DNA from: Candidatus Staskawiczbacteria bacterium
GTDB taxonomy: Bacteria; Patescibacteriota; Minisyncoccia; Minisyncoccales; Staskawiczbacteraceae
DNA: 64,000 bases
Direction of reading: 5' to 3'
Assembly: GCA_903835075.1 (NCBI GenBank)
Contig: CAILLM010000003.1
Coordinates: 1,002 to 65,001 of the forward strand
A model generated the notes under the pieces. That model was not told the DNA's origin. It did no database searches and saw nothing but the letters and a program-made list of their open reading frames with translations. Positions within the stretch are counted from its first letter, which is position 1. Every line of letters starts with the position of its first letter. The translations under genes were made by a program, and so were the position numbers. This document shows positions 1 to 64,000 of the stretch, piece after piece.

Positions 1-124
1 ATTCTTTCCACGCAAAGCAACAGCAACCTCAACAGCTAATCTGCCCAAAGGTTTGTTTTCTGCGTCTATTGAAATGACTTTTCTTGTTATTGTTTCCATG
101 TTATATTTTTGAAAAAAATTCCGG

Positions 125-475
125 TTATTTTACTAATTCGATTATTACCATTTTGGCGCCATCTGAATTACGAGGTCCAAGTTTTATTATTCTAGTATAC
201 CCACCTTGTCTGTCTACATACCTTGGAGCTATATCGCTTACAATTTTTTTTGTTAATGTGGGGGTTAGTTCTTGTACCAATATTCTACGATTAGCTAAAT
301 TAATTTTTTTTGCCCTAGTAATCATTTTTTCAGCAATAGAGCGTAATTCTTTTGCTTTTGCTTCAGTAGTTTTTATTTTTTCGTCACGCAAAAAGTTATT
401 AACTAATACTCTTAGCAAAGCTTTTCTTGGTCCAATTTTCCTAGAAAATTTTCTACCTTTGTTTTTCTTATTCAT
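125..475 (-). CDS. rplQ: 50S ribosomal protein L17
   Basis: 116 aa; L17-type sequence (GGYTRIIKLGPRNSDGA); follows rpoA as in the alpha operon. Confidence 0.95.
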   Translation of the reverse strand: MNKKNKGRKFSRKIGPRKALLRVLVNNFLRDEKIKTTEAKAKELRSIAEKMITRAKKINLANRRILVQELTPTLTKKIVSDIAPRYVDRQGGYTRIIKLGPRNSDGAKMVIIELVK

Positions 476-1418
476 CGCCTTTTAATTCTAAACCTAATTT
501 TTTTATTTTTCTTTTAATTTCTGACATTGCTTTGTCGCCCATTCCTTCTAATTCAGCCAAGCTTTTTTCTGACTTTCTAACAATTCCGCCAACTGTTTTA
601 ATGCTGTTGTTTAACAATGCATTAAGTGTTCTACCTGTTAATTTCAAGTCTTCAACCAACAATTTAGTTACATCTACCTCGCCATCATCTGCTTCAGTTT
701 CTTCGCCCTTGTCCGCCGAAGCTTCAGCGGAAGCGGAAGCTTCTCCATTGAAAATAACGTTGAAGTGTTTGATTAAAATATCACAAGCTTCAAAAAATGA
801 TTCTTCTGGAGTGATTGTGCCGTCTGTTTCAATATCTAAACTTAATTTATCAAAGTCCGTCCTATCACCAACACGCATATTTTCTACTTGGAAACTTACG
901 TTTCTGATTGGAGTGAAAATAGCATCAACTAAAATAGCACCAATTTCAGATTTTTTTACTTTTACCTGATCTTTTGGAACATATCCTATCCCCCTTTCAA
1001 TTGTTATTTCAATATCTAATTCTGTTTTCTTGTCTGTGATTGTGGCAATATGCAATTCGGGGTTTACCAATGTAATTTGTGAAGGACATTTGAAATCTGC
1101 TCCTGTTACTTTGTTATCTCCTTTTACTTTTAAAGAAACTTTTTGCGACTCGCCTTCAAAAATTTTAAATCTTAAATTCTTTATATTTAAAAGTATCATT
1201 ATAGTGTCTTCTAAAACACCTGGGATTGTGGAAAATTCGTGAGGAACTCCTTTTATTTTAACTTCTGTCACAGAAGCTCCCTGCAAAGATGATAATAAAA
1301 CTCTTCTTAAAGCGTTACCAATAGTAACACCGTATCCTGGGTATAATCCTTCTACTTCAAAAACTGCTTGATGTTTCTTTTTTTGAATTACTTTTGGTGG
1401 TAATGGAAGAGGTATCAT
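468..1418 (-). CDS. rpoA: DNA-directed RNA polymerase subunit alpha
   Basis: 316 aa; N-terminal GNALRRVLLSSL motif and C-terminal HhH domain (LTGRTLNALLNNSIKTVGGI); 8-nt overlap with rplQ. Confidence 0.95.
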   Translation of the reverse strand: MIPLPLPPKVIQKKKHQAVFEVEGLYPGYGVTIGNALRRVLLSSLQGASVTEVKIKGVPHEFSTIPGVLEDTIMILLNIKNLRFKIFEGESQKVSLKVKGDNKVTGADFKCPSQITLVNPELHIATITDKKTELDIEITIERGIGYVPKDQVKVKKSEIGAILVDAIFTPIRNVSFQVENMRVGDRTDFDKLSLDIETDGTITPEESFFEACDILIKHFNVIFNGEASASAEASADKGEETEADDGEVDVTKLLVEDLKLTGRTLNALLNNSIKTVGGIVRKSEKSLAELEGMGDKAMSEIKRKIKKLGLELKGDE

Positions 1419-1505
1419 TTTTATTTTTTTTAATTCCAGATATCAGTACTTCTTCCTCGCAATGCTCGGAATCAGCACTATCCCCCTGGCAAATTAAATT
1501 TAAAA

Positions 1506-2135
1506 TTATCTTGAATAGAACTCGAATATTGTTGAAATTTCTGCAGGAGGCTTTACTTCATCTAAGCTTGGCTCTCCGATAGTTTTTGCTTCTAATTTGT
1601 TTTTATCTAAAGACAACCACATAGGCATTTCTTTTCTCTTCAATTCATTAACTAATTCTTTGAATATGCCCTTTCCTTTTTTATGTTCTTTTATTGCAAT
1701 TACATCATCTTTTTTAACTTGATAAGATGCAATATTAACTGGCTTTCCATTTATTAAAAAATAACTATGTGAAACAAGTTGTCTTGCTTGGGCTCTGCTT
1801 TTAGCAAATCCTAATCTAAAAATAACATTGTCTAATCTTTTTTCTAATTTTCTAATAAGCTCAGCTGCAACGTCATCAACCTTATCCATTCTTTCAAGTG
1901 TTTCGCTCACATATCTTTTAAATTGTCTTTCTGAAAGACCATACCATTTCTTTAATGTTTGCTTTTCTTCTAGGGACTTTTTATATTCTGAAGGAGTGCC
2001 ACCTTTTCTCTTTTTTTGAGGCCCTGGAGCATAAGCTCTTCTGGTTAAGGCACATTTTTCTGAAAAACAACGATCGCCCTTCAAAAAGAGCTTCTGTCCT
2101 AATCGTCTACAAGTTTTACATTGATCGTATTGCAT
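1506..2135 (-). CDS. rpsD: 30S ribosomal protein S4
   Basis: 209 aa; N-terminal Cys knuckle CKTCRRLGQKLFLKGDRC plus S4 RNA-binding domain. Confidence 0.95.
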   Translation of the reverse strand: MQYDQCKTCRRLGQKLFLKGDRCFSEKCALTRRAYAPGPQKKRKGGTPSEYKKSLEEKQTLKKWYGLSERQFKRYVSETLERMDKVDDVAAELIRKLEKRLDNVIFRLGFAKSRAQARQLVSHSYFLINGKPVNIASYQVKKDDVIAIKEHKKGKGIFKELVNELKRKEMPMWLSLDKNKLEAKTIGEPSLDEVKPPAEISTIFEFYSR

Positions 2136-2147
2136 ATATATATAAAA

Positions 2148-2609
2148 TTAAACTCTTCTAACTTTCTTTTGCCTGCATCCATTGTGAGGAATTGGCGTTA
2201 CATCTTTTATTGAAACAACATTTAAACCTTGTGTAATTAAGGTTCTTACAGCTGATTCTCTGCCAGCCCCAATACCCTTGATAGAAACTTCTATTCTATC
2301 AACAACTCCCATTTTTTTACAAATTGTTGCAATTGTTTCTGCTACTCTTGAAGCTGCAAATGAAGTTGATTTCTTAGCTCCTTTAAATCCTACTGATCCT
2401 GCTGACTTCCAAGCTAAAACCTGACCTGTTGAGCTGGTAAGGGTTAAAATTGTATTATTATAAGTTGAAGTAATAAAAATTCTTCCACCTTGAACTCCGG
2501 CAACAGATTGCTTGGTTTTGTTGGCCTCTTTGGCAACTGTTTTATCAATCTTCTCCTGCTCTTTTATTGCCTCTTCTTGATTTGTTTCGACTATATGTTT
2601 TTTTCCCAT
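2148..2609 (-). CDS. rpsK: 30S ribosomal protein S11
   Basis: 153 aa; S11 core (GFKGAKKSTSFAA ... GRESAVR) with Lys/Glu-rich N-terminal extension. Confidence 0.95.
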   Translation of the reverse strand: MGKKHIVETNQEEAIKEQEKIDKTVAKEANKTKQSVAGVQGGRIFITSTYNNTILTLTSSTGQVLAWKSAGSVGFKGAKKSTSFAASRVAETIATICKKMGVVDRIEVSIKGIGAGRESAVRTLITQGLNVVSIKDVTPIPHNGCRQKKVRRV

Positions 2610-2633
2610 TTTGTTTGTTCTATTTTATAATTT

Positions 2634-3023
2634 TTAACCTGGTGATGCTGCTGGTTTTCTACCCGATCCCATAGTTTTTCTTGTATTTCCCCTTACTGTT
2701 CTATTGTTTGTTTTTGTTCTTTGTCCCCTTACTGGCAATCCTCTTGAATGTCTCATTCCTCTCCATGCTCCAATATCTTTTAACCTCTTAACATTAATCA
2801 TGATTTGTCTTCTCAAATCTCCTTCAATTTTATGATTCTTTTCAATTATTTCTTTCAAATCATTAACTTCTTTAGCAGTTAAATCTGAAGCTTTTTTACT
2901 TTCATCAATTTTCAAAGCCTCTAAGACTCTTTTACTCAAAGCATTACCTATTCCGTAGATATAAGTTAAAGAGATTACTATTCTTTTGTTTTCTGGGATA
3001 TTTACCCCGGCAATTCTTGGCAT
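2634..3023 (-). CDS. rpsM: 30S ribosomal protein S13
   Basis: 129 aa; MPRIAGVNIP start and GLPVRGQRTKTN motif. Confidence 0.95.
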   Translation of the reverse strand: MPRIAGVNIPENKRIVISLTYIYGIGNALSKRVLEALKIDESKKASDLTAKEVNDLKEIIEKNHKIEGDLRRQIMINVKRLKDIGAWRGMRHSRGLPVRGQRTKTNNRTVRGNTRKTMGSGRKPAASPG

Positions 3024-3027
3024 AGTC

Positions 3028-3077
3028 GTAGTTTAATGTTTATGTAGTTTAATGTTTATAAAGTTTATAAAGTTTAT
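3028..3077. repeat. Tandem direct repeats (16 bp x2, then 9 bp x2) in the rpmJ-rpsM spacer
   Basis: GTAGTTTAATGTTTAT twice (3028-3059), then AAAGTTTAT twice (3060-3077). Confidence 0.8.
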
Positions 3078-3121
3078 CAAGTCGACTTTATAACCTGTAA
3101 CTTGATGAACTTTTTACTCGT

Positions 3122-3238
3122 TTATCCTTGTCTTTGCTTGTGTTTTGGATTTTTTTTGCAAATAACATAAAGCCTTCCCTCTCTTCTGACAATTTTGCAA
3201 TCGTTACAAATTTTTTTAATTGATGGTCTTACTTTCAT
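3122..3238 (-). CDS. rpmJ: 50S ribosomal protein L36
   Basis: Not in the ORF track (38 aa). My translation is [38 protein letters not shown]; canonical L36 zinc ribbon between infA and rpsM. Confidence 0.9.
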
Positions 3239-3293
3239 TTTTTTTAAAAAAAACTTAAAACCTAAAAAGGTTTTAAAATTAAATTACAATATT

Positions 3294-3569
3294 TTATTTT
3301 AACCTATAAACAATTCTGCCCTTTTCATTATCATAAGGACTCATTTCTAGAGAAACCTTATCGCCAGGCAAAATAGTTATTCTATTCATTCTCATTTTGC
3401 CCGATAAAAATCCCATAATCTCTCTACCGTCGCTAAGCACTACCTTGAAAAAGGCATTTGGCAAAGCTTCTATAACTCTTCCGTCTGTTTTTATTATTTG
3501 ATTACTCCGACTTTGTCGTGAGTCCTCGACAGTGGAACCGTCGGGATTTTTATCTTGATTTATAGGCAT
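3294..3569 (-). CDS. infA: Translation initiation factor IF-1
   Basis: 91 aa; S1-like core [16 protein letters not shown] ... [12 protein letters not shown]; about 20 aa N-terminal extension. Confidence 0.9.
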
Positions 3570-3619
3570 TTGAAATAGTAGTCTTATATTAGCAAATTCA
3601 ATTCAAAAGGTCAAGCCCC

Positions 3620-4978
3620 CTACTGGAATTTCAAAAACACATGAACCGCACTTTGATTATTTGGAGCGGAAGAAACCCAGAATGGCCAAAACTTTATTTG
3701 AGTTTTAGAAACTTGGTCCCCCATGTTATTAGTTATTGTTTGTTTTATTTGTTCAGCATTCTCACCCATTAAAGACAACCCAATAGCATTTTTATCAATA
3801 TTTTGATAGGCGCCTAATGAAATATTTAAATTTAAAGTTGCCTTACCCCCGGAAATATCAATAACATTAGAAGAATAATCTACTTTTGTACTACCATCTA
3901 ATAAAGTTTTACCTGTTGGCATTTGTGATGCAATATAACTTTTCACAAAAGTATCAACATCTGATTTTTTGAAAGCCAATGCGCTTGCCTGCACTGTCAC
4001 GCTGTAATTAAAAGTATCAGCTATTGCTCCTGATTTTGATTTTGTTGAAGAATCAGTTACATTAGATAAAATTGCATTATCTAACAAAATATAATCTGCA
4101 GAAATTTGACCTTTTACATCTGCTGTAGCATCTGCTGTTGCTTTTTGAGTTAAAACATTTTTAGCTTCTTGCAAATCATCATCTGTAACTTTTTTAACTT
4201 TTCCAGTATAACCACCTGTCATAGCTTCGGCTGATGATGCAGAAACACTAAAATAAGAAGCAGTTCCTTTTAATCCTGGCACTGAAAAATTAGAAGGAGC
4301 AATGTTATAATCAGTTCCTCCTTCTACGGCTTGTATTTGGACACTAACCGAACCAGGCGTAATTTTACTTCCAACTTTTTTTGCCGCCGGAATTGTAATT
4401 TTTTGTAAAGCAATAAATAATTTTCCAGAATCAGACATAAAGTGAGTGCCTGCTACAAAATTAAAAGCTTTTGGCGGATCATATTTATTATATACTGTTA
4501 TGGTTCCCTGAGATTTTCCCTCATTTGACCCATTACCCGTTGACGGAAAATCTTGCGTAGCTGTTTTAATAGATTGGAAATATTGTGCAGGAATAACTGC
4601 CTTAGCGGTGTCAACAACTGTAATAGACTTGTCAGCAGTTAAGGTTTGTTGCAGACTTAATGTGTCTACTTTTGGCCAAATTGTAATATCAGCTTTTGGT
4701 AATTTAAAAAATAAATATATGGCAACAAATAATACAATTATTAAAATACTAATAAAAATTGGCTTTTTAGCAGACTTTCCTTCTTTTTTTGTTTTAGTTT
4801 GAACGGGCGTTTGTGGTTGAGCTGGTGCGTAATATTGAGTTACAATATTTTTTGACTCTTTTTCAATAGTCAAAGGCACTTTAGTTTTTTTCACTACAGG
4901 CTTTTTTACAACCGGTTTTCTTTCAACCTTTTTGATTGCTATTTTGGGAGGTTTAATATCGTATATTTTTTTTGCCAT
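3620..4978 (-). CDS. Membrane-anchored hypothetical protein (Lys-rich N-terminus, one TM, large extracytoplasmic domain)
   Basis: 452 aa; TM at IFISILIIVLFVAIYLFF. Segment VQIQAVEGGTDYNIAPSNFSVPGL weakly recalls baseplate J/gp47-like families (low confidence). Confidence 0.6.
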   Translation of the reverse strand: MAKKIYDIKPPKIAIKKVERKPVVKKPVVKKTKVPLTIEKESKNIVTQYYAPAQPQTPVQTKTKKEGKSAKKPIFISILIIVLFVAIYLFFKLPKADITIWPKVDTLSLQQTLTADKSITVVDTAKAVIPAQYFQSIKTATQDFPSTGNGSNEGKSQGTITVYNKYDPPKAFNFVAGTHFMSDSGKLFIALQKITIPAAKKVGSKITPGSVSVQIQAVEGGTDYNIAPSNFSVPGLKGTASYFSVSASSAEAMTGGYTGKVKKVTDDDLQEAKNVLTQKATADATADVKGQISADYILLDNAILSNVTDSSTKSKSGAIADTFNYSVTVQASALAFKKSDVDTFVKSYIASQMPTGKTLLDGSTKVDYSSNVIDISGGKATLNLNISLGAYQNIDKNAIGLSLMGENAEQIKQTITNNMGDQVSKTQIKFWPFWVSSAPNNQSAVHVFLKFQ

Positions 4979-5031
4979 AATGAAAATTTTAATTTAAAAT
5001 TTTTTAGCGTAGCGATATATTTTTTTGTTCT

Positions 5032-5181
5032 AAGGCGAGGTAACAAACTTATAGCGAGACAGTTAATTTTTAGCGTATTTCAGGACACGAAGTGCCTGAC
5101 GAAGCCATTTAGACGCGAAACGTATCAATGGCGGTAGCAGAAAATTAATTGCCGAGCGATAAAAACGCTTGTTGCCGAGCG
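5032..5181. repeat. Composite GC-rich palindromic element, nested copy (A-type core)
   Basis: GGCGAGG.. / AGCGAGAC left boundaries, two GCCGAGCGA right boundaries; core hairpin TCAGGACAC-GAA-GTGCCTGA. Near-identical to the copies at 12827 and 56959. Confidence 0.85.
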
Positions 5182-5187
5182 AAAAAA

Positions 5188-7062
5188 TTATTCGAGCACT
5201 GCTTTAATTCTTCGGACTCCCGAAGAAGAGCTTTCTTCTTTTTGTATTTTAAATTTCCCCAAAACTCCTGTATGTTCTACGTGAGGCCCACCACAAATTT
5301 CTCTGCTGGCAATTTCATGATCATTACCAACAGTATAAACTTTTACGATTTGGCCATATTTAGATTCAAAAACTCCCATTGCATTTAACTCTTTAGCTTT
5401 TTCTATTGGCATTTCCTCACATACAACAGGCATATCTTTTTCTATTATACCATTTACAAAAATTTCTACATCATTTATTTGTGCACTGGTCATTTTTTCA
5501 GGATAAGTAAAATCAAACCTCAATCTTTCAGCTGTAATATTGCTTCCTTTTTGAAATATAGTATCCCCCAAAACTTTTCTTAAACCTGCCAACATTAAGT
5601 GGGCTGCTGTGTGTAATTTTGTAGTTTGTTCTGAATGATCAGCTAATCCACCCTTAAACATTCCCGCAGAAGCGGTTCTTGAAAGATCTTGGTGCTTTCC
5701 TAATTCTTTTTCGAATTCCTCAACATCAACTTCAATTCCTTTTTCTTTTGCCAACTCTTTTGTTATTTCGATTGGAAAGCCATAGGACTGATAAAGATTA
5801 AATGCATCTTTTCCGGATATATTTTGCAGCTTCTCAAATTCCTTTAATCCGTTTTGCATTGTTAAATTAAATTTTTCCTCTTCTTTGATGAGTTCCGCTA
5901 TAATCTGCTTTTCTTTCTCTTTTAAATAGGGATAAGAATTCGCATAAACTAGGATATATTCTTTAGCAATATCACTACAAAATTCCTTATTAATTCCTAG
6001 ATTATACGCAAATCTAATGGCCCTTCTAACCAATCTCCTGGTAAAATATCCTTGATCTTTATTTGAAGGAAATGCTCCGTCAGCGATCAAAAAGGTTGCG
6101 GCCCTTAAATGATCCATTATAATCCTAAAAGCTTTTGTTTCTTTACTGTCCTGACCATAAATTTTCCCAGATAAATTTTCAATTTTAGATTTTATAGCTT
6201 CAAAAATATCTATTAAAAAAATGTCTGGAATATTTAATTTAGCAGTTGCAATTCTTTCTAGGCCTCCTCCAAAATCGATATTTTTATTTTTTAATTTCTC
6301 AAATCCTTTTTCTGTTTTTATGTATTCCATAAAAACATTATTTCCAATTTCCAAAAATCTTCCGCAATCACAATTTACGTGGCAAGGAGAATCTTTAAAT
6401 TCAGAATTCTCATGTATTTCTAAATCAACTCCGAAATCCCAGAACATTTCCGAATCAGGACCACCTGGCTCACCCACTGGCATATTTTCAGTAATTCCGG
6501 CGCGCGACCACCAATTTTTAGTTTCATCATAATAAAAAATCCTACCTCCCTGCATCCCATTTTTTTCTGAAAAATCTACCACTTTAGCATTTATACCTAC
6601 CTTATCAAACTGCTCTATCCAAATTTGTGCCGCTTCTTCGTCAATTGGAATACCGACAGCTTCTTTGCCACGGAATACGGTGACATATATGTTTTCAGGA
6701 TTTAATTTTGCTTCTTTTGTAAGAAACTCAAACATCCATGCAATCTGTTCTTTTTTAAAATAATCTCCCAATGACCAATTCCCCAGCATTTCAAAAAATG
6801 TGGTATGCCTAGAATCTCCAACTTCTTCAATGTCTTGAGTTCTAAAGCACTTTTGAGAATCAGTAATACGCACGCCCGCTGGATGTTTTTCTCCCAATAA
6901 ATAAGGAATCATTGGTTGCATTCCTGCGCTAGTAAATAAAGTTGTTGGGTCATTTTCCGGAATCAAAGAAGCACTAGGAATTATTTTATGCCCTTTTCTC
7001 TCAAAAAACTTTAAATATTTTTCTCGTAATTCCGAGGATTGCATATTGTTATTATTCTTCAT
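5188..7062 (-). CDS. alaS: Alanine--tRNA ligase, short form lacking the C-Ala domain
   Basis: 624 aa; class II core (FTSAGMQP, FFEMLGNWS) and editing-domain motifs HTAAHLM and CGGPHV; ends just after the editing domain. Confidence 0.9.
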   Translation of the reverse strand: MKNNNNMQSSELREKYLKFFERKGHKIIPSASLIPENDPTTLFTSAGMQPMIPYLLGEKHPAGVRITDSQKCFRTQDIEEVGDSRHTTFFEMLGNWSLGDYFKKEQIAWMFEFLTKEAKLNPENIYVTVFRGKEAVGIPIDEEAAQIWIEQFDKVGINAKVVDFSEKNGMQGGRIFYYDETKNWWSRAGITENMPVGEPGGPDSEMFWDFGVDLEIHENSEFKDSPCHVNCDCGRFLEIGNNVFMEYIKTEKGFEKLKNKNIDFGGGLERIATAKLNIPDIFLIDIFEAIKSKIENLSGKIYGQDSKETKAFRIIMDHLRAATFLIADGAFPSNKDQGYFTRRLVRRAIRFAYNLGINKEFCSDIAKEYILVYANSYPYLKEKEKQIIAELIKEEEKFNLTMQNGLKEFEKLQNISGKDAFNLYQSYGFPIEITKELAKEKGIEVDVEEFEKELGKHQDLSRTASAGMFKGGLADHSEQTTKLHTAAHLMLAGLRKVLGDTIFQKGSNITAERLRFDFTYPEKMTSAQINDVEIFVNGIIEKDMPVVCEEMPIEKAKELNAMGVFESKYGQIVKVYTVGNDHEIASREICGGPHVEHTGVLGKFKIQKEESSSSGVRRIKAVLE

Positions 7063-7090
7063 TTTACATCAAAAAAATTATTCACGCAAG

Positions 7091-7117
7091 AAACAAAAAC
7101 CCCGCTGGGCGGGGTTT
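7091..7117 (-). terminator. Rho-independent terminator after tpiA
   Basis: Hairpin AAACCCCGC-TGGG-CGGGGTTT followed by a T-run on the minus strand. Confidence 0.7.
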
Positions 7118-7129
7118 AATATTTATAAA

Positions 7130-7843
7130 TTATTCGGCGGATTTTACTATTTTTATAAATTCTTCGGCAATTAACGATGCTCCGCCGACCAACAACCCAT
7201 TTGCCCCTGCCTCTTTTATATATTCACCCGAATTATCGCTTTTAACGCTACCACCGTAAAGTACGCGAACTTGCCCAATTAATGTTCTTATAAAATCAAG
7301 CGATTCTTTTGTCTCCTCAACCCCGCAATTATTTCCTGTTCCAATTGCCCAGACCGGCTCGTAAGCAACATTCAAATTAGCCAAATCTGTTATTCCGTCT
7401 AGCCCAATTTTAATTTGCTTTTCTAAGACTTCATTTTTCTTACCGGCATCGTGTTCTTCCTGAGTTTCACCAACACAAAAAATAACTTTTAATCCAGCTT
7501 CAAGTGCTTTTTTTATTTTTTTATTTATAATTTCGTCAGTTTCGCCAAAATATTTTCTTCTTTCCGAGTGGCCAATAATTATATATTCTACTTTTAAATC
7601 TTTTAGCATTTCAACTGAGATTTCTCCTGTAAAAGCGCCCTTATCTTCAAAATAAACATTTTGTGCTCCCATGGAAACAACTCCTTCTCCGAAAATTGAG
7701 GCATACAAATAAACAGCAGGCGGACAAACAATAACTTCTACATCTAATCCGCGAGAGCCCTCTCTAATGGCGTCAAAAATTTCTTTAGCCTCTTTTTGCG
7801 AATTTGGATTCATTTTCCAATTCGCCACAATCAAATTTTTCAT
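7130..7843 (-). CDS. tpiA: Triosephosphate isomerase
   Basis: 237 aa; NWKMN, GHSERR and YEPVWAIGTG motifs. Confidence 0.95.
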   Translation of the reverse strand: MKNLIVANWKMNPNSQKEAKEIFDAIREGSRGLDVEVIVCPPAVYLYASIFGEGVVSMGAQNVYFEDKGAFTGEISVEMLKDLKVEYIIIGHSERRKYFGETDEIINKKIKKALEAGLKVIFCVGETQEEHDAGKKNEVLEKQIKIGLDGITDLANLNVAYEPVWAIGTGNNCGVEETKESLDFIRTLIGQVRVLYGGSVKSDNSGEYIKEAGANGLLVGGASLIAEEFIKIVKSAE

Positions 7844-7849
7844 AATTTT

Positions 7850-9475
7850 TTATTTATGTGTTAACACTAAAAATTTTGCCTGTAAAAGTTGCAAAACCTG
7901 CGTAATTAGAGCAATCAATTGCTTTTTTAATTCAATAATTGTTGCAGTACCACTCTTAACTGTTGGGACCACAATATTAATTGATGTTGGTACTGTTGAA
8001 AAATTTGCTAGAATTGTGTGGGGTTGGGTAATACTACTAAATGTATGGGTTGATTCAACTCCAACAGACACATTATCTACCAATACGTCTGCAATTTGAT
8101 AGCCTGTATTTGGCGTAATGTTAAAAGTATAGTTGCCACCTTGAACAATATTTTGGCTGCCAGGACTTATTGAACCATTTGGCGTAACATAAACTGAAAT
8201 AGGATAAGATGTTGCACCTCCACCAGGAGCCCTAGTTACAATAATTGTATATGTATTTGTTGTTATGCCATCTTGGGCAGTAACAACTGTTGTAATTGTG
8301 TTGCTTCCAACGTTTAAGGTTATAGCTCCAGAAGCATTCCCAGAAGCTACTAGTGTTCCGTTCACTGTGACTGTGGCGTTAGCTTGATTGGTTGTTGGGG
8401 TAACGGTTAAACTCGTAACTCTGTTGGCAACGCTAGCGGTATATGAAGTTGTGCTAGGTGAAAACACTGGGGTTAGCGTACCCGAGCTAATAGTAAAATT
8501 ACTCAATGTGGCATCAGTGGTAAATGGATTTTGGCATGTTTCAGATGGTAAAGATGGTGTGCTTATAGTAATATTGGAAACAGTATTTATCACTCCAGAA
8601 GTAGTAGAATATATATTGTTATTGGCTATATTAAAAATTCCGCCATCCTCCCTTAAATCGTAATGCCCCACACCTCCAGATGAATTCTCCATGCAATGAT
8701 AAGCATTCATGGTCCCATACAAAGAAAGAAGTGCGTAGTTAGTATTATTATTCGTGGCGGTAAAATTAGAATTATAAAGATTCAATGTCCCCCCGCTACC
8801 CCTCACAGACCCTGCCGTTCCCATAATGGGAAGAAAATATGGACCTGCTGAAATAAAAGTAGAATCGTAAACATTAACCGTACTCCCAGACGAATCTAGG
8901 GCGATGCTGTCAAATTTTGAGTTTACAGTAGAATTAAAAATATTTGCCGTAAAAGTTGTACTCGTGGAATAAAAATAAAACCCATCAGACTCCGCGATTA
9001 GCTTTACGTTCTCAACCGTAAAATTTGTTGGGATAGTATTTATGCCCTGATAAAAACCAACTGGCAGTTGGAGGTTATGGAACCCTTCGTTGCCATTAAC
9101 GGTTAAATAACCAATTACACTGCTTGTTCCAGGAACAACAATTGCTCCGCCAACCCCGCCTAAAACTTGCGATTTTATAATAGTAGTATCAATTCCGCGA
9201 CCATAAAGAGACACGGAAGTTGGCAAGGTTATGCCCGCGTTTCCAATATCAAAAGTGCTAGCAGATAAATAAAGAGTATCCCCTGCAACAGATGCAGTAA
9301 CAGCATTTTTCAAAGCTGTTCCCCTGGAAATGTCTGAATTGCTTGCTGATGCATAATCTGTTTCCGTGCAATTAGAGTGCATTATAGACACTCCGCCATT
9401 GGGGAAAATACCACTTGCAAAAACAGTCCCTGGCACGACCAAACAAAACAATAATACTGTTAGAATATATTTCAT
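7850..9475 (-). CDS. Secreted surface protein: beta-helix-like region, cadherin-like beta-sandwich, InlB B-repeat-like domain
   Basis: 541 aa; signal peptide [20 protein letters not shown]. Segment [28 protein letters not shown]...YTIIVTR resembles the cadherin-like beta-sandwich family. Confidence 0.65.
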
Positions 9476-9527
9476 ATTTAAAAAAATTTAATAAAAAACT
9501 TTATATTATATTATATTACCACAAAAA

Positions 9528-10274
9528 CTAATCTGTTAAAATTTTGGGACCAATTCTTGTAATGGCAATTGTGTGTTCAAAATGCGCGGACAAAGAGTTG
9601 TCACGCGTGGCATAACCATAACCATCGTCTGAGTGCCTTAAATTATAATCCCCCATTGTTACCATTGGTTCAATACAAATTACCATTCCTTCAACTAATT
9701 TTGCTCCGCTTTGTCTTTTTCCATAATTTGGAATTTTGGGGTCCTCATGAACTGTTTTGCCAATTCCATGACCACATAAGTCGCGTACTACGCCGAACCC
9801 TTGGTCTTCAATACATCTTTGCACGGTATTTCCAATATCTCCAATTGTATTACCAATTTTTGCTTTTTTAATTCCCAAGCGAAGCGATTTTTTTGTAACA
9901 TTTATAAGCCTTTTTGCTTCATACGAAACATTCCCAACTGCAACTGTTATGGCCGAATCAGTGTTGAACCCTTTATATAAAACACCCAAATCTAATTTTA
10001 CTAAGTCGCCATCTTTTATTTTATAATTTGAAGGATATCCATGAACAATATTTTCATTTACAGAAACACACAAAGAGTAAGGAAAGCCTTCATAACCCTT
10101 AAAAGCTGGTTTTGCACCTGCATGAGAAACAATAAGAGCCTCTGCGGCTCTGTCCAATTCTATGGTGGCAATTCCGGGCTTTGTCATTTTTTCTAAAGCC
10201 TTAAGTGTAGCAGACAATATTTTTCCACCTTCTCTAATTGTTTGAATTTCTTCTGGTGTTTTTAATGTAATCAT
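9528..10274 (-). CDS. map: Methionine aminopeptidase type I
   Basis: 248 aa; metal-ligand context DGDLVKLDLG, GHGIGKTVHE, EPM. Confidence 0.95.
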   Translation of the reverse strand: MITLKTPEEIQTIREGGKILSATLKALEKMTKPGIATIELDRAAEALIVSHAGAKPAFKGYEGFPYSLCVSVNENIVHGYPSNYKIKDGDLVKLDLGVLYKGFNTDSAITVAVGNVSYEAKRLINVTKKSLRLGIKKAKIGNTIGDIGNTVQRCIEDQGFGVVRDLCGHGIGKTVHEDPKIPNYGKRQSGAKLVEGMVICIEPMVTMGDYNLRHSDDGYGYATRDNSLSAHFEHTIAITRIGPKILTD

Positions 10275-10846
10275 TATTTCAAAGTTGATAAAAATTTCTG
10301 AAGCTGGTTTTTTGCATCCTCAACAGAACTTGTATTAATTATTGTAAAATCTGCCATTGCAATTGGCCCACCTTTTTCAATATTTTCAATTTCAGCATAA
10401 TCACGTTTTTTGGAATCTGCCTTAGGAGTAGACCTAAATCTATTATTAGGATCATTTTCTACAGCTCTATTTTCCAATCTTTCGTATCTTAATTCTGGTG
10501 GAGCAAAAACACCTAAAATATGCATAGCCTCGCCGTATTTTTCTTTTAGTATTTTATATTCTGTCCAGCTGTATAAACCATCTCCCACTACGTTTGAATT
10601 TTTGAGAAGTTCATCAAATTTTGGAATGTTTAAAGTTGCAAAAGCGCCCATACCATATTGTTTGCGCAACCCTTCTCGCATTGCCTTTTCATTGGTTTCA
10701 TTAACTTCTTGCCCAGTTTTTTTCAACTCATCCATTGTAATCTGCCCAAACCTTACATATGCAAAACCTTCTTTTACGAGCTCGTCTGAAACAATACTTT
10801 TACCCGAACCTGTCATACCAACTATAAAAATTATTTTATTTTCCAT
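10274..10846 (-). CDS. P-loop nucleotide kinase (dephospho-CoA kinase-like / UPF0200-like)
   Basis: 190 aa; Walker A GMTGSGKS; 1-nt stop/start overlap with map and 11-nt overlap with adk. Confidence 0.55.
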   Translation of the reverse strand: MENKIIFIVGMTGSGKSIVSDELVKEGFAYVRFGQITMDELKKTGQEVNETNEKAMREGLRKQYGMGAFATLNIPKFDELLKNSNVVGDGLYSWTEYKILKEKYGEAMHILGVFAPPELRYERLENRAVENDPNNRFRSTPKADSKKRDYAEIENIEKGGPIAMADFTIINTSSVEDAKNQLQKFLSTLK

Positions 10847-11540
10847 TTTTTTCTATTGCATTTAAAATATCATTAAAAACTTTATCTATTGTCTGATCGC
10901 CATTTATTTTATTAACTTCAAAATTATTTTTATTAAAATAATCAATCATTGGGAGAGTTCTTTCAACATATTGATTTATTCTTTTTTTAATAACTTCAGG
11001 ATCATTGTCATCTTTTCGCATCAACAATTTTGACCCGTCTAATGGGCAAAGAGTTAAATTTTTTGTTTCTTCATTTGTCAAAATAGAATGCCTCATCAAT
11101 TCACAAGTCTTTCTGTTAGAATTTCTTAAAATTGTGACTTCCGGCTCTACCTCAATTAAAACTATTTTTATGTTTTCTTTGCCGTATAAATTTTCAATAA
11201 ATGGCATCATTTTCTCCACCTCATAAGCGGTTCTAGGTGATCCGGAAAAAATAATTGACCTACCTTCATCTGCCAATTCCTTAATTTTCTCAAGCATTAA
11301 AGTTACCACAAAAGGCGGGTCCCATAATGTGCCCGCATCAGCTATTTCTTTTTCCTTGGCAAAGTAATATTTTTCTCCGTCAACTTCCACAAAAGCACCA
11401 GGTTGTGCTTCTGCAATTTTTTTACCTATAATTCCGCTGGTTTCGCTAACGTACAAACCCAATTTATCTGAAAGAAGTTCAGATTGAGTACCCTTCCCTG
11501 CTCCGGGAGGTCCAAACAAAATTATAACTTGTTTTAACAT
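10836..11540 (-). CDS. adk: Adenylate kinase
   Basis: 234 aa; GPPGAGKGT P-loop and long LID region; canonical position after secY. Confidence 0.9.
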   Translation of the reverse strand: MLKQVIILFGPPGAGKGTQSELLSDKLGLYVSETSGIIGKKIAEAQPGAFVEVDGEKYYFAKEKEIADAGTLWDPPFVVTLMLEKIKELADEGRSIIFSGSPRTAYEVEKMMPFIENLYGKENIKIVLIEVEPEVTILRNSNRKTCELMRHSILTNEETKNLTLCPLDGSKLLMRKDDNDPEVIKKRINQYVERTLPMIDYFNKNNFEVNKINGDQTIDKVFNDILNAIEKNGK

Positions 11541-11541
11541 T

Positions 11542-12819
11542 TTAAAATGTTTCGTATTCGCGCATTTGAAGTTGCGCGTTAATTTGTCTTACTGTATCAA
11601 GAACCACAGATACCACAATTAAAAGAGAAGTACCTCCAACCAAGAATGCGAACCCTGTAACACCTGTAATTCCTGCAACAATTGATGGCAAAATAGCAAT
11701 TAATCCCAAGAACATAGCACCTGTGAACAAGACTCTGTTTAAAATATGTTTCATAAAAACAGCTGTTGATTGCCCTGGCCTTACACCTGGGATAAACCCA
11801 CCCATTTTTTGCAAATTTTCAGAAATTGTTTTTGGATCAAAAGTTACTGCAGTATAAAAATATGTAAATATAATAACTAACAAGAAGTATAAAGCTCCGT
11901 GTATCCAAACATTGTTAAAAAATGCTCCAACATTTGTGGCGACCACTCCAACCATTCCTGCGTATGTTCCAAAATAACTAGCAATCATTCCAGGAAATAG
12001 AAGAATAGACAATGCAAAAATAATAGGTATAACTCCTGCTGGGTTAACACTCAAGGGCAAATATGTTGAAGTTCCTCCGTACATTTTTGAGCCTCTAATT
12101 CTCTTTGCATAAGAAACCGGAATATTTCTACGGGCCTCAGTAATTAAAACCACTCCCGCAACTATAACAATGGCCAGTACAAAAAATGCAATATAGGAAG
12201 GGATTTGTGATGGCGTATAAGAAGAAAATGTTTGAAAAATGTTAATTGGAATTCTAGCCACTATACCAGCAAAAATTAACAAAGAAATACCATTTCCCAT
12301 TCCTTGCTCTGAAATTATTTCTCCAATCCACATTAAAAACATTGCTCCAGCAGTTATTGTTAAAACAGCTGATACCATTATTGGCCAAGAAAGGCCTGTA
12401 ATAATTCCCTGTTTTGCAAAAACTATAAGCATACCATAGCCTTCAAATGCTGCCAATGGAATTGTGAACAATCTTGAATATTGGTTAAATTTTTGTCTGC
12501 CAGACTCTCCCTCTTCCTTGTAAAGTTTTTCCAAGGCAGGAAATATCATTGTTAAAAGCTGTAAAATAATGGTAGCCGTAATATAGGGCCCAAGGCCTAA
12601 CAAAACAATTGAAAAATTACTTAAAGCGCCCCCAGTGAACAAATTTAAAAGACCAAAAACCTGGTTTTGGTCAAAGAATTTCCTTAAGTTTTCAGCTCCA
12701 ATTCCTGGTATTGGTATATTAGCTGCTAGTCTAAATACAACAAATAGAAAAACAACAAATAGAAATTTTTTTCTGAGTTCTTTGTTTTTAAAAAGAAATA
12801 ATATTTTTTCGTACCACAT
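11542..12819 (-). CDS. secY: Preprotein translocase subunit SecY
   Basis: 425 aa polytopic membrane protein; canonical position after rplO. Confidence 0.95.
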   Translation of the reverse strand: MWYEKILFLFKNKELRKKFLFVVFLFVVFRLAANIPIPGIGAENLRKFFDQNQVFGLLNLFTGGALSNFSIVLLGLGPYITATIILQLLTMIFPALEKLYKEEGESGRQKFNQYSRLFTIPLAAFEGYGMLIVFAKQGIITGLSWPIMVSAVLTITAGAMFLMWIGEIISEQGMGNGISLLIFAGIVARIPINIFQTFSSYTPSQIPSYIAFFVLAIVIVAGVVLITEARRNIPVSYAKRIRGSKMYGGTSTYLPLSVNPAGVIPIIFALSILLFPGMIASYFGTYAGMVGVVATNVGAFFNNVWIHGALYFLLVIIFTYFYTAVTFDPKTISENLQKMGGFIPGVRPGQSTAVFMKHILNRVLFTGAMFLGLIAILPSIVAGITGVTGFAFLVGGTSLLIVVSVVLDTVRQINAQLQMREYETF

Positions 12820-12826
12820 GTAATTT

Positions 12827-12973
12827 AGCGAGGCAATTTTTTTAGCGAGGGAGTTAATTTTCAGCGTATTTCAGGACACGAAGTGCCTGACGAAGCCATT
12901 TAGACGCGAAGCGTATCAATGGCGTTAGCAGAAAATTAATTGCCGAGCGAGAAAAAAGTTTTTTGCCAAGCGA
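12827..12973. repeat. Composite GC-rich palindromic element, nested copy (A-type core), filling the rplO-secY spacer
   Basis: AGCGA-GGCAATTTTTTT-AGCGA-GGGAGTTAATTTTC ... GAAAATTAATTGCC-GAGCGA-...TTTTTTGCC-AAGCGA; ends 2 nt from the rplO stop. Confidence 0.9.
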
Positions 12974-12974
12974 T

Positions 12975-13418
12975 TTATTTGATACTTCCTCCTGCTTTTT
13001 CAATTGCCTCTTTAGCAGATTTTGATGCTTGGCAATTTTCTACAACCAATTTTTTTGTGAACTTTTGGTCGTTTTTTGAGTCACCTAAAATTTTAACTTT
13101 TGGAGATCTTCCTTTTATTTTACTGATAATTCCTTTTTTAATCAAATTTTCTGGATTGATTGTTTCTCCATCCTTAGAAGTTTTTTCCAAAACACTCAAA
13201 CTAACCACTGCAACATCATTTTCTACTCTAAAACTTCTATATCCCTTTAATTTAGGATACCTTTTAATTAATTCTCTTATAATTGGTACCATTTTTCTAC
13301 CTGCTCTGGATTTTTGACCCTTCGCACCCTTTCCGGAAGTAGTTCCTTTCTTTCCTCCTCTACCAATTCTCTTTTTGGTTCTATTTTTATGTTTTGGTTG
13401 TAATTCGTGAAGTTGCAT
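12975..13418 (-). CDS. rplO: 50S ribosomal protein L15
   Basis: 147 aa; GRGGKKGTTSGKGAKGQKSR motif. Confidence 0.95.
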   Translation of the reverse strand: MQLHELQPKHKNRTKKRIGRGGKKGTTSGKGAKGQKSRAGRKMVPIIRELIKRYPKLKGYRSFRVENDVAVVSLSVLEKTSKDGETINPENLIKKGIISKIKGRSPKVKILGDSKNDQKFTKKLVVENCQASKSAKEAIEKAGGSIK

Positions 13419-13419
13419 A

Positions 13420-14034
13420 TTATATTTTATTCTTCAGTTTCTTTAAAGCTTCTATTGTTGCTCTGGCATTATTTAATTTATTTTTTGAACCTGAAAGAAT
13501 TTTTGAAGAAATATTTTTAATTCCAGCCAATTCGCAGATTGTTCTAACTGCACCGCCAGCAACCAATCCTCTGCCCTTTTTCTGTGGTTTCAATAAAATT
13601 ACTGCTGGTCCTGATTTTGCCATTGTTTCGTGAGGAATTGTACCGTTTACGATAATAACGTTAACCAAGTCTCTTTTGGCGCGTCTGGTAGCCTTTTCTA
13701 CAGCCTGGGAAACATCCTTTCCTTTATCTATACCAATTCCAATTTTACCTTTTTTATCACCAGCAACAACAACTGCTCTAAAGCTCATTCTTTTTCCTCC
13801 ACCAGTAACTCTGGTAACTCTAGCCAAATCTAAGAGCTTTGTTTGGAAATCATCTTTTGGGACATCTCTGCCAGCTCCAGCCCTGTTAAAACCAGGCCTT
13901 CTTTGTTGCCCAAAACTATTGTTTCTTTGCCCCTGTCCTTGCCCACCTCTTCCAGCGTCTCTTTGAGCTGGCTGTTCTCCAGTAGGAATTGGCACAAAGC
14001 CGTCACTTGATTGTTGTTTGATTTCGTCTGCCAT
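13420..14034 (-). CDS. rpsE: 30S ribosomal protein S5
   Basis: 204 aa; S5 dsRBD and C-terminal domains with Gly/Gln-rich N-terminal extension. Abuts rplO, with no L30 gene between them. Confidence 0.95.
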   Translation of the reverse strand: MADEIKQQSSDGFVPIPTGEQPAQRDAGRGGQGQGQRNNSFGQQRRPGFNRAGAGRDVPKDDFQTKLLDLARVTRVTGGGKRMSFRAVVVAGDKKGKIGIGIDKGKDVSQAVEKATRRAKRDLVNVIIVNGTIPHETMAKSGPAVILLKPQKKGRGLVAGGAVRTICELAGIKNISSKILSGSKNKLNNARATIEALKKLKNKI

Positions 14035-14069
14035 AATTTCTATATTTAAACGTAGTGATATATTTATTA

Positions 14070-14429
14070 TTAAAATTGTAATCCGCCTTCTCTTGCTCCA
14101 TCGGCTAAGGATTTTACTCTGCCGTGGAAAAGATTTCCTCCTCTATCAAAAATAACTTTTTCAATTTTGCTTTCTTTTGCTTTTTCTGCAATTAACATTC
14201 CAACCTGTTTAGAAAGTTCTGATTTATTGCCCTTTTTTGCTTTTAAATCCTTATCTGAAACGCTAGCTAAAATTTTCTCGCTATCGTCATTTACCAATTG
14301 AGCATAAATATGTTGGTTTGATCTAAATACAAAAAGCCTTGGTCGATCTTTTGTACCGTGCATATTTATTCTCATTTTTTTATGCCTTCTTATTCTTTTT
14401 TCTGTTTTGATTGACATGATAATTTTCAA
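14070..14429 (-). CDS. rplR: 50S ribosomal protein L18
   Basis: 119 aa; RLFVFRSNQHIYAQL and FDRGGNLFHGRVKSLADGAREGGL. Confidence 0.95.
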   Translation of the reverse strand: MKIIMSIKTEKRIRRHKKMRINMHGTKDRPRLFVFRSNQHIYAQLVNDDSEKILASVSDKDLKAKKGNKSELSKQVGMLIAEKAKESKIEKVIFDRGGNLFHGRVKSLADGAREGGLQF

Positions 14430-14432
14430 CTA

Positions 14433-14981
14433 TTATTTACTTGATGCTACAACTTTTTTACCTTCTTTTCTTCTAATTTTTTCTCCTTGGTATTTAATTC
14501 CTTTTCCCTTATATGGTTCAGCTTTTTTCTGAATTCTAATCAATGCAGCCATGTGCCCTACTCTTTCCTTGTCTGATCCAGAAACCGTAATCAAGTTCTT
14601 TTCCACTAAAAAGCTAACTCCGTCTATTTTTTTTATTTTAATAGGATTTGTAAATCCAACATTCAAAACTAGAAAATCTCCATCAACATTAGCCTTAAAA
14701 CCAACTCCTTCAATCTCTAATTTCTTTTCAAAACCCTTACTTACTCCTTCAACCATGTTTGAAATTAAAGCTCTGTATAAACCCCACAATCCTCTTCCTT
14801 TTTTGGAAAGTTCTCCTTTTGGAGCAACCAAAATCATGTTGTCCTTTACTTCAACTTTAATTTCAGGGTGTATTACCTGTTTTAATTCTCCTTTTGGCCC
14901 TGAAACTTTAATCTCTCTTTCAGAGATGTCTGTTTTAACGCCCTCTGGAATTTCAATTGGTTTTTTTCCTATGCGTGACAT
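14433..14981 (-). CDS. rplF: 50S ribosomal protein L6
   Basis: 182 aa; MSRIGKKPIEIP start and PYKGKGIKY motif. Confidence 0.95.
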   Translation of the reverse strand: MSRIGKKPIEIPEGVKTDISEREIKVSGPKGELKQVIHPEIKVEVKDNMILVAPKGELSKKGRGLWGLYRALISNMVEGVSKGFEKKLEIEGVGFKANVDGDFLVLNVGFTNPIKIKKIDGVSFLVEKNLITVSGSDKERVGHMAALIRIQKKAEPYKGKGIKYQGEKIRRKEGKKVVASSK

Positions 14982-15012
14982 GATTTTATTTATTTAAGCG
15001 AATAATTATATT

Positions 15013-15402
15013 TTACCAAACTTTACAAATTACTTCTCCTCCTAATTTTTTATATCTTGCATCTTTATTGGTCATTAAGCCTTTTGATGTTGAAATTATT
15101 GATATTCCAAACCCTCCTCTTACCTTTTTAATATCTGCAAATCCTTCATAAATTCTTTGTCCAGGCCTTGAAATTCTTTTGAAACCTTCCATTGCTGGAA
15201 TTTCGTTATTATATTTTAAAGTAATTTTTAAACCTTTTATTTTGCCTTTTGAAGCTTTTTTTACTTCTCCAACAAATCCTTCTTTTGATAATATATTAGC
15301 AATTTCGTTTTTTATTTTAGACAAAGGAATCAAAACATCTGTTTTAGCAACAGCTTCGGCATTCTTTATTTGATTTAACATGTCTGTAATTGGGTCTGTC
15401 AT
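15013..15402 (-). CDS. rpsH: 30S ribosomal protein S8
   Basis: 129 aa; DPITDMLNQIKNA start. Confidence 0.95.
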   Translation of the reverse strand: MTDPITDMLNQIKNAEAVAKTDVLIPLSKIKNEIANILSKEGFVGEVKKASKGKIKGLKITLKYNNEIPAMEGFKRISRPGQRIYEGFADIKKVRGGFGISIISTSKGLMTNKDARYKKLGGEVICKVW

Positions 15403-15514
15403 ATTTTTTGTTTAGTTTGAAGCGAAGTAATAAACTTTTTGAAGGTTTAGGTCTACTTGCTCAAAGAGCAAGAGGGAAACCTGCTACCGGAAAAAAGTTT
15501 GTTACTGAGCGTGA

Positions 15515-15700
15515 TTACCATGATGATTTTTTGATTCCTGGGATCTCTCCTTTATTAGCTAATTCTCTGAAACAAATTCTGCAAAGACCAAAGGCTCTCA
15601 TAAATCCGTGCCTTCTGCCACATTTAAAACATCTCCTTATTTTTCTTGATGGATATTTTGGTTTTACTTTTGCTTTTGCTTCTTGTGATACTTTTGCCAT
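15515..15700 (-). CDS. rpsN: 30S ribosomal protein S14, zinc-binding type Z
   Basis: 61 aa; [23 protein letters not shown]. Confidence 0.95.
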
Positions 15701-15705
15701 GGTTA

Positions 15706-16275
15706 TTATTTAGATTTGGTTTCCTTCATTGGAAATCCTAATAATTTATATAATTCTAAACCTTCTTCTTTTGTTTTGGCATTTGTAACAACTGTTACTT
15801 CAAATCCAAAAATTGTTTTTTCTTTTTCTGTAAAAATTTCTGGGAAAAATATGTGCTCTTTAAATCCAATAGACAAATTTCCATTTTTATCAATTGATTT
15901 TGAATCAATACCTCTAAAGTCCCTAGATCTTGGCAAGGAAAGGTAAATTAATCTTTCTATAAAATCCCACATTCTTGATTTTCTTAATGTAACTACAGCT
16001 CCAATTTCTAGGCCTTCTCTCAATTTAAATCCGGCAATTGATTTTTTAGATTTAACTAAATTGGTTTTTTGTCCGGCAATTAATGATAAGTCTTGCATTA
16101 TAAAATTAAAGATTTTCTCTCTTTCTGAAGCAGACTTTCCCACAACTGCTTTACCAAAAGAACTATTTATGACTACCTTTTTTATTGAAGGAACAGCCAT
16201 TTTGTTCTTATATCCCAAATTTTTCATCATTGCTGGGATAACCTCTTTATTGTATTTTTCTTTTAAGCTTTGCAT
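15706..16275 (-). CDS. rplE: 50S ribosomal protein L5
   Basis: 189 aa; conserved order and L5 core. Confidence 0.95.
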
Positions 16276-16280
16276 GATAA

Positions 16281-16586
16281 TTAAATTTCTTGTTTACACT
16301 TTTTACAAACTCTTTTTTTAACATCTTTTTCTACTGAATATCCCACTCTTGTAGCTTTCCCACATTTTGAACAAATGATTTTTACATTAGAAATATTTAA
16401 AGCAGCTGGGATTTCAACAACTTGACCTTTTTCTCCTTCTCTTTTTGGTCTTACGTGCTTTTTCTTTAAATTAATCCCTTCAACTAAAATCTTTAAATCT
16501 TTTGGAAAAGACTTTATTATTTTACCTGTTCGGCCCTTATCTTTGCCCGCAGTTATTAAAACTAAATCTCCTTTTTTTATTTTCAT
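16281..16586 (-). CDS. rplX: 50S ribosomal protein L24 with Cys4 C-terminal tail
   Basis: 101 aa; KOW motif KKGDLVLITAGKDKGRTGKI; C-terminus CSKCGKATRV...CKKCKQEI. Confidence 0.9.
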   Translation of the reverse strand: MKIKKGDLVLITAGKDKGRTGKIIKSFPKDLKILVEGINLKKKHVRPKREGEKGQVVEIPAALNISNVKIICSKCGKATRVGYSVEKDVKKRVCKKCKQEI

Positions 16587-16618
16587 GTCTTTTTTGTTAT
16601 AATTTGGAAAATTTCCGG

Positions 16619-16987
16619 CTATAGTAATTCTGATGACATCATAGCTATTGTCCCAAAACCTTTTTCTTTTAGCTCTTTGGCAATTGGCCCAAGAATTCTG
16701 GTACCTTTTGGCTCTTTTGCATCTCCTAATATTACTGCTGCATTATCGTCAAACCTGATATAAGAACCATCTGCCCTTTTAAATTCTTTTCTTTGTCGTA
16801 CGATTACTGCTTTAACTTTTTCGTGCTTTTTAACAGTTTTTCTTGGTTCTGCTTTTTTAACTGCAGCCACAACAATATCTCCCAATTGAGCATATCTTTT
16901 TCTGGTTCCTCCTGGAACATTAATAACCTGGATGATTTTAGCACCTGAGTTATCTGCTACTTTTAACATTGATCTTGGCTGTATCAT
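16619..16987 (-). CDS. rplN: 50S ribosomal protein L14
   Basis: 122 aa; MIQPRSMLKVADNSGAK start. Confidence 0.95.
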   Translation of the reverse strand: MIQPRSMLKVADNSGAKIIQVINVPGGTRKRYAQLGDIVVAAVKKAEPRKTVKKHEKVKAVIVRQRKEFKRADGSYIRFDDNAAVILGDAKEPKGTRILGPIAKELKEKGFGTIAMMSSELL

Positions 16988-16991
16988 AAAT

Positions 16992-17225
16992 TTAAATCTT
17001 TTTAATTACTACCCAATTTTTATCTTTTGAAATTGGCTTTGACTCTTCTATTACAACCTTATCCCCCATGTGATATTCCTGGTTTTGGTCATGAGCCTTA
17101 TATTTTTTGTGACTCTTGTATCTTCTTTTGTATTTTGGATGTTCTTTAATTGTTTCAACCTTAACTACAACAGTTTTCTGCATTTTATCTGAAACAACTA
17201 TTCCTTGTAATGTTTTTTTAGGCAT
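16992..17225 (-). CDS. rpsQ: 30S ribosomal protein S17
   Basis: 77 aa; GIVVSDKMQKTVVVKVE. Confidence 0.95.
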   Translation of the reverse strand: MPKKTLQGIVVSDKMQKTVVVKVETIKEHPKYKRRYKSHKKYKAHDQNQEYHMGDKVVIEESKPISKDKNWVVIKKI

Positions 17226-17415
17226 GTTCCTTTTCTTTTTCTTTAATTAAGGTTAATATTCTGGCCTTTTCTTTTTTAATATTATTAATTTCTTTAACAT
17301 TCTTCAACTTACCAGATGAAAATTTAAATCTAAGGTCACTAAGTTTTTTAGTCAACTCTTGGATGCTTCTCTCCAATTCTTTTTTATCTTTTTTTCTTAA
17401 TTCTAGTACTTTCAT
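17218..17415 (-). CDS. rpmC: 50S ribosomal protein L29
   Basis: 65 aa; position between rplP and rpsQ, helical Lys/Glu-rich. Confidence 0.9.
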   Translation of the reverse strand: MKVLELRKKDKKELERSIQELTKKLSDLRFKFSSGKLKNVKEINNIKKEKARILTLIKEKEKEHA

Positions 17416-17416
17416 G

Positions 17417-17836
17417 TTAAATTGTATCTTTTTTAATAAATTTTGTCTTAATTGGCAATTTTCTTCCAGCTCCCTCTAAGGCTTCTCTTGAAACATCTTC
17501 TTTTAATCCATCTAATTCAAATAATATTCTTCCAGGCCTTACTGCAAAAACATAATGATCAACTGCTCCCTTTCCAGATCCCATACCAACTTCTGACCCC
17601 TTGGCGGTAACAGGCTTATCTGGGAATACTCTTATCCAAAGCTTTCCTCCTTTTTTTAAATATCTTAAAATATATCTTCTTGCTGATTCTATTTGTCTTG
17701 CTGTAATCCATCTTGTATCTAAAGCTTTCAAGCCAAATTTACCGAAATTTATTTCCGTTGCTCTATTTTCAACGCCCTTTGAGGCGCCTTTGTGCCACTT
17801 TCTGTGTTTAACTTTTTTCGGCATTAATATTGACAT
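17417..17836 (-). CDS. rplP: 50S ribosomal protein L16
   Basis: 139 aa; MPKKVKHRKWHKG start and RMGSGKG-like motif. Confidence 0.95.
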   Translation of the reverse strand: MSILMPKKVKHRKWHKGASKGVENRATEINFGKFGLKALDTRWITARQIESARRYILRYLKKGGKLWIRVFPDKPVTAKGSEVGMGSGKGAVDHYVFAVRPGRILFELDGLKEDVSREALEGAGRKLPIKTKFIKKDTI

Positions 17837-17866
17837 AGTTTTGAGAATGTAATAATTTATTTTCTA

Positions 17867-18526
17867 TTATGCTTCTTCAAATTTATCTCCTTTGTATATC
17901 CAAACTTTTATACCAATTTTTCCATATGTACACTGTGCCTCATCTTGAGCGAAATCAATATCAGCCCTAATAGTGTTTCTTGGTAATCTACCTTGGCTCA
18001 ACCACTCTCTTCTGGCAATTTCAATTCCATTCAAACGTCCTGAAACTTCAATTCTTATCCCTTTGGCTTCCCTATTTGTCATAACTCTTTCAATAGACTT
18101 TTTCAAAACTCTCCTGAAAGGCATGCGCTTTTCTATTTGCTGAGCAGACATTTGGGCAACAAGTGCTGAAGAAATCCAAGGATTTTTTATTTCTCTGATT
18201 TCTATTTTAATTTCTCTTTTTGTCTTATTTGTTAGTTTTCTTTGTATTTTGTTCTCTATTTCTTTTTTTAAAGCCTCCACTCCATTTCCGCCTCTACCAA
18301 TAATCATACCAGGACGGGCTGTTTCAATAATCACATTAAGCTTGTTTGCAGAATGTTCTATTTGTATGTTAGCCACTGAAGCCTCTATCAATTTCTTTCT
18401 TAAAAAATCTTTTATTAAAAAATCTTCTTCTAAATATTGGGGCATCTTTCTACCATAAAAACCACGGATGTTCCAATCCTCTGTCTCCTTTATCCTAAAT
18501 GATTTTGGGTGAACTTTATGTGACAT
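17867..18526 (-). CDS. rpsC: 30S ribosomal protein S3
   Basis: 219 aa; KH domain GMIIGRGG and C-terminal domain. Confidence 0.95.
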   Translation of the reverse strand: MSHKVHPKSFRIKETEDWNIRGFYGRKMPQYLEEDFLIKDFLRKKLIEASVANIQIEHSANKLNVIIETARPGMIIGRGGNGVEALKKEIENKIQRKLTNKTKREIKIEIREIKNPWISSALVAQMSAQQIEKRMPFRRVLKKSIERVMTNREAKGIRIEVSGRLNGIEIARREWLSQGRLPRNTIRADIDFAQDEAQCTYGKIGIKVWIYKGDKFEEA

Positions 18527-18527
18527 G

Positions 18528-18959
18528 TTATTTTACTTTTTTTGCTTTGGTTACTTTTTTTACTTTTTCTGTTGGTTTTTCTACTTTTATATTCTTTTTT
18601 ACTTCTTCTTTCTTTACTGGGGTCGAGTTTGATTCTTTTATTATAATAGCTACATGTGCTGATCTTTTTATAATAGGATAGGCGCGTCCTCTAGACATTG
18701 GGTGCCATCTTTTCAATTTTGGACCTTCGTCAACTGTAATTTCAGAAATAAAGAAGTTTGTTTCATCTAAATGAAAATCATTTTTTATGGAAGCTATGGC
18801 TGAATTTAAAAGTTTTAACACTGGTCTAGCAGATTTGTTTGTTGTAAACAAAAGTATAGACTGAGCATCGCCCACTTTCTTTCCCCTAACCAAATCAACA
18901 ACTTGTCTAACTTTCCTAGGTGAGGTTCTTAAATTACTTAATTTAACTTTGATTTCCAT
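18528..18959 (-). CDS. rplV: 50S ribosomal protein L22
   Basis: 143 aa; SPRKVRQVVDLVRGK; Lys-rich C-terminal extension. Confidence 0.95.
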   Translation of the reverse strand: MEIKVKLSNLRTSPRKVRQVVDLVRGKKVGDAQSILLFTTNKSARPVLKLLNSAIASIKNDFHLDETNFFISEITVDEGPKLKRWHPMSRGRAYPIIKRSAHVAIIIKESNSTPVKKEEVKKNIKVEKPTEKVKKVTKAKKVK

Positions 18960-18971
18960 AATTATGCTTTA

Positions 18972-19292
18972 TTACTTTTTAGCTTTAGGAGTTGCAACTA
19001 CTTTCTGTTCTTCTCCTGATTCAATGGCTTTTTGCATTTTACCTCCGTGTCTGATAAATTTTGTTGTTGGTGAAAATTCTCCTAATTTATGTCCTATCAT
19101 ATCTTCGGAAACATAAACTGCAACAAATTCCTTCCCATTATGCACTCCAAATGTATGTCCCATCATTTCCGGTGATATTGTAGAATGCCTTGCCCAGGTT
19201 TTAATAATCTTTTTTTCGTCTTTTCTAAGACTTAGAACCTTTTCAAGTAATTTTGGGTCAATATATGGGCCCTTTTTTAAACTTCTTGACAT
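18972..19292 (-). CDS. rpsS: 30S ribosomal protein S19
   Basis: 106 aa; [12 protein letters not shown] and [10 protein letters not shown]. Confidence 0.95.
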
Positions 19293-19326
19293 AGTGATTA
19301 ATTTATCTTTCTTTTGCTAATGATTA

Positions 19327-20154
19327 TTATTTCTTTCTTCTGCTCACAATTAACTTACTTGACCATTTCTTTTTATTTCTTGTCCTAACTCCTAAAGCAT
19401 GCTTACCTTGTGGAGTTTTTGGATATTTTAGACCAATTGGCTGTCTTCCTTCTCCTCCTCCATGTGGATGATCTACCGGGTTCATGGCAGAACCTCTAAC
19501 ATGTGGCCTTCTTCCTTTTAATCTTGATTTACCGGCTTTTCCTACTCTATAAAATCTATTTTCTGGATTTGATACCATTCCAATTGAAGCGAAACATTCT
19601 CCTTTAAACTTTCTTACTTCTGAAGATGGCATTTTTAAGTTAACATAGTCTCCATCGTGAGCCAATACTTGGGCCGAAGAACCTGCTGACCTTACAACCT
19701 TTCCACCTTTTCCTGACTCCATTTCAACATTATAAACTGCTGTTCCAACCGGCACATTTTTCAATTTAATTCTATTTCCAACTGTTAGCGGCGCGTTTTC
19801 TGAGAAAATTACGTCATCTCCAACTTTTAAATTTTGCGGAGCTATGACATATTGTATTTTATCGTCACTATATTTTATTAAAGCAATAAAAGCTGTTCTG
19901 TTTGGATCATATTCCAAAGCAATAACCTTTGCAGGAATATCCATTCTTGTTTGAGCAAATTCAATAACTCTATATAATCTTTTAACTCCACCACCTTTAT
20001 GCCTGACCGTTATTCTTCCTGTTGTATTGGATCTTCCTACGTTTCTTTTAACGTATTTTATAAGACTCTTCTCTGGCCCCTTTTTGGTAAGCTGTGAGAA
20101 GTCTATTCCTGTCATTCCTCTTCTGGCTGGTGATGTTGGCTTATAATGTTTCAT
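19327..20154 (-). CDS. rplB: 50S ribosomal protein L2
   Basis: 275 aa; GSAMNPVDHPHGGGEG motif. Confidence 0.95.
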   Translation of the reverse strand: MKHYKPTSPARRGMTGIDFSQLTKKGPEKSLIKYVKRNVGRSNTTGRITVRHKGGGVKRLYRVIEFAQTRMDIPAKVIALEYDPNRTAFIALIKYSDDKIQYVIAPQNLKVGDDVIFSENAPLTVGNRIKLKNVPVGTAVYNVEMESGKGGKVVRSAGSSAQVLAHDGDYVNLKMPSSEVRKFKGECFASIGMVSNPENRFYRVGKAGKSRLKGRRPHVRGSAMNPVDHPHGGGEGRQPIGLKYPKTPQGKHALGVRTRNKKKWSSKLIVSRRKK

Positions 20155-20155
20155 A

Positions 20156-20590
20156 TTATAAAATCTCTATTTTTTGACCTTCTTTTATTTTTACTACTGC
20201 TTTTTTAAAAGATTTTCTAAAACCTTCTGTTTTTCCTAATCTTCTTTTCTTTGCTGGAATTTTTATTATATTAACTGATAAAACGTTTACTCCATAAATT
20301 CCTTCCACTGCATCTTTAATTTCATGTTTGTTATAATTTGGAGCAACTTCAAATGTGTATTGGTCTTTTTCAGCTAAATATGATGCTTTTTCTGATATAT
20401 GTGGTTGTTTTACAGCTTCATATGAGAATTTTCCATTTTTAGCAACTGTTTTAGCTGGCTTTACTGCTGAGACTGTTTTTTCTTCTTTATTATCTTCTTT
20501 TGCAACTAAAGGTTTCTTAACCGATTTTTTAACGGGTTTTTTAGCCTTTGCAGCGTCTTCTTTATTTTTTAAAAAGTCTAATATTGCCAT
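20156..20590 (-). CDS. rplW: 50S ribosomal protein L23 with N-terminal Lys-rich extension
   Basis: 144 aa; L23 core YTFEVAPNYNKHEIKDAVE. Confidence 0.9.
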   Translation of the reverse strand: MAILDFLKNKEDAAKAKKPVKKSVKKPLVAKEDNKEEKTVSAVKPAKTVAKNGKFSYEAVKQPHISEKASYLAEKDQYTFEVAPNYNKHEIKDAVEGIYGVNVLSVNIIKIPAKKRRLGKTEGFRKSFKKAVVKIKEGQKIEIL

Positions 20591-20594
20591 AATT

Positions 20595-21224
20595 CTATTT
20601 AGTGAATGTATTTTCTATTGTCTTAATGCTTTCCTTTGTCAACAATAAATACTTTGAAGTTAATAATTGCAAAACATTGATATTTCTTGCGTCTTCTACG
20701 TAAGTTTTCTTTATGTTCCTTGTGGCCATAAAAATCTTTTTATCGTAATTTGGCAATGCAACTAATGTTCCTGCATTTTTACATGGCAATTTCATTAATG
20801 AGTTAGCCATTTCTTTTGTCTTTCCTTTTTCAAGCTTAATTTCGTCTAAAATTACCAAACATTTATTTCTTGCTTTCTCAGACAAAACCATAAACAAAGC
20901 TTTTCTTCTCATTTTTATAGGAATATCTTTAGCAAAAATTCTATCTGTGCGGGGACCATGTGTAATTCCTCCACCTTTCCATATTGGGGAGCGGCTTGAA
21001 CCGTGTCTGGCGCGTCCTGTGGACTTTTGTTTCCATGGCTTCTTTCCACCTCCTCTAACTTCTCCTCTTGTTTTTGTGTGTGCTGAAATCTGCCTTTTGT
21101 TTGCAGACAAGGAAACTGACACTTGGTGCACTAAATCAGCGTTAAACTTTACATCAAAAATTTCTTTTGGTAAAGTAGCGCTTCCTGTGACTTCTCCGTT
21201 TTGATTGTAGATGTCTGTCTTCAT
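20595..21224 (-). CDS. rplD: 50S ribosomal protein L4
   Basis: Track ORF runs to 21281 but overlaps rplC. The ATG at 21224 (MKTDIYNQNGE) gives a typical L4 start; KPWKQKSTGRARHGS motif. Confidence 0.9.
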   Translation of the reverse strand: MKTDIYNQNGEVTGSATLPKEIFDVKFNADLVHQVSVSLSANKRQISAHTKTRGEVRGGGKKPWKQKSTGRARHGSSRSPIWKGGGITHGPRTDRIFAKDIPIKMRRKALFMVLSEKARNKCLVILDEIKLEKGKTKEMANSLMKLPCKNAGTLVALPNYDKKIFMATRNIKKTYVEDARNINVLQLLTSKYLLLTKESIKTIENTFTK

Positions 21225-21234
21225 GGTTTTAAAA

Positions 21235-21831
21235 TTAACCTCTAATTTCCAATAGCGTGCTTTTTGTTCCTGGAACTGCACCCTTGATTACTAATAAATT
21301 ATTTTCTGGGTCAACTTTCATTATTTTTAATCCTTTAACCGAAATTCTTTCAGAACCCATTCTACCTGGCATTTTTCTTCCTTTTATAACGTGTTGAGGG
21401 AACCTTGATCCTGTTGAACCAATTTCTCTTTCTTCGTGTTTTACACCGTGAGTGGCGTTTCTTCCATGCATACCGTGTCTTTTAACTCCTCCTTGGAATC
21501 CCTTTCCTTTTGATATTCCGGAAACTTTAACAATATCTCCTTCTTGGAAACTTGAAACTGTTATTTCATCGCCAACATTTAAATCATTTATGGCTTCTCC
21601 TCTGTATTCTTTAATGTGTCTGTATTCCTTACCTTTCATGGATTTGCCTATTTTGCTCTTTTTCTCAATTTTTTTAAAACCTATTTGTAGGGCTTCATAT
21701 CCTTCTTTTTCAATATTTTTCTTTTGTAAAACAGAGCAAGGCCCAACCACAACCAAAGTAACTGGCGTCATTTTGCCGTTTTTATCAAACATTTGAGTCA
21801 TTCCAATTTTATTTCCTAGTATAAATTTCAT
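21235..21831 (-). CDS. rplC: 50S ribosomal protein L3
   Basis: 198 aa; GKGFQGGVKRHGM motif. Confidence 0.95.
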   Translation of the reverse strand: MKFILGNKIGMTQMFDKNGKMTPVTLVVVGPCSVLQKKNIEKEGYEALQIGFKKIEKKSKIGKSMKGKEYRHIKEYRGEAINDLNVGDEITVSSFQEGDIVKVSGISKGKGFQGGVKRHGMHGRNATHGVKHEEREIGSTGSRFPQHVIKGRKMPGRMGSERISVKGLKIMKVDPENNLLVIKGAVPGTKSTLLEIRG

Positions 21832-21847
21832 TTTTTTTCTTATTAAC

Positions 21848-21873
21848 TAAAAATGGGCTATGCCCATTTTTTC
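21848..21873. terminator. Terminator/attenuator-like hairpin between rpsJ and rplC
   Basis: A-run, ATGGGC-TAT-GCCCAT, T-run; reads as a hairpin plus U-run on both strands, 17 nt upstream of the rplC start. Confidence 0.5.
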
Positions 21874-21977
21874 CACCACTTGGCGGACTGGCAATGTTGT
21901 TAGCTCGACTCCGCAGAGCGGAATCGGCAAGTTAACTATCGCGAATTAACTGATTTATGTTGTAATTAAGTATGTTA

Positions 21978-22394
21978 CTAAATTTTTATCGTAATGTCAA
22001 CACCAGATGGCAAATTTAAATCTCTTAGTGATTCTATAATTTCTGCATTTGGATTTAAAATGTCAATAATTCTTTTATGAACTCTCATTTCAAATTGCTC
22101 TCTTGCATTTTTGTGTACAAAAGAAGATCTGTTCACGGTGTATTTAAGAATTTCTGTTGGAAGTGGTACTGGCCCTGAAACTTCAGCTCCAAATCTGTTG
22201 GCAATATCAATTATCTGCTTGGCAGAATTATCAATAATTTTATGATCATAAGCTTTCAATTTTATGCGAAGCTTAAGACCTGCTATTTCAACAGCCTTAG
22301 GATTTACTTTTGCCTCGTCTTTTCTTGCTTTTCCGCCCAAGGCGGATCCGCCTAGGGCGGACTTTTTTACGATGGTTTTTTTAGTAGCTGGCAT
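21978..22394 (-). CDS. rpsJ: 30S ribosomal protein S10 with about 40 aa N-terminal extension
   Basis: 138 aa; core LRIKLKAYDHKIID; the extension contains a repeat-derived ALGGSALGG. Confidence 0.9.
   Translation of the reverse strand: MPATKKTIVKKSALGGSALGGKARKDEAKVNPKAVEIAGLKLRIKLKAYDHKIIDNSAKQIIDIANRFGAEVSGPVPLPTEILKYTVNRSSFVHKNAREQFEMRVHKRIIDILNPNAEIIESLRDLNLPSGVDITIKI
22333..22362. repeat. Two tandem GC mini-hairpins inside the rpsJ 5' region
   Basis: CCGCC-CAA-GGCGG then TCCGCC-TAG-GGCGGA; translated in-frame as SALGGSALGG. Confidence 0.8.
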
Positions 22395-22395
22395 T

Positions 22396-23592
22396 TTATT
22401 TTACAATTTTGGTTACTACTCCTGCTCCGACTGTTTTTCCGCCTTCTCTAATGGCAAATTTGCTCTTTTCTTCCAAAGCAACAGGTACAATTAATTTAAC
22501 TGTTAATTGAGCTGTATCTCCAGGCATAACCATTTCTGTTCCTGCTGGCAATGTTACGTCTCCTGTAATATCAGATGTTCTGATGTAAAGTTGTGGTTTG
22601 TATCCTGAGAAAAATGGAGTATGTCTTCCACCTTCATCTTTGGACAAAACATAAACTTCTGCTTCAAATTCTGTGTGAGGAGTAATAGAACCTGGTTTGC
22701 AAAGAACTTGTCCTCTTTCAATGTCTTCTTTTTTCAAGCCTCTTAACAAAATTCCAACGTTATCTCCCGCTCTTCCTTCGTCTAAGCTCTTTTGAAACAT
22801 TTCAACAGATACAACAACTGCTTTTTGGGTTGGTCTTAATCCTACAATTTCAATTTCTTCGTTTGGATGGATTACTCCTCTTTCAATTCTTCCTGTTGCA
22901 ACTGTTCCTCTTCCTTCAATTGAAAATACGTCTTCAATGGCCATTGAGAATGGTTTGTCCAATTCTCTGGCTGGTTCAGGAATGTAGTTATCACAAGCAT
23001 CTAACAATTCAACAATTGGCTTGACTGCTTCGTCATCAACTGAAGTTGCGGCCAAAGCTTTTGTAGCAGAACCTCTTATAATTGGAGTTTCATCTCCTGG
23101 GTAGCCATTTTTCTTTAATAATTCTCTGATTTCTGATTCAACCAAATCCAAAATTTCAGGATCATCAACCATATCGCATTTATTCATGAAAACAAGCAAT
23201 GATGGCAAACCAACTTGTCTGGCCAACAAAATGTGTTCTTTTGTTTGTGGCATTGGTCCGTCTGGTGCAGATACTAAAAGAATACCTCCATCCATTTGAG
23301 CGGCTCCTGTAATCATGTTTTTGATGTAGTCGGCGTGACCTGGGCAGTCAATTAAAGCATAGTGTCTTTTTGGTGTTTCACATTCCAAGTGAGTAATAGA
23401 AATGGTAACTCCTCTGGATTTTTCTTCTGGGGAAGCATCAATTTGATCAACGTCTCTGTCGGAAGACTTAAAACCGCGCAATTTTGAAACTTTCATAATT
23501 GCAGCTGACAATGTGGTTTTTCCGTGATCAACGTGACCAATTGTACCAATGTTTACGTGAGGTTTAGACCTCTCAAATTTTTCTGTTGCCAT
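22396..23592 (-). CDS. tuf: Elongation factor Tu
   Basis: 398 aa; [18 protein letters not shown]. Confidence 0.97.
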
Positions 23593-23716
23593 TTTTACTT
23601 TTTTTCTGTCGCCATAGACCTGGCAACAGATATTATTATTTTTTTATTATTTATTTTTTTAACGTATTATAATCTTATTATATTATTTTAAATAAGTCAA
23701 CACCCTTATGCAAACA

Positions 23717-23744
23717 TTGACTTCATTATCAAATTGATTATACT
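23717..23744 (+). promoter_or_regulatory. Sigma70-like promoter for the plus-strand small-gene triplet
   Basis: TTGACT (23717-23722), 16 nt spacer, TATACT (23739-23744). Confidence 0.5.
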
Positions 23745-23791
23745 TTATCTAACGCTGTTTGACAATCTCTAACCATAAACCAGCAATCGCC

Positions 23792-24058
23792 ATGAAAGAA
23801 TACCAAAGAATATCTGCACCGAACGAGAACGCGCTCAACGAGAAACTCGCCATAATGGTTAAGAATGGATGGCAACTATGCCCCGGATGCTATCAATCTG
23901 TCTCATTTAAGATCTACGAGCCATCGCAGGGTAAAAATGTAATAGCGCATTCTCTCTCCGTAATAATGGAGCGGGAAATCCCTGAAAAAAAGATTATCAA
24001 AGCGAAACAACCGACAAAAATTACTACAAAGCAAACCACGAAAGGAAAACGGAAATGA
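23792..24058 (+). CDS. DUF4177-like small protein with basic tail (copy 1)
   Basis: ATG at 23792 (track ORF starts at an upstream TTG). MKEYQRI...LNEKLAIMVKNGWQL...MEREIPE, then KQPTKITTKQTTKGKRK; the stop overlaps the next ATG (ATGA). Confidence 0.55.
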   Translation: MKEYQRISAPNENALNEKLAIMVKNGWQLCPGCYQSVSFKIYEPSQGKNVIAHSLSVIMEREIPEKKIIKAKQPTKITTKQTTKGKRK

Positions 24059-24207
24059 AACATTTTGAATGGGCAACCGATGAATGGGGCCAAACAATAT
24101 GCTTAGAACGGGAAATTCCTGAACCGCCATTAGCTCAACGAGCCGTCAAACCCAAACAACCGGCAAAAATTACTACAAAGAAAACTACGAAAAAAAGTCG
24201 GAAATGA
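24055..24207 (+). CDS. Small ORF, truncated paralog of the flanking DUF4177-like genes (copy 2)
   Basis: 50 aa, my translation: MKHFEWATDEWGQTICLEREIPEPPLAQRAVKPKQPAKITTKKTTKKSRK. Shares the start, the REIPE motif and the basic tail; ATGA overlaps on both sides. Confidence 0.45.
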   Translation: MKHFEWATDEWGQTICLEREIPEPPLAQRAVKPKQPAKITTKKTTKKSRK

Positions 24208-24428
24208 AACGATTCGAAAATGAATGGACGGGCGCGCAAGGTCTCAATGAATTACAGACTATGTGCGATAGGCTAGGGAAGGAAGGCTGGCAAGTTACGG
24301 CTGTATTTGTTAAGACCCTCGGCGAACATGAGTCCGAATGGGGTGCATGGCTCACACGGGAAATTACCGAACCAACGCCCGCTGAGTTACCTACCACTCC
24401 TCCGCCTGCTGGCTATACGGCTGGGTAA
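24204..24428 (+). CDS. DUF4177-like small protein (copy 3)
   Basis: 74 aa; LNELQTMCDRLGKEGWQVTAVF...AWLTREITE fits the DUF4177 pattern; Pro-rich tail. Confidence 0.55.
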   Translation: MKRFENEWTGAQGLNELQTMCDRLGKEGWQVTAVFVKTLGEHESEWGAWLTREITEPTPAELPTTPPPAGYTAG

Positions 24429-24445
24429 GATTTTCAAGTCGCAAT

Positions 24446-24488
24446 GCGCCAAAATTCTGAAATTTCAGAACGAGGCGCTCTTTTTTTT
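24446..24488 (+). terminator. Rho-independent terminator after the small-gene triplet
   Basis: GCGCC...GGCGC stem enclosing TTCTGAAATTTCAGAA, followed by a T-run (8 consecutive T). Confidence 0.6.
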
Positions 24489-24562
24489 ACTTCAAAAAAA
24501 ACACAATCAACTACATAAAAAATTCCAAAATCTCAAATCTCAAAACTGAAAAACTCTTAAAT

Positions 24563-24590
24563 AACTTTTTTGCCACGTGGCAAAAAAGTT
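24563..24590. promoter_or_regulatory. Perfect 28-bp palindrome flanking PaaX-like gene 1 (downstream copy)
   Basis: AACTTTTTTGCCACGTGGCAAAAAAGTT; identical to the copy at 25165-25192. Confidence 0.85.
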
Positions 24591-24591
24591 T

Positions 24592-25131
24592 TCATTTTAT
24601 ACCAAATTTAAATTTAATGCCATCTTGTCCATCTATGTAATCCAATAAACCAAACCTAATATATTTTTTAATTTTAAAAAACTCCACCAAGGACTCAATC
24701 TCATTTTTACACTCATAAGGATATAAAAATATGCTTTCTTGCATTTCATAGAATCCCCCAGTTTTAAGCCTATATACTAGTGCTTTTCTACCCTTTTCGC
24801 ATTCTCTGGGTATATCGAAGGCGACCATTCTCCATTTACCGTCCCATTTCTCTCTTTTATAATTAAGCCGCCTAAATTTATAATTTATTGCCCGTAGAAT
24901 TCCTTTTTCAGTTAAGGAAACCAAAACCAACCCTTCATAATTTTTCTTTTTTTCAATTAATTTTTCTTTCTCCAGGTCGTTCACAGCCGAAGTCAACTGC
25001 TTTCCAGTATAAGAATGAATATCTTTCAACACCAGATTTATAATAAAAAATCTGGCATCACCATGCGCACCCATCTTTTCTCTGCTTAGATAATAAATAT
25101 TCCACAATATCTCCTCCAAAATTTCTCTCAT
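24592..25131 (-). CDS. PaaX-like / Cas2-fold winged-helix regulator (family common in CPR)
   Basis: 179 aa; WDGKWRMVAFDIPRECEKGRKALVYRLKTGGFYEMQESIFLYPY matches the PaaX-type C-terminal pattern; paralog at 48605-49132. Confidence 0.6.
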   Translation of the reverse strand: MREILEEILWNIYYLSREKMGAHGDARFFIINLVLKDIHSYTGKQLTSAVNDLEKEKLIEKKKNYEGLVLVSLTEKGILRAINYKFRRLNYKREKWDGKWRMVAFDIPRECEKGRKALVYRLKTGGFYEMQESIFLYPYECKNEIESLVEFFKIKKYIRFGLLDYIDGQDGIKFKFGIK

Positions 25132-25164
25132 AAATTTATTATATTATTTTCATTTCTCAAATAC

Positions 25165-25192
25165 AACTTTTTTGCCACGTGGCAAAAAAGTT
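25165..25192. promoter_or_regulatory. Perfect 28-bp palindrome flanking PaaX-like gene 1 (upstream copy, candidate operator)
   Basis: AACTTTTTTGCCACGTGGCAAAAAAGTT, 34 nt upstream of the start codon at 25131. Confidence 0.85.
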
Positions 25193-25226
25193 ACTGCAAT
25201 CATATAATATATAATATCTATGTATT

Positions 25227-25264
25227 AAAAAACTCCGCGTGATATTCAAAGATGCGGAGTTTTT
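25227..25264 (-). terminator. Rho-independent terminator after fusA
   Basis: ACTCCGC ... GCGGAGT stem flanked by A and T runs, 13 nt after the fusA stop. Confidence 0.7.
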
Positions 25265-25276
25265 AAAATTATTATT

Positions 25277-27352
25277 TTATTTGCGTTTGCCGTCGATAAT
25301 TTCTTGAGCTACGTTTGCAGGGACCTGTTCATAACTGCTAAATTCCATATTAAAGCTTGCTCTTCCTTCAGTTAATGACCTAATTGATGTTGCATATCCA
25401 AATGTTTCACTTAATGGAACTGTTGCATCAACAACTTTCATACCTGCTCTTTCTGATGTTTCTTTAATTTGTCCTCTGCGCGAGCTTATGTCGGAAATAA
25501 CTTGGCCGAAGAAATCTTCAGGTGTTACAACTTCCATTTTCATAACAGGCTCTAAAATAACAGGCCTGGCTGCTTTTGCTGCTTTTTGAAAAGCCATACT
25601 TCCGGCAATTTTAAAGGCAAATTCTGAAGAGTCAACTTCGTGGAAAGAACCGTCATATAATGTAACTTCCACGTCAACCATTGGATATCCTGCAACAACT
25701 CCCTTATCCATGGCTTCAACAACTCCTTTTTCAACTGGCTTAATAAATTCTTTTGGAATAGAACCTCCTCTAATTTCATCAACAAATTCAAATCCTGCAC
25801 CTCTTTCTTTTGGTTTAACAGTAAGCATAACGTGTCCATATTGTCCTTTTCCTCCAGACTGTCTAGCATATTTTTCTTCTCCATTTGCTTCAGCAGTAAT
25901 TGTTTCACGGTAAGCTACTTGTGGCTTTCCATAGTTAGCTTCAACGTGAAATTCTCTTCTTAATCTGTCAGCAATAATGTCTAAGTGCAATTCTCCCATA
26001 CCGGAAATAATTGTTTCTCCGGTTTCCAAATCTTCTTTAATTCTAAATGTTGGATCTTCTTCTGTAAGTTTCCTAATAGACATAATAAGTTTTTCTTGAT
26101 CAACTTTTGTCTTAGGCTCAACTCTAATTCCAATAACTGGTTCTGGAAATACAATTTTTTCTAATATAACTGGGGCTGATTTGTCGCACAATGTGTGTCC
26201 CGTGCTGGTTGCTTTTAATCCAACTGTTGCTCCAATTTCTCCTGCATAAATAATATCAAGTTCTTGCCTTTCATCGGCGTGCATTCTTAAAATTCTGGCA
26301 ATTCTTTCTTGTTCACCAGTATTTGCGTTTAATACATATGAACCTTTTTGTAAAAATCCGGAATAAACTCTAAAGAAAGTTAATGTTCCCACATATGGGT
26401 CGGTTGCAATTTTAAAAACCAAGGCAGAAAATGGCTCTGTATCTGACGAGTGTCTTTCTATTACAGCCCCTGTTTTAGGGTCTGTGCCTTGTTGAGCTGG
26501 CACTTCTAATGGAGAAGGCAACAATTCAACAACTGCGTCCAAAATTGTTTGTACGCCCTTATTTTTTAAAGCTGAACCACAAAAAACCGGAATTAATTTA
26601 TAGTTTAAAACTGCTTTTCTTAATACTGCTTTAATTTCTTCGGCGGTTATTTCTTTTCCTTCTAAGAATTTTTCTGTTAAAACATCATCTTCTCCTGCAA
26701 CTTTTTCAATCATTTTCTTATGCCACATATCAGCTTCTGCCTTCCATTCTTCTGGAATTTCTTTTTCAACAACTGTAATTCCTTTTTCTCCTTCAAAAAA
26801 TAAAGCTTTCATTTTCATTAAATCAACAACTCCTTCTAAGTTTTCCTCTAATCCCATTGGAAATGATACTGCAACTGCATTTGGAGTTAATTTTGTTAAA
26901 ATTGATTGAAAACTTTTTTCAAAAGAGGCTCCCATTCTGTCTAATTTGTTTACAAAACAAATTCTAGGCACCATATATTTGTCTGCTTGCCTCCATACTG
27001 TTTCAGATTGTGGTTCCACACCGGCAACTCCATCAAAAACAACAACAGCTCCGTCTAAAACTCTAAGCGAGCGTTGAACTTCAGCTGTAAAATCAATGTG
27101 GCCAGGAGTATCAATAAGGTTGATTTGATGGTCTCTCCAATACATGGTTGTGGCAGCAGAAGTAATTGTTATACCCCTTTCTCTTTCCTGCACCATCCAG
27201 TCCATAGTGGCTTCTCCTTCGTGAACTTCTCCAATTTTGTGAGAAACACCGGTATAAAAAAGTAAACGCTCGGAAAAAGTTGTTTTTCCGGCGTCAATGT
27301 GAGCAATAATACCTATATTTCTTAAAGATTCTAAAGGATGTTGTCGAGCCAT
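25277..27352 (-). CDS. fusA: Elongation factor G
   Basis: 691 aa; [18 protein letters not shown]. Confidence 0.97.
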
Positions 27353-27397
27353 ATAATACTTAATTTATAATTTTTAATTTAAAATTTCTGATTTACT

Positions 27398-27510
27398 AGC
27401 GAGGCAGTGAATTCGAAGCGTACCCTGCAGGCCCGCCCAGGGCGGGCCGAAGCCTGAGTGAGTTGCGCGCTGGCGCAACGAACGCTAGCGGAGAATTCAC
27501 TGCCGAGCGA
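27398..27510. repeat. Composite GC-rich palindromic element (B-type core) in the rpsG-fusA spacer
   Basis: AGCGA-GGCAGTGAATTC...GAATTCACTGCC-GAGCGA; internal hairpins GGCCCGCC-CAG-GGCGGGCC and TTGCGC-GCTG-GCGCAA; ends 2 nt from the rpsG stop. Confidence 0.9.
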
Positions 27511-27511
27511 T

Positions 27512-27976
27512 TTATCTAGCAAATCTGGCGAAAGCTTTGTTAGCTTCGGCCATTCTGTGAGTATCTGCTTTCTTTTTGATAGCGTTTCCTTGGTTATTGA
27601 CGCAATCCATTAATTCAGCGGCTAATTTTTCTGCCATTGGCTTTCCTTTTTTACCGCGAGCTGCATCTAAAATCCATTTTGTAGCTAAGGCTAATCTTCT
27701 TTCTCCTCTTACTTCCATAGGAACCTGATAGGTTGCACCTCCAATTCTTTTTGGCTTTACTTCTAAAAGTGGGGAAGCATTTTCAATAGCTAATTTAAAA
27801 ATCTCCAAAGGTTCTTTCTTTGTTTTTTCTTTTATAATTTCAAAAGCTTCGTAAACAATTTTTTGAGCAATTGTTTTCTTTCCGCTCTTCATTACTTTAT
27901 TTATAAACTGAGATACAACAACTTCATTGTAAACTCCGTCTGGTGATACTTTATGTTTTTTATAAGCTCTTCTCAT
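27512..27976 (-). CDS. rpsG: 30S ribosomal protein S7
   Basis: 154 aa; canonical S7 sequence and position. Confidence 0.95.
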
Positions 27977-27985
27977 AGGTTTTTA

Positions 27986-28399
27986 TTATGCTTTTACTTT
28001 TTTAGTTCCGTATCTACTTCTTGTTTGCTTTCTATTTTCAACACCAGCAGTATCCAACACTCCTCTAACAATGTGATATCTTACACCTGGTAAATCTTTA
28101 ACTCTTCCGCCTCTAATTAAAACAATTGAGTGCTCTTGCAAATTGTGTCCTTCTCCTGGGATGTATGCTGTAACTTCCATACCATTTGACAACTTTACTC
28201 TTGCTACTTTTCTTAAAGCTGAGTTTGGTTTTTTAGGTGTTTGTGTAAAAACCTTGATACAAACCCCTCTTTTAAATGGCGAGGAATATCTTGAAGTTTT
28301 GTTTCTTAAAACATTAAAACCGCGTTGCAAGGCAACACCTTTTTTTGCTTTCTTTTTATTCTTTCTATTTTTCTTAACTAATTGATGTATTGTTGGCAT
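27986..28399 (-). CDS. rpsL: 30S ribosomal protein S12
   Basis: 137 aa; [19 protein letters not shown] motif. Confidence 0.95.
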
Positions 28400-28452
28400 A
28401 ATAATAAAACAAACGCAAAGTGCGTATGTAATAACAGTTTAGCAAAATTTAT

Positions 28453-29091
28453 TTATAATGTCAACATATGTCCGGTAATTATTTGGAAAATAAAGCTTGT
28501 AATGCTAAACCAAATACTTCCTCCAAACAAAATTAACAAAACCAATATCATAACTCCATATTGCCGTAAAAAGTTTTCCACATTTCTGGCACTAGCAGGT
28601 AGAAAACTAAATAAAATCCAAGAACCGTCTAGTGGAGGAATTGGAATAAGGTTAAAAACTGCCAACCAAATGTTTATCATAACAATATAGCTAAGTGCAA
28701 TTTCTATTCCTGGGTTAGCAGAAATAATTCCATAAGGAATAAACCGCAGAATTAACCCAAAAAATATTGCCAATGAAAAATTTGACAATGGACCTGCTAT
28801 GGAAACTTTTACTTCTCCATATTTTTTATCTCTAAAATTATAAGGGTTAATTGGTACTGGTTTTGCCCAACCAAACAAAAATGGGCTGTGTAAGATAAAT
28901 AAAAGCAATGGTAAAATAACCGAACCAAACGGGTCTAAATGCTTTAAAGGGTTTACTGTTAGCCTGCCTGCGTATTTTGCAGTTGGGTCACCCAACGAAT
29001 AAGCCACATAGCCGTGAGCTAATTCATGTATAATCACCGAAAAAAGAAAAACAACCAAAGATAAAATTGTAATAATTATTGTTGGATCCAT
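28453..29091 (-). CDS. Site-2 protease family (M50) zinc metalloprotease
   Basis: HELAHG motif and multiple TM segments. Start set at ATG 29091 (MDPTIII), which abuts a conserved leader motif; the track ORF extends to 29151. Confidence 0.8.
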   Translation of the reverse strand: MDPTIIITILSLVVFLFSVIIHELAHGYVAYSLGDPTAKYAGRLTVNPLKHLDPFGSVILPLLLFILHSPFLFGWAKPVPINPYNFRDKKYGEVKVSIAGPLSNFSLAIFFGLILRFIPYGIISANPGIEIALSYIVMINIWLAVFNLIPIPPLDGSWILFSFLPASARNVENFLRQYGVMILVLLILFGGSIWFSITSFIFQIITGHMLTL

Positions 29092-29116
29092 AAGTTTACG
29101 TAGCGTAGCGATATAT
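29092..29116. repeat. 25-bp leader motif AAGTTTACGTAGCGTAGCGATATAT abutting a start codon
   Basis: Identical 25-mer at 63432-63456, also abutting an ATG; partial copies at 5006-5020 and 14050-14063. Confidence 0.8.
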
Positions 29117-29201
29117 TTTTTTATAATACACCATATTCTCAATACTTGCAAAATATATTATATAATGGTAAGATAATTCTATAAAAAGATAAATAAAACT
29201 T

Positions 29202-29390
29202 ATGGCAGAAAAAACATGTACAATTTGTAGTAAAAAATCCTCAATGAAAACAGTTTTGGTTAAATTAAGAGGAAAATATAATCCAACAACAAAAGTTAGA
29301 ACAAAACCAAATCTTCAATGGATGCGAACATCAGCTGGCAAAAGAATTTTAGCTTGCACTAAATGCATCAAGCGCTCAACTAAAATATAA
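29202..29390 (+). CDS. rpmB: 50S ribosomal protein L28
   Basis: 62 aa; CTICSKK...KPNLQW...ACTKCIK fits the L28 pattern with Cys pairs. Confidence 0.75.
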   Translation: MAEKTCTICSKKSSMKTVLVKLRGKYNPTTKVRTKPNLQWMRTSAGKRILACTKCIKRSTKI

Positions 29391-29444
29391 TACGTTTTAA
29401 AAAATAAAAAGCGGCCTTCTGGTCGTTTTTTTGTTGTGAAATTT

Positions 29445-29515
29445 GTCGGGATACTGAGATTTGAACTCAGACTAAATCCACCCCATGGACTCGTGCTACC
29501 GTTACACTATATCCC
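29445..29515 (-). tRNA. tRNA-Pro (anticodon GGG)
   Basis: Hand-folded 71 nt cloverleaf: acceptor CGGGATA/TATCCCG, D stem GTGT/GCAC, anticodon stem AGTCC/GGATT with loop AT-GGG-GT, T arm CTGAG-TTCAAAT-CTCAG, discriminator A, no encoded CCA. Confidence 0.85.
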
Positions 29516-29555
29516 GAAATATTTTATTTTATATTATAACAATATTGTTCTAATA

Positions 29556-29584
29556 TTGACAACTAAATCTGAAAGACGTAGTAT
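29556..29584 (+). promoter_or_regulatory. Sigma70-like promoter for the PEP-CTERM gene
   Basis: TTGACA (29556-29561), 17 nt spacer, TAGTAT (29579-29584). Confidence 0.5.
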
Positions 29585-29655
29585 GTAGTTGATAAAACAT
29601 TTTCTTTGAAAATTAGTCAACCATACCAACCAAACCATCCACGCCAATCAAACCA

Positions 29656-30399
29656 ATGAAACCTCGCATCGCATTCTTTTCGGCGATAATCGCCATGCTT
29701 ATTTCTTTGGCTAGCGCCGCAAGCGTTGTGCTTTCTGGGGTGCCCGCGTATCTAGAACCAAAGGGGTGTGCATCCTCTGCAATTCTTTCCATCCTCGGAT
29801 ACTACGACTTCAGATACGGTGCCACTGGACTGCTTCCAGGCATTGCCGTGGCCGACATCTATTTGACCAGTAATGTCACCGTACCACTTCAAAACATTGC
29901 ACTGGCCTGTAATACTGACGTCTCGGGCAACACAGATACGGGCAACATCGGCCCAGGCCTAGTAAATTATGCAGCCACGGTTGGATATAATTTCCAGGTC
30001 AGCATGTCTGGTAATGTTGTGCCTAGTAACCCCCATGGAAGCCAAATATCGGTAACTACTGCCTATGACATGGTTGCAACGGCTATTACCAATAATCAAC
30101 CAGTCTTACTACGAGTTGACTCAAATGCCGATGGCGTAGCAGACCATCTTGTTCCTGTGTTTGGTTATGACCCTAATTACCAAGAACTAGGCAAATCTTT
30201 CGCCTTCTACACCGGTAATAATGAATCGGAAACCGTCATTTCTTGGTTGCCATTCCAAGCCATTAGCGTTGGTGTAAGCTACGGGGTATCAAATGTGGCT
30301 ATCGTTATTCCCCCCACCTTCGTGCCCGAACCCTCGTCAGCTATTATCGTTCTCTTTCTTGGTACGTTGATGGCTTTTCGTCATAAACGCACCGCCTAA
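29656..30399 (+). CDS. Secreted papain-like (peptidase C39-like) protein with a C-terminal PEP-CTERM sorting signal
   Basis: 247 aa; signal peptide. Candidate catalytic Cys in KGCASSAILSILGYY and His in DHLVPVFGYD. C-terminus VPEPSSAIIVLFLGTLMAFRHKRTA is PEP, TM, basic. G+C clearly above the surroundings. Confidence 0.7.
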   Translation: MKPRIAFFSAIIAMLISLASAASVVLSGVPAYLEPKGCASSAILSILGYYDFRYGATGLLPGIAVADIYLTSNVTVPLQNIALACNTDVSGNTDTGNIGPGLVNYAATVGYNFQVSMSGNVVPSNPHGSQISVTTAYDMVATAITNNQPVLLRVDSNADGVADHLVPVFGYDPNYQELGKSFAFYTGNNESETVISWLPFQAISVGVSYGVSNVAIVIPPTFVPEPSSAIIVLFLGTLMAFRHKRTA

Positions 30400-30421
30400 A
30401 TGCCCTCAGGCAAGCAATCTT

Positions 30422-30457
30422 TCCCGAACTTACCACTATTTGTTCGGGACTTTTTTT
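30422..30457 (+). terminator. Rho-independent terminator after the PEP-CTERM gene
   Basis: TCCCGAAC ... GTTCGGGA stem followed by C and 7 T. Confidence 0.7.
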
Positions 30458-30519
30458 ACATAGAAACTAATAACCCTATAACTCCTGATTTCTAAAACTA
30501 AAAATCAAAAGCTATAGGG

Positions 30520-30885
30520 TTATTTGGCCGTCTTTTTTATCAAAACTTCAAGTAAATTTTTAGTTTGAGCAGTAGCATCATCTTTAGTTTGAGCAGTAGT
30601 AAATCCTTCCCAGCACTTGAATATTTCCTTATCATTAAGAGCCCTTACTGCAGTTTCCAAAGAAAGTCTTGTCTCAAAATCAACTTCTTTTCCTGAAAGC
30701 AAAACATTTTGCTCAAACATATTTCTAAAGTCTACAACCTTTTGATTTACTTGATGCTGTGAATATGCCTGGTTATTTTTTGCTATAGTGCACACCAAAA
30801 AAATGTTAAGTGCAATAGAAAAAGCAGCTAGAAATGACAATGCAATAATAAAGAACGTTGTTTTTTTTATTGTAATTATATTCAT
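30520..30885 (-). CDS. Small N-terminally anchored membrane protein, last gene of the surface cluster
   Basis: 121 aa; TM FFIIALSFLAAFSIALNIFLV; 20 nt downstream of the giant gene. Confidence 0.55.
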   Translation of the reverse strand: MNIITIKKTTFFIIALSFLAAFSIALNIFLVCTIAKNNQAYSQHQVNQKVVDFRNMFEQNVLLSGKEVDFETRLSLETAVRALNDKEIFKCWEGFTTAQTKDDATAQTKNLLEVLIKKTAK

Positions 30886-30905
30886 AAATATTATTTAATA
30901 TTATT

Positions 30906-33900
30906 TTATTTTCGACCTTTTTTTACAATTATTAAAACCACCATTACGCTCAACAGAATAACTATCACCAAGAAAACTATCATTATTTTCAAATTCCAAC
31001 TAAACCATGCAGGAAGAATGCTCTTTTTTTGTAATTCAACATCCATGTGGATCCCATTTCCACTTTGCACAACAAACGAACTGCTCTTATACTGGTAATA
31101 ATTTGGGGTATCAATGGTTAAGTAGTAAGTACCTTGAGGCACCAAGAAAGAGTATTTCCCTGTTTCATCTGTCACAATAGGATTTTTTTGCAAAAACTTC
31201 TCAGCTGGCCATAATTCATATTTATTTGTGCTTATATTGAGCTGATAAATAGAAACTGTTGCGTTTGGAACACGGGCTTGCATGCCAGAAATATTTTGGT
31301 AAATATATCCTTCGGGGTCAACAACCATTGTAAGGTGAGTTGTGGTAGGAACAGTTTTTTGATCTTTGTATTCTATAATAGTAATAACGTCATATTGCCC
31401 AGAAACAACGGGTGCATTAAACTCTACCTTAAATAACCCTGGCTTAACCTCCTGATAATCTGACTTTTGAATAAGCACGCCATCTGTTGGAACATTTTCT
31501 GATGTGGCAACAGCATTAGAAGCAGACAACGCTGCCCCAAAATAACCTGCCGAAAAACTGCTATTTTTCAACACCTGTGCACTTTGTGGGCTCTTTAACG
31601 TTATAATCTGTGTAACTCTGCTAGCAGGCTGTTCGGGCTTTATTACTAATTGCATTTGTATACCCGAGACTGTTGAAACCACTTGGCTTGCACCGCCCTG
31701 TTTATCTATTGAAAGGGCAGAAACAAAATCAATTAATCCTTGGGAAGCACTAGCAAAAACAACGTTACTTGGAATTTTAGCAAGTTTTGCAGGGGTAAGT
31801 TGTTCTACTGGTATTGCTTGATTTTGGGCAAGCGGGCTTAGTTGTAAAATTTCTGAAGGGGTAAATAATGTTTTGGTCAAACCAGGCAAATACAATTCTG
31901 TTTGAGCTAATTTGCTTATATCAGCAGGTTTTTTAATGTCTATTGATAAACTTTCAAGCGCTTTTTTAAGTTGAGGAATTTTATTTGAGAAAAATCTTAT
32001 GTCTGATGCAATTGGAGTTAATTCAAAGCCAGCAAGCGGGTTAACACTCATAAAATCTAAACCCTGAAGCGCAAGCGGAGTTGTTTTTGGAATTGCAACC
32101 TCTTTTTTGTTTGAAACAAAATTGCTAATTTCTTTGGCTACATTACTAATTTGTTTTACCACTGCTTCGGGAATATTTTGCAATTGCTGAATTATTGGGT
32201 TTTTTGAAATAACTGAAACAATGGTTGTCCCGCCAGGTGGTACTGGGCCACCTCCACAATTTACGCAATCAGAAGGACAAGTACCACAAGATTCATTTCC
32301 ATTACAAATTCCATCACCACAAGTTACTGCTGGAGGCGTTATTATTGCTGTTGCTGAACAATTAACGGTATCGCCACCATTTGACCCAGCGCAAGACCAT
32401 GCCCAAGGGCCAGTTCCAGATACGGTTGTAGGCGTTCCAGTTATACATAAGCCACCAGTTGGCGCCAAAACAAAACTTACACCATCAGACAAACCACATA
32501 CACCGTTAATTGGAACTTGTACGTCTTCGCCTCCACCATTTGTACCATTTGTGACAGTATTGCAACTAGCGTCTGTTCCACCGTTAGGACTTGTGCAACC
32601 CCATGACCATGGGCCAATGCCAGAAACTGTTGTTGGCGAGCCCTGCAAGCAAAGATTTTCTGTAGGAATAGTAGAAGGACTTTGGCCATCAGCCGAGCCA
32701 CACACACCATCGACTAAACCCGTAACATGATTACTACAAACTCCATCTATACATTGCAATTGCCCGTCGCAATCATTAATACTACCGCACTCAGCCCCTT
32801 CTGCACCATTAGTACACTTATTTATTGTGCTACACCAATTTGATAAACATTGTGAATCTGAAATGCAATACCCCCCATTTCCCATCAAGGTTGGTGATGT
32901 ACACTGATTTGTGTCCCAAGTTTGTCCGCTTGGGCAAGTAATTGTTCCACCATTATTAGATACTATTCCATTAATTATAAGCCCACCACTTAAATCAAGC
33001 GTTGCGTTGCTTTCCACCGTTACATCTCCATTTAGAGTGCCCGAGCCATTAACTGTGCCACCGGCAATATAAAAACCGATTCCTCCATCAATGTTGGTAA
33101 TTGTTGCTGGGCCGTTAATGGTTATGCTAGCGGTATATGCATCCGAACCATTATAAATACCATACCCACTGCTATTATTGTTTACAGTTCCACTAATGCT
33201 ATTAATGGATGACAAGTATCCATTAACTATTCCAGAACCCCAACTATTATTGTCAACAACTCCGCTGATATTATCAATTATGGCGTTATTCTCGTTCCTA
33301 ATTCCTTCATAACCGGAATTGTTAGTAATTATTCCGCTTATATCAGTAATGGTGCCGTAGTTAGTAATGCCAGTTCCTCCACCATTAGTCATAGTTCCAC
33401 TAATATCGCCGATAATACCTTCGTTCCAGAGCCCACTAAAGTAGGTATTATTAATCGTCGCGCTGATATTGGTTATTGCCGCACCAGGTGCAACGTAAAC
33501 CCCCATACTGCCAGCACCAGTACTATCAATTGTAATGTTTTGTATGGTAGCCTCTGCTCCGTAGGAAATATAAATTCCACTTTCTCCTGGAGTACTGCCA
33601 GAATTTTCAATAGAGTAAGTGTTTCTTCCATCTATAATTACACCAGTTACACCCGTGTCAACAGTAATGCAATTCCCGCTAGATGCCGTAAGGCTCTGCG
33701 TTAAATTATATGTTCCGCTTGAAACTATTGTTCCGCAAGAATCTACATTTATAGAACCGCCTTGTGCATCAAAACTTGGTAAAGAACAATAACCATCTAC
33801 ACAACTACCACTCACACAATCGCTGGGATCACCACACCCTGAGCCCGCAACCCCCTTGGATTCGCTACAAGCATTGCTTACACAGTAAGGATAATTATTG

Positions 33901-36900
33901 CCATCGCAATCCGAATAATAAAGGCAATATGCGCTATCACCACCACAAACACCGTTTATCCCACAACTAAACTGCCCATTACAACCATTATTAGCCCAAC
34001 AATCTTGCCCTGCATTGCCAGACGTGCAATAACCGTATGGGCTACATTGACCAGAAATACAGGTTTCATTAAGGTTACAACTGTCTCCGTCAGAAATAAG
34101 TGCTTGACAGAAACCTCCATTCCAGTATTTACCAGATCCGCAAATTACTGTTCCATTGTTACTGAATGATGATGAAAAACTCGGTGGACCATAGCTTACA
34201 CCGGTCATATCAATTGTTCCATAATTATATACAGAGCTTTGGTATAAACCACCATAAATGTAGTTATAATTTGCATCAACAGTTACTGTGCTATAAAAAT
34301 TTCCTGCATGGATTTCACCCATGCTAAGCTCTACTGGAGAATAGAAATATCCACCTGAAATCATTGCACCCGAGTTTAATACAACCGGAACATTAAATGT
34401 TCCTCCAGACACGTTTGTACCTTGGAAAGAAAGTGACCCGTTGCCATCAATTTGCCATGCGCCAGACCCAAAATTATATCCATAAGGAACCGTCACATAA
34501 GCGTTACCAAGGTGCACCGTTGAGCCATCAGGAGGAACTATATGGTTATCCCAATTTAATTGATCATCCCAATAAGTGCCGTTTCCCTGCCCAGTCCAAG
34601 TGAAAGAAGATGGCATACAGACACTATTTACGCAAGCTAAAAATCCTTCACACTCTGTGCTCGTGTTGCACGTTGCCCCCATTCCTCCGCAGGTATTATA
34701 AGGGGCGCCTGGGTCACGGTATGCAGAACAATTATTATTAGCACAATACATTCCGCTGTTATAGCCACCAGGACATGAAGCACCTACACCTCCACAAATA
34801 GTTTGACATTCACCACCCAAACCACCATCATAAGCATTTGTAGCACACTGAATACTTGTCGTACAACTTGCGCCATTATTTAAAAGTTGAGAACACTGGC
34901 TTCCGTCAAAATACTGACCATAATCACAAGAAGACACCGTACACTGATTTGTATTCCAAGACTTGCCACTTGGGCAAAGGTAGCCCCCACTATAATCTGT
35001 GACTGTTGCGCCAAGCATGTCTGGTGGACCATAACTTGTCCCGATTGCATCAATTGTTCCATAGTTATCTACGGTGCTGGTATAAGTTCCACCATAAATA
35101 TATGCACCAACTTCATTCAATACACTTACCGGGTACATACCATATTGGATTACGCCATAATTGTCTATTCCAATTCCGCCACCCGTGTTTGTCAGGGCTC
35201 CACTGATGTTTGCAATGGTGCCCATGTTGTTAATACCAAAACCAGCACCATTATTGTTAAAAGTCCCGCTGATATCGGTGATTATTCCGCCATTATTTTC
35301 TATGCCAGAAGCACCGTCGCTATTATTATCATTAACTACTCCACTAATATTGGTGATTGTTCCATAATTTAAAATCCCTGCACCAGAAGTACTAATTGTG
35401 AAAGTTCCGGTAATATCAGTTATAGTGCCATTATTAACAATTCCATACCCACTTGTATTATTGATTGTTACATTATCCAAAACAACTCCTCCGAAGTTGT
35501 CGTTTTTATTTGTATAACCATAAGGAATAACTGGACTATTTAGTGAATTTGAATCAATCATAATACTTGCACCCTCTGGTGGCAAGCCCAACGTCCCTCC
35601 TTCCGCCCAATTTTGGGAATCTGTCCAATTATCGCTGTTTCCGCCAACCCAGTGGAAAGTTGGAGCTGCTGCAGGGCATTGTTTTGCGTTCGGGTCCCAT
35701 GTCCCATTGTCAGGACAAATAATTGTCCCACTATTATTTACCGTAGCACCAGTTAAATCTGGCGGAGTCCCATCTGTATAGTCTATAGTTCCGTAGTTCG
35801 TTACAGTTCCTGCAAATGTACCACCTGTTATTGTGCCGCTATTTAGCACTAGAAAAGTAAAATTTCCACCGGTTATTGTACCACCATTTCCGCTATTTCC
35901 AACTGGTCCGTTAAATGTTCCACCAGTTATTGTACCACCATTACTGATATAATAACCACCGTTAAATGTTCCACCATTTATTGAAAAACTATTATTAAAA
36001 ATCATGATTGCCGACCCGCTATCCATGGTTACAGTACCCATGTTCATAGATCCACTAAAATTTATTACGGGATCAGCCATATTGCCAGTATCTGGAATAT
36101 AAATATCTGAACCATCTGGTGGCACAGCACCATCTTGCCAGTTAGCATCGGTGTTCCAGTCTCCGCCGTTATTCCCGCCAACCCAATAATAAATTGGGTC
36201 AACAATGTAATCAAAATCAACACTACCCGTAACCTTCAAATCAAATTTGTCAGTTGGTGTTTGTAGGTTTGTTAAAAAAACTTTATAGGTGTTGGCAGTT
36301 GTAATGCTATCAAAAGTAGCAACAATTGAGCCTTCTGTTGTATTACCATCTGCATCTGTATAAACCGGATAAACTTCTATTTTTGCAGGGCTATTTAGAT
36401 TTGTAGCCCTTGCATAAATAGTGTTATCATTTTTATTGTTTAGTGGGCTATCAAAAGTTACCCTAACAGATTGTCCGTTAGTTATTGTGGTGTAATTATT
36501 ATCTTGAGTTTTAACTGTGTCATAAATATCAGCTAAAATTGATTGGTCTGTATCAAGCTGAAATGCCTTAGAAATAAAAATGATATTAAAAATTTGTTCG
36601 GACAAATGGGGGACCGTCCATTCAACGTAATCTAAATAACCATCACTATTTGTGTCATAAGCGCTAAATACTACTTCTTGATTGCCTTGATTTTCCCATT
36701 TAATTTTAATTTTATCTTCTTGTCCTACCTTAAATATTTTTGGAATTTTTGTAGAAGCTAAAATATCCGTAAGCGGAGCTTGCGGATCTTCATTAGTGGC
36801 AGAAACTGTTACTTGTTGACCGGTGTTGGTAGTCTCTGAAACAATTTGTGGAGCAGGGGTATCATATTCAACAGCTATGTAGTCTGACAATGGCTCAGCT

Positions 36901-37697
36901 GGCAATGTTGGAGAAACTTCAGGGGTTGGCGCATCTGAATTTCGTTGTGAAGTAGCTTCAGTTGAGGATGGAGTTTCTATTGAAGTTGTTGGGACATCGG
37001 GTGTTACCGGCGAATCTTGAGTTTGTGCAACTTCAGAAGTTACTGGTGCTGTCGTCTGGCTACCGTCAGAAAGATTAACATATGTAGCATCTAAAGTAGA
37101 AATTGTACCTTGCCCAGCAGAACCATCAACAATTGATTGGACTACATCTGCCACGGGTGCTATATTTGCCACAGCATCACCTAAATCAGCAAACATATAT
37201 TTAAACGCACCTCCAATACTAGCCAAAGCAGTACTACATCCTTTTACAAAAACATTTTTAGAAATTTTCAATGGAGTTGCAGATAACTGCTGTTTCTGAA
37301 CCAATGATAGTTGTTGGGCTGTTTTCCTTGTAGATATATTTTTTGCTTGCTCTGCACTTACCGTTGTTAGCCTTATGTTTTGTGCCCCTCGTGGCAACTG
37401 CGCCAAAAATTTACCACTTATAATTTGACTTTTAGGAATCAATGTCACCCACTTAGCTGGTTGGCCGGCAACAATTTGTTCTTGTTTTATAGTAGAACCT
37501 TTTACAACCTTATTTGCAGGTATTTTTGGAAACAAAATAGCAGAACTAACCCCCAAAACTAAAAACAAAAATACAACTGAAACGCAAGACCAAATAATTA
37601 TATTTTTCTTTCTTTGTTTTTTTGCCAATTTTTTTCCTTCGTATGCGACAATAAGCTCTGGTGGAAAAACTATTTTTTTCTCTTTAGCGCCTGCCAT
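30906..37697 (-). CDS. Giant surface protein (2263 aa) built from six modules
   Basis: Continuous ORF. Modules: N-terminal TM anchor, shared stalk module, Gly/Asn-rich beta-helix-like repeats, Cys-rich knots, CarboxypepD_reg-like domain, C-terminal TM. N-terminal ~500 aa is paralogous to 41147-46126; C-terminal ~470 aa is paralogous to 37795-39138. Confidence 0.85.
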   Translation of the reverse strand: MAGAKEKKIVFPPELIVAYEGKKLAKKQRKKNIIIWSCVSVVFLFLVLGVSSAILFPKIPANKVVKGSTIKQEQIVAGQPAKWVTLIPKSQIISGKFLAQLPRGAQNIRLTTVSAEQAKNISTRKTAQQLSLVQKQQLSATPLKISKNVFVKGCSTALASIGGAFKYMFADLGDAVANIAPVADVVQSIVDGSAGQGTISTLDATYVNLSDGSQTTAPVTSEVAQTQDSPVTPDVPTTSIETPSSTEATSQRNSDAPTPEVSPTLPAEPLSDYIAVEYDTPAPQIVSETTNTGQQVTVSATNEDPQAPLTDILASTKIPKIFKVGQEDKIKIKWENQGNQEVVFSAYDTNSDGYLDYVEWTVPHLSEQIFNIIFISKAFQLDTDQSILADIYDTVKTQDNNYTTITNGQSVRVTFDSPLNNKNDNTIYARATNLNSPAKIEVYPVYTDADGNTTEGSIVATFDSITTANTYKVFLTNLQTPTDKFDLKVTGSVDFDYIVDPIYYWVGGNNGGDWNTDANWQDGAVPPDGSDIYIPDTGNMADPVINFSGSMNMGTVTMDSGSAIMIFNNSFSINGGTFNGGYYISNGGTITGGTFNGPVGNSGNGGTITGGNFTFLVLNSGTITGGTFAGTVTNYGTIDYTDGTPPDLTGATVNNSGTIICPDNGTWDPNAKQCPAAAPTFHWVGGNSDNWTDSQNWAEGGTLGLPPEGASIMIDSNSLNSPVIPYGYTNKNDNFGGVVLDNVTINNTSGYGIVNNGTITDITGTFTISTSGAGILNYGTITNISGVVNDNNSDGASGIENNGGIITDISGTFNNNGAGFGINNMGTIANISGALTNTGGGIGIDNYGVIQYGMYPVSVLNEVGAYIYGGTYTSTVDNYGTIDAIGTSYGPPDMLGATVTDYSGGYLCPSGKSWNTNQCTVSSCDYGQYFDGSQCSQLLNNGASCTTSIQCATNAYDGGLGGECQTICGGVGASCPGGYNSGMYCANNNCSAYRDPGAPYNTCGGMGATCNTSTECEGFLACVNSVCMPSSFTWTGQGNGTYWDDQLNWDNHIVPPDGSTVHLGNAYVTVPYGYNFGSGAWQIDGNGSLSFQGTNVSGGTFNVPVVLNSGAMISGGYFYSPVELSMGEIHAGNFYSTVTVDANYNYIYGGLYQSSVYNYGTIDMTGVSYGPPSFSSSFSNNGTVICGSGKYWNGGFCQALISDGDSCNLNETCISGQCSPYGYCTSGNAGQDCWANNGCNGQFSCGINGVCGGDSAYCLYYSDCDGNNYPYCVSNACSESKGVAGSGCGDPSDCVSGSCVDGYCSLPSFDAQGGSINVDSCGTIVSSGTYNLTQSLTASSGNCITVDTGVTGVIIDGRNTYSIENSGSTPGESGIYISYGAEATIQNITIDSTGAGSMGVYVAPGAAITNISATINNTYFSGLWNEGIIGDISGTMTNGGGTGITNYGTITDISGIITNNSGYEGIRNENNAIIDNISGVVDNNSWGSGIVNGYLSSINSISGTVNNNSSGYGIYNGSDAYTASITINGPATITNIDGGIGFYIAGGTVNGSGTLNGDVTVESNATLDLSGGLIINGIVSNNGGTITCPSGQTWDTNQCTSPTLMGNGGYCISDSQCLSNWCSTINKCTNGAEGAECGSINDCDGQLQCIDGVCSNHVTGLVDGVCGSADGQSPSTIPTENLCLQGSPTTVSGIGPWSWGCTSPNGGTDASCNTVTNGTNGGGEDVQVPINGVCGLSDGVSFVLAPTGGLCITGTPTTVSGTGPWAWSCAGSNGGDTVNCSATAIITPPAVTCGDGICNGNESCGTCPSDCVNCGGGPVPPGGTTIVSVISKNPIIQQLQNIPEAVVKQISNVAKEISNFVSNKKEVAIPKTTPLALQGLDFMSVNPLAGFELTPIASDIRFFSNKIPQLKKALESLSIDIKKPADISKLAQTELYLPGLTKTLFTPSEILQLSPLAQNQAIPVEQLTPAKLAKIPSNVVFASASQGLIDFVSALSIDKQGGASQVVSTVSGIQMQLVIKPEQPASRVTQIITLKSPQSAQVLKNSSFSAGYFGAALSASNAVATSENVPTDGVLIQKSDYQEVKPGLFKVEFNAPVVSGQYDVITIIEYKDQKTVPTTTHLTMVVDPEGYIYQNISGMQARVPNATVSIYQLNISTNKYELWPAEKFLQKNPIVTDETGKYSFLVPQGTYYLTIDTPNYYQYKSSSFVVQSGNGIHMDVELQKKSILPAWFSWNLKIMIVFLVIVILLSVMVVLIIVKKGRK

Positions 37698-37794
37698 AAA
37701 TTAGAGAGTTTTTTAAAAAATGTATGCGTTAGTATATTATATAATAATTTCTAGACAACAACAATGCACAAAAAAATGCTAAAACTGTGGATAA

Positions 37795-39138
37795 CTAAAC
37801 CCTTTTTGCGTCTCTGAAAAAATTATAAGCCACTAAGCAAAATAAAATAAATATAAGTACTGTATTCCAATTAATAAGTGCCGATAGATCAAACTCTTTT
37901 TTAAGCGCTATATTGGCATGTATTTCCTTGCCTTCAGCCACGCTAAAAGCGTCTCCTTGAAAAAAGTAATAATTTGGAACTGAAACAGTAATATAATATG
38001 TTCCGGCAGGCACCAAGAAAGCATAATTTCCGGTTGTGTCAGTTATCTGAGGGTTTTCTTGACCAAATTCGCCAGCACTCCATAACTCATATTTATCATT
38101 ATTAAATCTGTACAGAGAAACTACAGCATTATTTATACGAAGTTCTTTATCACCGGATTTCTCATAAATATATCCTTCGGGATCAATCAATGTAGTAAAT
38201 TTAATATCTTTTTTATTCTCAACTGCACCGCCATAATCTATTGAAGATACAACCTCATATTCCCCTTTTGCCACAGGGGCCTTTATGTCAGCAGTATAAA
38301 TACCATCTTTGTCATCATCATTATAATTAAAATTCAAAACCGTGAATTGTTGGTCTAATTCTGAAGTTATTTTCGTACTATTCTTAACAATATGACTAGA
38401 AGTAATATCAGAACCACTCAATGCTGAAAGTGCCATATTAAAAGATGGAATATATCTACCTGTAAAAGCAACTTTTGGATTATATGATTTAAAAATTATA
38501 TATCCAGAAACTGCTTTTGCCCGAGCTTTTGGTTTCAAAATTAAATGCATTGACTCTCCTGGAAAAACATTGATTTTTTGAGCTACAACATCGCTATTTG
38601 AAAAATCTAATTTGATTAAAGCATCTATTTTTCTGTTAGCCAACTGAACAAAAACTATTTCTGTTGGTATTTTATTGTCTCCAATTTTTTTAAGTCCTGG
38701 CAAAAAAATATTGTAATTATTAAGGCTTGCCACATCTTCTGCGTTGCTAATGTTTAACTTAGAAAGTATTGCCCCAAAATCAGGAATTTTTTGTGTTAAA
38801 TCAGCAACGGCAAGCGGTAAAAAACTTATAATTGATGGCTGACTTCCCTGCTCTGGCTGTGTTGCCTGTGGGACAGTGTTATTTGATGGAGTTGTATTTG
38901 TATTAATAGGTGGTTTTTTCTCAGGAGTGACTACTGTGTTGCCTACTACTGGCAATATTCTACCGCCAGCACTGCCGCTGCTACTACCGGTTGGCTGGTC
39001 TGTTTGGCTGTCAGACACAAAAACACTCACATTAGAAATTTTTGCAGTAAAAAAACTACTAGCAAATGGTACAAAAACTAAAATAAGAGATACTATAAGT
39101 GCCAACCCCAATATTTTACCTTGTATTTTTTCAACCAT
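37795..39138 (-). CDS. Membrane protein paralogous to the C-terminal module of the 2263-aa protein
   Basis: 447 aa; N-terminal TM, Pro/Thr/Gln linker. IDPEGYIYEKSG...NAVVSLYRFNN...TDTTGNYAFLVPAGTYYITVS matches VDPEGYIYQNIS...ATVSIYQLN...TDETGKYSFLVPQGTYYLTID; C-terminal TM. Confidence 0.75.
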   Translation of the reverse strand: MVEKIQGKILGLALIVSLILVFVPFASSFFTAKISNVSVFVSDSQTDQPTGSSSGSAGGRILPVVGNTVVTPEKKPPINTNTTPSNNTVPQATQPEQGSQPSIISFLPLAVADLTQKIPDFGAILSKLNISNAEDVASLNNYNIFLPGLKKIGDNKIPTEIVFVQLANRKIDALIKLDFSNSDVVAQKINVFPGESMHLILKPKARAKAVSGYIIFKSYNPKVAFTGRYIPSFNMALSALSGSDITSSHIVKNSTKITSELDQQFTVLNFNYNDDDKDGIYTADIKAPVAKGEYEVVSSIDYGGAVENKKDIKFTTLIDPEGYIYEKSGDKELRINNAVVSLYRFNNDKYELWSAGEFGQENPQITDTTGNYAFLVPAGTYYITVSVPNYYFFQGDAFSVAEGKEIHANIALKKEFDLSALINWNTVLIFILFCLVAYNFFRDAKRV

Positions 39139-39141
39139 TTT

Positions 39142-40125
39142 TTATTTATGAATTTTTAATTTTTTAACTTCTGGCTCGCCAGGCTCGCTACTGTCAGAGC
39201 TTTTGCCCTGATTTTTCTTCTTACGCAAAATTAAAATAATAATTATCACCAATACTACAATTATTATCACAGCTCCAACTAACACATAAACCCAAAAAGG
39301 AATTGCTGAAAAGTTAGGCATTGAAAATGCAAATCCTTTGTTTTTGGCCACTGCTGACGGACTTACCACGTTAAAAACTAACCTACTATCCACTGCAACC
39401 TTGTCGTCACTATAAATTTTAACATCAGCCCAGTAAGAACCAACGTCTAAATTATTGGGAAACTCTACTGAGATATCTTTTGTTTGGAATGATTGAACTT
39501 TTTCTGCAACACTTAATTCTTGCTGACCTAATTGTTTGTTGTGGTATTGGTCAAAAAAAGTTAACCCAACTTTTGTGGGCCCGTTTTCAGTATTCCCGCT
39601 ATTCTTAACTTTAATTACAAACTTAATAGGAGAACCTTTTGCTGTATCGGGAATTTGAAAGTTTTGTATTGAAAAATCAGAAACCTTAATGTCAGTAATA
39701 TCTAAATTAATAGCTACTTCTGCACCAAGTGTTACTTGAACGCCTCCGGGGTTTCCATTTGCAGGCGAAGTATTTACTGTAATTGTTCCTTTATAATTGC
39801 CAAGTGGGGCGCTTGAGGGGACATTGACATCCACTTTCATTGGAAACTGCTGAGTTCCTTTTGGAATATCAAAAGTATTGCCGTTTTCTATTTTTATCCA
39901 GTTACTAATTGTCCCTGCGTCAATTTTAACTGTTGCATGAAGCGTTTGGTCGGGTTTACTTTGAACTAAATAAACATCTTGCTCGTAAAAAGAACCTGGA
40001 ACCAAATTTTTATTTGAAACAGATGGTGGGGAAACGCCAAAACCAGCTTTTGCAACACCATTTTGCAAAAAGAAAAGCGCAAAACTTAAAAATAAAAACA
40101 CTAACGCTTTCTTTTTATAATTCAT
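39142..40125 (-). CDS. Secreted two-domain Ig-like (CARDB/NEW3-like) protein with C-terminal TM anchor
   Basis: 327 aa; signal peptide, two beta-sandwich-like segments, TM then a basic tail. The overall layout recalls DUF916/DUF3324 proteins (inference). Confidence 0.6.
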   Translation of the reverse strand: MNYKKKALVFLFLSFALFFLQNGVAKAGFGVSPPSVSNKNLVPGSFYEQDVYLVQSKPDQTLHATVKIDAGTISNWIKIENGNTFDIPKGTQQFPMKVDVNVPSSAPLGNYKGTITVNTSPANGNPGGVQVTLGAEVAINLDITDIKVSDFSIQNFQIPDTAKGSPIKFVIKVKNSGNTENGPTKVGLTFFDQYHNKQLGQQELSVAEKVQSFQTKDISVEFPNNLDVGSYWADVKIYSDDKVAVDSRLVFNVVSPSAVAKNKGFAFSMPNFSAIPFWVYVLVGAVIIIVVLVIIIILILRKKKNQGKSSDSSEPGEPEVKKLKIHK

Positions 40126-40152
40126 AGAATATTATTTATTTATATTAAATTA

Positions 40153-41097
40153 TTAAATCGCTGCTTGGGCAGTAAAAGTTGTACTCCCAGAGCATGTTCC
40201 TTTTGTTCCATTTGGAATTGCAATTTGCCAATAACTTGTGTCGTTAACCGGAACAGTTGCCTGCGCAGGTGCTGGTAAATTAGCATTAACATCTGTTGAT
40301 GTATCAGACAAGGCTGTTCCTGTGCCATAAGTAAAACTAGATAATGCATATTGCTGGTTAGCTACAGGAATGCTCCCCCTGGTTGCACAAGTTAAATCAG
40401 TACCAGAAATTTTAAAATCAAGAGCAGTATTTCCCGTGTTGGTTACTGTGGCGGTATGATCACCCGAAGAATTTCCTCCTGGAGCAACCGAGCCATATGC
40501 TATATCGCCAACATTAAGTGATTGCAAATCATTAAGCGTGACCCCAGTAGAAGTATCTGGTGTGCCTGCTCCCACAATATCAGACGCTAACACTGCTGCC
40601 TTCCAAGTTCCTCCGTCTGTGTAATACTGAATAGAAAAATTATGACTAGCAGAATAACTTACATCGCTATCTCCTGTACAGCTTGAATCAGAAGCAGGGG
40701 AGCTGTCAGTCCAAAAATAACAAGTATCGTTGTTTGCATCACCAGAAGTTGCACAAGTTGTTCCATCTTTAAAAACTGCAATAGAAACAGAAGCCAAATC
40801 TTTACAACTGTTATAATCAGTTACTGTTCCAGTTGCTGTAATTGAAGTTGTGGTATTTTCAGTTAAATTTATTGTGTTACCCCCATTTAAAGAAGCTCCG
40901 GAAGATTCTGGCAATGAGTTAGAAACATCCACAGAAACGCTAGATAAGTCAGCCTTAGAAAACTTTTTTAAATTATGCAATTCTTGCGGATAAATAGTAA
41001 TTAACAAAACTAACAAGCAAACAGCCAAAATCCCCACCAATATCATAAGTGTTTTTACAGATTTTTTTTCAGTATTTAAATCATCTCTATCGTCCAT
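40153..41097 (-). CDS. N-terminally anchored protein paralogous to the C-terminal domain of the 1659-aa protein
   Basis: 314 aa; ...HTATVTNTGNTALDFKISG...IPVANQQYALSSFTYGTGTALS...YWQIAIPNGTKGTCSGS parallels ...HTVTVTNTGNIATGFKVAG...IPVGNQQYNLSSFSYGAGTALS...YWQVAVPTGTKGTCTGS. Confidence 0.75.
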   Translation of the reverse strand: MDDRDDLNTEKKSVKTLMILVGILAVCLLVLLITIYPQELHNLKKFSKADLSSVSVDVSNSLPESSGASLNGGNTINLTENTTTSITATGTVTDYNSCKDLASVSIAVFKDGTTCATSGDANNDTCYFWTDSSPASDSSCTGDSDVSYSASHNFSIQYYTDGGTWKAAVLASDIVGAGTPDTSTGVTLNDLQSLNVGDIAYGSVAPGGNSSGDHTATVTNTGNTALDFKISGTDLTCATRGSIPVANQQYALSSFTYGTGTALSDTSTDVNANLPAPAQATVPVNDTSYWQIAIPNGTKGTCSGSTTFTAQAAI

Positions 41098-41146
41098 AAA
41101 TTAATTAATTTTAAACTATTAATTATTCTATTACAAGTTAATAAAT

Positions 41147-44100
41147 TTAATTAATAATAAATGAAGTAGACCCTGTGCATGTCCCTTTTGTTCCAGTAGG
41201 CACCGCAACCTGCCAATAAACATTTTGAGTAACAGTTGGAGTTGATTGTGTTGGCTTGTTTAAATTTGCCCCAACATCAGTTGCTGTAACAGACAAAGCT
41301 GTTCCCGCACCATAACTAAAACTACTCAAATTATATTGCTGATTACCAACTGGTATAGAGGATCTAACCGAACACCCCAAATTGTTACCAGCAACTTTGA
41401 ATCCTGTTGCAATGTTACCGGTGTTAGTAACTGTTACTGTATGGTTTCCAGTTGTATTATGATTTGGAGTAAGTGAACCATAACTTATGGTTGCCCCAAC
41501 ATCAATAGATTTTAATGTATCCATTTCAATCCCCGAAGAAGTTGTTCCTGTACCCCCGCCAATGTGATCTGATGGCGTAATTTTGCAAAGCCAATTTTCA
41601 GAAGAATAAGTCCCCGAATCTGTTGCATCGGCGTAATAATAAACCGGGAATGTGCAAGTATAAATTTGCGTGTTACCCGACCCTCCCGAGGCAACACACT
41701 GGCTGGTGAGGGTATAATGGTTTGCCCTATCATCACTTGCGCCAACACCAATTCCGCTTCTATATAACACTGCAGTAACTCCAGTTAAGTCGGCGTACCC
41801 GTTAGCGTCGTAGGCAGTTGCCGAGCATACAACATTTTTAGTTGTCCCCTCCATTAAAGTTATGTCAGTTGAAGACAAAGTTGTGGCATCATAAGTTAAA
41901 ACACTTCCCGATATATACGGCAAAGTATTAAATTGCCAACCCAAGTTATTACCACCATCGGTGCTGTTTTGTTGTTGAATTGGCTGCGCTGCTCCGTTTG
42001 ACGCATTATTATCATAAACAGTTGCATATTGAACATAGGCATGGCCGTGGTTATCAGAAACAACAGCAATGTCTAAGCGTGCTCTACCAGCTTTAGCACC
42101 GTCGGTTCCGGCTTGATCAGATTTTAACAAAATATTGTGCCCATTTGAACCTTCCAATTGAAACGTGCCGGAAATTGTTGTGGTTGTTGCTTGCGGAAAA
42201 ATAATTATTTGGCTTGGCGTAATGGCTGTAAAATTATAAAACGTTGTTGTGCCAGAAATTGTTGTGGTTGCACCAGAAAATACAACCGCACCAAGTTGTG
42301 GCGTAAAAGTTCCTGTATTTGCCCAATTTCCTGTGTTTGTAATTCCATAATTGCTTCCACTTTTAGCATCAAGCGTACCGGCTGTAATATTTACTCCGGC
42401 CACCGTAATATTTGTTGGCAACGTAAATGTTCCGCCATTGCCGTTTATTTTTAAAATTGCATTTGTGTAAGTCCAATTTTTAATATCTCTTGTACCAGAA
42501 GTAGCAGTATATTCCACCGTTGAACCAGCGCTTAGCGTTGGCGTTGAAACAGTTTCTCCGCCTTGCAGTTGAAGCTTTGCAGTTGAAACAAAAGTTGGCG
42601 AAGTTAAATTATTCCCAGCTAAATTAAGAACCCCAGTAGAACTTAAGGTTGTGCTTACTGCCGATTGATTTCCAGCCAAGGTTACTGTGTTTGAGTCAAT
42701 TACAACCGTATCATAAGAACCAGGATAACCCACCCCCTCTACATTTCCCGCTTTTCCCCAAGTAGCACCTAAGTTCCAATTTCCGTTTACAGCATCGTTG
42801 AAAGAAATTGGCGAAGTTGAACCACCATCAGTTATTGTCCAGCCATAAGTTCCTGTTAAAACTCCGCGTGCGGTTGCCGGAGCACCTGTATAATATTTTG
42901 CACCACCTCCGCTAAAGGTTATCCCTGATTTTACGACTTGCCCAGACCAGCCTACTAATATGTTGCTATAGTTGATAGAAGATAACCCAGAGCTTGTGAA
43001 CATACTAGCCATACCTCCGGCAGCAGTAACTCCAGTCACATTCCAAGTGGCAAGATTTTGATTAAATACAGTGGCGCCATTAAACATATTACTCATTGTT
43101 GTAACACTTCCCGTGTTCCAACCACTTATGTTTTGATTAAAAGCGGTACCCGTAAACATATAACTCATATCTGTTACATTCGCAGTGCTCCAACCGCTTA
43201 TATTTTGATTAAAAGCCCCGTCGTATCCAAACGCATAACGCATGTCCGTAACACTTGACATATTCCAACTTCCAATTGGTTGGTTAAATGGTGCGTTAAA
43301 AAACATCGTATTTATAGATTTAGCACTAATCGTATTCCAGTTCCCAATTGGCTGGTTGAATCCTGACGCTCTAAATGTACCAGCAAAACTCGTAACTTTT
43401 GAAACGTCCCAATTATTTATTGTATTGCTACCACCGTTATTAAAGGCGGTGGCGGTAAAAAACATAGACCCCATATTAATAAGACTAGTTGGAGTCCAAG
43501 CTCCAATGTTTTGGTTAAAAGCAGTGTCTGAATCAAACATGGACAGCATAGTTGTAACTTTGGAAACATTCCAACCTCCAATATTTTGGTTGAACACAGC
43601 ATCCGATTGAAACATATAACTCATATCCCCCACATTCCCTGTGCTCCAACTTCCGATGGGTTGGTTAAAAACAGTCGAAGTAAACATCCATTTCATATCA
43701 GTAACTTTTGATGTATCCCAATTATTTATCGTATTACTACCACCGTTATTAAAGGCACTGGCGTTGCGGAACATGCTATTCATGGTTGTTACAGCTTCTG
43801 TACTCCAACCACCAATGTTTTGGTTAAAGGCCGTACCAAAAAACATACTAGCCATACCCGTGACCTTTGCGGTGTTCCAACTTCCAATGGACTGATTAAA
43901 ATTAGTGTCATAAGCAAACATAGCGGTCATATCTGTAGCACTTATGGTGCTCCAATTTCCAATGGGTTGATTAAATGCAGTATCCTGATAAAACATATAG
44001 CCCATTGTCCCAACCTTTGAAACATCCCAGTTATTTATTGTATTGCTACCACCGTTATTAAAGGCATTAGCACCAAAAAACATATTTGCCGTGTCTGTAA

Positions 44101-46126
44101 CACTTCCAGTATTCCAACCTCCAATGTTCTCATTAAAAGCAGCGGCACTATAAAACATGCGGTTTAAACTTGTAACGCTTGCCATATTCCAACTGCCCAT
44201 AGAAGGAGCAGTTATAATTCCGCTGGCCCTGAAAGCGCTACCCATGTTTGTTATTCCTGTCGTGTCCAAAGCGTCTACTGCGGTAATTCTTAAATTAGTG
44301 GTTCCATAAAAATAACTACCAACATTTCCCAATCTCAATATTCCCCATTGCGAAATAGTTTTTATCTTTAAAACGTCTCCAGTATTATTGAATTGCCAAC
44401 CAGTAAGCGTGCCCGTGATGCTCAGCGTATAGGTTCCCGAAGTTGCGTAAGTATGAGTGACTGCCGCCTGGTTCCATGCGGTAATTGTGCTGGTACTGGT
44501 GTCTCCCCAATCTACTACAAAATTATAAGTGCCTCCATTATACAAAGGAAGTTTAATCTGGCTTGCAGTGCTAGAACCCGTTGAAGTTAAAGTTGTATCC
44601 CATGTTGAAATAAAAGGACTTGGGTCAACAATGTAATCAAAATCCACACTTGCATTAACAACTTTTAAGTCAAAAAGGTCTGTTGGTTTTTGCAAATTTT
44701 GAAGTAAAATTCTGTATTTCTTCGCCTCGCCGAAGCCCGAAGGCGAAGGCGGGTCCGACGTAATATTACTAAAATCGGGGTTCATTCCGTCATTGACTGG
44801 CACTAATTTGTTACCCTCAGTTTGATTTCCATCGGCGTCTGTATAAACGGGGTAGACATCTATTGAACCTTCCATACCTGAATCGGTTGGTCTGGCAAAA
44901 ACAGTTATATCATTTCCAGTACTTAGAATTTGGTCAAAAGTTACCCGCACATAATTATCTTGCGGGACAGTTGCATAAACACCATCTTGCGTGGCAACAG
45001 TGTCATAAATATCAGCTGTTATGTTTTTATCAGCATCTAACTGAAAAGCCTTTGAAATAAAAATAATATCAAAAACTTGCTCAGACAAATGGGGGACAGT
45101 CCATTCCAAATAATCTATCATTCCATTACCATCTAAATCTTTGGCAGTAAATGGAACTTCTTGCCCATTACTATTTTTCCATTTAATTTTTATTTTATTT
45201 TCATCTCCAACTTTGTAGATTTCGGGGATTGTTGTAAAAGCCAAAACATCTGTTAATGGAGTTGTTTCGTCTTTAGCTGAAATAGTAACTTGTTGGCCAG
45301 TGTCTGTGTTGGTTTTCTCAATCACGGGAGCTGGGGCAACATATTCCACGGCAATACAATTATCAGTTTCATCTCCTTGGCAAGGTTGTTTGTCAATTAG
45401 GGGTTGATCTTGAACATCAGGGCTGGGGCTCGCTGGGTCAGCAGACTCAGTGTCCGGTTGAATAACAGGATCAGCAGGTTGCGCGGGCAATTCAGCTGGC
45501 GTCTCGGCGAGCGTTGCTTCCGAGCCTGACGTTGCTTCCGGAGTTGGTGTTACCTCCGGCGTGGTCAAGACTTCTGCTGTGCCAGATACATCAACAAATT
45601 GCGAACTATTATCTGGCAAAATAGCTGAGACAGCTCCTTCCACGGCCTGTTGCTCATCAGCTAAAAATAAGTTCATGCCATAAGCCAAGCTACCCAAAAA
45701 ATTTTTCGCATAATCTTTTTTAGCTACTGGCTTAACTACTTTTAATACATTTAATTTTTGGTCTATGGTAATTTCTGCACCCTTATTTTTCTCTATATTT
45801 CTTATTTCTGCAGGTGTTATTTTCTTAATTTTTATGTCTGTAGCATTCTTAGGAATTTTCACTAAGTGTTTACCATTTTTTATTTCATTAGCATCAACCA
45901 AAGTAACCATTTTTATAGGCAACCCCGCAACTACTTGTGCAACAGGTATAGTTCGTGCGTTTTTAAATGTGAATGTTTCTTCTCGCGAATGACTCAACTC
46001 AAACCAAACACCCCAAGCCACAAACAGCAGCACTAGGGCAAATAAAAATCCCAAAATTATATTTTTATTTTTGGTAAAAAAATTCACTAAAAACTTGCAA
46101 AATTGGTTTACAACTTTATTTTGCAT
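41147..46126 (-). CDS. Giant surface protein (1659 aa) built from five modules
   Basis: Continuous ORF. Modules: N-terminal TM anchor, shared stalk module, about 17 DUF285/BspA-type 26-residue repeats, beta-helix-like region, C-terminal domain shared with 40153-41097. Repeats of the form MF..a.aFNQ.IG.W.ts.Vt.M. Confidence 0.85.
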   Translation of the reverse strand: MQNKVVNQFCKFLVNFFTKNKNIILGFLFALVLLFVAWGVWFELSHSREETFTFKNARTIPVAQVVAGLPIKMVTLVDANEIKNGKHLVKIPKNATDIKIKKITPAEIRNIEKNKGAEITIDQKLNVLKVVKPVAKKDYAKNFLGSLAYGMNLFLADEQQAVEGAVSAILPDNSSQFVDVSGTAEVLTTPEVTPTPEATSGSEATLAETPAELPAQPADPVIQPDTESADPASPSPDVQDQPLIDKQPCQGDETDNCIAVEYVAPAPVIEKTNTDTGQQVTISAKDETTPLTDVLAFTTIPEIYKVGDENKIKIKWKNSNGQEVPFTAKDLDGNGMIDYLEWTVPHLSEQVFDIIFISKAFQLDADKNITADIYDTVATQDGVYATVPQDNYVRVTFDQILSTGNDITVFARPTDSGMEGSIDVYPVYTDADGNQTEGNKLVPVNDGMNPDFSNITSDPPSPSGFGEAKKYRILLQNLQKPTDLFDLKVVNASVDFDYIVDPSPFISTWDTTLTSTGSSTASQIKLPLYNGGTYNFVVDWGDTSTSTITAWNQAAVTHTYATSGTYTLSITGTLTGWQFNNTGDVLKIKTISQWGILRLGNVGSYFYGTTNLRITAVDALDTTGITNMGSAFRASGIITAPSMGSWNMASVTSLNRMFYSAAAFNENIGGWNTGSVTDTANMFFGANAFNNGGSNTINNWDVSKVGTMGYMFYQDTAFNQPIGNWSTISATDMTAMFAYDTNFNQSIGSWNTAKVTGMASMFFGTAFNQNIGGWSTEAVTTMNSMFRNASAFNNGGSNTINNWDTSKVTDMKWMFTSTVFNQPIGSWSTGNVGDMSYMFQSDAVFNQNIGGWNVSKVTTMLSMFDSDTAFNQNIGAWTPTSLINMGSMFFTATAFNNGGSNTINNWDVSKVTSFAGTFRASGFNQPIGNWNTISAKSINTMFFNAPFNQPIGSWNMSSVTDMRYAFGYDGAFNQNISGWSTANVTDMSYMFTGTAFNQNISGWNTGSVTTMSNMFNGATVFNQNLATWNVTGVTAAGGMASMFTSSGLSSINYSNILVGWSGQVVKSGITFSGGGAKYYTGAPATARGVLTGTYGWTITDGGSTSPISFNDAVNGNWNLGATWGKAGNVEGVGYPGSYDTVVIDSNTVTLAGNQSAVSTTLSSTGVLNLAGNNLTSPTFVSTAKLQLQGGETVSTPTLSAGSTVEYTATSGTRDIKNWTYTNAILKINGNGGTFTLPTNITVAGVNITAGTLDAKSGSNYGITNTGNWANTGTFTPQLGAVVFSGATTTISGTTTFYNFTAITPSQIIIFPQATTTTISGTFQLEGSNGHNILLKSDQAGTDGAKAGRARLDIAVVSDNHGHAYVQYATVYDNNASNGAAQPIQQQNSTDGGNNLGWQFNTLPYISGSVLTYDATTLSSTDITLMEGTTKNVVCSATAYDANGYADLTGVTAVLYRSGIGVGASDDRANHYTLTSQCVASGGSGNTQIYTCTFPVYYYADATDSGTYSSENWLCKITPSDHIGGGTGTTSSGIEMDTLKSIDVGATISYGSLTPNHNTTGNHTVTVTNTGNIATGFKVAGNNLGCSVRSSIPVGNQQYNLSSFSYGAGTALSVTATDVGANLNKPTQSTPTVTQNVYWQVAVPTGTKGTCTGSTSFIIN
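44720..44757. repeat. GC hairpin element (family GCCTCGCCGAAGC..GCGAAGGCGGG) in-frame in the giant gene
   Basis: CTTCGCCTCGCCGAAGCCCGAAGGCGAAGGCGGGTCC, translated as PPSPSGFGEAKK; related copies at 57390, 56711 (inverted) and 55869. Confidence 0.8.
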
Positions 46127-46175
46127 TATATAACTTTATCATTTTCAAATTATTTTACAATATACTTTTATGCAC

Positions 46176-46199
46176 AAAAAAGCACCGCTTTCGCGATGC
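46176..46199 (-). terminator. Rho-independent terminator (GAAA tetraloop) downstream of the AK-like gene
   Basis: Minus strand reads GCATCGC-GAAA-GCGGTGC followed by TTTTTT. Confidence 0.6.
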
Positions 46200-46371
46200 C
46201 AATTTGTCGCCCTGAAATTCCTTAAAAAATTCTATTTAAATTAAGGTGGGTGCTCTCATGCCACAACCACGGTTGTAACAAATTTGAGCTCCCTAATAGA
46301 AAATTGTATAGAATTTATTGTGAAATATCAGAGCTATCTTTATTATAATCTGTTAAACTGTTGCGTCAAGT

Positions 46372-47436
46372 CTATAGACCTAAAGCTTCAACCAGCTGTT
46401 TTATTAACGAAACTACTACAGGAGGTGGCATCAAACTGTTAGACAAAGTGCCTTCGTCATCTTTAATTTCCCATGGTTTTTCAAGTGTTTCCACTTTTCC
46501 ATCTTTAAATTCATAGCTGAATTCTGGTGTGACCTCGTAGTCGTCGGCAACATCTTTTGTTTTATCTGCAGGAATGGAATTTCTTAACATAACTCTTGGA
46601 ATTCCCTGCAATTTATAAGCTTCTTTAATTAACATTTCATCTTTTTCTAATCTTTCTTTAATTGGAGCAATTCCCTGTTCGTCGCCCTCTTTAGCAACCA
46701 TTCTAGCTCCTGGGCAACCAGAATTATCGCAAATTAAATGAAAAGTTTTATCGCTTTCTTCGTACTCAACTCTCTTAGTTGGCAAAAGTTTTAAACTTCT
46801 TGAATTGTTGCAAAGTGGACAAATAACTCTTGTTTTTACCCTTTCATCAATAATTGTTGTTGGCACATCAATTAAAACAAAAACATCTTTGTCTTCGCGG
46901 TATCCAATTAAGTCTCTAAAAAACAAAGCATAAGAAATTTGATCCAAGTCTCTTGGGAAACCGTCAATAAAAATTGTTTTCTTTCCAAGTTTTGCAATTT
47001 CTCTTTTCGCCAAAGCCAAAATTAATTCCGTTGGCAACAAGACTTTTGTTGACCTTGTTTCAAAGGCCTCCATTATTTTTTCCAAAGGTAAATATCCTCT
47101 GTAATTTTGTTTTAAAAATTCTACCAATTCACCCTTTTTAGCCTCATCTTTCATTGTTTCGTCAAAAGACCTTATCATGTCTCCAATAGAAAAATGGGCA
47201 ATTTTTTCTTTATCAATTATTTCTGCAAACATTTTTGCATAAGTTCCTTTTCCAGAAGACTTTTTCCCCATTAAATATGCAATAAAAGTGTTATTTTGCA
47301 TATATTCTCGCAATTTTACAATTTCAGGTCCTGCTTTATACTCAAAATACTCTCGGCGCTCTTTTGCGTCAGTTAAATCAAATTTTTTATATTCATCACT
47401 TTTTGTTTTAAAAAGCGGAAAATCTAAATCTTTCAT
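46372..47436 (-). CDS. Adenylate-kinase-family paralog with Cys4 LID and long C-terminal extension
   Basis: Start at ATG 47436 (MKDLDF); the track ORF extends into the repeat. GKKSSGKGT P-loop-like, IDGFPR, CPLCN...CDNSGC. Confidence 0.55.
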   Translation of the reverse strand: MKDLDFPLFKTKSDEYKKFDLTDAKERREYFEYKAGPEIVKLREYMQNNTFIAYLMGKKSSGKGTYAKMFAEIIDKEKIAHFSIGDMIRSFDETMKDEAKKGELVEFLKQNYRGYLPLEKIMEAFETRSTKVLLPTELILALAKREIAKLGKKTIFIDGFPRDLDQISYALFFRDLIGYREDKDVFVLIDVPTTIIDERVKTRVICPLCNNSRSLKLLPTKRVEYEESDKTFHLICDNSGCPGARMVAKEGDEQGIAPIKERLEKDEMLIKEAYKLQGIPRVMLRNSIPADKTKDVADDYEVTPEFSYEFKDGKVETLEKPWEIKDDEGTLSNSLMPPPVVVSLIKQLVEALGL

Positions 47437-47450
47437 GTTTATGTTTTTAA

Positions 47451-47603
47451 AGCGAGGAAAATGGGTTTTGTGGCGCGTTTCAGGACACAAAGTGCCTGAC
47501 CGAGCGAGTTAGTTTTGCGTAGGGTCGCGAGGAATTAATACGAAGTATAATTCCCCGACCTAGCAAAAATCACGAGCGTCGCAACAAAATCATTTTCCGA
47601 GCG
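47451..47603. repeat. Composite GC-rich palindromic element, divergent copy; its right arm overlaps the 3' end of the ComEC-like CDS
   Basis: AGCGA-GGAAAATGGGTTTTGT ... ACAAAATCATTTTCC-GAGCG; contains TCAGGACAC-AAA-GTGCCTGA and GGAATTA..TAATTCC hairpins. Confidence 0.8.
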
Positions 47604-48534
47604 TTATATTATTACCGTCAGAAATAAAGGTAACGTCACCATTTATGTCTGTTCTTAACACCTTTATACCAAAATTTTGCAATCTTTGCAAAGTTTCGGG
47701 CGTTGGGTGCCCATAAGAATTTTTCCCAACCTCAATAACCGCAAATTTTGGTGTTACACTTGCTAAAAATAAATCACTAGTTGAATATTTACTTCCATGA
47801 TGGGCCACTTTCAAAACATTGGCCAAAATATCTTGCCCTGAGCCGTGCCAAATGATTTCGCCAACAATCTCTTTTTCAGCTTTTGTATCTATATCTCCAG
47901 TAAATAAAAAAGAGTTTTTTCCATAAATTATTTTTGAGACCACGCATGAATCGTTAGAGCTACTTTTCATTTCTTTGCCTTCCATGCTTTGCAACGGATA
48001 AATTGTATCAATTAGAACATTGCCGGCTTTTATTTCCTGCCTGCCGGCAGGCAGGCCTGCCCCCGATTGTGCGACTATAATTTTGGCTCCCATATTTTTT
48101 TGATACGCCAAAATTTTCATCCATGCGTAATATTCTGGGGCTGATTTTTTAATGCCACTCCACAAAATATAATCTGCTTTATATCTTTGCAAAGCATATA
48201 AAATCCCTTGCATATGATCGGACTCAGGGTGAGTTAAAATTACTAAATCAATTGTTTTATCCCAAACTGGCATATTTTCAGATAATTTTCCCAAAACTGT
48301 GGCATTTGGCCCACCATCTATTAAAATTTGGTGGCCCTCTGGGGTTTCAATAAACTCTGCATCTCCTTGCCCAACACTTAAAAACACAACTTTCAAATAA
48401 TGTGAGCCATATAGAGAAAAAACTTCCTGCCATGCAACAAAATTCAAAACCAACAAAAATCCAACAATAAATAAAACCGCACTCTTTTTCATTTTAATTA
48501 AATATACCCTTTTGTAACTGTATAACCGTCTCAA
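47590..48534 (-). CDS. ComEC/Rec2-type metallo-beta-lactamase domain protein (N-terminal TM, no competence channel domain)
   Basis: 314 aa; HPESDHMQG, KVAHHGSKYS, YGHP. Alternative start ATG at 48492; contains the LPAGRQ palindrome insert. Confidence 0.75.
   Translation of the reverse strand: MRRLYSYKRVYLIKMKKSAVLFIVGFLLVLNFVAWQEVFSLYGSHYLKVVFLSVGQGDAEFIETPEGHQILIDGGPNATVLGKLSENMPVWDKTIDLVILTHPESDHMQGILYALQRYKADYILWSGIKKSAPEYYAWMKILAYQKNMGAKIIVAQSGAGLPAGRQEIKAGNVLIDTIYPLQSMEGKEMKSSSNDSCVVSKIIYGKNSFLFTGDIDTKAEKEIVGEIIWHGSGQDILANVLKVAHHGSKYSTSDLFLASVTPKFAVIEVGKNSYGHPTPETLQRLQNFGIKVLRTDINGDVTFISDGNNITLGK
48036..48055. repeat. 20-bp perfect GC palindrome in-frame in a CDS
   Basis: CCTGCCTGCCGGCAGGCAGG, translated LPAGRQ. 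Confidence 0.9.
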
Positions 48535-48567
48535 AAACCCCTTATCAAAAATCCTTTATCAAAAATC

Positions 48568-48602
48568 CTTACAAATATCCAAACGTTTCCAAAAAAGTAA
48601 GA
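48568..48602. promoter_or_regulatory. 35-bp repeat with palindromic core flanking PaaX-like gene 2 (downstream copy)
   Basis: CTTACAAATATCCAAACGTTTCCAAAAAAGTAAGA; about 29 of 35 positions match the copy at 49168-49202. Confidence 0.75.
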
Positions 48603-48604
48603 TT

Positions 48605-49132
48605 TTAGACTTTCTCAATTAAAAATATTTTGACATACTTTTCTAAAGAATGTGCTTGAAGCAAAGTTTCTGTTTTTTCTGAAACATCATACGGAGTTAT
48701 CCAAACGCTCTGCTGGAATAATTTATATCCCAAATTATGCAAGATACTTCTAAGCAAATCTCTGTCATTTCTGCGGTTTCTGGGTATATCAAAAATCATC
48801 ATTATCCACTTTCCATCTTTTCTTTTCTCAGCTTCTCCTAGCTTAAAACTAGCCATTATCGCCTTTTCGATTCCATCTTTTGTTAAAATTATTGCTTTTT
48901 TATTTTCTAAATTTTTTACTTTTATGTAACCCTTTCTTTTAAGATAATAGATAAAATTTCCAAATTGCTTCTCACTTTTTTCTTTCCGATACTTTTTATA
49001 TATAGGATTTTTTGGGCCTGGCAAAAAATTGTTCATCGTTATTGGTTGAGCTGAATAACGAACAACCTCTCCCGCTAAATATATAAATTTATAAACATCC
49101 CAAAGAAATTTATCGGTAATTGGAATTTTCAT
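48605..49132 (-). CDS. PaaX-like / Cas2-fold winged-helix regulator, second paralog
   Basis: 175 aa; KDGKWIMMIFDIPRNRRNDRDLLRSILHNLGYKLFQQSVWITPY. Confidence 0.6.
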   Translation of the reverse strand: MKIPITDKFLWDVYKFIYLAGEVVRYSAQPITMNNFLPGPKNPIYKKYRKEKSEKQFGNFIYYLKRKGYIKVKNLENKKAIILTKDGIEKAIMASFKLGEAEKRKDGKWIMMIFDIPRNRRNDRDLLRSILHNLGYKLFQQSVWITPYDVSEKTETLLQAHSLEKYVKIFLIEKV

Positions 49133-49167
49133 ATTATTTATTATCTACTCATTAATTATACTATTCT

Positions 49168-49202
49168 CTTACAAAATACCAAACGTTTGTTAAAAAGTAA
49201 GA
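49168..49202. promoter_or_regulatory. 35-bp repeat with palindromic core flanking PaaX-like gene 2 (upstream copy, candidate operator)
   Basis: CTTACAAAATACCAAACGTTTGTTAAAAAGTAAGA; core CAAACGTTTG with outer arms CTTAC/GTAAG; 36 nt upstream of the start. Confidence 0.75.
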
Positions 49203-49223
49203 AAATAGAAAGGGAAATAAAAT

Positions 49224-49248
49224 GTAAAAAACGCCCCGAAAGGCGTTT
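49224..49248 (-). terminator. Rho-independent terminator after the DUF5679 gene
   Basis: AAACGCC-CCGAAA-GGCGTTT with a T-run on the minus strand. Confidence 0.65.
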
Positions 49249-49255
49249 TAACATG

Positions 49256-49420
49256 CTATTTTTTCATTCCTAATATTTTGAACATTCCTGTTCCGCAAGT
49301 TGGGCAAGTTCCTTTTAGGGCCGAACGTTTTTTTCCGCCCTTACCGTTCATTTCCACTTCTTTTTCATCTTTCATTTCTCTTTTTGCTTTACACTTTACA
49401 CAATAAGCTTCTGAAGCCAT
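49256..49420 (-). CDS. DUF5679-type small zinc-ribbon protein
   Basis: 54 aa from ATG 49420: MASEAYCVKCKAKREM...GTCPTCGTGMFKILG. The upstream part of the track ORF lies in the repeat. Confidence 0.6.
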   Translation of the reverse strand: MASEAYCVKCKAKREMKDEKEVEMNGKGGKKRSALKGTCPTCGTGMFKILGMKK

Positions 49421-49430
49421 AATTTTTTGT

Positions 49431-49549
49431 AGCGAGGCAATAAATTTTTCAGCGAGGCAATAAATTTTTTGAAGCCCTGTGCACACGAAGTGGCTCAATA
49501 GCGAAAAAATTTGATTGCCGAGCGATTTTAAAAGTTTACTGCCGAGCGA
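49431..49549. repeat. Composite GC-rich palindromic element, nested copy (C-type arms)
   Basis: AGCGA-GGCAATAAATTTTTC-AGCGA-GGCAATAAATTTTTTGAAG ... CGAAAAAATTTGATTGCC-GAGCGA-...TTTACTGCC-GAGCGA. Confidence 0.9.
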
Positions 49550-49571
49550 ATATTATTTATATTAGACTATT

Positions 49572-50372
49572 CTAACCTGCAGTCCACCCGCCGTCAACAA
49601 CCATTACACTACCAGTCATGTATGAAGACTCATCGCTTGCCAAAAATAATACTGCACCAGCAATTTCCTCGGCCTCACCTTGTCTTTTCATTGGAATTGG
49701 AGCTAGCATTGCCACCCTTTGCTCGTCTGTCATTTTTGCTTGGGAAGCACCAGGGGTATTGATTGCTCCGGGGTCAATTACATTAATTCTAATTCCTAAA
49801 GGAGCCAATTCTAATGCCATGGCCCTTGTCATACCAACCATTCCACCTTTTGAAGCGCAATAATGTGTTAAGCCGGCAAAACCCATTAAAGCTGCAATTG
49901 AAGCAATATTTATAATAGAACCTTTTTGACCTTTTTCATTCGGCTGATTTTTTTGCATTTCTTTTGCAACAGCCTGTGTTAACAAAAATGTTCCTTTAAG
50001 ATTAACATCAATTACTTTTTCAAATTGCTCTTCTTTCATTTCTAGAAAAGGTTGAAATGGATAAATACCGGCGTTATTTACTAAAATATCTATTTTCCCA
50101 AATTTTTTAATGGTTTCTGAAACTGTATTATCAATGTCTGCCTTTTTTCCTATGTCACACCTTACAACAAGCGAATCCCCTCTCATTTTTTTTATTTGCT
50201 CAGCCACTTGCTGGCACGAATCCACATCAATGTCGCACAATACAACTTTAGCGCCTGCACCAGCCAATTTTAGTGCGTCAGCCGAGCCCATTCCTTTACC
50301 AGCTCCAGTAACAATGGCAACTTTTCCTTTTAATTCGCAAAATTTTGTTGTTGTTTTATTTAATCCAAACAT
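49572..50372 (-). CDS. Short-chain dehydrogenase/reductase (FabG-like)
   Basis: 266 aa; TGAGKGMG, NNAG, YCASKGG. Confidence 0.85.
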   Translation of the reverse strand: MFGLNKTTTKFCELKGKVAIVTGAGKGMGSADALKLAGAGAKVVLCDIDVDSCQQVAEQIKKMRGDSLVVRCDIGKKADIDNTVSETIKKFGKIDILVNNAGIYPFQPFLEMKEEQFEKVIDVNLKGTFLLTQAVAKEMQKNQPNEKGQKGSIINIASIAALMGFAGLTHYCASKGGMVGMTRAMALELAPLGIRINVIDPGAINTPGASQAKMTDEQRVAMLAPIPMKRQGEAEEIAGAVLFLASDESSYMTGSVMVVDGGWTAG

Positions 50373-50395
50373 ATTTTGTATTTATTTAATTATAT

Positions 50396-50884
50396 TTAAA
50401 AAGATTGCTGAGTTGCATAACACATGGGGCCATATGGATGAACTTTGTCAGTGCCAGTGTATCCCGTATAGTCGGCGCAAGCATAAAAAGGTCCTGCATT
50501 ACCTATTTTGATATAAGCCACCCACTTACCAACGAAATTAGACAACGCGCTATTAGATGTTGAGTATTCTCCATTTGTATAAGACAACGCCCCAGCTTCG
50601 TCCTCAAAAAAAAGCGAATAATTAGAATTCTCGCCGGTTATACTGTTTGCGATTGCTAACAACTTAGTATCAGCGTAAAGTCCAGAAAATCCTCCATTGT
50701 TATTATAATAATCCGTAGCAAGCGTTTGAACTTGTTTTAAATCGGCCAGCATCGCCGCGTTTTTCCCTTTATTAATATACTGCGTAACATTTACTAAAAC
50801 TATTCCTGCCAAGACGGCAATAATAGCAATAACCACAATTAATTCTATAATTGTAAAACCTTTCGAAAATTTTTGCATCTTCAT
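50396..50884 (-). CDS. Type IV pilin / pseudopilin with prepilin-type N-terminal methylation motif
   Basis: 162 aa; KGFTIIELIVVIAIIAVLAGIVL. Confidence 0.85.
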   Translation of the reverse strand: MKMQKFSKGFTIIELIVVIAIIAVLAGIVLVNVTQYINKGKNAAMLADLKQVQTLATDYYNNNGGFSGLYADTKLLAIANSITGENSNYSLFFEDEAGALSYTNGEYSTSNSALSNFVGKWVAYIKIGNAGPFYACADYTGYTGTDKVHPYGPMCYATQQSF

Positions 50885-50955
50885 ATTCTTATTTTTAATT
50901 TTTATAATATTAAATTATTATATCACAAAAATCTTTGTCAAACAAAATAGTAAAC

Positions 50956-50985
50956 AAAAAGTAGACGCCCGACGTCTACTTTTTT
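50956..50985 (-). terminator. Rho-independent terminator after the 177-aa gene
   Basis: GTAGACG-CCCGA-CGTCTAC flanked by A and T runs. Confidence 0.65.
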
Positions 50986-50989
50986 AAAT

Positions 50990-51523
50990 TTATTCTCTGC
51001 AACAATCAATAACTGCTTGCACTACCTTTCCCAATTTTGCCATAATTCCCTTTTTATCGGTGTCTAATTTATTAATTTGATTATCTTCTATTTTTTTAAC
51101 TTCTCCCATGTCTATAAGTTTTAAATTCAAACCCCAAAAAAGTGAATATAATTGGTAAGATTTTTTAAATAAATCTTCTGCATCTTTTTTGTTATTGCGA
51201 GCATGTGCTTTTGTTCCAACCTCCATCAAACGCATGCTGGCGGCCAACAAGTGTTTAGAAATGCACCAAACTTCTCCCTCGGGGTCTTTTACAATTCTTT
51301 TTAGAAGCTCACCCCTCATTTTTCGTGCCTCTTGCAATAAATCAAAATATTCTGATTTACCGGTTTTATTAGCTGTAAAGAAAAAATGCTCTTCAATTGA
51401 AATTAAGTTCATTATAGCAATTGATAAGTCTTCGTCTGAGGACAAATCCAATTGATTGTCTTTATCTTCTTGAACTTTTTTTATAAATGCTTCTACTTTA
51501 TCGTCGCTTAAATTGTTTTCCAT
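50990..51523 (-). CDS. Hypothetical helical protein
   Basis: 177 aa ORF with no family recognised; a terminator follows. Confidence 0.5.
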   Translation of the reverse strand: MENNLSDDKVEAFIKKVQEDKDNQLDLSSDEDLSIAIMNLISIEEHFFFTANKTGKSEYFDLLQEARKMRGELLKRIVKDPEGEVWCISKHLLAASMRLMEVGTKAHARNNKKDAEDLFKKSYQLYSLFWGLNLKLIDMGEVKKIEDNQINKLDTDKKGIMAKLGKVVQAVIDCCRE

Positions 51524-51599
51524 AATTATAAAGGAGGGAGGAATTTAAAAATTTATTTTTATATTCCGGCCGAGTGATTAATTATATAAGCTTATATGG

Positions 51600-52127
51600 C
51601 TATATAACTTTATATAAAATAAAGCTTGTTACTAATAAAAATATTACTGGCACCACAACTCTTTGATATGGAAAAAATACTTTTCCATTATTTTGTTTTT
51701 TTAAATACAAATTAAACCAATGCCCCAAATATAAAACTATAAATCCCATGACAGAACCTACAATTATTTTGTCTAAGCCCCAAATTTGATTTAATGGGTG
51801 CCCCACAATTCCGGCATAGTATAGTGGAATGTATGTTAGCAAAACATAAGCTAAGGTGATTACAATTCCATCATCAGTAAAGCTCCATTTTTTCTTTTTC
51901 ATGTAGTCTAAGGTCCAAGAAATAATGGCAATCATAAATGCTCCAATCCAAACTGAGGATACCACGTCGTCAATTCCAAACCAGCGTGAAAATCCAAGTC
52001 CAGCTCCAATTGCCACAACACAAACAGGGCAAACTTGCGCGCTTACAAAAGTTGCCCTGCCTACCGGCAGGCAGGCGAAAATAATTCCTAAAAATAATAA
52101 TCCTAAAAATAAATATTTATATTTCAT
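51600..52127 (-). CDS. Integral membrane protein with CPVC motif
   Basis: 175 aa, about 5 TM segments; QVCPVCVVAIGAG. Contains a palindrome insert; last gene of the copper/redox run. Confidence 0.55.
   Translation of the reverse strand: MKYKYLFLGLLFLGIIFACLPVGRATFVSAQVCPVCVVAIGAGLGFSRWFGIDDVVSSVWIGAFMIAIISWTLDYMKKKKWSFTDDGIVITLAYVLLTYIPLYYAGIVGHPLNQIWGLDKIIVGSVMGFIVLYLGHWFNLYLKKQNNGKVFFPYQRVVVPVIFLLVTSFILYKVI
52056..52075. repeat. 20-bp GC palindrome (1 mismatch) in-frame in a CDS
   Basis: CCTGCCTACCGGCAGGCAGG, translated CLPVGRA (read in a different frame from the other copies). Confidence 0.85.
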
Positions 52128-52138
52128 AAATTAAATGT

Positions 52139-52250
52139 AGCGAGGCAGTGAATTCAAAGCGTACCCTGCAGGCCCGCCCTGGGCGGGCCGAAGCCTGAGT
52201 GAGTTGCGCGCTGGCGCAACGAACGCTAGCGGAGAATTTACTGCCGAGCG
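52139..52250. repeat. Composite GC-rich palindromic element (B-type core)
   Basis: Near-identical to 27398-27510 (AGCGA-GGCAGTGAATTC ... GAATTTACTGCC-GAGCG); ends 6 nt from the upstream stop. Confidence 0.9.
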
Positions 52251-52255
52251 GGAAT

Positions 52256-52669
52256 CTATTTTATTCCAGCAACTGTCTTTAAAAAGTTGGGCACGTCCAC
52301 TTCTCCTATATAACATTTTCCCGCCTGCCCTGAGCTTGCCGAAGGGTCATATAAAAATGGCACCCCAACTGAATCCCCTTTTATGTTGCATATTTTTGCA
52401 ACCTGCGCTAATGTGCCCTGATTATTTTTATTATACCAAACTTCCATTCTAGTAATTTTTACCTTCTCTTCAATTTTATTTTCAGTTATAAATTTTTCAA
52501 CATCAGCACAGTGCGGACACCCCTGCCCATAAAACAAAACTATACCTGCAGGAAGCGGCGTAGCATTTATTGTTGAGCCGGGGCTAGAAAAAAATCCTGT
52601 TTGAAACCCCCAAAACATAAATCCTGCAAAAACTACAATAATAATAGTTAATATGATTGTTTTGTCCAT
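52256..52669 (-). CDS. Membrane-anchored thioredoxin/glutaredoxin-like protein
   Basis: 137 aa; N-terminal TM, GQGCPHC active site; GC-rich insert encoding SASSGQAG. Confidence 0.7.
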   Translation of the reverse strand: MDKTIILTIIIVVFAGFMFWGFQTGFFSSPGSTINATPLPAGIVLFYGQGCPHCADVEKFITENKIEEKVKITRMEVWYNKNNQGTLAQVAKICNIKGDSVGVPFLYDPSASSGQAGKCYIGEVDVPNFLKTVAGIK

Positions 52670-52709
52670 GTTATTTTAATTAAATCACAAAATAATTACA
52701 AAATCAACA

Positions 52710-54992
52710 CTATAATTTCATACCTTTAATTCTCAAGCTATTCCCTACTACGCTTACGCTTGAAAATGCCATAGCCAGACCTGCAAAAATTGGGTTTAAC
52801 AACACTCCAAAAAATGGATACAGTAATCCCGCTGCAATGGGAATTCCTACAATATTATAAATAAACGCCCAGAATAAGTTTTGCTTAATGCCACGCATAG
52901 TAATTTTTGAAAGCTTAATGGCTTTTACCATTTTTGAGATGTCTCCTCCCAACAAAGTAATACCAGCAGTTTCTATGGCAACATCTGTGCCAGTGCCCAT
53001 GGCAATCCCAACATCAGCCTGAGCCAATGCTGGCGCATCGTTTACCCCATCACCTGCCATTGCAACAACTTTTCCTTCTGCCTGTAATGTTTTTATAGTA
53101 ACTAATTTATCTTCTGGAAGAGCTTCTGCTACTACTCTATCAATGCCCACTTGTTTGGCAATTGCTTCTGCGGTGTTTTTATCATCGCCAGTTAACATTA
53201 CCAAACTAATTCCAAGTTTATGCAAATTATTAATTGCTTCAATTGCTTCGGGCTTTATTGCGTCAGCAATCATAAACACAGCAATAATTTCACTTTTAGT
53301 TGCTAAAATTACGGGCGTTTTGCCTTGCAAAGTTTCAGCCTCAATTGTTTTCAAATCAAAGGAAATTTTCAAATCAGAAATAAGTTTTGCATTCCCAGCA
53401 AAATATTCTTTTTTATTTATGGTCCCCCTTAATCCTTTTCCTTTAATAATTTCAAATTTTTGGGCTTCAGCTATTTCAATGGAGTTATTTTTTGCGTATT
53501 CCATTACCGCATAAGCAATGGGATGCTCTGAATTTTTTTCTAAACCCGCCAAAATGGCAACAACTTCTTCTTCATTTAAATTGGACTGCCCCGAGGCGTC
53601 TCGAGGGGAATAATTTTTAATACTTACTAATTCTGGTTTACCTTTGGTAATAGTTCCGGTTTTATCAACTACTACAGTATTTACTTTATACAGTTTTTCT
53701 AAAGTTGCGGCATCTTTAATTAAAATCCCTTCTTTAGCTCCTTTACCAACCCCTACAATAATGGCTGTTGGGGTGGCTAATCCTAATGCGCACGGGCAAG
53801 CAATAACTAAAATTCCCACAAAAGACATTAACCCAAATGAAAGAGCTTTTAAAAATCCCAAATAATAAGTTCCCAAACCTAACCATGTTAAAAGCGTTAA
53901 AAACGCAACTACCAATACTATTGGCACAAAAACGCCAGAAATTTTATCGGCTAATGCCTGAATTGGCGCCTTGCTTCCCTGAGCATCTTGCACCATTTTT
54001 ACAATATGAGCTAACAAAGTTTCAGAACCAATTTTTGTAGCCTTAAAAGTAAAAGCGCTATTAGTATTAATTGTGCCCGCCACAACCGTGTCTCCAACTT
54101 TCTTTTCTTTTGGCATTGGCTCACCTGTTACCATGGCCTCATCAATAAATGAAGTACCAGCGGCAACCACACCATCTACTGGAATTTTTTGCCCCGGTTT
54201 TACAACAATTAAATCTCCATGGACAACTTCATTTACAGAAATTTCTTTTTCTGAGCCACTGCGAATTACTAATGCAGTTTTTGCTTGCAAATTTAGTAAT
54301 TTTTCTATTGCGTCGCCGGTTTTTAATTTAGACCGCGCCTCAAGAAATTTTCCTAATGCAATAAATGTAATAACCACAATAGTTACATCAAAATAAGTTT
54401 GTTCAACATTAATAAACTTTCCTAGGGGACCTTCAAAAGCTGTCACAATAAAACTATAAAAAAATGCTGTAATTGTTCCAATACCAATTAAACTGTCCAT
54501 ATTGGCTTTTCCATATCTAAAAAACCTGTAAGCGCCCAACAAATAAGGTTTCCCCACCACAAATAACATATAACTGGCCATTATTGGCAATAAATGATGA
54601 AAAAATTCGCTGGTATCATAATTCATTGGCGAAACAATTTTTAACTGCGACAAAATATCCCATGCCATAATAAAAATGCTGATTACGGCTAGCGGAATTG
54701 CGGAAATTACTTTATTTTTTTGATCTTTAATTTCATCTAATTTTTCTTTTTTAGATTGGTTAATTTCTGGTTCATTTTCGCTTGGCATAACAATAGAATA
54801 ACCAAAAGGCTCAATCTTTTTTGATAAAGCTTCAAGATTAGTTTTTTTGTCATCAAAAGCAATTTTTACAGCTTCTGTTCCATAATTTACTTCAACCGAA
54901 GTCACTCCGTCAGTTTTTTTGAAAGTTCCTTCTATAATGTTTGCACAAGAAGCACAGTGCATTCCCTTAATTTTATAAGATTTTTTCTCCAT
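52710..54992 (-). CDS. copA: Copper-translocating P-type ATPase
   Basis: 760 aa; HMA domain [28 protein letters not shown]. Confidence 0.92.
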
Positions 54993-55016
54993 TTATTTTA
55001 TATTTTATAATTATTT

Positions 55017-55238
55017 TTATAAAGTTTTATACCCCAGATCTTTAATTTTATTTTCTATTTCCGGCAAACTTGTTTCTGTTGGGTCAAACTCCAAAAAAAC
55101 TTTTTCTGAGCCAAAATCTACATTAGCAGAAGCAACCCCCTTTTCTTCTTCTAAGCCAAATTTAATTATTTTGGCACAAGACTGGCATTTCATGCCTAAT
55201 ATTTTTAATGTTGTTTTTTGCATATTATTTTGGGACAT
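55017..55238 (-). CDS. copZ: Copper chaperone, HMA domain
   Basis: 73 aa; GMKCQSCAKII. Confidence 0.8.
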   Translation of the reverse strand: MSQNNMQKTTLKILGMKCQSCAKIIKFGLEEEKGVASANVDFGSEKVFLEFDPTETSLPEIENKIKDLGYKTL

Positions 55239-55425
55239 TAAGTTCTTTTAAAATTTTATCTAAATCCAACCCATAGGCCTTACAAATTTCTCCAACTTGC
55301 AAGTCATCCATTTCAAACTCGGCCATTGGGCAAGACAAGCACGGCACCCCATTTTTTGCTAAAATTTTATCGGCACCTTTTTGTTTAATTATTTTTGCTA
55401 AAGTAGTAGTTTTTGTTATTTTCAT
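55225..55425 (-). CDS. DUF1858-type redox-disulfide small protein
   Basis: 66 aa; GVPCLSCPMA...TLGEICKAYGLD-like pattern. Confidence 0.6.
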   Translation of the reverse strand: MKITKTTTLAKIIKQKGADKILAKNGVPCLSCPMAEFEMDDLQVGEICKAYGLDLDKILKELNVPK

Positions 55426-55431
55426 AAAATT

Positions 55432-55561
55432 AGCGAGGCAGTGAATTCGTAGCGTGCCCTGCAGGCAATTTTGCTTGGTCCGCCGATAGGCGGAAAATTG
55501 CCGAAGCCTGAGTGAGCCCGCGCTGGCGGGCGAACGCTAGCGAAGAATTCTCTGCCAAGCG
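55432..55561. repeat. Composite GC-rich palindromic element (B-type scaffold with substituted hairpins)
   Basis: AGCGA-GGCAGTGAATTC ... GAATTCTCTGCC-AAGCG; hairpins GGCAATTTT..TCCGCC-GATA-GGCGGA..AAAATTGCC and CCCGC-GCTG-GCGGG. Confidence 0.9.
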
Positions 55562-55563
55562 TC

Positions 55564-56952
55564 TTAATTTACAACTTCTATTGTTCCCCTAATCATTCCC
55601 ATGGTGCAAGAGAATCCAAAGGTTCCTACATTTTGTGGAGTAAATTCTTTTACAGAAACCTGCCCCGGAGTTAAATTGATTTCATCATTAAATAAATCCC
55701 TAGAAATAATAGCACCATTACAACCCAAAGAGTTTCCGGCAGTAATTTCCCATTTTACAGGAATTCCAGCTTTTACTTTGAAATAGTTTGGGCTATCTGC
55801 AGATCCTGTGGCTGTCATGGCAATAACCTGAACGCCATTAACAACTGGCGCCAAACCACCTTGCTTTTCCTCGCCGGAGCCTTGCGCGGAGGCGGGTGTT
55901 TGATTTTGATTTAAGTTAACTCCTAAAACCGCAACTTGATTAGACATATTAAATAGCGCGAAAAATATCACTAAAAATCCTGCTACCTTAGAAAATCTTT
56001 CAGCCAAGTGAGGTTTTGAAGAAAGCTTTACGCTTGAAAGTCCAATAAAAAATAATACTGGAATTGTTCCTAGCGCAAAAGCTCCCATTATTAATGCTCC
56101 GCTAATCATATTTCCAGACAATAATGCTAAACTTTGAGCAGTTATTGTAAACCCGCAAGGCAAGAAAAATGTTAACGCTCCCATAACAAACGGCATATAT
56201 TTACCGTGAAAATTATTTTCATTGGCAATTTTTCTTGTGAAACTTTTTGGTGCTGAAAGTTGAAATCTTCTGAAAGCTTTTACTCCAAGCATTTGCAACC
56301 CCAAAGCAATCATTAATAAAGAAATAGCAATAACCAAATATCCTGTAATTTGTGGTGAAATTTGCAATCTGCTACCAATCAAGCCCAAAACTCCACCCAA
56401 AATAATATAAGAGACTAATCTTCCCGCATTAAACATAATATGTGGCTGAAGTTTTTTTGATGTTTTATCATTTTCAGCATAAATGCTATTCCACTGTTTA
56501 GACATTGATAAAACAATTCCTCCAACCAAAGCAGCACAAGAAGACATTCCGGCTAAAAGTCCAAATCCAAAAAATGTAAAAATAGAAGATGTTGAGCTTA
56601 AACTTAAAAAATTAGCAATTCCTAATTTATCTAAAATTAAAAAAGCAATAATTATAAAAATTGCGATATTAAAAGCCACCAACGTTGGGTTGGCGCCCTT
56701 AGTGTCACCACCCGCCTTCGCGTTTTCGTGCTTCGGCGAGGCAAAGTCAGAAAAAGTATAATTCTCTTCTTTAAATAAATGACTTAATTTCTCTGGATTT
56801 GGTCTATCGCCATCAAATTCAATGGTCACTTCACCATTGCCAGTTGAAGCGTCAACTGCTTTTACATTTGGTAAATCCAGTAACTTTTTTTCTATTAAAA
56901 TTTCACACGAGGCGCAATGCATTCCCTTAACTTTATATGTGTGTTCATTCAT
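55564..56952 (-). CDS. HMA domain, TauE/DsbD-like membrane domain and C-terminal cupredoxin-like domain protein
   Basis: 462 aa; MHCASCEILIE, about 7 TM segments, C-terminal GCNGAIISRDL...FSCTMGMIRGTIEV. Confidence 0.7.
   Translation of the reverse strand: MNEHTYKVKGMHCASCEILIEKKLLDLPNVKAVDASTGNGEVTIEFDGDRPNPEKLSHLFKEENYTFSDFASPKHENAKAGGDTKGANPTLVAFNIAIFIIIAFLILDKLGIANFLSLSSTSSIFTFFGFGLLAGMSSCAALVGGIVLSMSKQWNSIYAENDKTSKKLQPHIMFNAGRLVSYIILGGVLGLIGSRLQISPQITGYLVIAISLLMIALGLQMLGVKAFRRFQLSAPKSFTRKIANENNFHGKYMPFVMGALTFFLPCGFTITAQSLALLSGNMISGALIMGAFALGTIPVLFFIGLSSVKLSSKPHLAERFSKVAGFLVIFFALFNMSNQVAVLGVNLNQNQTPASAQGSGEEKQGGLAPVVNGVQVIAMTATGSADSPNYFKVKAGIPVKWEITAGNSLGCNGAIISRDLFNDEINLTPGQVSVKEFTPQNVGTFGFSCTMGMIRGTIEVVN
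55869..55896. repeat. GC hairpin element (variant CCTCGCCGGAGC..GCGGAGGCGGG) in-frame in a CDS
   Basis: Translated within PASAQGSGEEKQGG. Confidence 0.7.
56711..56742. repeat. GC hairpin element, inverted orientation, in-frame in a CDS
   Basis: CCCGCCTTCGCG..CTTCGGCGAGGC is the reverse complement of GCCTCGCCGAAGC..GCGAAGGCGGG; translated within SPKHENAKAGG. Confidence 0.75.
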
Positions 56953-56958
56953 AAATAT

Positions 56959-57100
56959 AGCAAGGCAATTTTTTTTAGCGAGGGAGTTAATTTTCAGCGT
57001 ATTTCAGTACACGAAGTGACTGACGAAGCCATTTAGACGCGAAGCGTATCAATGGCGTTAGCAGAAAATTAATTGCCGAACGAAAAAATTTTATTACCGA
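56959..57100. repeat. Composite GC-rich palindromic element, nested copy (A-type core)
   Basis: AGCAA-GGCAATTTTTTTT-AGCGA-GGGAGTTAATTTTC ... GAAAATTAATTGCC-GAACGA...; near-identical to 12827-12973. Confidence 0.9.
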
Positions 57101-57106
57101 TTATTA

Positions 57107-57382
57107 TTACTTGTTAAATAATTTAGTTACTTTTAAAATTTCGTCAGTCATTTCTTTTTTTCTTTTCTCGTTTTTAGATGCCATAGCATTTTTAAAACAA
57201 GAATTTAAATGACTTTCCATTAGCATTTCGTGAGCAGAACGCAAAAGACCTATAACAGCCAAATTTTGCTGCATAATGTCCATGCAATATTCCCCTTTCT
57301 CGGTCATTTCTATTATTTTAGAAATAGAACCGTGTGCTTTTTTAAAACTAATTAAAGCTTTTTTCCTATTTTCACTTATCAT
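57107..57382 (-). CDS. csoR: CsoR/RcnR-family metal-sensing repressor
   Basis: 91 aa; YCMDIMQQ ... H....C pattern; first gene of the copper run. Confidence 0.8.
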   Translation of the reverse strand: MISENRKKALISFKKAHGSISKIIEMTEKGEYCMDIMQQNLAVIGLLRSAHEMLMESHLNSCFKNAMASKNEKRKKEMTDEILKVTKLFNK

Positions 57383-57389
57383 AATATTT

Positions 57390-57430
57390 CTTCGCCTCGC
57401 CGTAGCTCTTTTAAGGAGCGAAGGCGGGTT
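57390..57430. repeat. GC hairpin element in the csoR leader
   Basis: CTTCGCCTCGCCGTAGCTCTTTTAAGGAGCGAAGGCGGGTT. Confidence 0.8.
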
Positions 57431-57457
57431 ACATATTTATTAATAATTCTATTTATT

Positions 57458-57480
57458 ACCTACACCTATGGTATAGGTCT
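57458..57480. promoter_or_regulatory. Candidate CsoR operator
   Basis: Pseudo-palindrome TACCTACACC-TAT-GGTATAGGTC, 76-98 nt upstream of csoR; resembles the TACC..GGTA type operators known for CsoR proteins. Confidence 0.45.
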
Positions 57481-57517
57481 ATTATATCAGGTTTAAGGAC
57501 CGTGTCAATACCCTAGC

Positions 57518-58726
57518 CTATTTTATAATTCCGCCACCCAACACCTGGTTGCCTTTATAGAAAACTGCTGACTGGCCTGAAGTAATTGCGCGGTCTGATT
57601 TTTTAAAAACTAACTTACCGTCTTTATATAAAGTTGCTTTTTGCAAAGGTGCCCTATAACGCGTGCGAGCATCTACCAGCACTGGAAAAGCTTCTGGTTT
57701 ATTTATCCAATTTATGTTTACAATTTTTGCTTCTTTCACTGCCAAATCTTTTTCTGTACCAACATAAATAATATTTTTCTTTATGTCTTTTTTAACTACA
57801 AAATAAGGTCCGTGCCCATCTTTAATGTCTAAACCATGCCTTTGGCCAATTGTGTAGTAATAAACGCCATCGTGCTTACCTATTTTTCTGCCGTCTAAAG
57901 AAATTATTTCTCCTATTTTTGGCTTTATATACATTTTTAGGAAAGCCTTCATATCAAACTGCCCAATAAAGCAAACCCCTTGGCTGTCTTTTTTCTCAGC
58001 ATTTTCTAATTTAAATTTTTTAGCTAATTTTCTAACTTCCGGCTTTGTAAGCCCACCAATTGGAAATAAGATTTTGTTTAACTGATTTTTCTTAATTGCA
58101 TACAAAAAATATGTTTGATCTTTATTTTGGTCAACAGCCTTTAGCAAGCGAGGCAAAGCAATGGAGCGAGGCAATGAACTTTTTCGAGAAGAAGGTGCCC
58201 CGTAGAGAGGCTCTCCTCGCAGAAAAAGTTTATTGCCGAGCGAAGTTTGCTGGCGGGCGAACGCTAGCGAAGAACTCAGCGCCGAGCGATTTTTGTCGAG
58301 CGTAGTCTGCGCATAGTGGCCAGTTGCCACAAAATCAAAACCTTCTTTCATGGCCCTATCAAAAAAATAACCAAATTTTATAATTTTATTGCACATTACG
58401 TCGGGGTTTGGCGTAATTCCCTTTTTATATGAATCGATCATATATTTGCCCACTTCTGCCTCATATTCTTTAGAATAATCCCAAGTTAAAAAAGGGATTT
58501 GCAATCTAGCACAAGCTCGCATAGCATCCTGCCTGTCTGTTTTCCAAATGCACTCTTTACCTAAAATTTCTGGAGCCCATTGCTTCATATAAATTCCAAC
58601 AACATCAACCTGCCTGCCGGCAGGCAGGGACCAGCCCTTTTTTAGTAGTGCAGCCGAAACTGAGCTGTCTACACCACCAGACATCGCCACGGCAATTCTT
58701 ATTTTTTGTTTACTGCTCTTATGCAT
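57518..58726 (-). CDS. mnmA: tRNA 2-thiouridine(34) synthase MnmA carrying two repeat-derived inserts
   Basis: 402 aa; PP-loop AMSGGVDSS, ATGHYA, KDQTYFLY. Extra ~45 aa lie between the last two motifs. Confidence 0.9.
   Translation of the reverse strand: MHKSSKQKIRIAVAMSGGVDSSVSAALLKKGWSLPAGRQVDVVGIYMKQWAPEILGKECIWKTDRQDAMRACARLQIPFLTWDYSKEYEAEVGKYMIDSYKKGITPNPDVMCNKIIKFGYFFDRAMKEGFDFVATGHYAQTTLDKNRSALSSSLAFARQQTSLGNKLFLRGEPLYGAPSSRKSSLPRSIALPRLLKAVDQNKDQTYFLYAIKKNQLNKILFPIGGLTKPEVRKLAKKFKLENAEKKDSQGVCFIGQFDMKAFLKMYIKPKIGEIISLDGRKIGKHDGVYYYTIGQRHGLDIKDGHGPYFVVKKDIKKNIIYVGTEKDLAVKEAKIVNINWINKPEAFPVLVDARTRYRAPLQKATLYKDGKLVFKKSDRAITSGQSAVFYKGNQVLGGGIIK
58144..58302. repeat. Composite GC-rich palindromic element inserted in-frame in mnmA
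   Basis: AGCAAGCGA-GGCAAAGC..-AGCGA-GGCAATGAACTTTTTC ... GAAAAAGTTTATTGCC-GAGCGA-..GCTGGCGGGCGAACGCTAGCGAAGAACTCAGCGCC-GAGCGA. Confidence 0.85.
58609..58628. repeat. 20-bp perfect GC palindrome in-frame in mnmA
   Basis: CCTGCCTGCCGGCAGGCAGG, translated LPAGRQ. Confidence 0.9.
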
Positions 58727-58728
58727 AT

Positions 58729-59409
58729 TTATCCGTAATATTTTTCTAAATAAAATTTAATAAGTTGTTCAATTTCTGGAATTGCCTCGGGGTCACCAAC
58801 GCCAACTTTTAATTTCTTTTGAACGTCTAATAAAGTTCGTGCTCCTTCTAAAACTGCATCTTCAATGTCATGATCTGTAATGTTTAATCTTTTATCTATA
58901 ACTTTATGCCCCAAAACAATAATTTTTTCGTGTTGCCCCTTGCTTCTAAAATAATTATTAGCAGCTTGCATAAATGCTTTGTCGCACAATACAGAACAAT
59001 GCACTTTTCTAACAGGCAAACCGCCAAGTCGGCTCATTATGTCTTGCGGTTTAATTTTTAGAGCTTGGTCAACTGTCATTCCCCCTTTTTCTGTTACCAT
59101 AACTGAAAACATAGAAGTTGCCGCAATTGCAGAAGCACAACCAAAAGTTCTCCATTTTAGTTTTTTAATTTTGGGGTACCCTTTGGGTCCTTTGGGGTCA
59201 ACTTTGAACCAAATCTTCATTACGTCCCCACATTGAGGCGAGCCAACTTGTCCCTCTGCATCAAACTCACCCTTTTTAGGTAATTTTGCCAAAAAATTAT
59301 GCGGTTTAAAAAAATGGCTTTTAACTATATCCGAATAAATCCACCCCTCACCTGAGTGGGAGCTGGCAACATCTAATTTTTTAATTTTCTTTGTATTTTT
59401 TGTTTTCAT
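58729..59409 (-). CDS. iscU: Fe-S cluster scaffold protein (IscU/NifU N-terminal type with C-terminal extension)
   Basis: Start at ATG 59409; the track ORF starts at a TTG inside the repeat. Cys ligands in QCGDVMK, GCASAIA and HCSVL. Confidence 0.8.
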   Translation of the reverse strand: MKTKNTKKIKKLDVASSHSGEGWIYSDIVKSHFFKPHNFLAKLPKKGEFDAEGQVGSPQCGDVMKIWFKVDPKGPKGYPKIKKLKWRTFGCASAIAATSMFSVMVTEKGGMTVDQALKIKPQDIMSRLGGLPVRKVHCSVLCDKAFMQAANNYFRSKGQHEKIIVLGHKVIDKRLNITDHDIEDAVLEGARTLLDVQKKLKVGVGDPEAIPEIEQLIKFYLEKYYG

Positions 59410-59428
59410 AAATATTATTAATTTGTAA

Positions 59429-59523
59429 TGAGGCAATAAATTTTTTGAAGCGAGGCAGTGAATTCGAAGCGTACCCTGCAGGCCCGCCCTGGGCGGGCCG
59501 AAGCCTGAGTGAGCCCGCGCTGG
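59429..59523. repeat. Composite GC-rich palindromic element, right half missing
   Basis: ..GAGGCAATAAATTTTTTGA-AGCGA-GGCAGTGAATTCGAAGCG...GAGTGAGCCCGCGCTGGA, ending 2 nt from the iscS stop codon. Confidence 0.85.
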
Positions 59524-59524
59524 A

Positions 59525-60808
59525 TTAAACCCTTACATTTACTGGCGAAATTCTTCTTAAATCTGCTACAATTTTTGGTAAAACTTTCAAAACATAATCT
59601 AAATCTTTTTTTGTAGTACTTCTGCCCAAAGTGAAACGCAAATTACCGTTGGCATATTCATATGGCCTTGAAAGGGCTAAAATGACGTGTGAGGGCTCTA
59701 AACTTTGCGAGTCACATGCAGAGCCAGTTGAACAATAAATTCCATATTTATCAAGCCACAAAAGCATTGCCTCTCCTTCAATATCTAAAATAGAAATATT
59801 TATATTATTTGGTAATCGTTTTTGTGCGTGTCCGTTTAGAACAACCTTAGAAACTTTTTTGGAAACTTCTTTTATAAAATAATCTCGCAACTTGGCTTCT
59901 TTTGCAGATTCTTTTCCCGTTGCCTGAGAAATTTCTAAAGCCTTGGCCAAACCAATAATTCCCGAAATATTTTCTGTGCCACTGCGCTTGCCATTTTCTT
60001 GACCGCCCCCAAAAACTATTGGGTCAATTTTGGTACCAGCTTTAACATATAAGACTCCTGTGCCCTTAGGCCCATAAATTTTACTCCCATTTAAAGTTAA
60101 TAGGTCAACTCCTAATTTTTGAACATCTAAATCTAAATAGCCAGCTGCCTGGCAAGCGTCTGTATGAAAATAAATTGGGGTGCTTATATTTCTTTTGAAT
60201 CTATTTGCTCTTATTTCTTTAATAATTTTTCCTATTTCTTCTATTGGCTGAATGGTTCCAATTTCATTATTTGCATACATAATTGAAATCAAAACTGTTT
60301 CATCTGTTATTACTTTTTTAAAGTCTTCTAAAAGTAAAATTCCATCTTTATCAACTTTTGAAGAAGTCACCTTAAAACCCTCTTTTTCTAATTGCTCACA
60401 TGGGTACAAAACCGCATGATGTTCTATATTAGAAGTAATTATATGAGCCGATAAGGCCGAGCTAAATAAATTTTTGGAGGAGGGGTAATCGCCTTGAGGA
60501 CATTCCCCCGACGAGCAAAAATTTGATTTGGCGAGGCCGAGCGAACGCGCGCAGGCTCTCGCCACGCCTAAAATAGCTAAATTATCACTTTCTGTCCCAG
60601 AACCTGTAAAAATTATTTCTTCTGGTTTACAATTTAAAATTTGAGCTATTGATTTTCTAGCTTTTAAAATTGCTGTTTTTGATTCACGGCCTGCTGTGTG
60701 CAAAGATCCTGCATTACCATAAATTTTATTATAATAAGGCTCCATTGCTTTTAACACACGAGAATCTGTTGGAGTTGTAGATGCATTATCTAGGTAAATT
60801 TTATTCAT
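59525..60808 (-). CDS. iscS: Cysteine desulfurase carrying a repeat-derived insert
   Basis: 427 aa; YLDNASTTP, SKIYGPKGTG, STGSACDS. Extra segment RACARSLGLAKSNFCSSGECPQGDYPSSKNLFSSALS precedes HIITSNIEHHAV. Confidence 0.9.
   Translation of the reverse strand: MNKIYLDNASTTPTDSRVLKAMEPYYNKIYGNAGSLHTAGRESKTAILKARKSIAQILNCKPEEIIFTGSGTESDNLAILGVARACARSLGLAKSNFCSSGECPQGDYPSSKNLFSSALSAHIITSNIEHHAVLYPCEQLEKEGFKVTSSKVDKDGILLLEDFKKVITDETVLISIMYANNEIGTIQPIEEIGKIIKEIRANRFKRNISTPIYFHTDACQAAGYLDLDVQKLGVDLLTLNGSKIYGPKGTGVLYVKAGTKIDPIVFGGGQENGKRSGTENISGIIGLAKALEISQATGKESAKEAKLRDYFIKEVSKKVSKVVLNGHAQKRLPNNINISILDIEGEAMLLWLDKYGIYCSTGSACDSQSLEPSHVILALSRPYEYANGNLRFTLGRSTTKKDLDYVLKVLPKIVADLRRISPVNVRV
60445..60566. 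repeat. C-type palindromic element derivative inserted in-frame in iscS
   Basis: Arms AAATAAATTTTTGGAGG / GCAAAAATTTGATTT match the arms of 49431-49549; flanked by GCCGAGC and GGCGAGGCCGAGCGA. Confidence 0.75.
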
Positions 60809-61212
60809 TTTGTTAAACTTGCCAAAGTTATTGAATATAAAGTTTTTGATAAAGATTGCCCTACCTTATCCCAAACATTTTTTGACACACATTTTTTAGC
60901 CTTACTACATAGCACACAATTAACAGGATTTATCTTTCCGTCTATGGTTTCCACTATAATTCCTGCGGTAATTAGTTTCGATGATTTTGCCAAATAATAA
61001 CCACCATTAGCGCCGTGTATGGATGAAACTAACCCTGCTTTCTCTAAACAGCTAAAAATTTTACTTAAAAATTCAAAAGGCACTTCTTCAATATTCGAAA
61101 TTTGTCTTATAGAAACAGCCTTTTTACCGTGCCTACCGGCAGGCAGTCTTTTATTACGGGCGAGATGCACCATTGCAGTAAGTCCATATTCGGCTTTTTT
61201 TGATATTTTCAT
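60805..61212 (-). CDS. Rrf2-family (IscR-like) transcriptional regulator
   Basis: 135 aa; wHTH N-terminus, C-x2-C-x5-C cluster-ligand-like motif, 4-nt overlap with iscS; contains an LPAGRH insert. Confidence 0.8.
   Translation of the reverse strand: MKISKKAEYGLTAMVHLARNKRLPAGRHGKKAVSIRQISNIEEVPFEFLSKIFSCLEKAGLVSSIHGANGGYYLAKSSKLITAGIIVETIDGKINPVNCVLCSKAKKCVSKNVWDKVGQSLSKTLYSITLASLTK
61130..61145. repeat. GC palindrome (short variant) in-frame in the Rrf2 gene
   Basis: TGCCTACCGGCAGGCA, translated LPAGRH. Confidence 0.8.
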
Positions 61213-61237
61213 ATTATTATTTTTGTATTATTATCCT

Positions 61238-61264
61238 CATAACCGACTAAATTAGTCGGTTATG
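61238..61264. promoter_or_regulatory. Perfect 13-1-13 palindrome, candidate Rrf2/IscR operator
   Basis: CATAACCGACTAA-A-TTAGTCGGTTATG, 26-52 nt upstream of the Rrf2 start codon. Confidence 0.55.
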
Positions 61265-61273
61265 ATTAATATA

Positions 61274-61303
61274 ACAAAATAAATACGCCCCGTCAAGGGC
61301 GTA
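61274..61303 (-). terminator. Rho-independent terminator after the NUDIX gene
   Basis: TACGCCC-CGTCAA-GGGCGTA with a T-rich tract on the minus strand. Confidence 0.6.
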
Positions 61304-61330
61304 CTTATGATAATAAATGTACCAAAAACT

Positions 61331-61792
61331 TTAACCTTCTAAAACCTTTAAATCATGATCCAATATTTTATCATCTTCCCCAAAAACAAAACTTGCTTCT
61401 ACTTTTTTCCCTTGCAAAACATGGGGCATCCAGTGAGCGTCATCTGGCCACATTTCTTGATATGGGATTTCGTTATGTGAAAACCATTTTGGCATCATTT
61501 CCTCAGATTCTGCTGGCTCACCAACCCATTCTTTAGCCACAAATAATGTGACTCCTTGATTCCACATTGGCTTATCTGCAAATTTAAAATCAAAAAATCC
61601 ATATTTTTCAATATTTTTCACATCAACACCAATTTCTTCTTTGGCTTCGCGAATTGCAGCATCAATGATTTTTTCTCCAAATTCAACTTTTCCACCCACC
61701 CCATTCCATTTACCAACACCAAACCCTCTTTTTTTCATAGCTAAAAGAATTTTATCATCTTTAACTAATAAACAAAGGGTTGCTTGTTTCAT
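61331..61792 (-). CDS. NUDIX hydrolase (MutT-like)
   Basis: 153 aa; Nudix box GGKVEFGEKIIDAAIREAKEEIGV. Confidence 0.85.
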   Translation of the reverse strand: MKQATLCLLVKDDKILLAMKKRGFGVGKWNGVGGKVEFGEKIIDAAIREAKEEIGVDVKNIEKYGFFDFKFADKPMWNQGVTLFVAKEWVGEPAESEEMMPKWFSHNEIPYQEMWPDDAHWMPHVLQGKKVEASFVFGEDDKILDHDLKVLEG

Positions 61793-61795
61793 AAA

Positions 61796-62038
61796 TTATT
61801 GGTTTATTTCAGTTGATTTTTCCTTAGCAAAATAAAAAATGTAAATTATTTTCAATATACCGATTGTGTTTAAAACTAACAAAGCTATAAACCATGACTT
61901 ACTACCATTCTTAGCAGCTTTCCACAAAGCAATTCCCTTCCAAATTATCACCCAGACTACCAATAGTATAATACCCATCATGAATTTTGGATCTTCCAAC
62001 TGCTTTACAAAAATTGTTAGTTGTTGTTCTTGTGTCAT
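61796..62038 (-). CDS. DUF5652-type small membrane protein
   Basis: 80 aa; WKGIALWKAAKNGSKSWFIALLVLNTIGIL. Confidence 0.6.
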   Translation of the reverse strand: MTQEQQLTIFVKQLEDPKFMMGIILLVVWVIIWKGIALWKAAKNGSKSWFIALLVLNTIGILKIIYIFYFAKEKSTEINQ

Positions 62039-62062
62039 ATATGTTAATAGCTTAGCGAATAT

Positions 62063-62560
62063 TTACCGATATTTATTTATTTCATATCCTGCAATCCCAA
62101 AGGATACCGAAACGTTTAACGACTCTTTTTGCCCCGACATTGGCAAAAATATTATTTTATCTGATTTTTTTAATATTGCTCTAGAAACGCCCTTAACTTC
62201 ATTTCCTAAAATTAATGCCAAGGGAAATTTAGGCTTTAACTTTAAATAATTTATAGCTTTCTTACCCGCCTGCCGAGCTGGCAGATCTTGCTCCAATGCT
62301 ACTATATTTATTTTACTCCTTTTTAATTTGTCTATCAACTTGTTGATGTTTTTACAATGCTCAAAAGAAACTGTTTTTTCAGCACCTAAAGCTGTTTTAG
62401 CTATTTTTTTGTGAAGCCCTTCTTCCCAAGTTGGCACCTGCCCAGTTATTCCACACAAAAAAATTTTAGTTACACCAAGAGCATCGGAAGTTCTAAAAAT
62501 AGAACCCACATTTTCTAAACTTCTAATATTGTCACAAATCACATAAAATTCCTTTTCCAT
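62063..62560 (-). CDS. SpoU/TrmH-family RNA 2'-O-methyltransferase
   Basis: 165 aa; ENVGSIFRTSDALG, LGNEVKGVS, SLNVSVSFGI; contains an LPARQAG insert. Confidence 0.8.
   Translation of the reverse strand: MEKEFYVICDNIRSLENVGSIFRTSDALGVTKIFLCGITGQVPTWEEGLHKKIAKTALGAEKTVSFEHCKNINKLIDKLKRSKINIVALEQDLPARQAGKKAINYLKLKPKFPLALILGNEVKGVSRAILKKSDKIIFLPMSGQKESLNVSVSFGIAGYEINKYR
62268..62284. repeat. GC hairpin variant in-frame in the SpoU gene
   Basis: CTGCC-GAGCT-GGCAG context, translated LPARQAG. Confidence 0.7.
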
Positions 62561-62584
62561 TACTCAATATTATACTTTTAGCAC

Positions 62585-62609
62585 TAAAAAACAACCCTTA
62601 GGGCTGTTT
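62585..62609 (-). terminator. Rho-independent terminator after the sod gene
   Basis: AACAGCCC-TAA-GGGTTGTT plus a T-run on the minus strand. Confidence 0.6.
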
Positions 62610-62619
62610 TAAAATAAAA

Positions 62620-63249
62620 CTATTTTTCAGAGAAGCGTTTTTCTACTTCTGGCCAATTTACAACATTCCACCAAGCTTTTAAGTAATCTGCTCGGACATT
62701 TTTGTATTGCAAGTAATAGGCGTGTTCCCAAACATCGTTAGCTAAAATTGGAGTTTTTCCATTACTAATTGGATTTTCTTGGTTGGCTGTTGAAATAATT
62801 TCTAATTTACCTGAAGCATCTTTAACTAGCCACACCCAACCCGAACCAAACCTTTTCAACCCTTCGTCATTAAACTTTTGCTGAAATTCTGCAAAGCTTC
62901 CAAATTGATTTTTTATTTCTTCTGCTAATTTACCAGATGGCTCTCCTGCCTGCGCAGGCAGGCCTCCGGCGCTTGGTGACATTATTTCCCAAAACATTGA
63001 ATGGTTAACGTGCCCACCAGCATTATTTATAACTGCTGTACGAATATCTTCTGGGATGCTTTCTAAATTAATCAATAATTCTTCTGCGGTTCTTTCAAAT
63101 AATTCTGGATTTTTTTCAATAACTGCATTTAAGTTATTAACATATGTTGCATGATGCTTATCATGATGCAGCTTCATTATTTCTTCTGAAATATAAGGTT
63201 CTAAAGCATCATATGCATATGGCAATGCTGGTAATATATATTTTTCCAT
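62620..63249 (-). CDS. Fe/Mn superoxide dismutase with a 6-aa palindrome-encoded insert
   Basis: 209 aa; [14 protein letters not shown]; loop [18 protein letters not shown]. Confidence 0.92.
62945..62962. repeat. 18-bp perfect GC palindrome in-frame in the sod gene
   Basis: CCTGCCTGCGCAGGCAGG, six codons LPAQAG. Confidence 0.9.
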
Positions 63250-63260
63250 AAGTTTATTTT

Positions 63261-63431
63261 TTAACCCTCATCTACTCGCGAACATACTGGGCAATGAGCC
63301 AATAAATGACCTGCCATTTTTTCTTTTTTATCTTCACTAATTTTTGAGTTGCTAAGCCAAATTTCAAACTCGGCCGCACACTTGCCACATTGTTGACTTT
63401 CTACTTTATTTTTTTGTGTTGCTTTTTTCAT
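63261..63431 (-). CDS. Small zinc-finger protein resembling the anti-sigma zf-HC2 (ZAS) motif
   Basis: 56 aa, not in the track. My translation: [56 protein letters not shown]. The start abuts the conserved 25-bp leader motif. Confidence 0.45.
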
Positions 63432-63456
63432 AAGTTTACGTAGCGTAGCGATATAT
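63432..63456. repeat. 25-bp leader motif AAGTTTACGTAGCGTAGCGATATAT abutting a start codon
   Basis: Identical to 29092-29116. Confidence 0.8.
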
Positions 63457-63493
63457 TATTTTTTATTAACTGAGCTACACAAATTACTACGTA

Positions 63494-63823
63494 CTAACAA
63501 CAGTCTTTAGGTGCTGTGAATTCCACTCTTTCTTCAAACTCCTGCTTTTTGCCCTTATGCCATTGCTGAACAGGCCTAATGTAACCAACAACCCTAGAAT
63601 AAACCTCACAAGGCTGATAATTTGTTAATGCAGGATTCGTTGCGTAGCAATCATTACACTTTAAAATATTTATTTTTTCGCCAGCATTATCATATGCAAG
63701 ACAAACACCCCCTTGAATTTCCTCATTACTAACTGCTAATTCTCTGCCACAGTCATGACATTTATTTTCTTGATTCATTTTTTTTATCACAAAATTATTT
63801 TTTACAGGATCCACAGATGCCAT
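63494..63823 (-). CDS. Stand-alone NrdD C-terminal-like protein (zinc ribbon plus glycyl-radical motif)
   Basis: 109 aa (or 94 aa from ATG 63778); CHDCG...CNDC...EVYSRVVGYIRPVQQWHKGKKQEFEERVEF parallels the class III RNR C-terminus (RVCGYL...NAGKQEE..RV in E. coli NrdD). Confidence 0.65.
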   Translation of the reverse strand: MASVDPVKNNFVIKKMNQENKCHDCGRELAVSNEEIQGGVCLAYDNAGEKINILKCNDCYATNPALTNYQPCEVYSRVVGYIRPVQQWHKGKKQEFEERVEFTAPKDCC

Positions 63824-64000
63824 AAAAATTTATTTTATAATGATTAATTTTACCTACTTTTGTTTTTCTATTTTTTAAAATTCCACATTTTGAACATTCA
63901 TCATAAATATCATAAACATTCTGGCATTCTTCACAAATAAAATGAGCATGATCTGAAATGTCAGCATCAAAATGCACTGTATCTTTAGTATCAATTGAAA
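63795..64000 (-). CDS. Fur-family transcriptional regulator, C-terminal part (5' end outside the window)
   Basis: Frame stays open to the window edge; DHAHFICEECQNVYDI...H.KINFYGICGSC fits the Fur/PerR/Zur dimerisation domain with CxxC pairs. Confidence 0.65.
   Translation of the reverse strand, partial: SIDTKDTVHFDADISDHAHFICEECQNVYDIYDECSKCGILKNRKTKVGKINHYKINFYGICGSCKK

Follow-up and report, generated by a model that had tools for sequence, protein, structure and literature searches.

A Short Operon of DUF4177-Family Mini-Proteins in a Probable Variable Cargo Slot between tuf and fusA of Staskawiczbacteria-Like Patescibacteria

Introduction

Why do three very small genes stand between tuf and fusA, reading against almost everything around them, and what might their products do? 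The question was raised by a stretch of 64,000 nucleotides from a Candidatus Staskawiczbacteria bacterium (GenBank assembly GCA_903835075.1, contig CAILLM010000003.1, positions 1,002 to 65,001 of the forward strand), hereafter called the window, in which 59 of the 62 long ORFs are on the minus strand. The array is on the plus strand, as a first-pass annotation had already recorded. That annotation, which was made from the sequence alone, described three DUF4177-like ORFs of 88, 50, and 74 aa and interpreted them as acquired DNA, or as an internally duplicating array, lodged in the str operon. Here, we propose that the region is probably a short operon whose three genes encode paralogous mini-proteins of the DUF4177 family, and that the operon fills a cargo slot with its own promoter, conserved between tuf and fusA in a Staskawiczbacteria-like clade of Patescibacteria.

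Organization of the Array

The three ORFs were recovered at the annotated coordinates, with ATGA overlaps at 24055-24058 (ORF1/ORF2) and 24204-24207 (ORF2/ORF3) (table 1). The array lies on one strand, with stop/start overlaps, a single promoter, and a single terminator, which is the layout of an operon with predicted translational coupling. Gene callers placed the start of ORF1 at a TTG at 23759, giving 99 aa; the ATG start was picked here via homology to the MKxWEY N-terminus of the family. No Shine-Dalgarno sequence was visible for ORF1, and an AAGGA sequence for ORF2 was located within the tail codons of ORF1.

Table 1. Coordinates of features in and around the tuf-fusA slot of the window.
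Feature	Position	Strand	Description
tuf-directed promoter P1	23672-23700	-	TTGACT-17-TAAGAT; predicted by consensus scan
Array promoter	23717-23744	+	-35 TTGACT, 16-nt spacer, -10 TATACT, inside block TTGATTATACT; 10/12 consensus; putative activity
tuf-directed promoter P2	23737-23765	-	TTGTCA-17-TATAAT; 11/12 consensus, best promoter match of the region
ORF1	23792-24058	+	88 aa from ATG; divergent DUF4177-type core (residues 1-65) and K/T-rich basic tail
Direct repeat, two copies	23997-24069 and 24146-24218 (span 23997-24218)	+	73 nt, 84% identical
ORF2	24055-24207	+	50 aa; truncated/chimeric: short N-terminus, last β-strand, REIPEPP, ORF1-type basic tail
ORF3	24204-24428	+	74 aa; acidic canonical DUF4177-type protein with Pro-rich tail
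Intrinsic terminator of the array	24446-24488	+	GCGCC…UUCUGA-AAUU-UCAGAA…GGCGC, then U8
Palindrome, copy 1	24563-24590		Perfect, 28 nt, AACTTTTTTGCCACGTGGCAAAAAAGTT; right-hand boundary of the variable cargo
PaaX-like gene	24592-25131	-	179 aa; winged-helix N-terminus and Cas2-like PaaX_M; Pfam PaaX_M E=2.2e-16
Palindrome, copy 2	25165-25192		On the 5' side of the PaaX-like gene; may be an operator, a fusA terminator, or both

The shared motifs were largely as annotated. R-E-I-x-E is invariant across the three ORFs, in agreement with the described REI(P/T)E motif, and the basic tail described as KQPxKITTKxTTKxxRK is common to two of them (KQPTKITTKQTTKGKRK and KQPAKITTKKTTKKSRK; E=4e-6). The proposed common start, MK(E/H/R)(Y/F)E, holds for ORF2 (MKHFE) and ORF3 (MKRFE), but ORF1 (MKEYQ) departs from it at position 5. 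ORF1 combines a core of near-neutral charge with a tail of +10, and ORF3 has a net charge of -5.4; ORF1 and ORF2 are thus the basic-tailed copies. ORF2 is 54% identical to the C-terminus of ORF1, and the 73-nt repeat covers the tail, the stop/start junction, and the following N-terminus. The repeat is the trace left by the tandem duplication behind ORF2, which arose by local duplication and internal deletion. The earlier view of an internally duplicating array with an internally deleted middle ORF is supported by this repeat, with the ORF2/ORF1 identity, and with the partial profile match of ORF2 given below.

The promoter and terminator attributed to the array were both recovered and are conserved in relatives. 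The block TTGAC-N12-TTGATTATACT-N-TA-N6-GCT-N-TTTGACAA was kept in three diverged lineages; in the three-lineage alignment, TTTGACAA and ATTATA (P2) as well as AGTCAA and ATCTTATTATA (P1) were invariant. A pattern search of metagenomes with this block returned four further loci, all with the same architecture. The -10 hexamers of P2 and of the array promoter overlap on opposite strands, which suggests that the two promoters may compete; conservation of the block could also reflect the needs of tuf alone. At the other end, the stem-loop is followed by eight T, the fold of 24425-24600 gave z=-5.2, and the terminator sequence was homologous in both of the relative lineages that were checked (L009/L096 and L094). 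No RNA family was found in the region with Rfam.

Membership in the DUF4177 Family

None of the three ORFs reached the Pfam gathering score of DUF4177 (PF13783, 25 bits): ORF3 scored 13.1 bits (E=0.12), and ORF1 and ORF2 gave no DUF4177 match. Word-indexed homology searches with ORF1 and ORF3 returned only themselves, and relatives were detected only by full HMMER profile search and by a profile seeded with the syntenic genes, which made the link from the ORFs to the broad family. In the resulting family alignment (A3), 16 of the 27 members match PF13783, with a best E of 7.5e-13. In hhalign comparisons with a family profile that contained no window sequences, ORF3 matched over its full length (probability 96.5%, E=9.5e-10) and ORF1 matched over residues 3-66 (E=4e-4); the match of ORF2 to the family profile was confined to residues 13-29, its C-terminal strand (E=2.8e-5). 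The annotated likeness to DUF4177 is therefore borne out by significant profile similarity.

Invariant positions across A3 are E3, G26, W27, and R61 in ORF1 numbering, and M1, K2, E62, and I63 are nearly invariant. At the family motifs MKKWEY, G-x-x-G-W-E, and FKREI, the window copies have MKEYQ or MKRFE, GWQ, and MEREI or LTREI, respectively; neither the helix nor the GW segment is present in ORF2. The AlphaFold2 model of ORF1, the ORF that was modelled, had a pLDDT of 90.4 and the small β-α-β-β fold of DUF4177, with a strand at 2-9, a helix at 12-24, and strands at 28-43 and 48-62. Its best structural neighbours in the BFVD viral structure library were small proteins of phages, with DUF4177 and DUF1737 proteins among them, and the best match had a target-normalised TM-score of 0.81 (E=3.3e-4). 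The ORFs thus belong, as divergent members, to a subfamily of DUF4177 that is marked by the pattern MKKWEY…GxxGWEL…FKREIPEP and a variable tail. By its profile match, ORF3 can be assigned to the family with confidence; ORF1 is a divergent member with a confident βαββ model, and ORF2 is a family fragment.

The resemblance to DUF4177 proteins extends to the size (50-100 aa) and the β-α-β-β core, and in part to the motifs MKxWEY, GxxGWE, and FKREI. Unlike these proteins, however, the window copies fall below the Pfam cut-off, ORF1 has a longer β-hairpin that contains CPGC, basic tails rich in K and T are present on ORF1 and ORF2, and the three genes stand in tandem, with ATGA overlaps, at a fixed tuf-fusA site. 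The family includes Bacillus subtilis YjzH and Clostridium tyrobutyricum PEG 446, and its members occur in chromosomes, phages, and ICEs (PMC6210493; PMC8895235). Members of the wider family on long contigs were in phage-like contexts in three of three cases (replication or early-gene regions), and there were PHROG matches as well; a back-translated FKREIPEP pattern retrieved only one true family member from IMG/VR. We concluded that the array consists of real, fast-evolving members of a known family that is also found in phages.

The reality of the feature was also considered directly. That the ORFs arose by chance, or that the array lies on a chimeric assembly junction, could be suspected from the sub-threshold Pfam scores and from the many contigs that end in or near the region. 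However, an HMM built from family members outside the window matched only two of the 454 six-frame ORFs, namely ORF3 (E=1.6e-9) and ORF1 (E=4e-5), and thus the mini-genes are more than chance ORFs; homologous genes are also present in relatives. At least nine contigs from several samples span both junctions at 99-100% identity, with mismatches at contig tips only. Since many contigs from different samples cover the junctions identically, the junctions are no assembly artefact, and we regard the whole explanation as effectively refuted. Three of the contigs had been read as strains with flanks that diverge by 3-7% around a 100% identical island, which would indicate a sweep or transfer; all of their mismatches lie in the last 100-250 nt and represent assembler tips, so this reading was dropped.

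Conservation and Turnover of the Slot in Related Lineages

Four related lineages, with EF-G 80-89% identical to that of the window, carry one or four family genes at this site, oriented as in the window: four mini-genes in L008/L094, and a single one in L009/L096, L109, and L111. Copy number among the loci is thus one, three, or four. The promoter block is common to three of these lineages. The order of basic copies upstream and an acidic copy last is found in both the window and L094, and the last or sole mini-gene of relatives is acidic too; by last position and acidic charge, ORF3 is likely the counterpart of their single gene. The cores of the mini-proteins were only ~30-50% identical in partial alignments, compared with 80-97% for EF-Tu and EF-G. 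The closest relative, L110 (EF-G 96.8% identical), has a different cargo: an unrelated 75-aa ORF lies between the same promoter and the same palindrome, and nucleotide homology with the window stops at 23768 and returns at 24598. This cargo was also considered as a very divergent DUF4177 protein and rejected (hhalign probability 0.1). Because relatives have either family genes at this site or, in L110, an unrelated ORF, we proposed that the site is a conserved, promoter-driven, variable cargo slot that faces the tuf promoters. The same family, site, and orientation in relatives, together with the shared promoter and terminator, further indicated that both slot and family are ancestral to the clade, so that the original picture of acquired DNA lodged in the str operon was not supported in that form.

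The base composition of the array is atypical, as had been annotated (parts above 50% G+C). G+C peaks at 0.51 at 24200-24399, compared with 0.26-0.38 nearby, and GC3 was 0.449 in ORF1 and 0.467 in ORF3, about 4 SD above the 62 window genes (0.248 ± 0.050). A strand effect was rejected as the source, because GC is strand-symmetric and another plus-strand ORF (84-485) has a GC3 of 0.20. Repeated exchange or recombination at the slot might have raised GC3. A counterpart of native composition, which would have spoken against a foreign origin, was found in part: the relatives have family genes at the same site, but these are somewhat GC3-enriched as well.

These observations bear on the alternative that this genome alone gained the array recently, by horizontal transfer into the str operon from a source such as a phage. 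It would account for the raised GC3, for the closest relative without these genes, and for the frequency of the family in phages. It would also fit a 1.6-kb contig (L005), in which the 3' two-thirds of the array (642 nt at 100% identity) is joined to a phage-type macro-domain gene (phrog_335, E=7e-37; 2584 phage records matched). However, L005 is one short scaffold, whose first 1003 nt, upstream of the array part, have no counterpart in the window, and a search for a related viral contig found none. L005 is the contig that links the window's own array to phages, and it may be a chimeric scaffold. This singleton was not accepted as proof of a phage copy, phage-like as its macro-domain gene is. 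Absence from the same site in close relatives, as expected of a genomic island, was seen in L110 with its other cargo, but family genes fill the tuf-fusA gap in L008/L094, L009/L096, L109, and L111. The borders showed no integrase, tRNA target, or target-site duplication; the neighbours are only tuf, the PaaX-like gene, and fusA, no direct repeats flanking the region were found, and the sole tRNA of the window is at 29445-29516. Moreover, the terminator is common to the DUF4177-bearing relatives and not to L110, so L110 looks like the replaced state. We therefore consider recent acquisition unlikely. The idea of acquisition survives, with partial support, as turnover of an ancestral slot, as indicated by the swap in L110, by the varying copy number, and by the wider family in phages.

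Flexible genomic islets are chromosomal hotspots of gene turnover between conserved core genes. The slot resembles them in its conserved flanks, with tuf and the promoter block on one side and the palindrome and fusA on the other, in content that differs among close relatives, and in its atypical composition. It differs in being tiny (0.4-0.8 kb), in that the cargo is predicted to be transcribed from a conserved resident promoter, and in that the slot usually holds the same mini-protein family, with no mobility gene identified. An integron-like array was also considered: no recombinase was found, and the palindrome occurs around the PaaX-like gene only, with none between the mini-genes. Loci that lack both the PaaX-like gene and the palindrome are variable all the same.

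Possible Functions of the Mini-Proteins

On the analogy of characterized small proteins, our best guess is that the mini-proteins are small adaptors or otherwise bind a partner. Among relatives, a role has been worked out only for sP36, which in Methanosarcina mazei bridges GlnK1 and AmtB1 (PMC10714827) and is of similar size. The mini-genes of relatives match its 50-position model (NCBIfam NF053529, Sp36_fam) weakly and below the cut-off of 50 bits (29.4 bits for P0030 and 23 bits for P0008), and the three window ORFs gave no match to it; no amtB or glnK was flagged by family library searches among the genes examined, which covered a minority of the window ORFs. The second precedent is the DUF1737 N-terminal domain of phage phi24B gp84, a capsid-decorating hexamer (bioRxiv 10.64898/2026.04.10.717836). 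It is alike in having one helix and three antiparallel strands, and it oligomerises and binds another protein; unlike it, the window array has no capsid context, and ORF1 scored 16 bits (E=0.011, residues 1-29 only) against the PF08410 gathering score of 24 bits.

In the mechanism that we propose, a single transcript would run from ~23751 to the terminator at 24488, and ORF2 and ORF3 would be translated by termination-reinitiation at the ATGA overlaps, which would yield two basic proteins and one acidic protein in roughly fixed ratios. The βαββ cores could serve as small oligomerising or binding modules, and the K/T-rich tails may touch a polyanionic partner, for which RNA, DNA, and the ribosome are candidates. 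The likeliest role would be in phage-host interplay rather than in housekeeping, since family members are also part of early and replication modules of phages and show rapid turnover here.

The position of the array also invites the idea that its products are dedicated modulators of the ribosome or of EF-Tu or EF-G, whose genes would be retained beside tuf and fusA and regulated jointly with the tuf-S10 operon via the overlapping divergent promoters. The conserved position, the -10 hexamers that overlap face to face, and the basic tails would suit such a role, as would the recovery of YjzH in an RNA interactome (bioRxiv 10.1101/2025.03.21.644579) and the family member P0006, which adjoins a gene whose N-terminus looks, by eye, like an ABC-type ATPase. 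The ORF1 fold resembles uS10 and Alba, but this likeness was weak and not significant, as were all matches to solved structures (PDB matches E>0.03). In addition, L110 fills the same slot with an unrelated ORF, other contexts of the family are phage replication modules with no translation genes, and the mini-proteins diverge much too quickly to be partners of factors that are themselves so strongly conserved. Thus, we judged dedicated translation modulators to be quite improbable.

Still less credence was given to bacteriocin-like antibacterial peptides or a toxin-antitoxin-like set, which we hold to be highly improbable. PEG 446, a 66-aa DUF4177 protein, was reported as antibacterial (PMC11322243), and the window proteins are small, opposite in charge, and encoded in a translationally coupled layout. 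However, the claim for PEG 446 is a single report, no hydrophobic signal or leader was seen on reading the N-termini, the adjacent genes include neither a transporter nor an immunity gene, and no Pfam toxin or antitoxin model was matched; PADLOC, like NCBIfam and PHROGs, gave nothing significant for the three ORFs.

Because the family is known and the slot is also used by relatives, we regard the locus as a lineage-specific curiosity, with no new system or mechanism. It adds a divergent, tandemly expanded branch to a widespread small-protein family, and it shows one group of ultra-small bacteria whose classical rpsL-rpsG-fusA-tuf operon is interrupted by a small slot of variable content, for which a separate promoter is conserved. 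Should the products be adaptors in phage-host conflict or translation, the loci would offer a compact natural series for mini-protein evolution, spanning one, three, and four copies, basic or acidic tails, and an unrelated replacement.

A PaaX-Like Gene and Its Palindromes

The first-pass annotation had left out a PaaX-like gene that adjoins the array between tuf and fusA and is convergent with it. Two identical palindromes (TTTTTTGCCACGTGGCAAAAAA) flank this gene, of which copy 2 may act as an operator. We could imagine a wider scheme in which the tuf-fusA gap is a dedicated expression slot: a conserved promoter interlocked with the main ribosomal-protein operon promoter would drive interchangeable phage-type mini-protein cassettes that are swapped among relatives and phages, the PaaX/Cas2-like protein and the palindromes would control or mediate the exchange, and the target of the mini-proteins in an infected cell would be the translation machinery. 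We hold this combination to be very improbable. The Cas2 matches of the PaaX-like protein were weak. The gene was found in L094 and L110, whereas L008, L096, and L109 lack it; it forms a 730-nt indel between L008 and L094, whose sequences otherwise agree at 95-96%. The same palindrome is found upstream of the PaaX-like gene in both L094 and L110, and copy 1 is 100% identical in L110.

A Divergent DUF4177 Mini-Gene Operon between tuf and fusA

In typical bacteria tuf lies directly after fusA; in the window, the two genes are separated by 1.68 kb that contains three plus-strand mini-genes (ORF1, ORF2, and ORF3) and a PaaX_M/Cas2-like gene. The first-pass annotation had described three overlapping ORFs with a common motif, a basic tail, a promoter, a terminator, and raised G+C, all of which were borne out in the window sequence. 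ATGA overlaps were found at both junctions, with AAGGA upstream of ORF2 within the ORF1 tail codons; R-E-I-x-E was common to the three products, and the tail KQPxKITTKxTTKxxRK was shared by ORF1 and ORF2 (E=4e-6). The net charges were +9.6, +5.6, and -5.4 for ORF1, ORF2, and ORF3, respectively. The suspected internal duplication was likewise confirmed, as a 73-nt direct repeat (84% identical) runs from the tail across the stop/start junction into the N-terminus that follows, indicating that ORF2, a shortened copy in which the domain is reduced to a short N-terminal piece and its final β-strand, arose by local duplication. The G+C maximum in the island was 0.51, and GC3 reached 0.449 in ORF1 and 0.467 in ORF3, compared with 0.248 ± 0.050 among 62 window genes.

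Features of the tuf-fusA gap and its surroundings (window coordinates)
Feature	Position	Strand	Description
S10 gene	21978-22394	-	138 aa
tuf	22396-23592	-	one flank of the gap
Array promoter	23717-23744	+	TTGACT-16-TATACT; sequence match
ORF1	23792-24058	+	88 aa
ORF2	24055-24207	+	50 aa
ORF3	24204-24428	+	74 aa
73-nt direct repeat	23997-24069; 24146-24218		two copies
Terminator	24446-24488	+	stem-loop, then eight U; predicted fold
28-nt palindromes	24563-24590; 25165-25192		AACTTTTTTGCCACGTGGCAAAAAAGTT
PaaX_M/Cas2-like gene	24592-25131	-	179 aa; inside the gap
fusA	25277-27352	-	other flank of the gap
~113-nt GC-rich repeat	27397-27509; 52138-52250; 55431-55561; 58249-58292; 59449-59523		five or more copies, full or partial
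tRNA-Pro(ggg)	29445-29516		adjoins the 247-aa gene
247-aa gene	29656-30399	+	GC 0.48, GC3 0.46

Pfam gave hints below threshold (ORF1 to DUF1737, E=0.011; ORF3 to DUF4177, E=0.12), and word-indexed homology searches with the ORFs returned no match besides the ORFs themselves. A full HMMER search with a three-sequence profile recovered P0006, a member of the wider family from outside the window (MKRYEYE…GKDGW…LEREIPEP); with the relatives' syntenic genes added, the profile recovered a broad family, MKKWEY…GxxGWEL…FKREIPEP ending in a variable tail, in which 16 of 27 aligned members passed PF13783/DUF4177 (best E=7.5e-13). Against a family profile free of window sequences, hhalign matched ORF3 over its full length (96.5%, E=9.5e-10) and ORF1 at E=4e-4, and the ORF2 match was limited to the last strand and REIPEPP. 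The AlphaFold2 model of ORF1 (pLDDT 90.4) has a β-α-β-β fold; it had no significant match among solved structures and resembled small phage proteins, including ones annotated as DUF4177 and DUF1737 (best target-normalised TM-score 0.81, E=3.3e-4). The label "DUF4177-like" is thus correct by profile and fold evidence, although the formal Pfam threshold is unmet.

An HMM built from family members outside the window matched only two of 454 six-frame window ORFs, ORF3 (E=1.6e-9) and ORF1 (E=4e-5). Nine or more contigs, drawn from several samples, span the region at 99-100% identity, which answers the concern about a chimeric assembly junction raised in the first-pass annotation. This specificity and coverage together effectively rule out both chance ORFs and an assembly junction. 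We concluded that this is a genuine operon of divergent DUF4177 mini-genes, expanded by tandem duplication, and that it adds a new member to a known family.

The last 100-250 nt of several metagenome contigs (L001, L002, L003, and L093) differ by 3-30% from the window, the remainder being identical; these ends are assembler tips straying into related strains and can imitate mosaic recombination. The idea of an identical island among strains with divergent flanks was dropped, because the mismatches lie in contig tips only.

A Conserved Slot with Variable Cargo

The source genome belongs to Patescibacteria. Two MAGs are its closest species representatives, one assigned to Candidatus Staskawiczbacteria (EF-G 89% identical) and the other a member of Patescibacteria from Hainich groundwater (85%). 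The slot was filled in every clade member examined: four family mini-genes in L008/L094 (EF-G of L008 89% to the window), one 101-aa family gene in L009/L096 (85%), one family gene each in L109 (80.5%) and L111, and in L110 (96.8%) one 75-aa ORF unrelated to the family; the last three loci were recovered by searching metagenomes with the conserved promoter block. In all cases the family genes run opposite to tuf and fusA, and cargo copy number was 1, 3, or 4. The L094 array (+8.7, +15.6, +5.7, -1.4) places basic copies first and the acidic one last, as in the window, and the single-gene loci encode acidic proteins. The mini-protein cores are ~30-50% identical (partial alignments), compared with 80-97% for EF-Tu/EF-G. 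In a more distant Paceibacterota genome, the gap is occupied by a different gene, of 195 aa.

Three lineages with strongly diverged cargo genes have kept the intergenic control region, and the array terminator is homologous in relatives. The control region holds the array promoter and two tuf-directed promoters, one of which (TTGTCA-17-TATAAT) has a -10 hexamer overlapping the array -10 on the opposite strand. Since the slot is filled throughout the examined clade and these signals are conserved, slot and family are ancestral to the clade, with content turning over.

In L110, nucleotide homology with the window ends at 23768, right after TTTGACAA, and restarts at 24598, and the 28-nt palindrome beside the cargo is 100% conserved. 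The cargo has a GC3 of 0.42, compared with 0.29-0.31 in L110 tuf and fusA, and shows no relation to the family (hhalign probability 0.1). From these alignments, the whole cassette has apparently been replaced in this lineage. The proposal of an acquired island therefore stood in part: same-family genes in the slot of relatives speak against a private foreign island, but the content does turn over. Native composition in island-bearing relatives, named as grounds against acquisition, was not what we observed, as their cargo is also GC3-enriched. Taken together, the slot is a lineage-conserved, variable one that splits the str operon.

The L110 protein itself (3651-3878 of a Trout Bog Lake hypolimnion contig; MSAKRRKNILNRRPV…) is basic and lies behind the same promoter; no family match was found for it.

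Phage Association and Possible Roles

The three wider family members on long contigs all have phage-like surroundings: one adjoins SNF2 helicase, AAA_24, and MCM-primase genes, another adjoins genes for gyrase B, a 5'-3' exonuclease, and a B-family DNA polymerase bearing an intein, and the third lies within a series of small ORFs on one strand, together with an HD-domain phosphohydrolase. Several wider family members matched PHROG families, and DUF4177 genes have been listed in halovirus PhiH1 as well as ICEs (PMC6210493, PMC8895235). The singleton contig L005 (ERZ18626337 scaffold_41754, 1-1645; 1.6 kb) contains a stretch 100% identical to window 23932-24573, preceded by 1003 nt that are absent from the window and encode small ORFs and a phage-type macro-domain protein (phrog_335, E=7e-37). 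The junction falls inside ORF1 and yields a 53-aa variant, MRLNIGYKLAENKNVIAHS…. L005 may represent a copy carried by a phage, or a chimera.

The ATGA overlaps, together with a single promoter and a single terminator, suggest that the three proteins would be co-translated from one mRNA; the βαββ cores could serve as small oligomerising or binding modules, with basic tails that may touch a polyanion. One precedent is the 61-aa sP36 of M. mazei, which bridges GlnK1 and AmtB1 (PMC10714827); mini-genes of the relatives give sub-threshold matches to its NCBIfam model. Others are the DUF1737 domain of phi24B gp84, which binds the capsid as a hexamer (bioRxiv 10.64898/2026.04.10.717836), YjzH, which was found in an RNA interactome (bioRxiv 10.1101/2025.03.21.644579), and PEG 446, for which bacteriocin-like activity has been claimed (PMC11322243). 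Reading of the mini-protein sequences and neighbouring genes gave no sign of export or immunity functions. Rapid turnover and the occurrence in phages lead us to favour a putative role in phage-host interplay; a translation-linked role is possible, as the fixed position faces the tuf promoters.

Neighbouring Elements

The PaaX_M/Cas2-like gene is bracketed by identical 28-nt palindromes, an arrangement also found in L094 and L110. Between L008 and L094 (otherwise 95-96% identical) the whole module forms a 730-nt indel, and L096 and L109 lack it; the palindromes may be an operator pair, or the module may be a small mobile cassette. An intergenic repeat of ~113 nt (GC ~54%) with terminal inverted arms GGCAGTGAATTC…GAATTCACTGCC, one copy of which lies between fusA and rpsG, has a strong predicted RNA fold (-59.9 kcal/mol, z=-4.8) and no match in Rfam. 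The 247-aa gene is a second plus-strand compositional outlier, whose product has a hydrophobic stretch at the N-terminus and, at the C-terminus, a weak PEP-CTERM-like match that falls below the cut-off (NF038129, E=4e-5); no ORF as large was called at the corresponding place in L096. Ribosomal protein S10, which has 108 aa in the Paceibacterota relative L010, is extended in the window by a K-, A-, and G-rich N-terminal segment of ~30 aa (MPATKKTIVKKSALGGSALGGKARKDEAK…).

Follow-up and report, generated by a model that had tools for sequence, protein, structure and literature searches.

Organization of the Locus

In the window, as the whole 64-kb stretch of DNA analyzed is called here, the gene order in the region of the str operon is rpsL-rpsG-fusA, a gene for a 179-aa protein, three small plus-strand ORFs, and tuf-rpsJ (Table 1). 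The perfect 28-bp palindrome AACTTTTTTGCCACGTGGCAAAAAAGTT was found exactly twice in the window, with the two copies 602 bp apart (start to start), and a single ORF, that of the 179-aa protein on the minus strand, is enclosed between them; both points bear out what an earlier note on this DNA had described. No third copy was present in the window at up to 3 mismatches (0 expected from 100 shuffles). The same note had placed the unit in a break of the str operon next to foreign-looking DNA, which was right: fusA and tuf flank the island, and the three small ORFs, which converge on the 179-aa gene, have a GC content of 45% compared with 36% for the window.

Table 1. Features of the palindrome-gene unit and of the paralog locus (window coordinates)
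Feature	Position	Strand	Remarks
Gene for 179-aa protein	24592..25131	-	PF20803 match, AlphaFold model, Foldseek
Downstream palindrome copy	24563..24590	.	1 nt past TGA stop (24592-24594)
Upstream palindrome copy, putative operator	25165..25192	.	begins 34 nt before ATG; abuts/overlaps -35 region
-35-like hexamer TTGTAT (inferred)	25161..25166	-	17 nt upstream of -10 box; shares the palindrome's last 2 nt
-10 box TATAAT	25138..25143	-	6 nt before ATG
fusA classical intrinsic terminator	25227..25264	-	A-run, CTCCGC...GCGGAG stem, T-run; read from sequence
Three small overlapping ORFs (99, 50, 74 aa)	23759..24428	+	DUF4177-like; common motif EREIPE
Paralog gene, 175 aa	48605..49132	-	same wHTH + Cas2-like architecture; PF20803, 71.5 bits
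Paralog upstream repeat CTTACAAAATACCAAACGTTTGTTAAAAAGTAAGA	49168..49202	.	7 nt from TATAAT box 49155-49160
Paralog downstream repeat CTTACAAATATCCAAACGTTTCCAAAAAAGTAAGA	48568..48602	.	2 nt past stop

The fusA terminator stands between fusA and the upstream palindrome. Inspection of the sequence preceding the 179-aa gene revealed a -35-like hexamer that matches three of six consensus bases and is absent from the output of the promoter scan. With just 6 nt between the TATAAT box and the ATG, the mRNA would seem to be leaderless or nearly so, and the same arrangement of TATAAT, 6 nt, and ATG recurs in L002, L009, and L010, with a TATAAA variant in L004. A GCCA...TGGC hairpin at 23606-23632, shortly before tuf, was considered as a degenerate third copy of the palindrome and rejected. 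L192 has a similar hairpin ahead of tuf, and the element probably belongs to the tuf leader and lies outside the palindrome system. No Rfam match was obtained at the palindrome-gene unit, and the whole window gave one tRNA only.

A single paralog of the gene is present in the window, with no further family member beyond the two. It lies beside a ComEC-like gene and an SDR gene, and its product is 33% identical to the 179-aa protein over 106 aa. The two repeats that bracket it, the only copies in the window, are 600 bp apart and are direct, not inverted, imperfect copies that are palindromic in part only, namely in the outer CTTAC/GTAAG and a central AAACGTTT. The proposal that the paralog is bracketed by a palindrome pair of its own at almost the same spacing thus holds as regards an own repeat and the 600-bp distance, but the repeat is imperfect and partly palindromic. 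An ACGT center, which had been noted for the pairs of both paralogs, is not a trait of the family: other family members carry CTCGAG, GTAC, GGCC, GATC, TATA, AATT, and other centers.

Domain Structure of the Encoded Protein

The 179-aa protein comprises a winged helix at residues 1-90, in which residues 43-55 form the recognition helix and 59-73 the wing, and a Cas2-like ferredoxin fold (residues 100-175), which is also visible in the AlphaFold model (pLDDT 84). Foldseek returned Escherichia coli PaaX (8A39) as the top match (E = 7e-4) and, after it, MarR-type wHTH and Cas2 proteins. PF20803 (PaaX_M, Cas2-like; cut-off 24) matched the 179-aa protein with 60.1 bits and the paralog with a still higher score. 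The PaaX_C ligand-binding domain gave no Pfam match at E ≤ 1, and the protein terminates with the Cas2-like fold, such that the former description of its second half as PaaX-C-like was wrong. Against the PaaX equivalog model TIGR02277, which has a cut-off of 264.55, the two window proteins scored no more than 26.5 and 31.9 bits. Scores for Cas2 models were likewise below cut-off: 15.1 bits for PF09827 (paralog only; cut-off 23.8) and 16.4 and 20.9 bits for TIGR01573 (both proteins; cut-off 24.5). PADLOC returned nothing beyond weak Cas2 matches, and membership of a defense system was dropped.

Like PaaX, members of this CPR family carry a winged helix at the N terminus and next to it a Cas2-like domain, which is central in PaaX, and both are presumed to bind symmetric DNA as a dimer. 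PaaX is, however, a protein of ∼310 aa with a C-terminal ligand domain, whereas the CPR proteins are ∼180 aa and lack that domain; there are no paa catabolic genes beside either window gene, and the CPR gene is instead flanked on both sides by a palindromic site. The family shares with Cas2 both the ferredoxin-like fold and the signature 'hFDIP...R...L...GF..lQkSVF', of which it retains the Asp that closes beta-1, the Arg within alpha-1, and the QxS(V/I)F strand. Among 75 divergent representatives, D106, R115, and S133 do not vary and Q131 is kept in at least 90%, and the profile match over the signature motif aligns to Cas2 structures 3EXC, 6JHZ, and 8IA4. By contrast, the PaaX-like protein Rv0674, for which a structure has been solved, has neither the Asp nor the QxS motif. 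No His or Tyr occurs among the conserved columns of the 75 representatives, and an HUH or Tyr transposase domain is absent, Pfam returning PaaX_M alone.

Recurrence of the Palindrome Pair in CPR Bacteria

The family consists of 2,897 clusters (50% identity, E ≤ 1e-10). Flanks were compared at 75 homologous loci across CPR bacteria; 472 other ORFs served as the control. Matching flank repeats with a score of at least 18 were found in 73% of the family loci, and with a score of at least 14 in 83%, as against 1.3% of control ORFs reaching such scores, those with palindromic repeats being family genes themselves. That each paralog is paired with its own flanking repeat, which had been proposed from two genes, is therefore general. 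One palindrome lies upstream of the gene and one just past the stop codon, the spacing of the two (about 600-800 bp; 602 to 794) tracks gene length, and the symmetric conserved core spans 20-22 bp.

Syntenic orthologs (window, L001, and L002) share the core TTTTT(T/G)GCCACGTGGCAAAAAAGT, and paralogs within one genome mostly have different cores. The inner 22 bp are nevertheless identical in L027 and L030, which are paralogs from one genome, indicating that palindrome specificity is not strictly private. Comparison of recognition helix 43-55 with the palindrome core gave no simple mapping that would amount to a recognition code: a KQLTS helix accompanies either GCCACGTGGC or GTCTCGAGAC, and a KQLST helix either GGCTCGAGCC or CACGTGGCGTG. 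The upstream and downstream copies of a locus evolve in concert. In L006, L013, L022, L050, and L060 the two copies differ from one another and yet each is a perfect palindrome, which points to self-complementarity, and not a protein-read sequence, as the property under selection or correction.

In 0.66 Mb near family genes, ∼50 flanking palindromes of the type T-run/core/A-run were counted versus ∼5 solo ones. Near-identical paralogs were not seen inside any one genome. No relative was found in the viral contigs, and a phage or viral origin was rejected for that reason.

Upstream and Downstream Copies

In 39 of 47 loci, a TATAAT-like box lay between -8 and +25 nt from the end of the upstream palindrome (median gap, 10 nt); random positions gave such a box in 20% of cases, and downstream copies were followed by one in 36%. 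By its location, the upstream copy is a putative operator on the -35/spacer region of the gene's own promoter, and it is for this copy that the earlier idea of operators bound by the encoded protein finds support.

The downstream copy is transcribed and is predicted to form a hairpin with a 12-bp stem at the 3′ end of the mRNA; the predicted fold of a 70-nt 3′-end stretch has an energy of -16.9 kcal/mol. Where downstream copies deviate from perfect symmetry, the mismatches are of the G·T type, a wobble pair in the sense RNA, at 16 loci and of the A·C type at 2 (20 versus 2 mismatches, p = 1e-4), whereas the corresponding numbers for upstream copies are 5 and 11 loci (Fisher test, downstream versus upstream, p = 0.001). 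The G·U-compatible nature of these mismatches indicates that the downstream copy is selected as an RNA hairpin. As judged from these substitution patterns, downstream copies are under RNA-level selection, and the wobble signature is absent from upstream copies.

In the window, the 24563-24590 copy was scored as terminator-like on the plus strand and was not flagged in the direction of the gene, and at least 5 T within the 9 nt after the downstream copy were present in 14 of 44 loci. The GC core is preceded on its 5′ side by a T-run and followed on its 3′ side by an A-run, which on both strands lengthens the stem and gives no U-tail. This polarity, together with the missing U-tracts, ruled out a classical bidirectional terminator.

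Solo Palindromes Away from Family Genes

The exact 20-nt core was found in 112 metagenome stretches, ∼85 of which have no family gene, so the palindromes, described as private on the basis of two genes, are private within the window but not beyond it. Solo copies, none of which occurs in the window itself, are mostly intergenic (61 after a stop and 31 before a start), are more frequent in convergent than in divergent gaps (counted from the list), and favor positions 5-30 nt past the stop codons of unrelated genes. Their outer arms are symmetric but differ from site to site. Nearly all are perfect palindromes, with 3 mismatches in 23 distinct sites, a number that makes the wobble comparison unusable for solo sites. 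In two cases the palindrome of a family gene falls within coding sequence, once as an in-frame insertion of ∼17 aa in rnhB (relative to four orthologs) and once within an LTD-like ORF. Sites at gene 3′ ends are unusual for a transcription factor, an observation that speaks against reading the protein as one.

The earlier note had held that wide occurrence at unrelated terminators would mark the palindromes as generic bidirectional terminators. Part of this was found, in that the core lies mostly just past unrelated stop codons, but the conserved core, the lack of U-tract enrichment (T fraction after solo sites, 0.37 versus 0.31 in the background), and the placement of one copy on a promoter do not fit a generic terminator.

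Variability of the Locus

Comparison of the fusA-tuf gap in eight genomes showed that the gene and both palindromes are present in three (window, L001, and L002) and missing from five related genomes, in which EF-Tu is 91-97% identical. Two of the five gaps are simply empty (101 and 141 nt), and none contains a solo palindrome. The island at 23780-25260 is hypervariable and non-alignable with the closest relative; homology with the relative L192 stops at 25261, in the fusA terminator, and L001, L002, L192, and L196 have analogous, non-alignable small ORFs. In L115 the same palindrome pair brackets a small ORF that does not belong to the family, and the layout in L011 is site-gene-site-ORF-site. 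Segments of ∼0.3-0.55 kb that are richer in GC and bounded by the same palindrome lie beside the gene in L011, L115, and L062. The absence of the unit from five orthologous gaps and the bracketing of non-family genes in L115 and L011 lend some support to the suggestion of a self-contained single-gene cassette. There is also old, stable synteny, with fusA-tuf in three genomes and rnhB downstream in at least six loci.

DISCUSSION

The best explanation of these observations, which is put forward tentatively, is a CPR-wide module composed of a palindrome-binding, autoregulated wHTH-Cas2 protein and REP-like palindromes. The minimal PaaX-like protein would most likely bind the long palindrome as a dimer. 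Given the location of the upstream copy on the -35/spacer region of the gene's own promoter, occupancy should shut that promoter, in what would be negative autoregulation. The downstream copy would provide both a stable 3′-terminal hairpin on the mRNA and a second DNA site, and the two copies together would set the gene apart as a transcription unit of its own. At other genes, bound or folded palindromes may mark transcript ends or act as a roadblock. The occurrence of the same core behind unrelated genes and the copying of at least one related palindrome into coding sequence show that the palindromes behave like REP elements, and the wHTH-Cas2 protein may be their dedicated partner, in the position that RAYT occupies relative to REPs. 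Weighing against this explanation are the missing recognition code, the unlike but perfect copies in five loci, the placement of sites at gene 3′ ends, and the inner 22 bp common to L027 and L030; with no solo copy in the window, a genome-wide role in this organism would be conjectural.

Parts of this arrangement are familiar. Autoregulated MarR-type wHTH repressors likewise have a symmetric site of ∼20 bp over their own -35/-10 region, and in lac O1/O2/O3 and lambda OL/OR a second identical site lies hundreds of base pairs away, which makes looping conceivable here as well. Unlike the lac and lambda sites, the second CPR site keeps its place at the stop codon in thousands of family members and shows selection as an RNA hairpin, and more copies of the palindrome are found where unrelated genes end, not at promoters. 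As with Cas2, there is a link to direct repeats (∼28-40 bp), here partly or fully palindromic. The CPR protein differs from Cas2 in being fused to a wHTH and in scoring under the Cas2 model cut-offs, and the locus differs from CRISPR in having two repeats only, with the gene between them, and no regularly spaced array in the window. Among the literature matches listed, PaaX and 'Cas2-like' never occurred together in one paper, and a CPR or Patescibacteria term was never joined with PaaX or REP elements.

A further comparison is with REP elements and RAYT genes (REPtrons/REPINs; PMC3337134, PMC3116915, PMC3733652, PMC3479197). A RAYT is encoded by a short gene of ∼500 bp flanked by its own type of REP, and one genome contains several such pairs that have diverged widely (PMC3337134). 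In the CPR family, a gene of ∼0.5 kb likewise lies between its own palindromes (73-83% of 75 loci), protein lineage is paired with palindrome type in several divergent pairs per genome (with the exception of L027/L030), and extragenic palindromes lie mainly at gene 3′ ends, where they are transcribed as hairpins. The differences are that the CPR protein is not an HUH/Y1 transposase and is not known to mobilize DNA, that its palindromes are near-perfect with a conserved center and variable symmetric outer arms, that copy number appears low, and that one flanking copy sits on the gene's promoter. Integron cassettes and attC sites also invite comparison, being small single-gene units, often promoter-bearing, in variable regions and bounded by imperfect palindromes in which structure is conserved over sequence. 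In attC, however, the ends are conserved and the center is variable, whereas the reverse applies to the CPR palindromes; the two sites around one CPR gene are alike, and no integrase was seen.

In a stricter version of the REP/RAYT analogy, the wHTH-Cas2 protein would act as a nuclease on its cognate palindrome, cutting or processing the hairpin or cruciform form and thereby copying the palindrome elsewhere; the flanking copies would be the ends of an element and the solo copies its non-autonomous progeny. Such a role is rather unlikely. It accords with the residues D106, R115, and S133 being invariant in 75 representatives and with a motif match that aligns to bona fide Cas2, but these residues could be structural, and the nuclease activity of Cas2 is dispensable even for CRISPR adaptation. 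The in-frame palindrome in rnhB, that within the LTD-like ORF, the near-perfect symmetry of almost all solo copies, and the concerted evolution of the flank copies of a locus would all follow from copying, and the architecture fits the features of RAYTs (PMC3337134). Set against these are the lack of an HUH or Tyr transposase domain in a protein that Pfam matches to PaaX_M only, the small number of copies near family genes and their absence elsewhere in the window, and the promoter placement of the upstream copy, which mobilization does not need. It is more doubtful still that wHTH-Cas2 proteins are active nucleic-acid enzymes by which their cognate palindromes are created, copied, or recombined, which would make them a second, HUH-independent class of 'REPtron' with a Cas2 fold; in the strongest form of this idea, which is suggested by the GC-richer segments in L011, L115, and L062, foreign segments are inserted between duplicated palindromes.

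Two further explanations appear improbable. Were the palindrome an att-type site for site-specific recombination, as in integron- or IMEX-like systems, one-gene circles would enter solo palindromes and integration would yield site-gene-site units and arrays, the encoded protein being accessory or regulatory. The absence of the unit from five of eight fusA-tuf gaps, two of them empty, the non-alignable island at 23780-25260, the non-family ORF within the pair in L115, the site-gene-site-ORF-site layout in L011, and adjoining segments that are GC-richer than the genome are as such a cassette would predict. The unit-less gaps, however, retain no solo palindrome as an empty site, and crossover predicts hybrid, asymmetric arms, whereas each copy is symmetric even when the two differ. 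No recombinase was seen beside the units, synteny is in places old and stable (fusA-tuf in three genomes, rnhB in at least six loci), and there are neither near-identical paralogs within a genome nor relatives on viral contigs. A very low probability also attaches to the view that the palindromes are protein-independent hairpins, that is, ordinary terminators or mRNA-stabilizing stem-loops whose association with the gene is incidental or insulates a dosage-sensitive gene. It would account for the preference of solo copies for convergent gaps and for positions 5-30 nt after stop codons, for RNA-level selection on downstream copies, for the terminator-like score of the 24563-24590 copy on the plus strand, and for the 14 of 44 downstream copies with a T-rich 3′ flank. 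A terminator, though, needs no 20-nt core conserved at >100 loci; the T-run/A-run polarity extends the stem rather than giving a U-tail, T is little enriched after solo sites, and the upstream copy sits on a promoter without the wobble signature of sense RNA. The link to this one family (73% versus 1.3%) is likewise left unexplained in a genome that has ordinary terminators, such as that of fusA.

Were the enzyme reading true in its strongest form, the system would stand as a free-living relative of that half of CRISPR adaptation which handles repeats. The module favored here, a palindrome-binding autoregulator with REP-like palindromes, would be a REP-like palindrome system partnered by a protein unrelated to RAYTs, and also a Cas2 homolog that has an intact signature and is linked, outside CRISPR, to palindromic repeats, which bears on the origins of the association between Cas2 and repeats. 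In annotation, genes of this family should not be named phenylacetate regulators. Very little is known about the regulation and punctuation of transcription in CPR bacteria, and for this family the probable DNA target can be read from the flanks of each gene. If binding is true, the family would offer thousands of natural, compact (∼180 aa) protein-palindrome pairs with varied cores.

RESULTS

The Bracketed Genes of the Window

A perfect palindrome, the 28-mer AACTTTTTTGCCACGTGGCAAAAAAGTT has exactly two copies in the window, and a 179-aa gene is the sole ORF between them, as the earlier note had described. The further copies and paralogs sought in the window were not found: there was no third match with up to three mismatches allowed (none is expected by chance either), and profile searching in the six reading frames turned up no third member of the family. 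The paralog protein is 33% identical to the 179-aa protein over 106 aa, and its gene had likewise been described as bracketed by a palindrome pair of its own. The different repeat and the 600-bp spacing were borne out, but the two copies of this 35-nt sequence are imperfect, lie in direct orientation relative to each other, and are palindromic only in part.

Coordinates of features in the window and in comparison loci (L-numbers) from other genomes
Feature	Position	Strand	Remarks
AACTTTTTTGCCACGTGGCAAAAAAGTT, downstream copy	24563-24590
AACTTTTTTGCCACGTGGCAAAAAAGTT, upstream copy	25165-25192
Family gene	24592-25131	minus	179 aa
Promoter, TTGTAT	25161-25166		17 nt to TATAAT
Promoter, TATAAT	25138-25143		6 nt to ATG
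Paralog gene	48605-49132		175 aa
Paralog repeats	48568-48602, 49168-49202		35 nt each
fusA terminator	25227-25264
Gap ORFs, window	23759-24428
Gap ORFs, L001	4843-5643
Gap ORFs, L002	5225-5569
Gap ORFs, L192	3131-4623
Gap ORFs, L196	3274-4767
Gap ORFs, L094/L112
Hairpin CTGTCGCCA-TAGACC-TGGCAACAG	window 23606-23632, L192 4962-4987		directly before tuf start codon
GC-rich dispersed element	27397-27509, 52138-52250, 55425-55561, 59442-59523
Related set of dispersed element	5049-5182, 12840-12973, 56973-57106		partial copy 47467-47512
Palindrome TCCGCCCAAGGCGGATCCGCCTAGGGCGGA	22332-22361		in rpsJ
Adjoining palindromes	61220-61308		TCATAACCGACTAAATTAGTCGGTTATGA 61237-61265, ATAAATACGCCCCGTCAAGGGCGTACTTAT 61279-61308
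rnhB, L031/L040/L041	~4550-5450 each		after family gene
Solo palindrome ACGTTTTTTGCCACGTGGCAAAAAACGT, L019	6559-6586

The Protein Family

Pfam matched the window proteins to PF20803 alone, the Cas2-like central domain of PaaX; the PaaX_C domain claimed earlier was absent from these matches, and scores against the PaaX equivalog model were 26-32 bits (cut-off 264). In an AlphaFold model (pLDDT 84), residues 1-90 form a winged helix whose recognition helix spans 43-55 and whose wing spans 59-73. The closest solved structure was Escherichia coli PaaX (8A39), followed by MarR-/TubR-type winged helices and several Cas2 proteins. G77, D106, R115, and S133 are invariant in 75 representatives whose mutual identity is only ~25-45%, and W96, D97, W100, F105, P108, Q131, and P138 are nearly so. 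A family profile match spanning ViFDIPe..R..lr..L...Gf..lQkSVf aligns to the bona fide Cas2 proteins 3EXC, 6JHZ, and 8IA4, whereas in Rv0674, a solved PaaX-like protein, the Asp and QxS motif that the family keeps are missing from the aligned stretch; the name wHTH-Cas2 therefore describes the family more accurately than PaaX-like. It comprises 2,897 clusters (50% identity, E ≤ 1e-10), labeled “hypothetical” or “PaaX regulator” in databases, with named members in Candidatus Staskawiczbacteria and other Parcubacteria, Moranbacteria, Amesbacteria, Doudnabacteria, and similar groups; relatives in viral contigs were not found. Recognition-helix residues showed no simple correspondence with palindrome core type.

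Bracketing across the Family

Bracketing was assessed in 79 homolog-bearing loci from species-representative genomes (75 genes assessable) by scoring the 150 nt upstream against the 150 nt downstream of each gene for a shared repeat. A score of at least 18 was reached by 73% of the 75 family genes, and of at least 14 by 83%, whereas of the 472 further ORFs on this DNA only 1.3% reached at least 18 (Mann-Whitney p = 6e-33); palindromic matches among these control ORFs turned out to be the family genes or ORFs antisense to them. Two-sided bracketing is thus the rule of the wHTH-Cas2 family, and the pairing of each paralog with its own flanking repeat, first claimed for the window, generalizes. 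The flank repeats are (quasi-)palindromes of 25-50 bp that vary by locus (e.g. TAACTTTTTTGTCTCGAGACAAAAAAGTTA, TAGCGTTTTTTGCGGCCGCAAAAAACGCTA, TCCGTGAAAATCACGCTATAGCGTGATTTTCACGGA, and CCCACAGATTTCATGATCATGAAATCTGTGG), with centers 602-794 bp apart (median 660). Since the direct match between the two copies is far better than the inverted match at asymmetric sites, the copies are direct repeats; in one locus (L011), a 3-nt center is inverted between them.

The two copies differ in their setting. Counted from the end of the upstream copy, a TATAAT-like hexamer follows at a median distance of 10 nt and falls within -8 to +25 nt in 39 of 47 loci, as against 20% for randomly chosen positions and 36% for the downstream copies. 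In the window, the promoter layout places the upstream copy in a putative operator position, and the transcript is probably leaderless. Measured from the end of the stop codon, the downstream copy starts anywhere from 6 nt before it to ~30 nt beyond, and often takes in the TAG. Its mismatches are G·T/T·G in the sense strand, which would wobble-pair in mRNA, in 16 loci and A·C/C·A in 2 (20 versus 2 mismatches; binomial p = 1e-4), whereas upstream copies gave 5 versus 11 loci (Fisher test of downstream versus upstream, p = 0.001 counted by locus and 1e-4 counted by mismatch). The downstream copy, and not the upstream one, is therefore under selection to fold into a hairpin in the sense RNA; the 70-nt 3′-end stretch with the hairpin in the window has a predicted fold of -16.9 kcal/mol. 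A classical terminator was considered and rejected: whichever strand is read, the GC core has a T-run on its 5′ side and an A-run on its 3′ side, so that both runs lengthen the stem. At least 5 T in 9 nt followed only 14 of 44 downstream copies, L002 and L005 carry a separate canonical terminator beyond the palindrome, and the window genome also has ordinary terminators, such as that of fusA.

In seven loci (L006, L013, L022, L030, L050, L060, and L062), the upstream and downstream copies differ, yet each is a perfect or near-perfect palindrome: symmetry is kept up in its own right. Among 14 loci with the GCCACGTGGC core, the few bases beyond the central 22 bp usually match within a locus and differ among loci; this is concerted evolution. 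Quasipalindrome correction through template switching is an established mutational mechanism; this, selection for pairing, or active re-copying can explain both symmetry and concerted change.

The Orthologous fusA-tuf Locus

Presence or absence was compared at orthologous loci, a check proposed earlier. L001 and L002 (proteins 78% and 74% identical) carry the gene and palindromes at the same position, rpsL-rpsG-fusA-[gene]-...-tuf-rpsJ, and retain the inner site TTTTT(T/G)GCCACGTGGCAAAAAAGT. In five further genomes, whose EF-Tu shares 91-97% identity with that of the window, the gap has neither the family gene nor a T-run palindrome (101 and 141 nt in two, 530 nt in one); in two, including the closest relative (97%), it holds only convergent small GC-richer ORFs. 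Alignment of the window with the closest relative stops at the fusA terminator (25261) and resumes at 23779 towards tuf, and the whole of 23780-25260 is therefore a hypervariable island. Placement is stable elsewhere, rnhB immediately following the gene in at least six loci of another subfamily.

In the window and the comparison loci tabulated, the gap is filled with differing small overlapping GC-richer ORFs of DUF4177-like type; they carry a “GW” motif and “...EREIPEP...”, and their C termini are basic (such as KRK or RSKP). They are convergent to the family gene where it exists, and one sits 121 nt from a solo palindrome, meaning one that does not flank a family gene. The conserved imperfect hairpin before tuf is probably a tuf leader element.

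Copies Away from the Family Gene

The exact 20-mer TTTTTGCCACGTGGCAAAAA occurred in 112 metagenome stretches, against a roughly estimated chance expectation of ~1. Only ~26 adjoin a family gene, those long enough showing the usual pair ~600 bp apart; ~85 have none, even on 13-14-kb contigs. The palindromes, described earlier as private, are so only within the window. Solo copies are mostly intergenic, beside unrelated genes, with 61 following a stop (18 at a distance of 5-30 nt) versus 31 preceding a start, and ~11 in convergent versus ~3 in divergent gaps (manual count from the list). Their core is constant and their outer arms are symmetric but site-specific, almost without mismatches (mean full palindrome, 33 bp). 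Positions after stops of unrelated genes go part of the way towards a generic bidirectional terminator, the reading named earlier as one that would count against the operator and cassette ideas; T enrichment 3′ of solo copies was not meaningful (0.37 versus 0.31). Palindromes of this architecture numbered ~50 flanking versus ~5 solo in 0.66 Mb around family genes, and a 0.51-Mb metagenome set held solo copies of other core types too.

Some copies have other neighbors. The two copies of L115, 516 bp apart and without a difference over 49 nt, surround a non-family ORF of ~109 aa, and a TATAAT box comes directly after the upstream one. L011 has the order site, family gene, site, promoter and 83-aa ORF, site (GC of the 83-aa ORF region 0.47 versus 0.39). 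L034 has a third copy within an LTD-like ORF, and in L040 a third copy of the gene's palindrome forms an in-frame ~17-aa insertion in the adjacent downstream rnhB, missing from four orthologous rnhB genes.

Three positions are shared by the in-frame insertions in the rnhB genes (RNase HII) of L031, L040, and L041. Among these insertions are two copies of a ~27-aa repeat in L031, the family palindrome in L040, and, in L041, an A-run/T-run palindrome of another sequence, CCCCAAAAATTGACGACCGTCAATTTTTGGGG; they resemble the in-frame palindromic elements of Rickettsia. The core ATTTTTGCCACGTGGCAAAAA(A/T) is read in frame (“...FLPRGKK...”) in a conserved ~930-aa ORF on nine metagenome contigs (L091, L116, L120, L131, L142, L143, L161, L167, and L186), and a tenth, L101, has the start of the same gene just after the site. 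The solo palindrome of L019 follows a GC-rich (53%), secreted-looking 144-aa ORF. The L019 family gene has a different core, and the solo palindrome matches the downstream site of the same-genome paralog L030.

The window also contains a dispersed, GC-rich (52-59%) intergenic element of ~110-135 nt with conserved ends AGCGAGGCAGTGAATTC...GAATTCACTGCCGAGCG, and a predicted three-stem fold (-59 to -64 kcal/mol); Rfam gave no match for it at gathering score. It is present once between rpsG and fusA, and an AT-richer sister family has identical ends. A near-perfect 30-bp palindrome encodes SALGGSALGG in the rpsJ N-terminal extension, and two adjoining strong palindromes lack the T-run/core/A-run architecture.

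DISCUSSION

The most economical reading is that of a dimeric palindrome-binding protein that would repress its own promoter via the upstream copy, the downstream copy closing off the gene as an RNA hairpin and probably serving as a second DNA site too, while the palindromes themselves would behave like REP elements. We hold binding and autoregulation only tentatively, at a little under even chances. In architecture the wHTH-Cas2 unit comes close to the RAYT genes, which are short, have REPs of their own type on either side, and form with them several highly divergent pairs in one genome (PMC3337134). The protein, unlike a RAYT, has no HUH/Tyr domain, and there the parallel ends. Given its invariant Cas2 signature, it may cut or copy the palindromes as well as bind them, though a true RAYT-like enzyme seems unlikely. 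That the units move as recombination cassettes, or that the palindromes are hairpins independent of the protein, would in either case come as a considerable surprise.

No paper was found that describes the wHTH-Cas2 and palindrome unit or that combines PaaX with “Cas2-like”, and among the hits listed none brings together PaaX or REP elements and a CPR or Patescibacteria term. A Cas2-fold enzyme handling its own repeats would be categorically new, and we consider it rather improbable. On the reading of an autorepressor that binds its own palindromes, the kinds involved would be already known ones, an autoregulated wHTH repressor and REP-like palindromes.

Follow-up and report, generated by a model that had tools for sequence, protein, structure and literature searches.

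Several described repeat systems resemble the elements that we report here. REP sequences, with their REPIN-RAYT and BIME arrangements, are short GC-rich imperfect palindromes that occur in high copy number in operon spacers, are clustered and arranged as mosaics, leave no target duplication, and have a hairpin that is recognised on one DNA strand and a conserved short motif beside the stem. The RPE are palindromic repeats that are inserted in-frame in conserved genes and translated, and that also occur between genes (review PMC10969869). They are palindromes of 100–150 bp in the small AT-rich genome of a host-dependent bacterium, and they have no known mobilising enzyme. The PATEs derived from IS200/IS605 elements are non-autonomous, make no duplication, show a strong strand bias, and are recognised as DNA hairpins. 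Correia (CREE), ERIC, BOX, RUP, Chunjie, and other bacterial MITE elements are small non-coding inverted repeats that lie in operons, leave them unbroken, and fold in the transcript; BOX is modular. Integron attC sites (e.g. the Vibrio cholerae repeats) are structure-defined imperfect palindromes of 60–140 nt between co-oriented genes, with one active folded strand and a fixed orientation, and classical MITEs are small and non-coding with terminal inverted repeats. Each of these features has a counterpart, observed or proposed, in the family described below.

We have analysed a stretch of 64,000 nt of Candidatus Staskawiczbacteria DNA (the window), in which a GC-rich block occupies positions 27398–27510. 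We lean towards the view that this block is one copy of a non-coding, non-autonomous, palindromic mobile family of Candidatus Staskawiczbacteria and related Parcubacteria, probably moved as a single-stranded DNA hairpin by a trans-acting enzyme. The family departs from each of the systems above. REP sequences have GT(A/G)G before an imperfect palindrome of 20–40 nt, whereas here the motif is AGCGA/GC-GA-GGCA and the stems are longer and AT-rich; in place of a REP doublet, a unit here is a single long hairpin that has a structured payload at its apex and shows true nesting, copies also occur in-frame within genes, and neither the 64-kb window nor a sparse check of related loci yielded a RAYT gene. 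The likeness to RPE extends to in-frame insertion into open reading frames, in that mnmA and iscS remain open and relatives carry empty alleles, but it is a functional analogy only: the taxon is unrelated, and the comparison, made by description, offers no evidence of common descent. RPE are found in many genes, whereas the genic copies here are few and mostly lie in one MnmA loop and in IscS. To our knowledge, neither nesting nor a strand-asymmetric design has been described for RPE. The ends of IS200/IS605 elements are two different subterminal hairpins with no terminal inverted repeats, whereas here the ends are mutually inverted copies. Unlike attC sites, the units have no R''/R' core sites (RYYYAAC/GTTRRRY) at their ends and there is no integrase in the window; their neighbours are conserved ribosomal operons rather than cassettes, and some copies lie within open reading frames. 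Correia, ERIC, BOX, RUP, and Chunjie elements show less orientation bias and have no design of tandem G·A mismatches with GAA triloops. Nesting at the apex, this one-strand tandem-G·A/GAA-triloop design, and the presence in ribosomal operons and in two essential CPR enzymes set the family apart, and full-text searches on palindromic intergenic repeats of Parcubacteria and on miniature inverted repeats of CPR bacteria gave no account of such elements.

Extent and anatomy of the family

Homologues of MnmA and S7 assign the window to Candidatus Staskawiczbacteria (Parcubacteria, CPR), and nearly all of its genes lie on the minus strand. At least 12 loci belong to the family; together they span about 1.5 kb (2.3%) of this sequence, and the end motif TGCCGAGCGA, with at most one mismatch, is matched 13 times (12 of them on the plus strand) compared with 0.87 matches expected from shuffles. 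An initial annotation had proposed a dispersed, nested palindromic family of REP/BIME/MITE-like character, and this proposal is supported. All nine of the blocks that it listed are found where it placed them, although the one at 59429–59523 is a truncated half rather than a full copy, and its description of the family as intergenic holds for most copies but not for those in-frame within mnmA and iscS. These two copies, and one in the rpsN|rpsH spacer, had been overlooked. The right-hand end had been placed close to the stop codon of the upstream gene, and by the ORF table and the sequences this distance is 0–6 nt in eight of the nine copies; L15|SecY and S7|EF-G are correctly named as flanking genes, and the elements themselves indeed contain no ORF. 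About 47 unique copies are 43–150 nt long, with the conserved ends GGCA(A/G)T.../...A(C/T)TGCC and stems of 12–16 bp, and copies at unlinked loci share 92–97% identity. Repeat finding returned an A-type group (27398, 52139, and 59448, the first two being 97% identical) and a B-type group (5049, 12840, and 56973, at 81–92% identity).

A unit is a single long imperfect hairpin with inverted ends, an AT-rich stem, and a variable structured module at the apex, of type A, B, C, D, or others. On the plus strand the ends read (A)GC-GA-GGCA(A/G)T ... A(C/T)TGCC-GA-GC(GA), and all folds pair the outer GC/GC besides GGCA/TGCC, across a symmetric 2x2 internal loop, so that the ends form an extended inverted repeat (plus strand GC-GA-GGCA...TGCC-GA-GC) with a conserved tandem G·A mismatch. 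There are compensatory changes in the terminal stem between subfamilies, and by this measure the predicted hairpin structure is maintained. The A and B payloads are three-way structures in which the unpaired joiners are conserved and the stems covary, which would also fit a functional RNA.

The block at 27398–27510 is an A-type unit placed between rpsG (27512–27976) and fusA (25277–27352) on the minus strand, as are all of the window copies given below. Its G+C content of 65%, compared with 36% for the window, bears out the enrichment noted initially, and its arms are the perfect 12-nt sequences GGCAGTGAATTC/GAATTCACTGCC reported for it. In the mRNA sense it runs TCGCTCGGCAGTGAATTC ... GAATTCACTGCCTCGCT and comprises a 12-bp terminal stem, a closing helix AGCGT/ACGCT, and two GC hairpins, with a fold that scores a z of about -5.4 relative to shuffled sequence. 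The copy is identical in the independent assemblies L172 and L176, and the half copy in the iscS|nifU spacer is reproduced in L177 and L178. Public contigs do often stop inside elements (L173, L174, L179, and L180), and the short contig L175 links rpsG to another locus through a copy, as might be expected if the GC-rich blocks were assembly artefacts or chimeras; with identical copies and both flanks recovered from different samples in these four independent assemblies, and related units present in about 25 contigs of unrelated metagenomes, we regard that explanation as extremely improbable.

The second A-type unit lies between two hypothetical genes (52139–52251; repeat family D4), and an A-type variant with an altered apex is found at 55432–55561, where the module GCAATTTT[CCGCC TATC GGCGG]...AAAATTGC stands in place of the apex hairpin; relative to the other A-type copies, one apex hairpin is swapped for a GCAAT...ATTGC module. 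B-type units are carried by outer hairpins downstream of alaS (5034–5182, with the B-type unit at 5049–5159), in the rplO|secY spacer (12827–12973, with the B-type unit at 12844–12950 at the apex of an AT-rich hairpin), and between csoR-like and dsbD/HMA genes (56959–57101, with the B-type unit at 56977–57083), and a pair of small hairpin units is nested at 49431–49549 (inner unit 49451–49525). The nesting that had been described for the blocks starting at 5032, 12827, 49431, and 56959 is thus real, and the inner unit always sits precisely where the outer hairpin has its apex. A composite degenerate copy made of B-type and C-type module pieces (47451–47604) begins right after the stop codon of an MBL-fold gene, and the rpsN|rpsH spacer holds a class D unit with degenerate ends (15421–15513), the payload of which is also present in L147, L149, L167, and others. 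The truncated copy in the iscS|nifU spacer (59429–59523) consists of an A-type 3' half (59449–59523), with the break falling in the CCAGC loop of hairpin 2, and the 3' arm of an outer hairpin (59429–59448); the complementary A-type 5' half is found within mnmA (58249–58289) and shares its stem variant. A possible degenerate small unit, CACTCGGCCGGAAT...ATTCCTCCCTCC, is located with low confidence at 51533–51576.

The initial annotation suggested that the AGCGA flanks could be a target-site duplication, and the units might then be classical MITEs, derived from an insertion sequence with a DDE transposase and having terminal inverted repeats and a 5-bp AGCGA duplication. Conserved inverted ends of about 16–20 bp around variable interiors, a size of 75–150 bp, many copies, and presence/absence polymorphism would all be expected of such elements. 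However, a duplication should vary with its target, and here (N)CGCT, of which only the base preceding CGCT is variable, and its AGCGA counterpart are constant at all copies, form part of the helix, and pair as halves of the extended inverted repeat in every fold. Moreover, neither CGCT nor AGCGA is present at the empty sites described below or in the AT-rich apices that host inner units (...CTTTTTT | AAAAAAG...), and AGCGA is thus not a target-site duplication; no other direct repeats or duplications are visible in the flanks of the copies. Comparison with empty alleles and host apices therefore shows the lack of a host target-site duplication at the exact insertion junctions that we infer. 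The same comparison sets the units apart from Correia, ERIC, BOX, RUP, and Chunjie elements, which have host-derived duplications (e.g. TA) and, where known, DDE-type parents, and from IS200/IS605 elements, whose insertion point lies 3' to a set sequence of four or five nucleotides already present at the target; CTCG and CGCT were considered as target motifs of this kind and rejected, as host apices and empty sites contain neither. A strong strand bias is also unusual for cut-and-paste MITEs, and no parent insertion sequence was seen in the 64-kb window using Pfam. A MITE origin with an AGCGA duplication consequently seems to us quite improbable.

The elements also do not correspond to known structured RNAs in the collections searched. 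Rfam and ARAGORN report nothing on any copy, in agreement with the lack of tRNA or rRNA resemblance noted initially; no Rfam match at E <=5 overlaps any element on either strand, and only a tRNA-Pro reaches the gathering threshold in the window. No element is called as an intrinsic terminator on either strand, with canonical terminators called elsewhere in the window, and a terminator reading was rejected because both strands gave no call of a GC stem with a U-tract. A hammerhead-like reading of the plus strand (CUGAGUGAG...CGAAC) was set aside on inspection of its core, which does not fit, and no hammerhead model gave a score. BLAST searches of plasmids and phages returned no match to the elements, scans of viral collections with the end motifs gave chance matches only, in high-GC contigs, and a scan of a genome collection with a 14-base pattern, which was too unspecific, likewise gave chance matches only, in unrelated phyla.

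Strand asymmetry and orientation

Most copies in the window and in about 25 independent contigs, about 50 of 53, run in the same direction as the genes on either side. The three anti-oriented copies are at 13614–13687 in L164, between two minus-strand genes of which one is Pfam-confirmed, at 3118–3216 in L158, and in L181, and on the strength of these sequences orientation is not strictly tied to transcription. The co-orientation could come from a strand-specific insertion step, or from selection, since the mRNAs of essential operons then contain the weaker of the two hairpins.

The two strands of a unit differ in how well they fold. The mRNA-complementary strand folds at lower energy in 43 of the 47 unique elements, under RNA and DNA parameters alike (p about 3e-8), and CTTCG occurs 42 times on the mRNA strand of the elements, in 18 distinct contexts, and CGAAG not at all, although the copies behind both the 43/47 and 42/0 counts are related by descent rather than independent and represent about 18 loop contexts and about eight payload classes. 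The asymmetry has the same direction in all payload classes, and CTTCG and CGAAG are about equally frequent in the whole window (43 and 38). On the mRNA-complementary strand the CTTCG sequences correspond to C-GAA-G triloops; all 18 distinct loop contexts have this form there, and GCGAAGC is seen eight times. As DNA, both d(GCGAAGC) and d(cGNAg) form mini-hairpins of unusual stability. The cUUCGg form that is expected of a stable RNA tetraloop accounts for only seven of the 42 loops. The mismatches follow the same pattern, the end mismatch being a tandem G·A/A·G on the mRNA-complementary strand and U·C/C·U on the mRNA strand, and the terminal stems having 29 A·C mismatches compared with ten G·U on the mRNA strand.

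Copies within genes, and gain and loss among relatives

Open reading frames 57518–58726 (MnmA) and 59525–60808 (IscS) stay open through insertions at 58147–58303 and 60455–60544, respectively. The mnmA insertion is composite, adds 144 nt relative to the empty allele, and includes a small unit (58165–58243), the A-type 5' half noted above, and extra end fragments; the iscS insertion is a C-type unit of 90 nt with fused 'empty' ends, TCGCTCGGCCTCGCC, on its 5' side. A predicted peptide spanning the MnmA insert is SLGNKLFLRGEPLYGAPSSRK. Among 28 aligned MnmA homologues, eight relatives have no insert at the site GHYAQT^...^LLKAVD and the inserts in the remainder vary in length and sequence, and the insert position corresponds to a three-residue turn, between residues 140 and 144, in the Streptococcus pneumoniae structure PDB 2HMA. 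Five of 11 further metagenome copies that we examined are also genic (IscS in L159; MnmA in L159, L145/L161, and L157), and these keep the frame without stops while using three different frames, such that each of the seven genic insertions that we examined preserves the reading frame and introduces no stop codon. The lengths of intergenic copies are not divisible by three. The combination argues for translation rather than removal at the RNA level, with in-frame units in tolerant loops of MnmA and IscS being retained in the predicted proteins. A protein search with the translated elements matched only MnmA proteins, with low power, as matches of 30 aa are too weak for a database as large as the one searched.

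A different account of the genic copies is that they are cut out of the mRNA as small intron-like elements and are not translated. The terminal helix does join the ends, and the conserved mnmA and iscS presumably must stay functional, although splicing would not need seven of seven inserts to be in-frame and stop-free across three frames. We also note that Rfam gives no ribozyme or intron signature and that, in solved structures of MnmA, the insert position falls in a short loop, and we consider excision of this kind very unlikely. Of the copies recovered at random, about 25 in all, four lie in this same MnmA loop, in many cases inside an older, degenerate unit, a pattern suggesting that units already in place serve as landing pads and that inserts are tolerated in this loop.

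Syntenic loci for a three-way alignment with the window were available in L001, a 738-kb Staskawiczbacteria contig, and in L003. L003 is empty at essentially all of the window sites, and L001 is empty at some (52139 and 59449, the former being thus empty in both) and has other unit types at three window spacers (57100, 55500, and 47600). The spacer of the 55432 copy has a B-type nested unit in L001, that of the 56959 copy a different unit, and that of the 47451 copy a C-type unit, and all three are empty in L003. The mnmA gene of L001 has one small unit where the window has the composite, and iscS has only a deletion remnant in L001 and is empty in L003. The rpsG|fusA spacer behaves similarly. 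In L182, which encodes an S7 protein that is 94% identical, it is AT-rich and without an element, in a relative with 91%-identical S7 it is just 54 nt long, and in L181 (S7 96% identical) it contains a class D unit in the opposite orientation. B-type copies are 91–97% identical among the window, L001, and L168, compared with 74–78% for the syntenic DNA. A metagenome scan for both ends recovered about 25 low-GC contigs with near-identical terminal hairpins, in the mRNA sense TCGCTCGGCAAT(A/C)AA(C/T)TTTTT ... AAAAA(G/T)TT(T/C)ATTGCCTCGCT, which carry several unrelated payloads, each structured. Among same-species contigs, a search for strain-level insertion polymorphism found identical alleles only.

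The orthologous spacers of relatives are therefore either empty or filled with a different unit, which points to a mobile repeat, as first proposed, rather than to a fixed cis-regulatory RNA. By sequence comparison, units are shown to be gained and lost between close relatives, and the alignments show new units to have landed, as reconstructed, at the apices of older hairpins or in AT-rich spacers right after stop codons. Judged by this pattern, the family is behaving as a recently active non-autonomous repeat and not as a fixed regulatory RNA.

The main rival nonetheless is that the units are cis-acting structured RNAs of polycistronic mRNAs, serving as processing or stability hairpins or in translational coupling, and kept by selection in each spacer. 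Such a role would be in keeping with the co-orientation of most copies, with their positions between a stop and the next start codon in conserved operons, with the three-way A/B payload, its conserved joiners and the compensatory stem changes, with folding z-scores of -4 to -5, and with a conservation of the elements between genomes that is higher than that of the neighbouring genes. It is more difficult to reconcile with the empty or differently filled spacers of close relatives, the in-frame copies within ORFs, and the three copies that are antisense to both neighbours, and the mRNA strand is the less stable of the two, with U·C/C·U and A·C mismatches; there is also no Rfam match. We view a cis-acting RNA kept in place by selection as unlikely, and a secondary use of the hairpins by the host, in transcript stability or translational coupling, is possible.

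Routes of movement and meaning for the genome

Returning to the mobile repeat that we favor, the stabilising features are found on the mRNA-complementary strand: its ends have the tandem G·A mismatch, its triloops are C-GAA-G, with d(GCGAAGC) among them, and its mismatches are G·T in place of A·C. For this reason we propose that a trans-acting enzyme recognises the element in the form of a single-stranded DNA hairpin and moves it as such. The likeliest mover would be an enzyme of the HUH/Y1 type, resembling RAYT or the TnpA of IS200/IS605 elements, or else some other structure-specific recombinase. A single-strand mechanism fits both the strand asymmetry and the absent duplication. Co-orientation would put the weaker-folding strand into the mRNA, and the hairpins would be tolerated in polycistronic transcripts, where they would not act as terminators.

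Two observations weigh against the enzyme model: there is no candidate gene in the 64-kb window or in the sparsely checked related loci, and the favoured strand appears to be on the leading-strand template. Gene direction usually follows replication, and IS608-type elements act on the lagging-strand template; if genes follow replication here as is usual, the better-folding strand of the units would be on the leading-strand template, opposite to the IS608 type and different in this respect from IS200/IS605 elements in general. In the window, most of which is covered by Pfam, we found no gene for a transposase, RAYT, TnpA/TnpB, reverse transcriptase, or recombinase. A parent insertion sequence with the same ends is not present in the window and none was noticed in about 240 kb of related loci with sparsely checked ORFs, and no autonomous copy with the same ends was seen in either. 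ORFs of 402, 427, and 135 aa near half copies were considered as IS605 tnpA/tnpB and rejected, as they are MnmA, IscS, and an Rrf2 regulator. The sole long plus-strand ORF (29656–30399) has no Pfam match, and it was rejected as a transposase because its translation reads as a secreted protein with a PEP-CTERM-like tail.

More speculatively, and as a possibility that we hold only tentatively, the units may belong to a self-nesting, strand-asymmetric class of single-stranded DNA hairpins of CPR bacteria, made up of modules with stabilising GAA triloops and tandem G·A mismatches, that spreads without a classical transposase. Folded antisense single-stranded DNA could be incorporated at replication forks or after DNA uptake, or spread could depend on an as yet unknown structure-specific enzyme.

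CPR bacteria (Patescibacteria) are generally seen as having small, compact genomes with little mobile DNA. It is then of some consequence that about 2% of a core region containing the str, S10, and spc ribosomal operons consists of recently active palindromic repeats, and that two sulfur-relay enzymes, IscS and MnmA, carry such repeats as predicted translated inserts. The family is usable as a strain-typing marker, and it accounts for many of the breaks in contigs and odd inserts of low complexity that appear in predicted CPR proteins. The strand-asymmetric design offers a direct route to the enzyme that moves REP-like hairpins where obvious transposases are lacking. If instead the units do form a class that spreads without a transposase, operon spacers and the loops of essential proteins would be subject to continual remodelling in these supposedly streamlined genomes.

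Other palindromic repeats and insertions

The window contains a second repeat family, the perfect 20-nt palindrome CCTGCCTGCCGGCAGGCAGG, which is represented by four copies at zero to three mismatches where none is expected by chance. All four lie inside open reading frames, namely those of an MBL-fold hydrolase (48036-48055), a hypothetical protein (52056-52075), MnmA (58609-58628), and an Rrf2 regulator (61128-61147). At the MnmA and MBL-fold hydrolase sites, the window carries an in-frame 21-nt insertion relative to L001 and L003, the syntenic loci of relatives, and the inserted sequence encodes the peptide ...LPAGRQ.... Additional in-frame sequence is also present in the window at the hypothetical protein and Rrf2 sites, with alignment gaps of approximately 12-15 nt. 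Two further small GC-rich hairpin insertions are seen, both missing from L001 and L003; one of these, CCCCTCGAGACGCCTCGGGG (53589-53608), is in-frame within a copper ATPase gene, and the second, a hairpin of 39 nt, lies in the mnmA-csoR spacer (57390-57428). The genome seems to be generally prone to gaining GC-rich palindromes.

A split A-type unit and repeats at assembly breaks

The segments at 58249-58289 and 59449-59523 are complementary halves of an A-type unit, a class of the main GC-rich palindromic family with two GC hairpins, and they have an identical stem variant. Both are broken at hairpin 2, within its CCAGC loop. They flank nifU and the 5' portion of mnmA at a distance of 1.2 kb, with their order permuted such that the 3' half (59449-59523) is upstream and the 5' half (58249-58289) is downstream. 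This arrangement could reflect two independent deletions ending in one loop, or recombination at the CCAGC loop. In public assemblies of the same strain, four short-read contigs (L173, L174, L179, and L180) terminate within main-family elements, and in a fifth contig, L175, rpsG is fused to an unrelated locus via an A-type copy. The main-family repeats break up CPR assemblies and can produce chimeric joins.

The PaaX-like gene, the tuf region, and a shared leader

The PaaX-like gene (24592-25131) is flanked on either side by one of two identical copies of AACTTTTTTGCCACGTGGCAAAAAAGTT, a perfect 28-nt palindrome (24563-24590 and 25165-25192), whose arms, when read outward, are similar to the main family's AT-rich arms. 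Between tuf and this gene is a 1-kb stretch (23593-24591) lacking a minus-strand ORF, which is fairly GC-rich, has only small plus-strand ORFs, and contains internal short repeats, GGAATTTCCCG. It has no counterpart in L182, the rpsG/fusA locus of a relative, where tuf follows fusA after 141 nt. Elsewhere, AAAAAATATATCGCTACGCTACGTAAACTTATG (mRNA sense) is a conserved leader 5' of three unrelated genes (5005-5020, 29101-29116, and 63441-63456), directly abutting the start codon at two and positioned about 30 nt upstream at the third; it may be a common promoter or 5'-UTR signal.

Giant and pilin-like proteins

Tandem repeats of about 72-75 nt occur inside two giant ORFs of 2263 and 1659 aa (30906-37697 and 41147-46126, respectively), which also have segments in common that are 70-76% identical; the two ORFs probably encode surface proteins. 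A type IV pilin-like protein with an N_methyl motif is encoded at 50396-50884, and has a weak, sub-threshold match (E 7e-4) to the ComP DNA-uptake-sequence receptor domain, which could matter if DNA uptake helps the repeats to spread.
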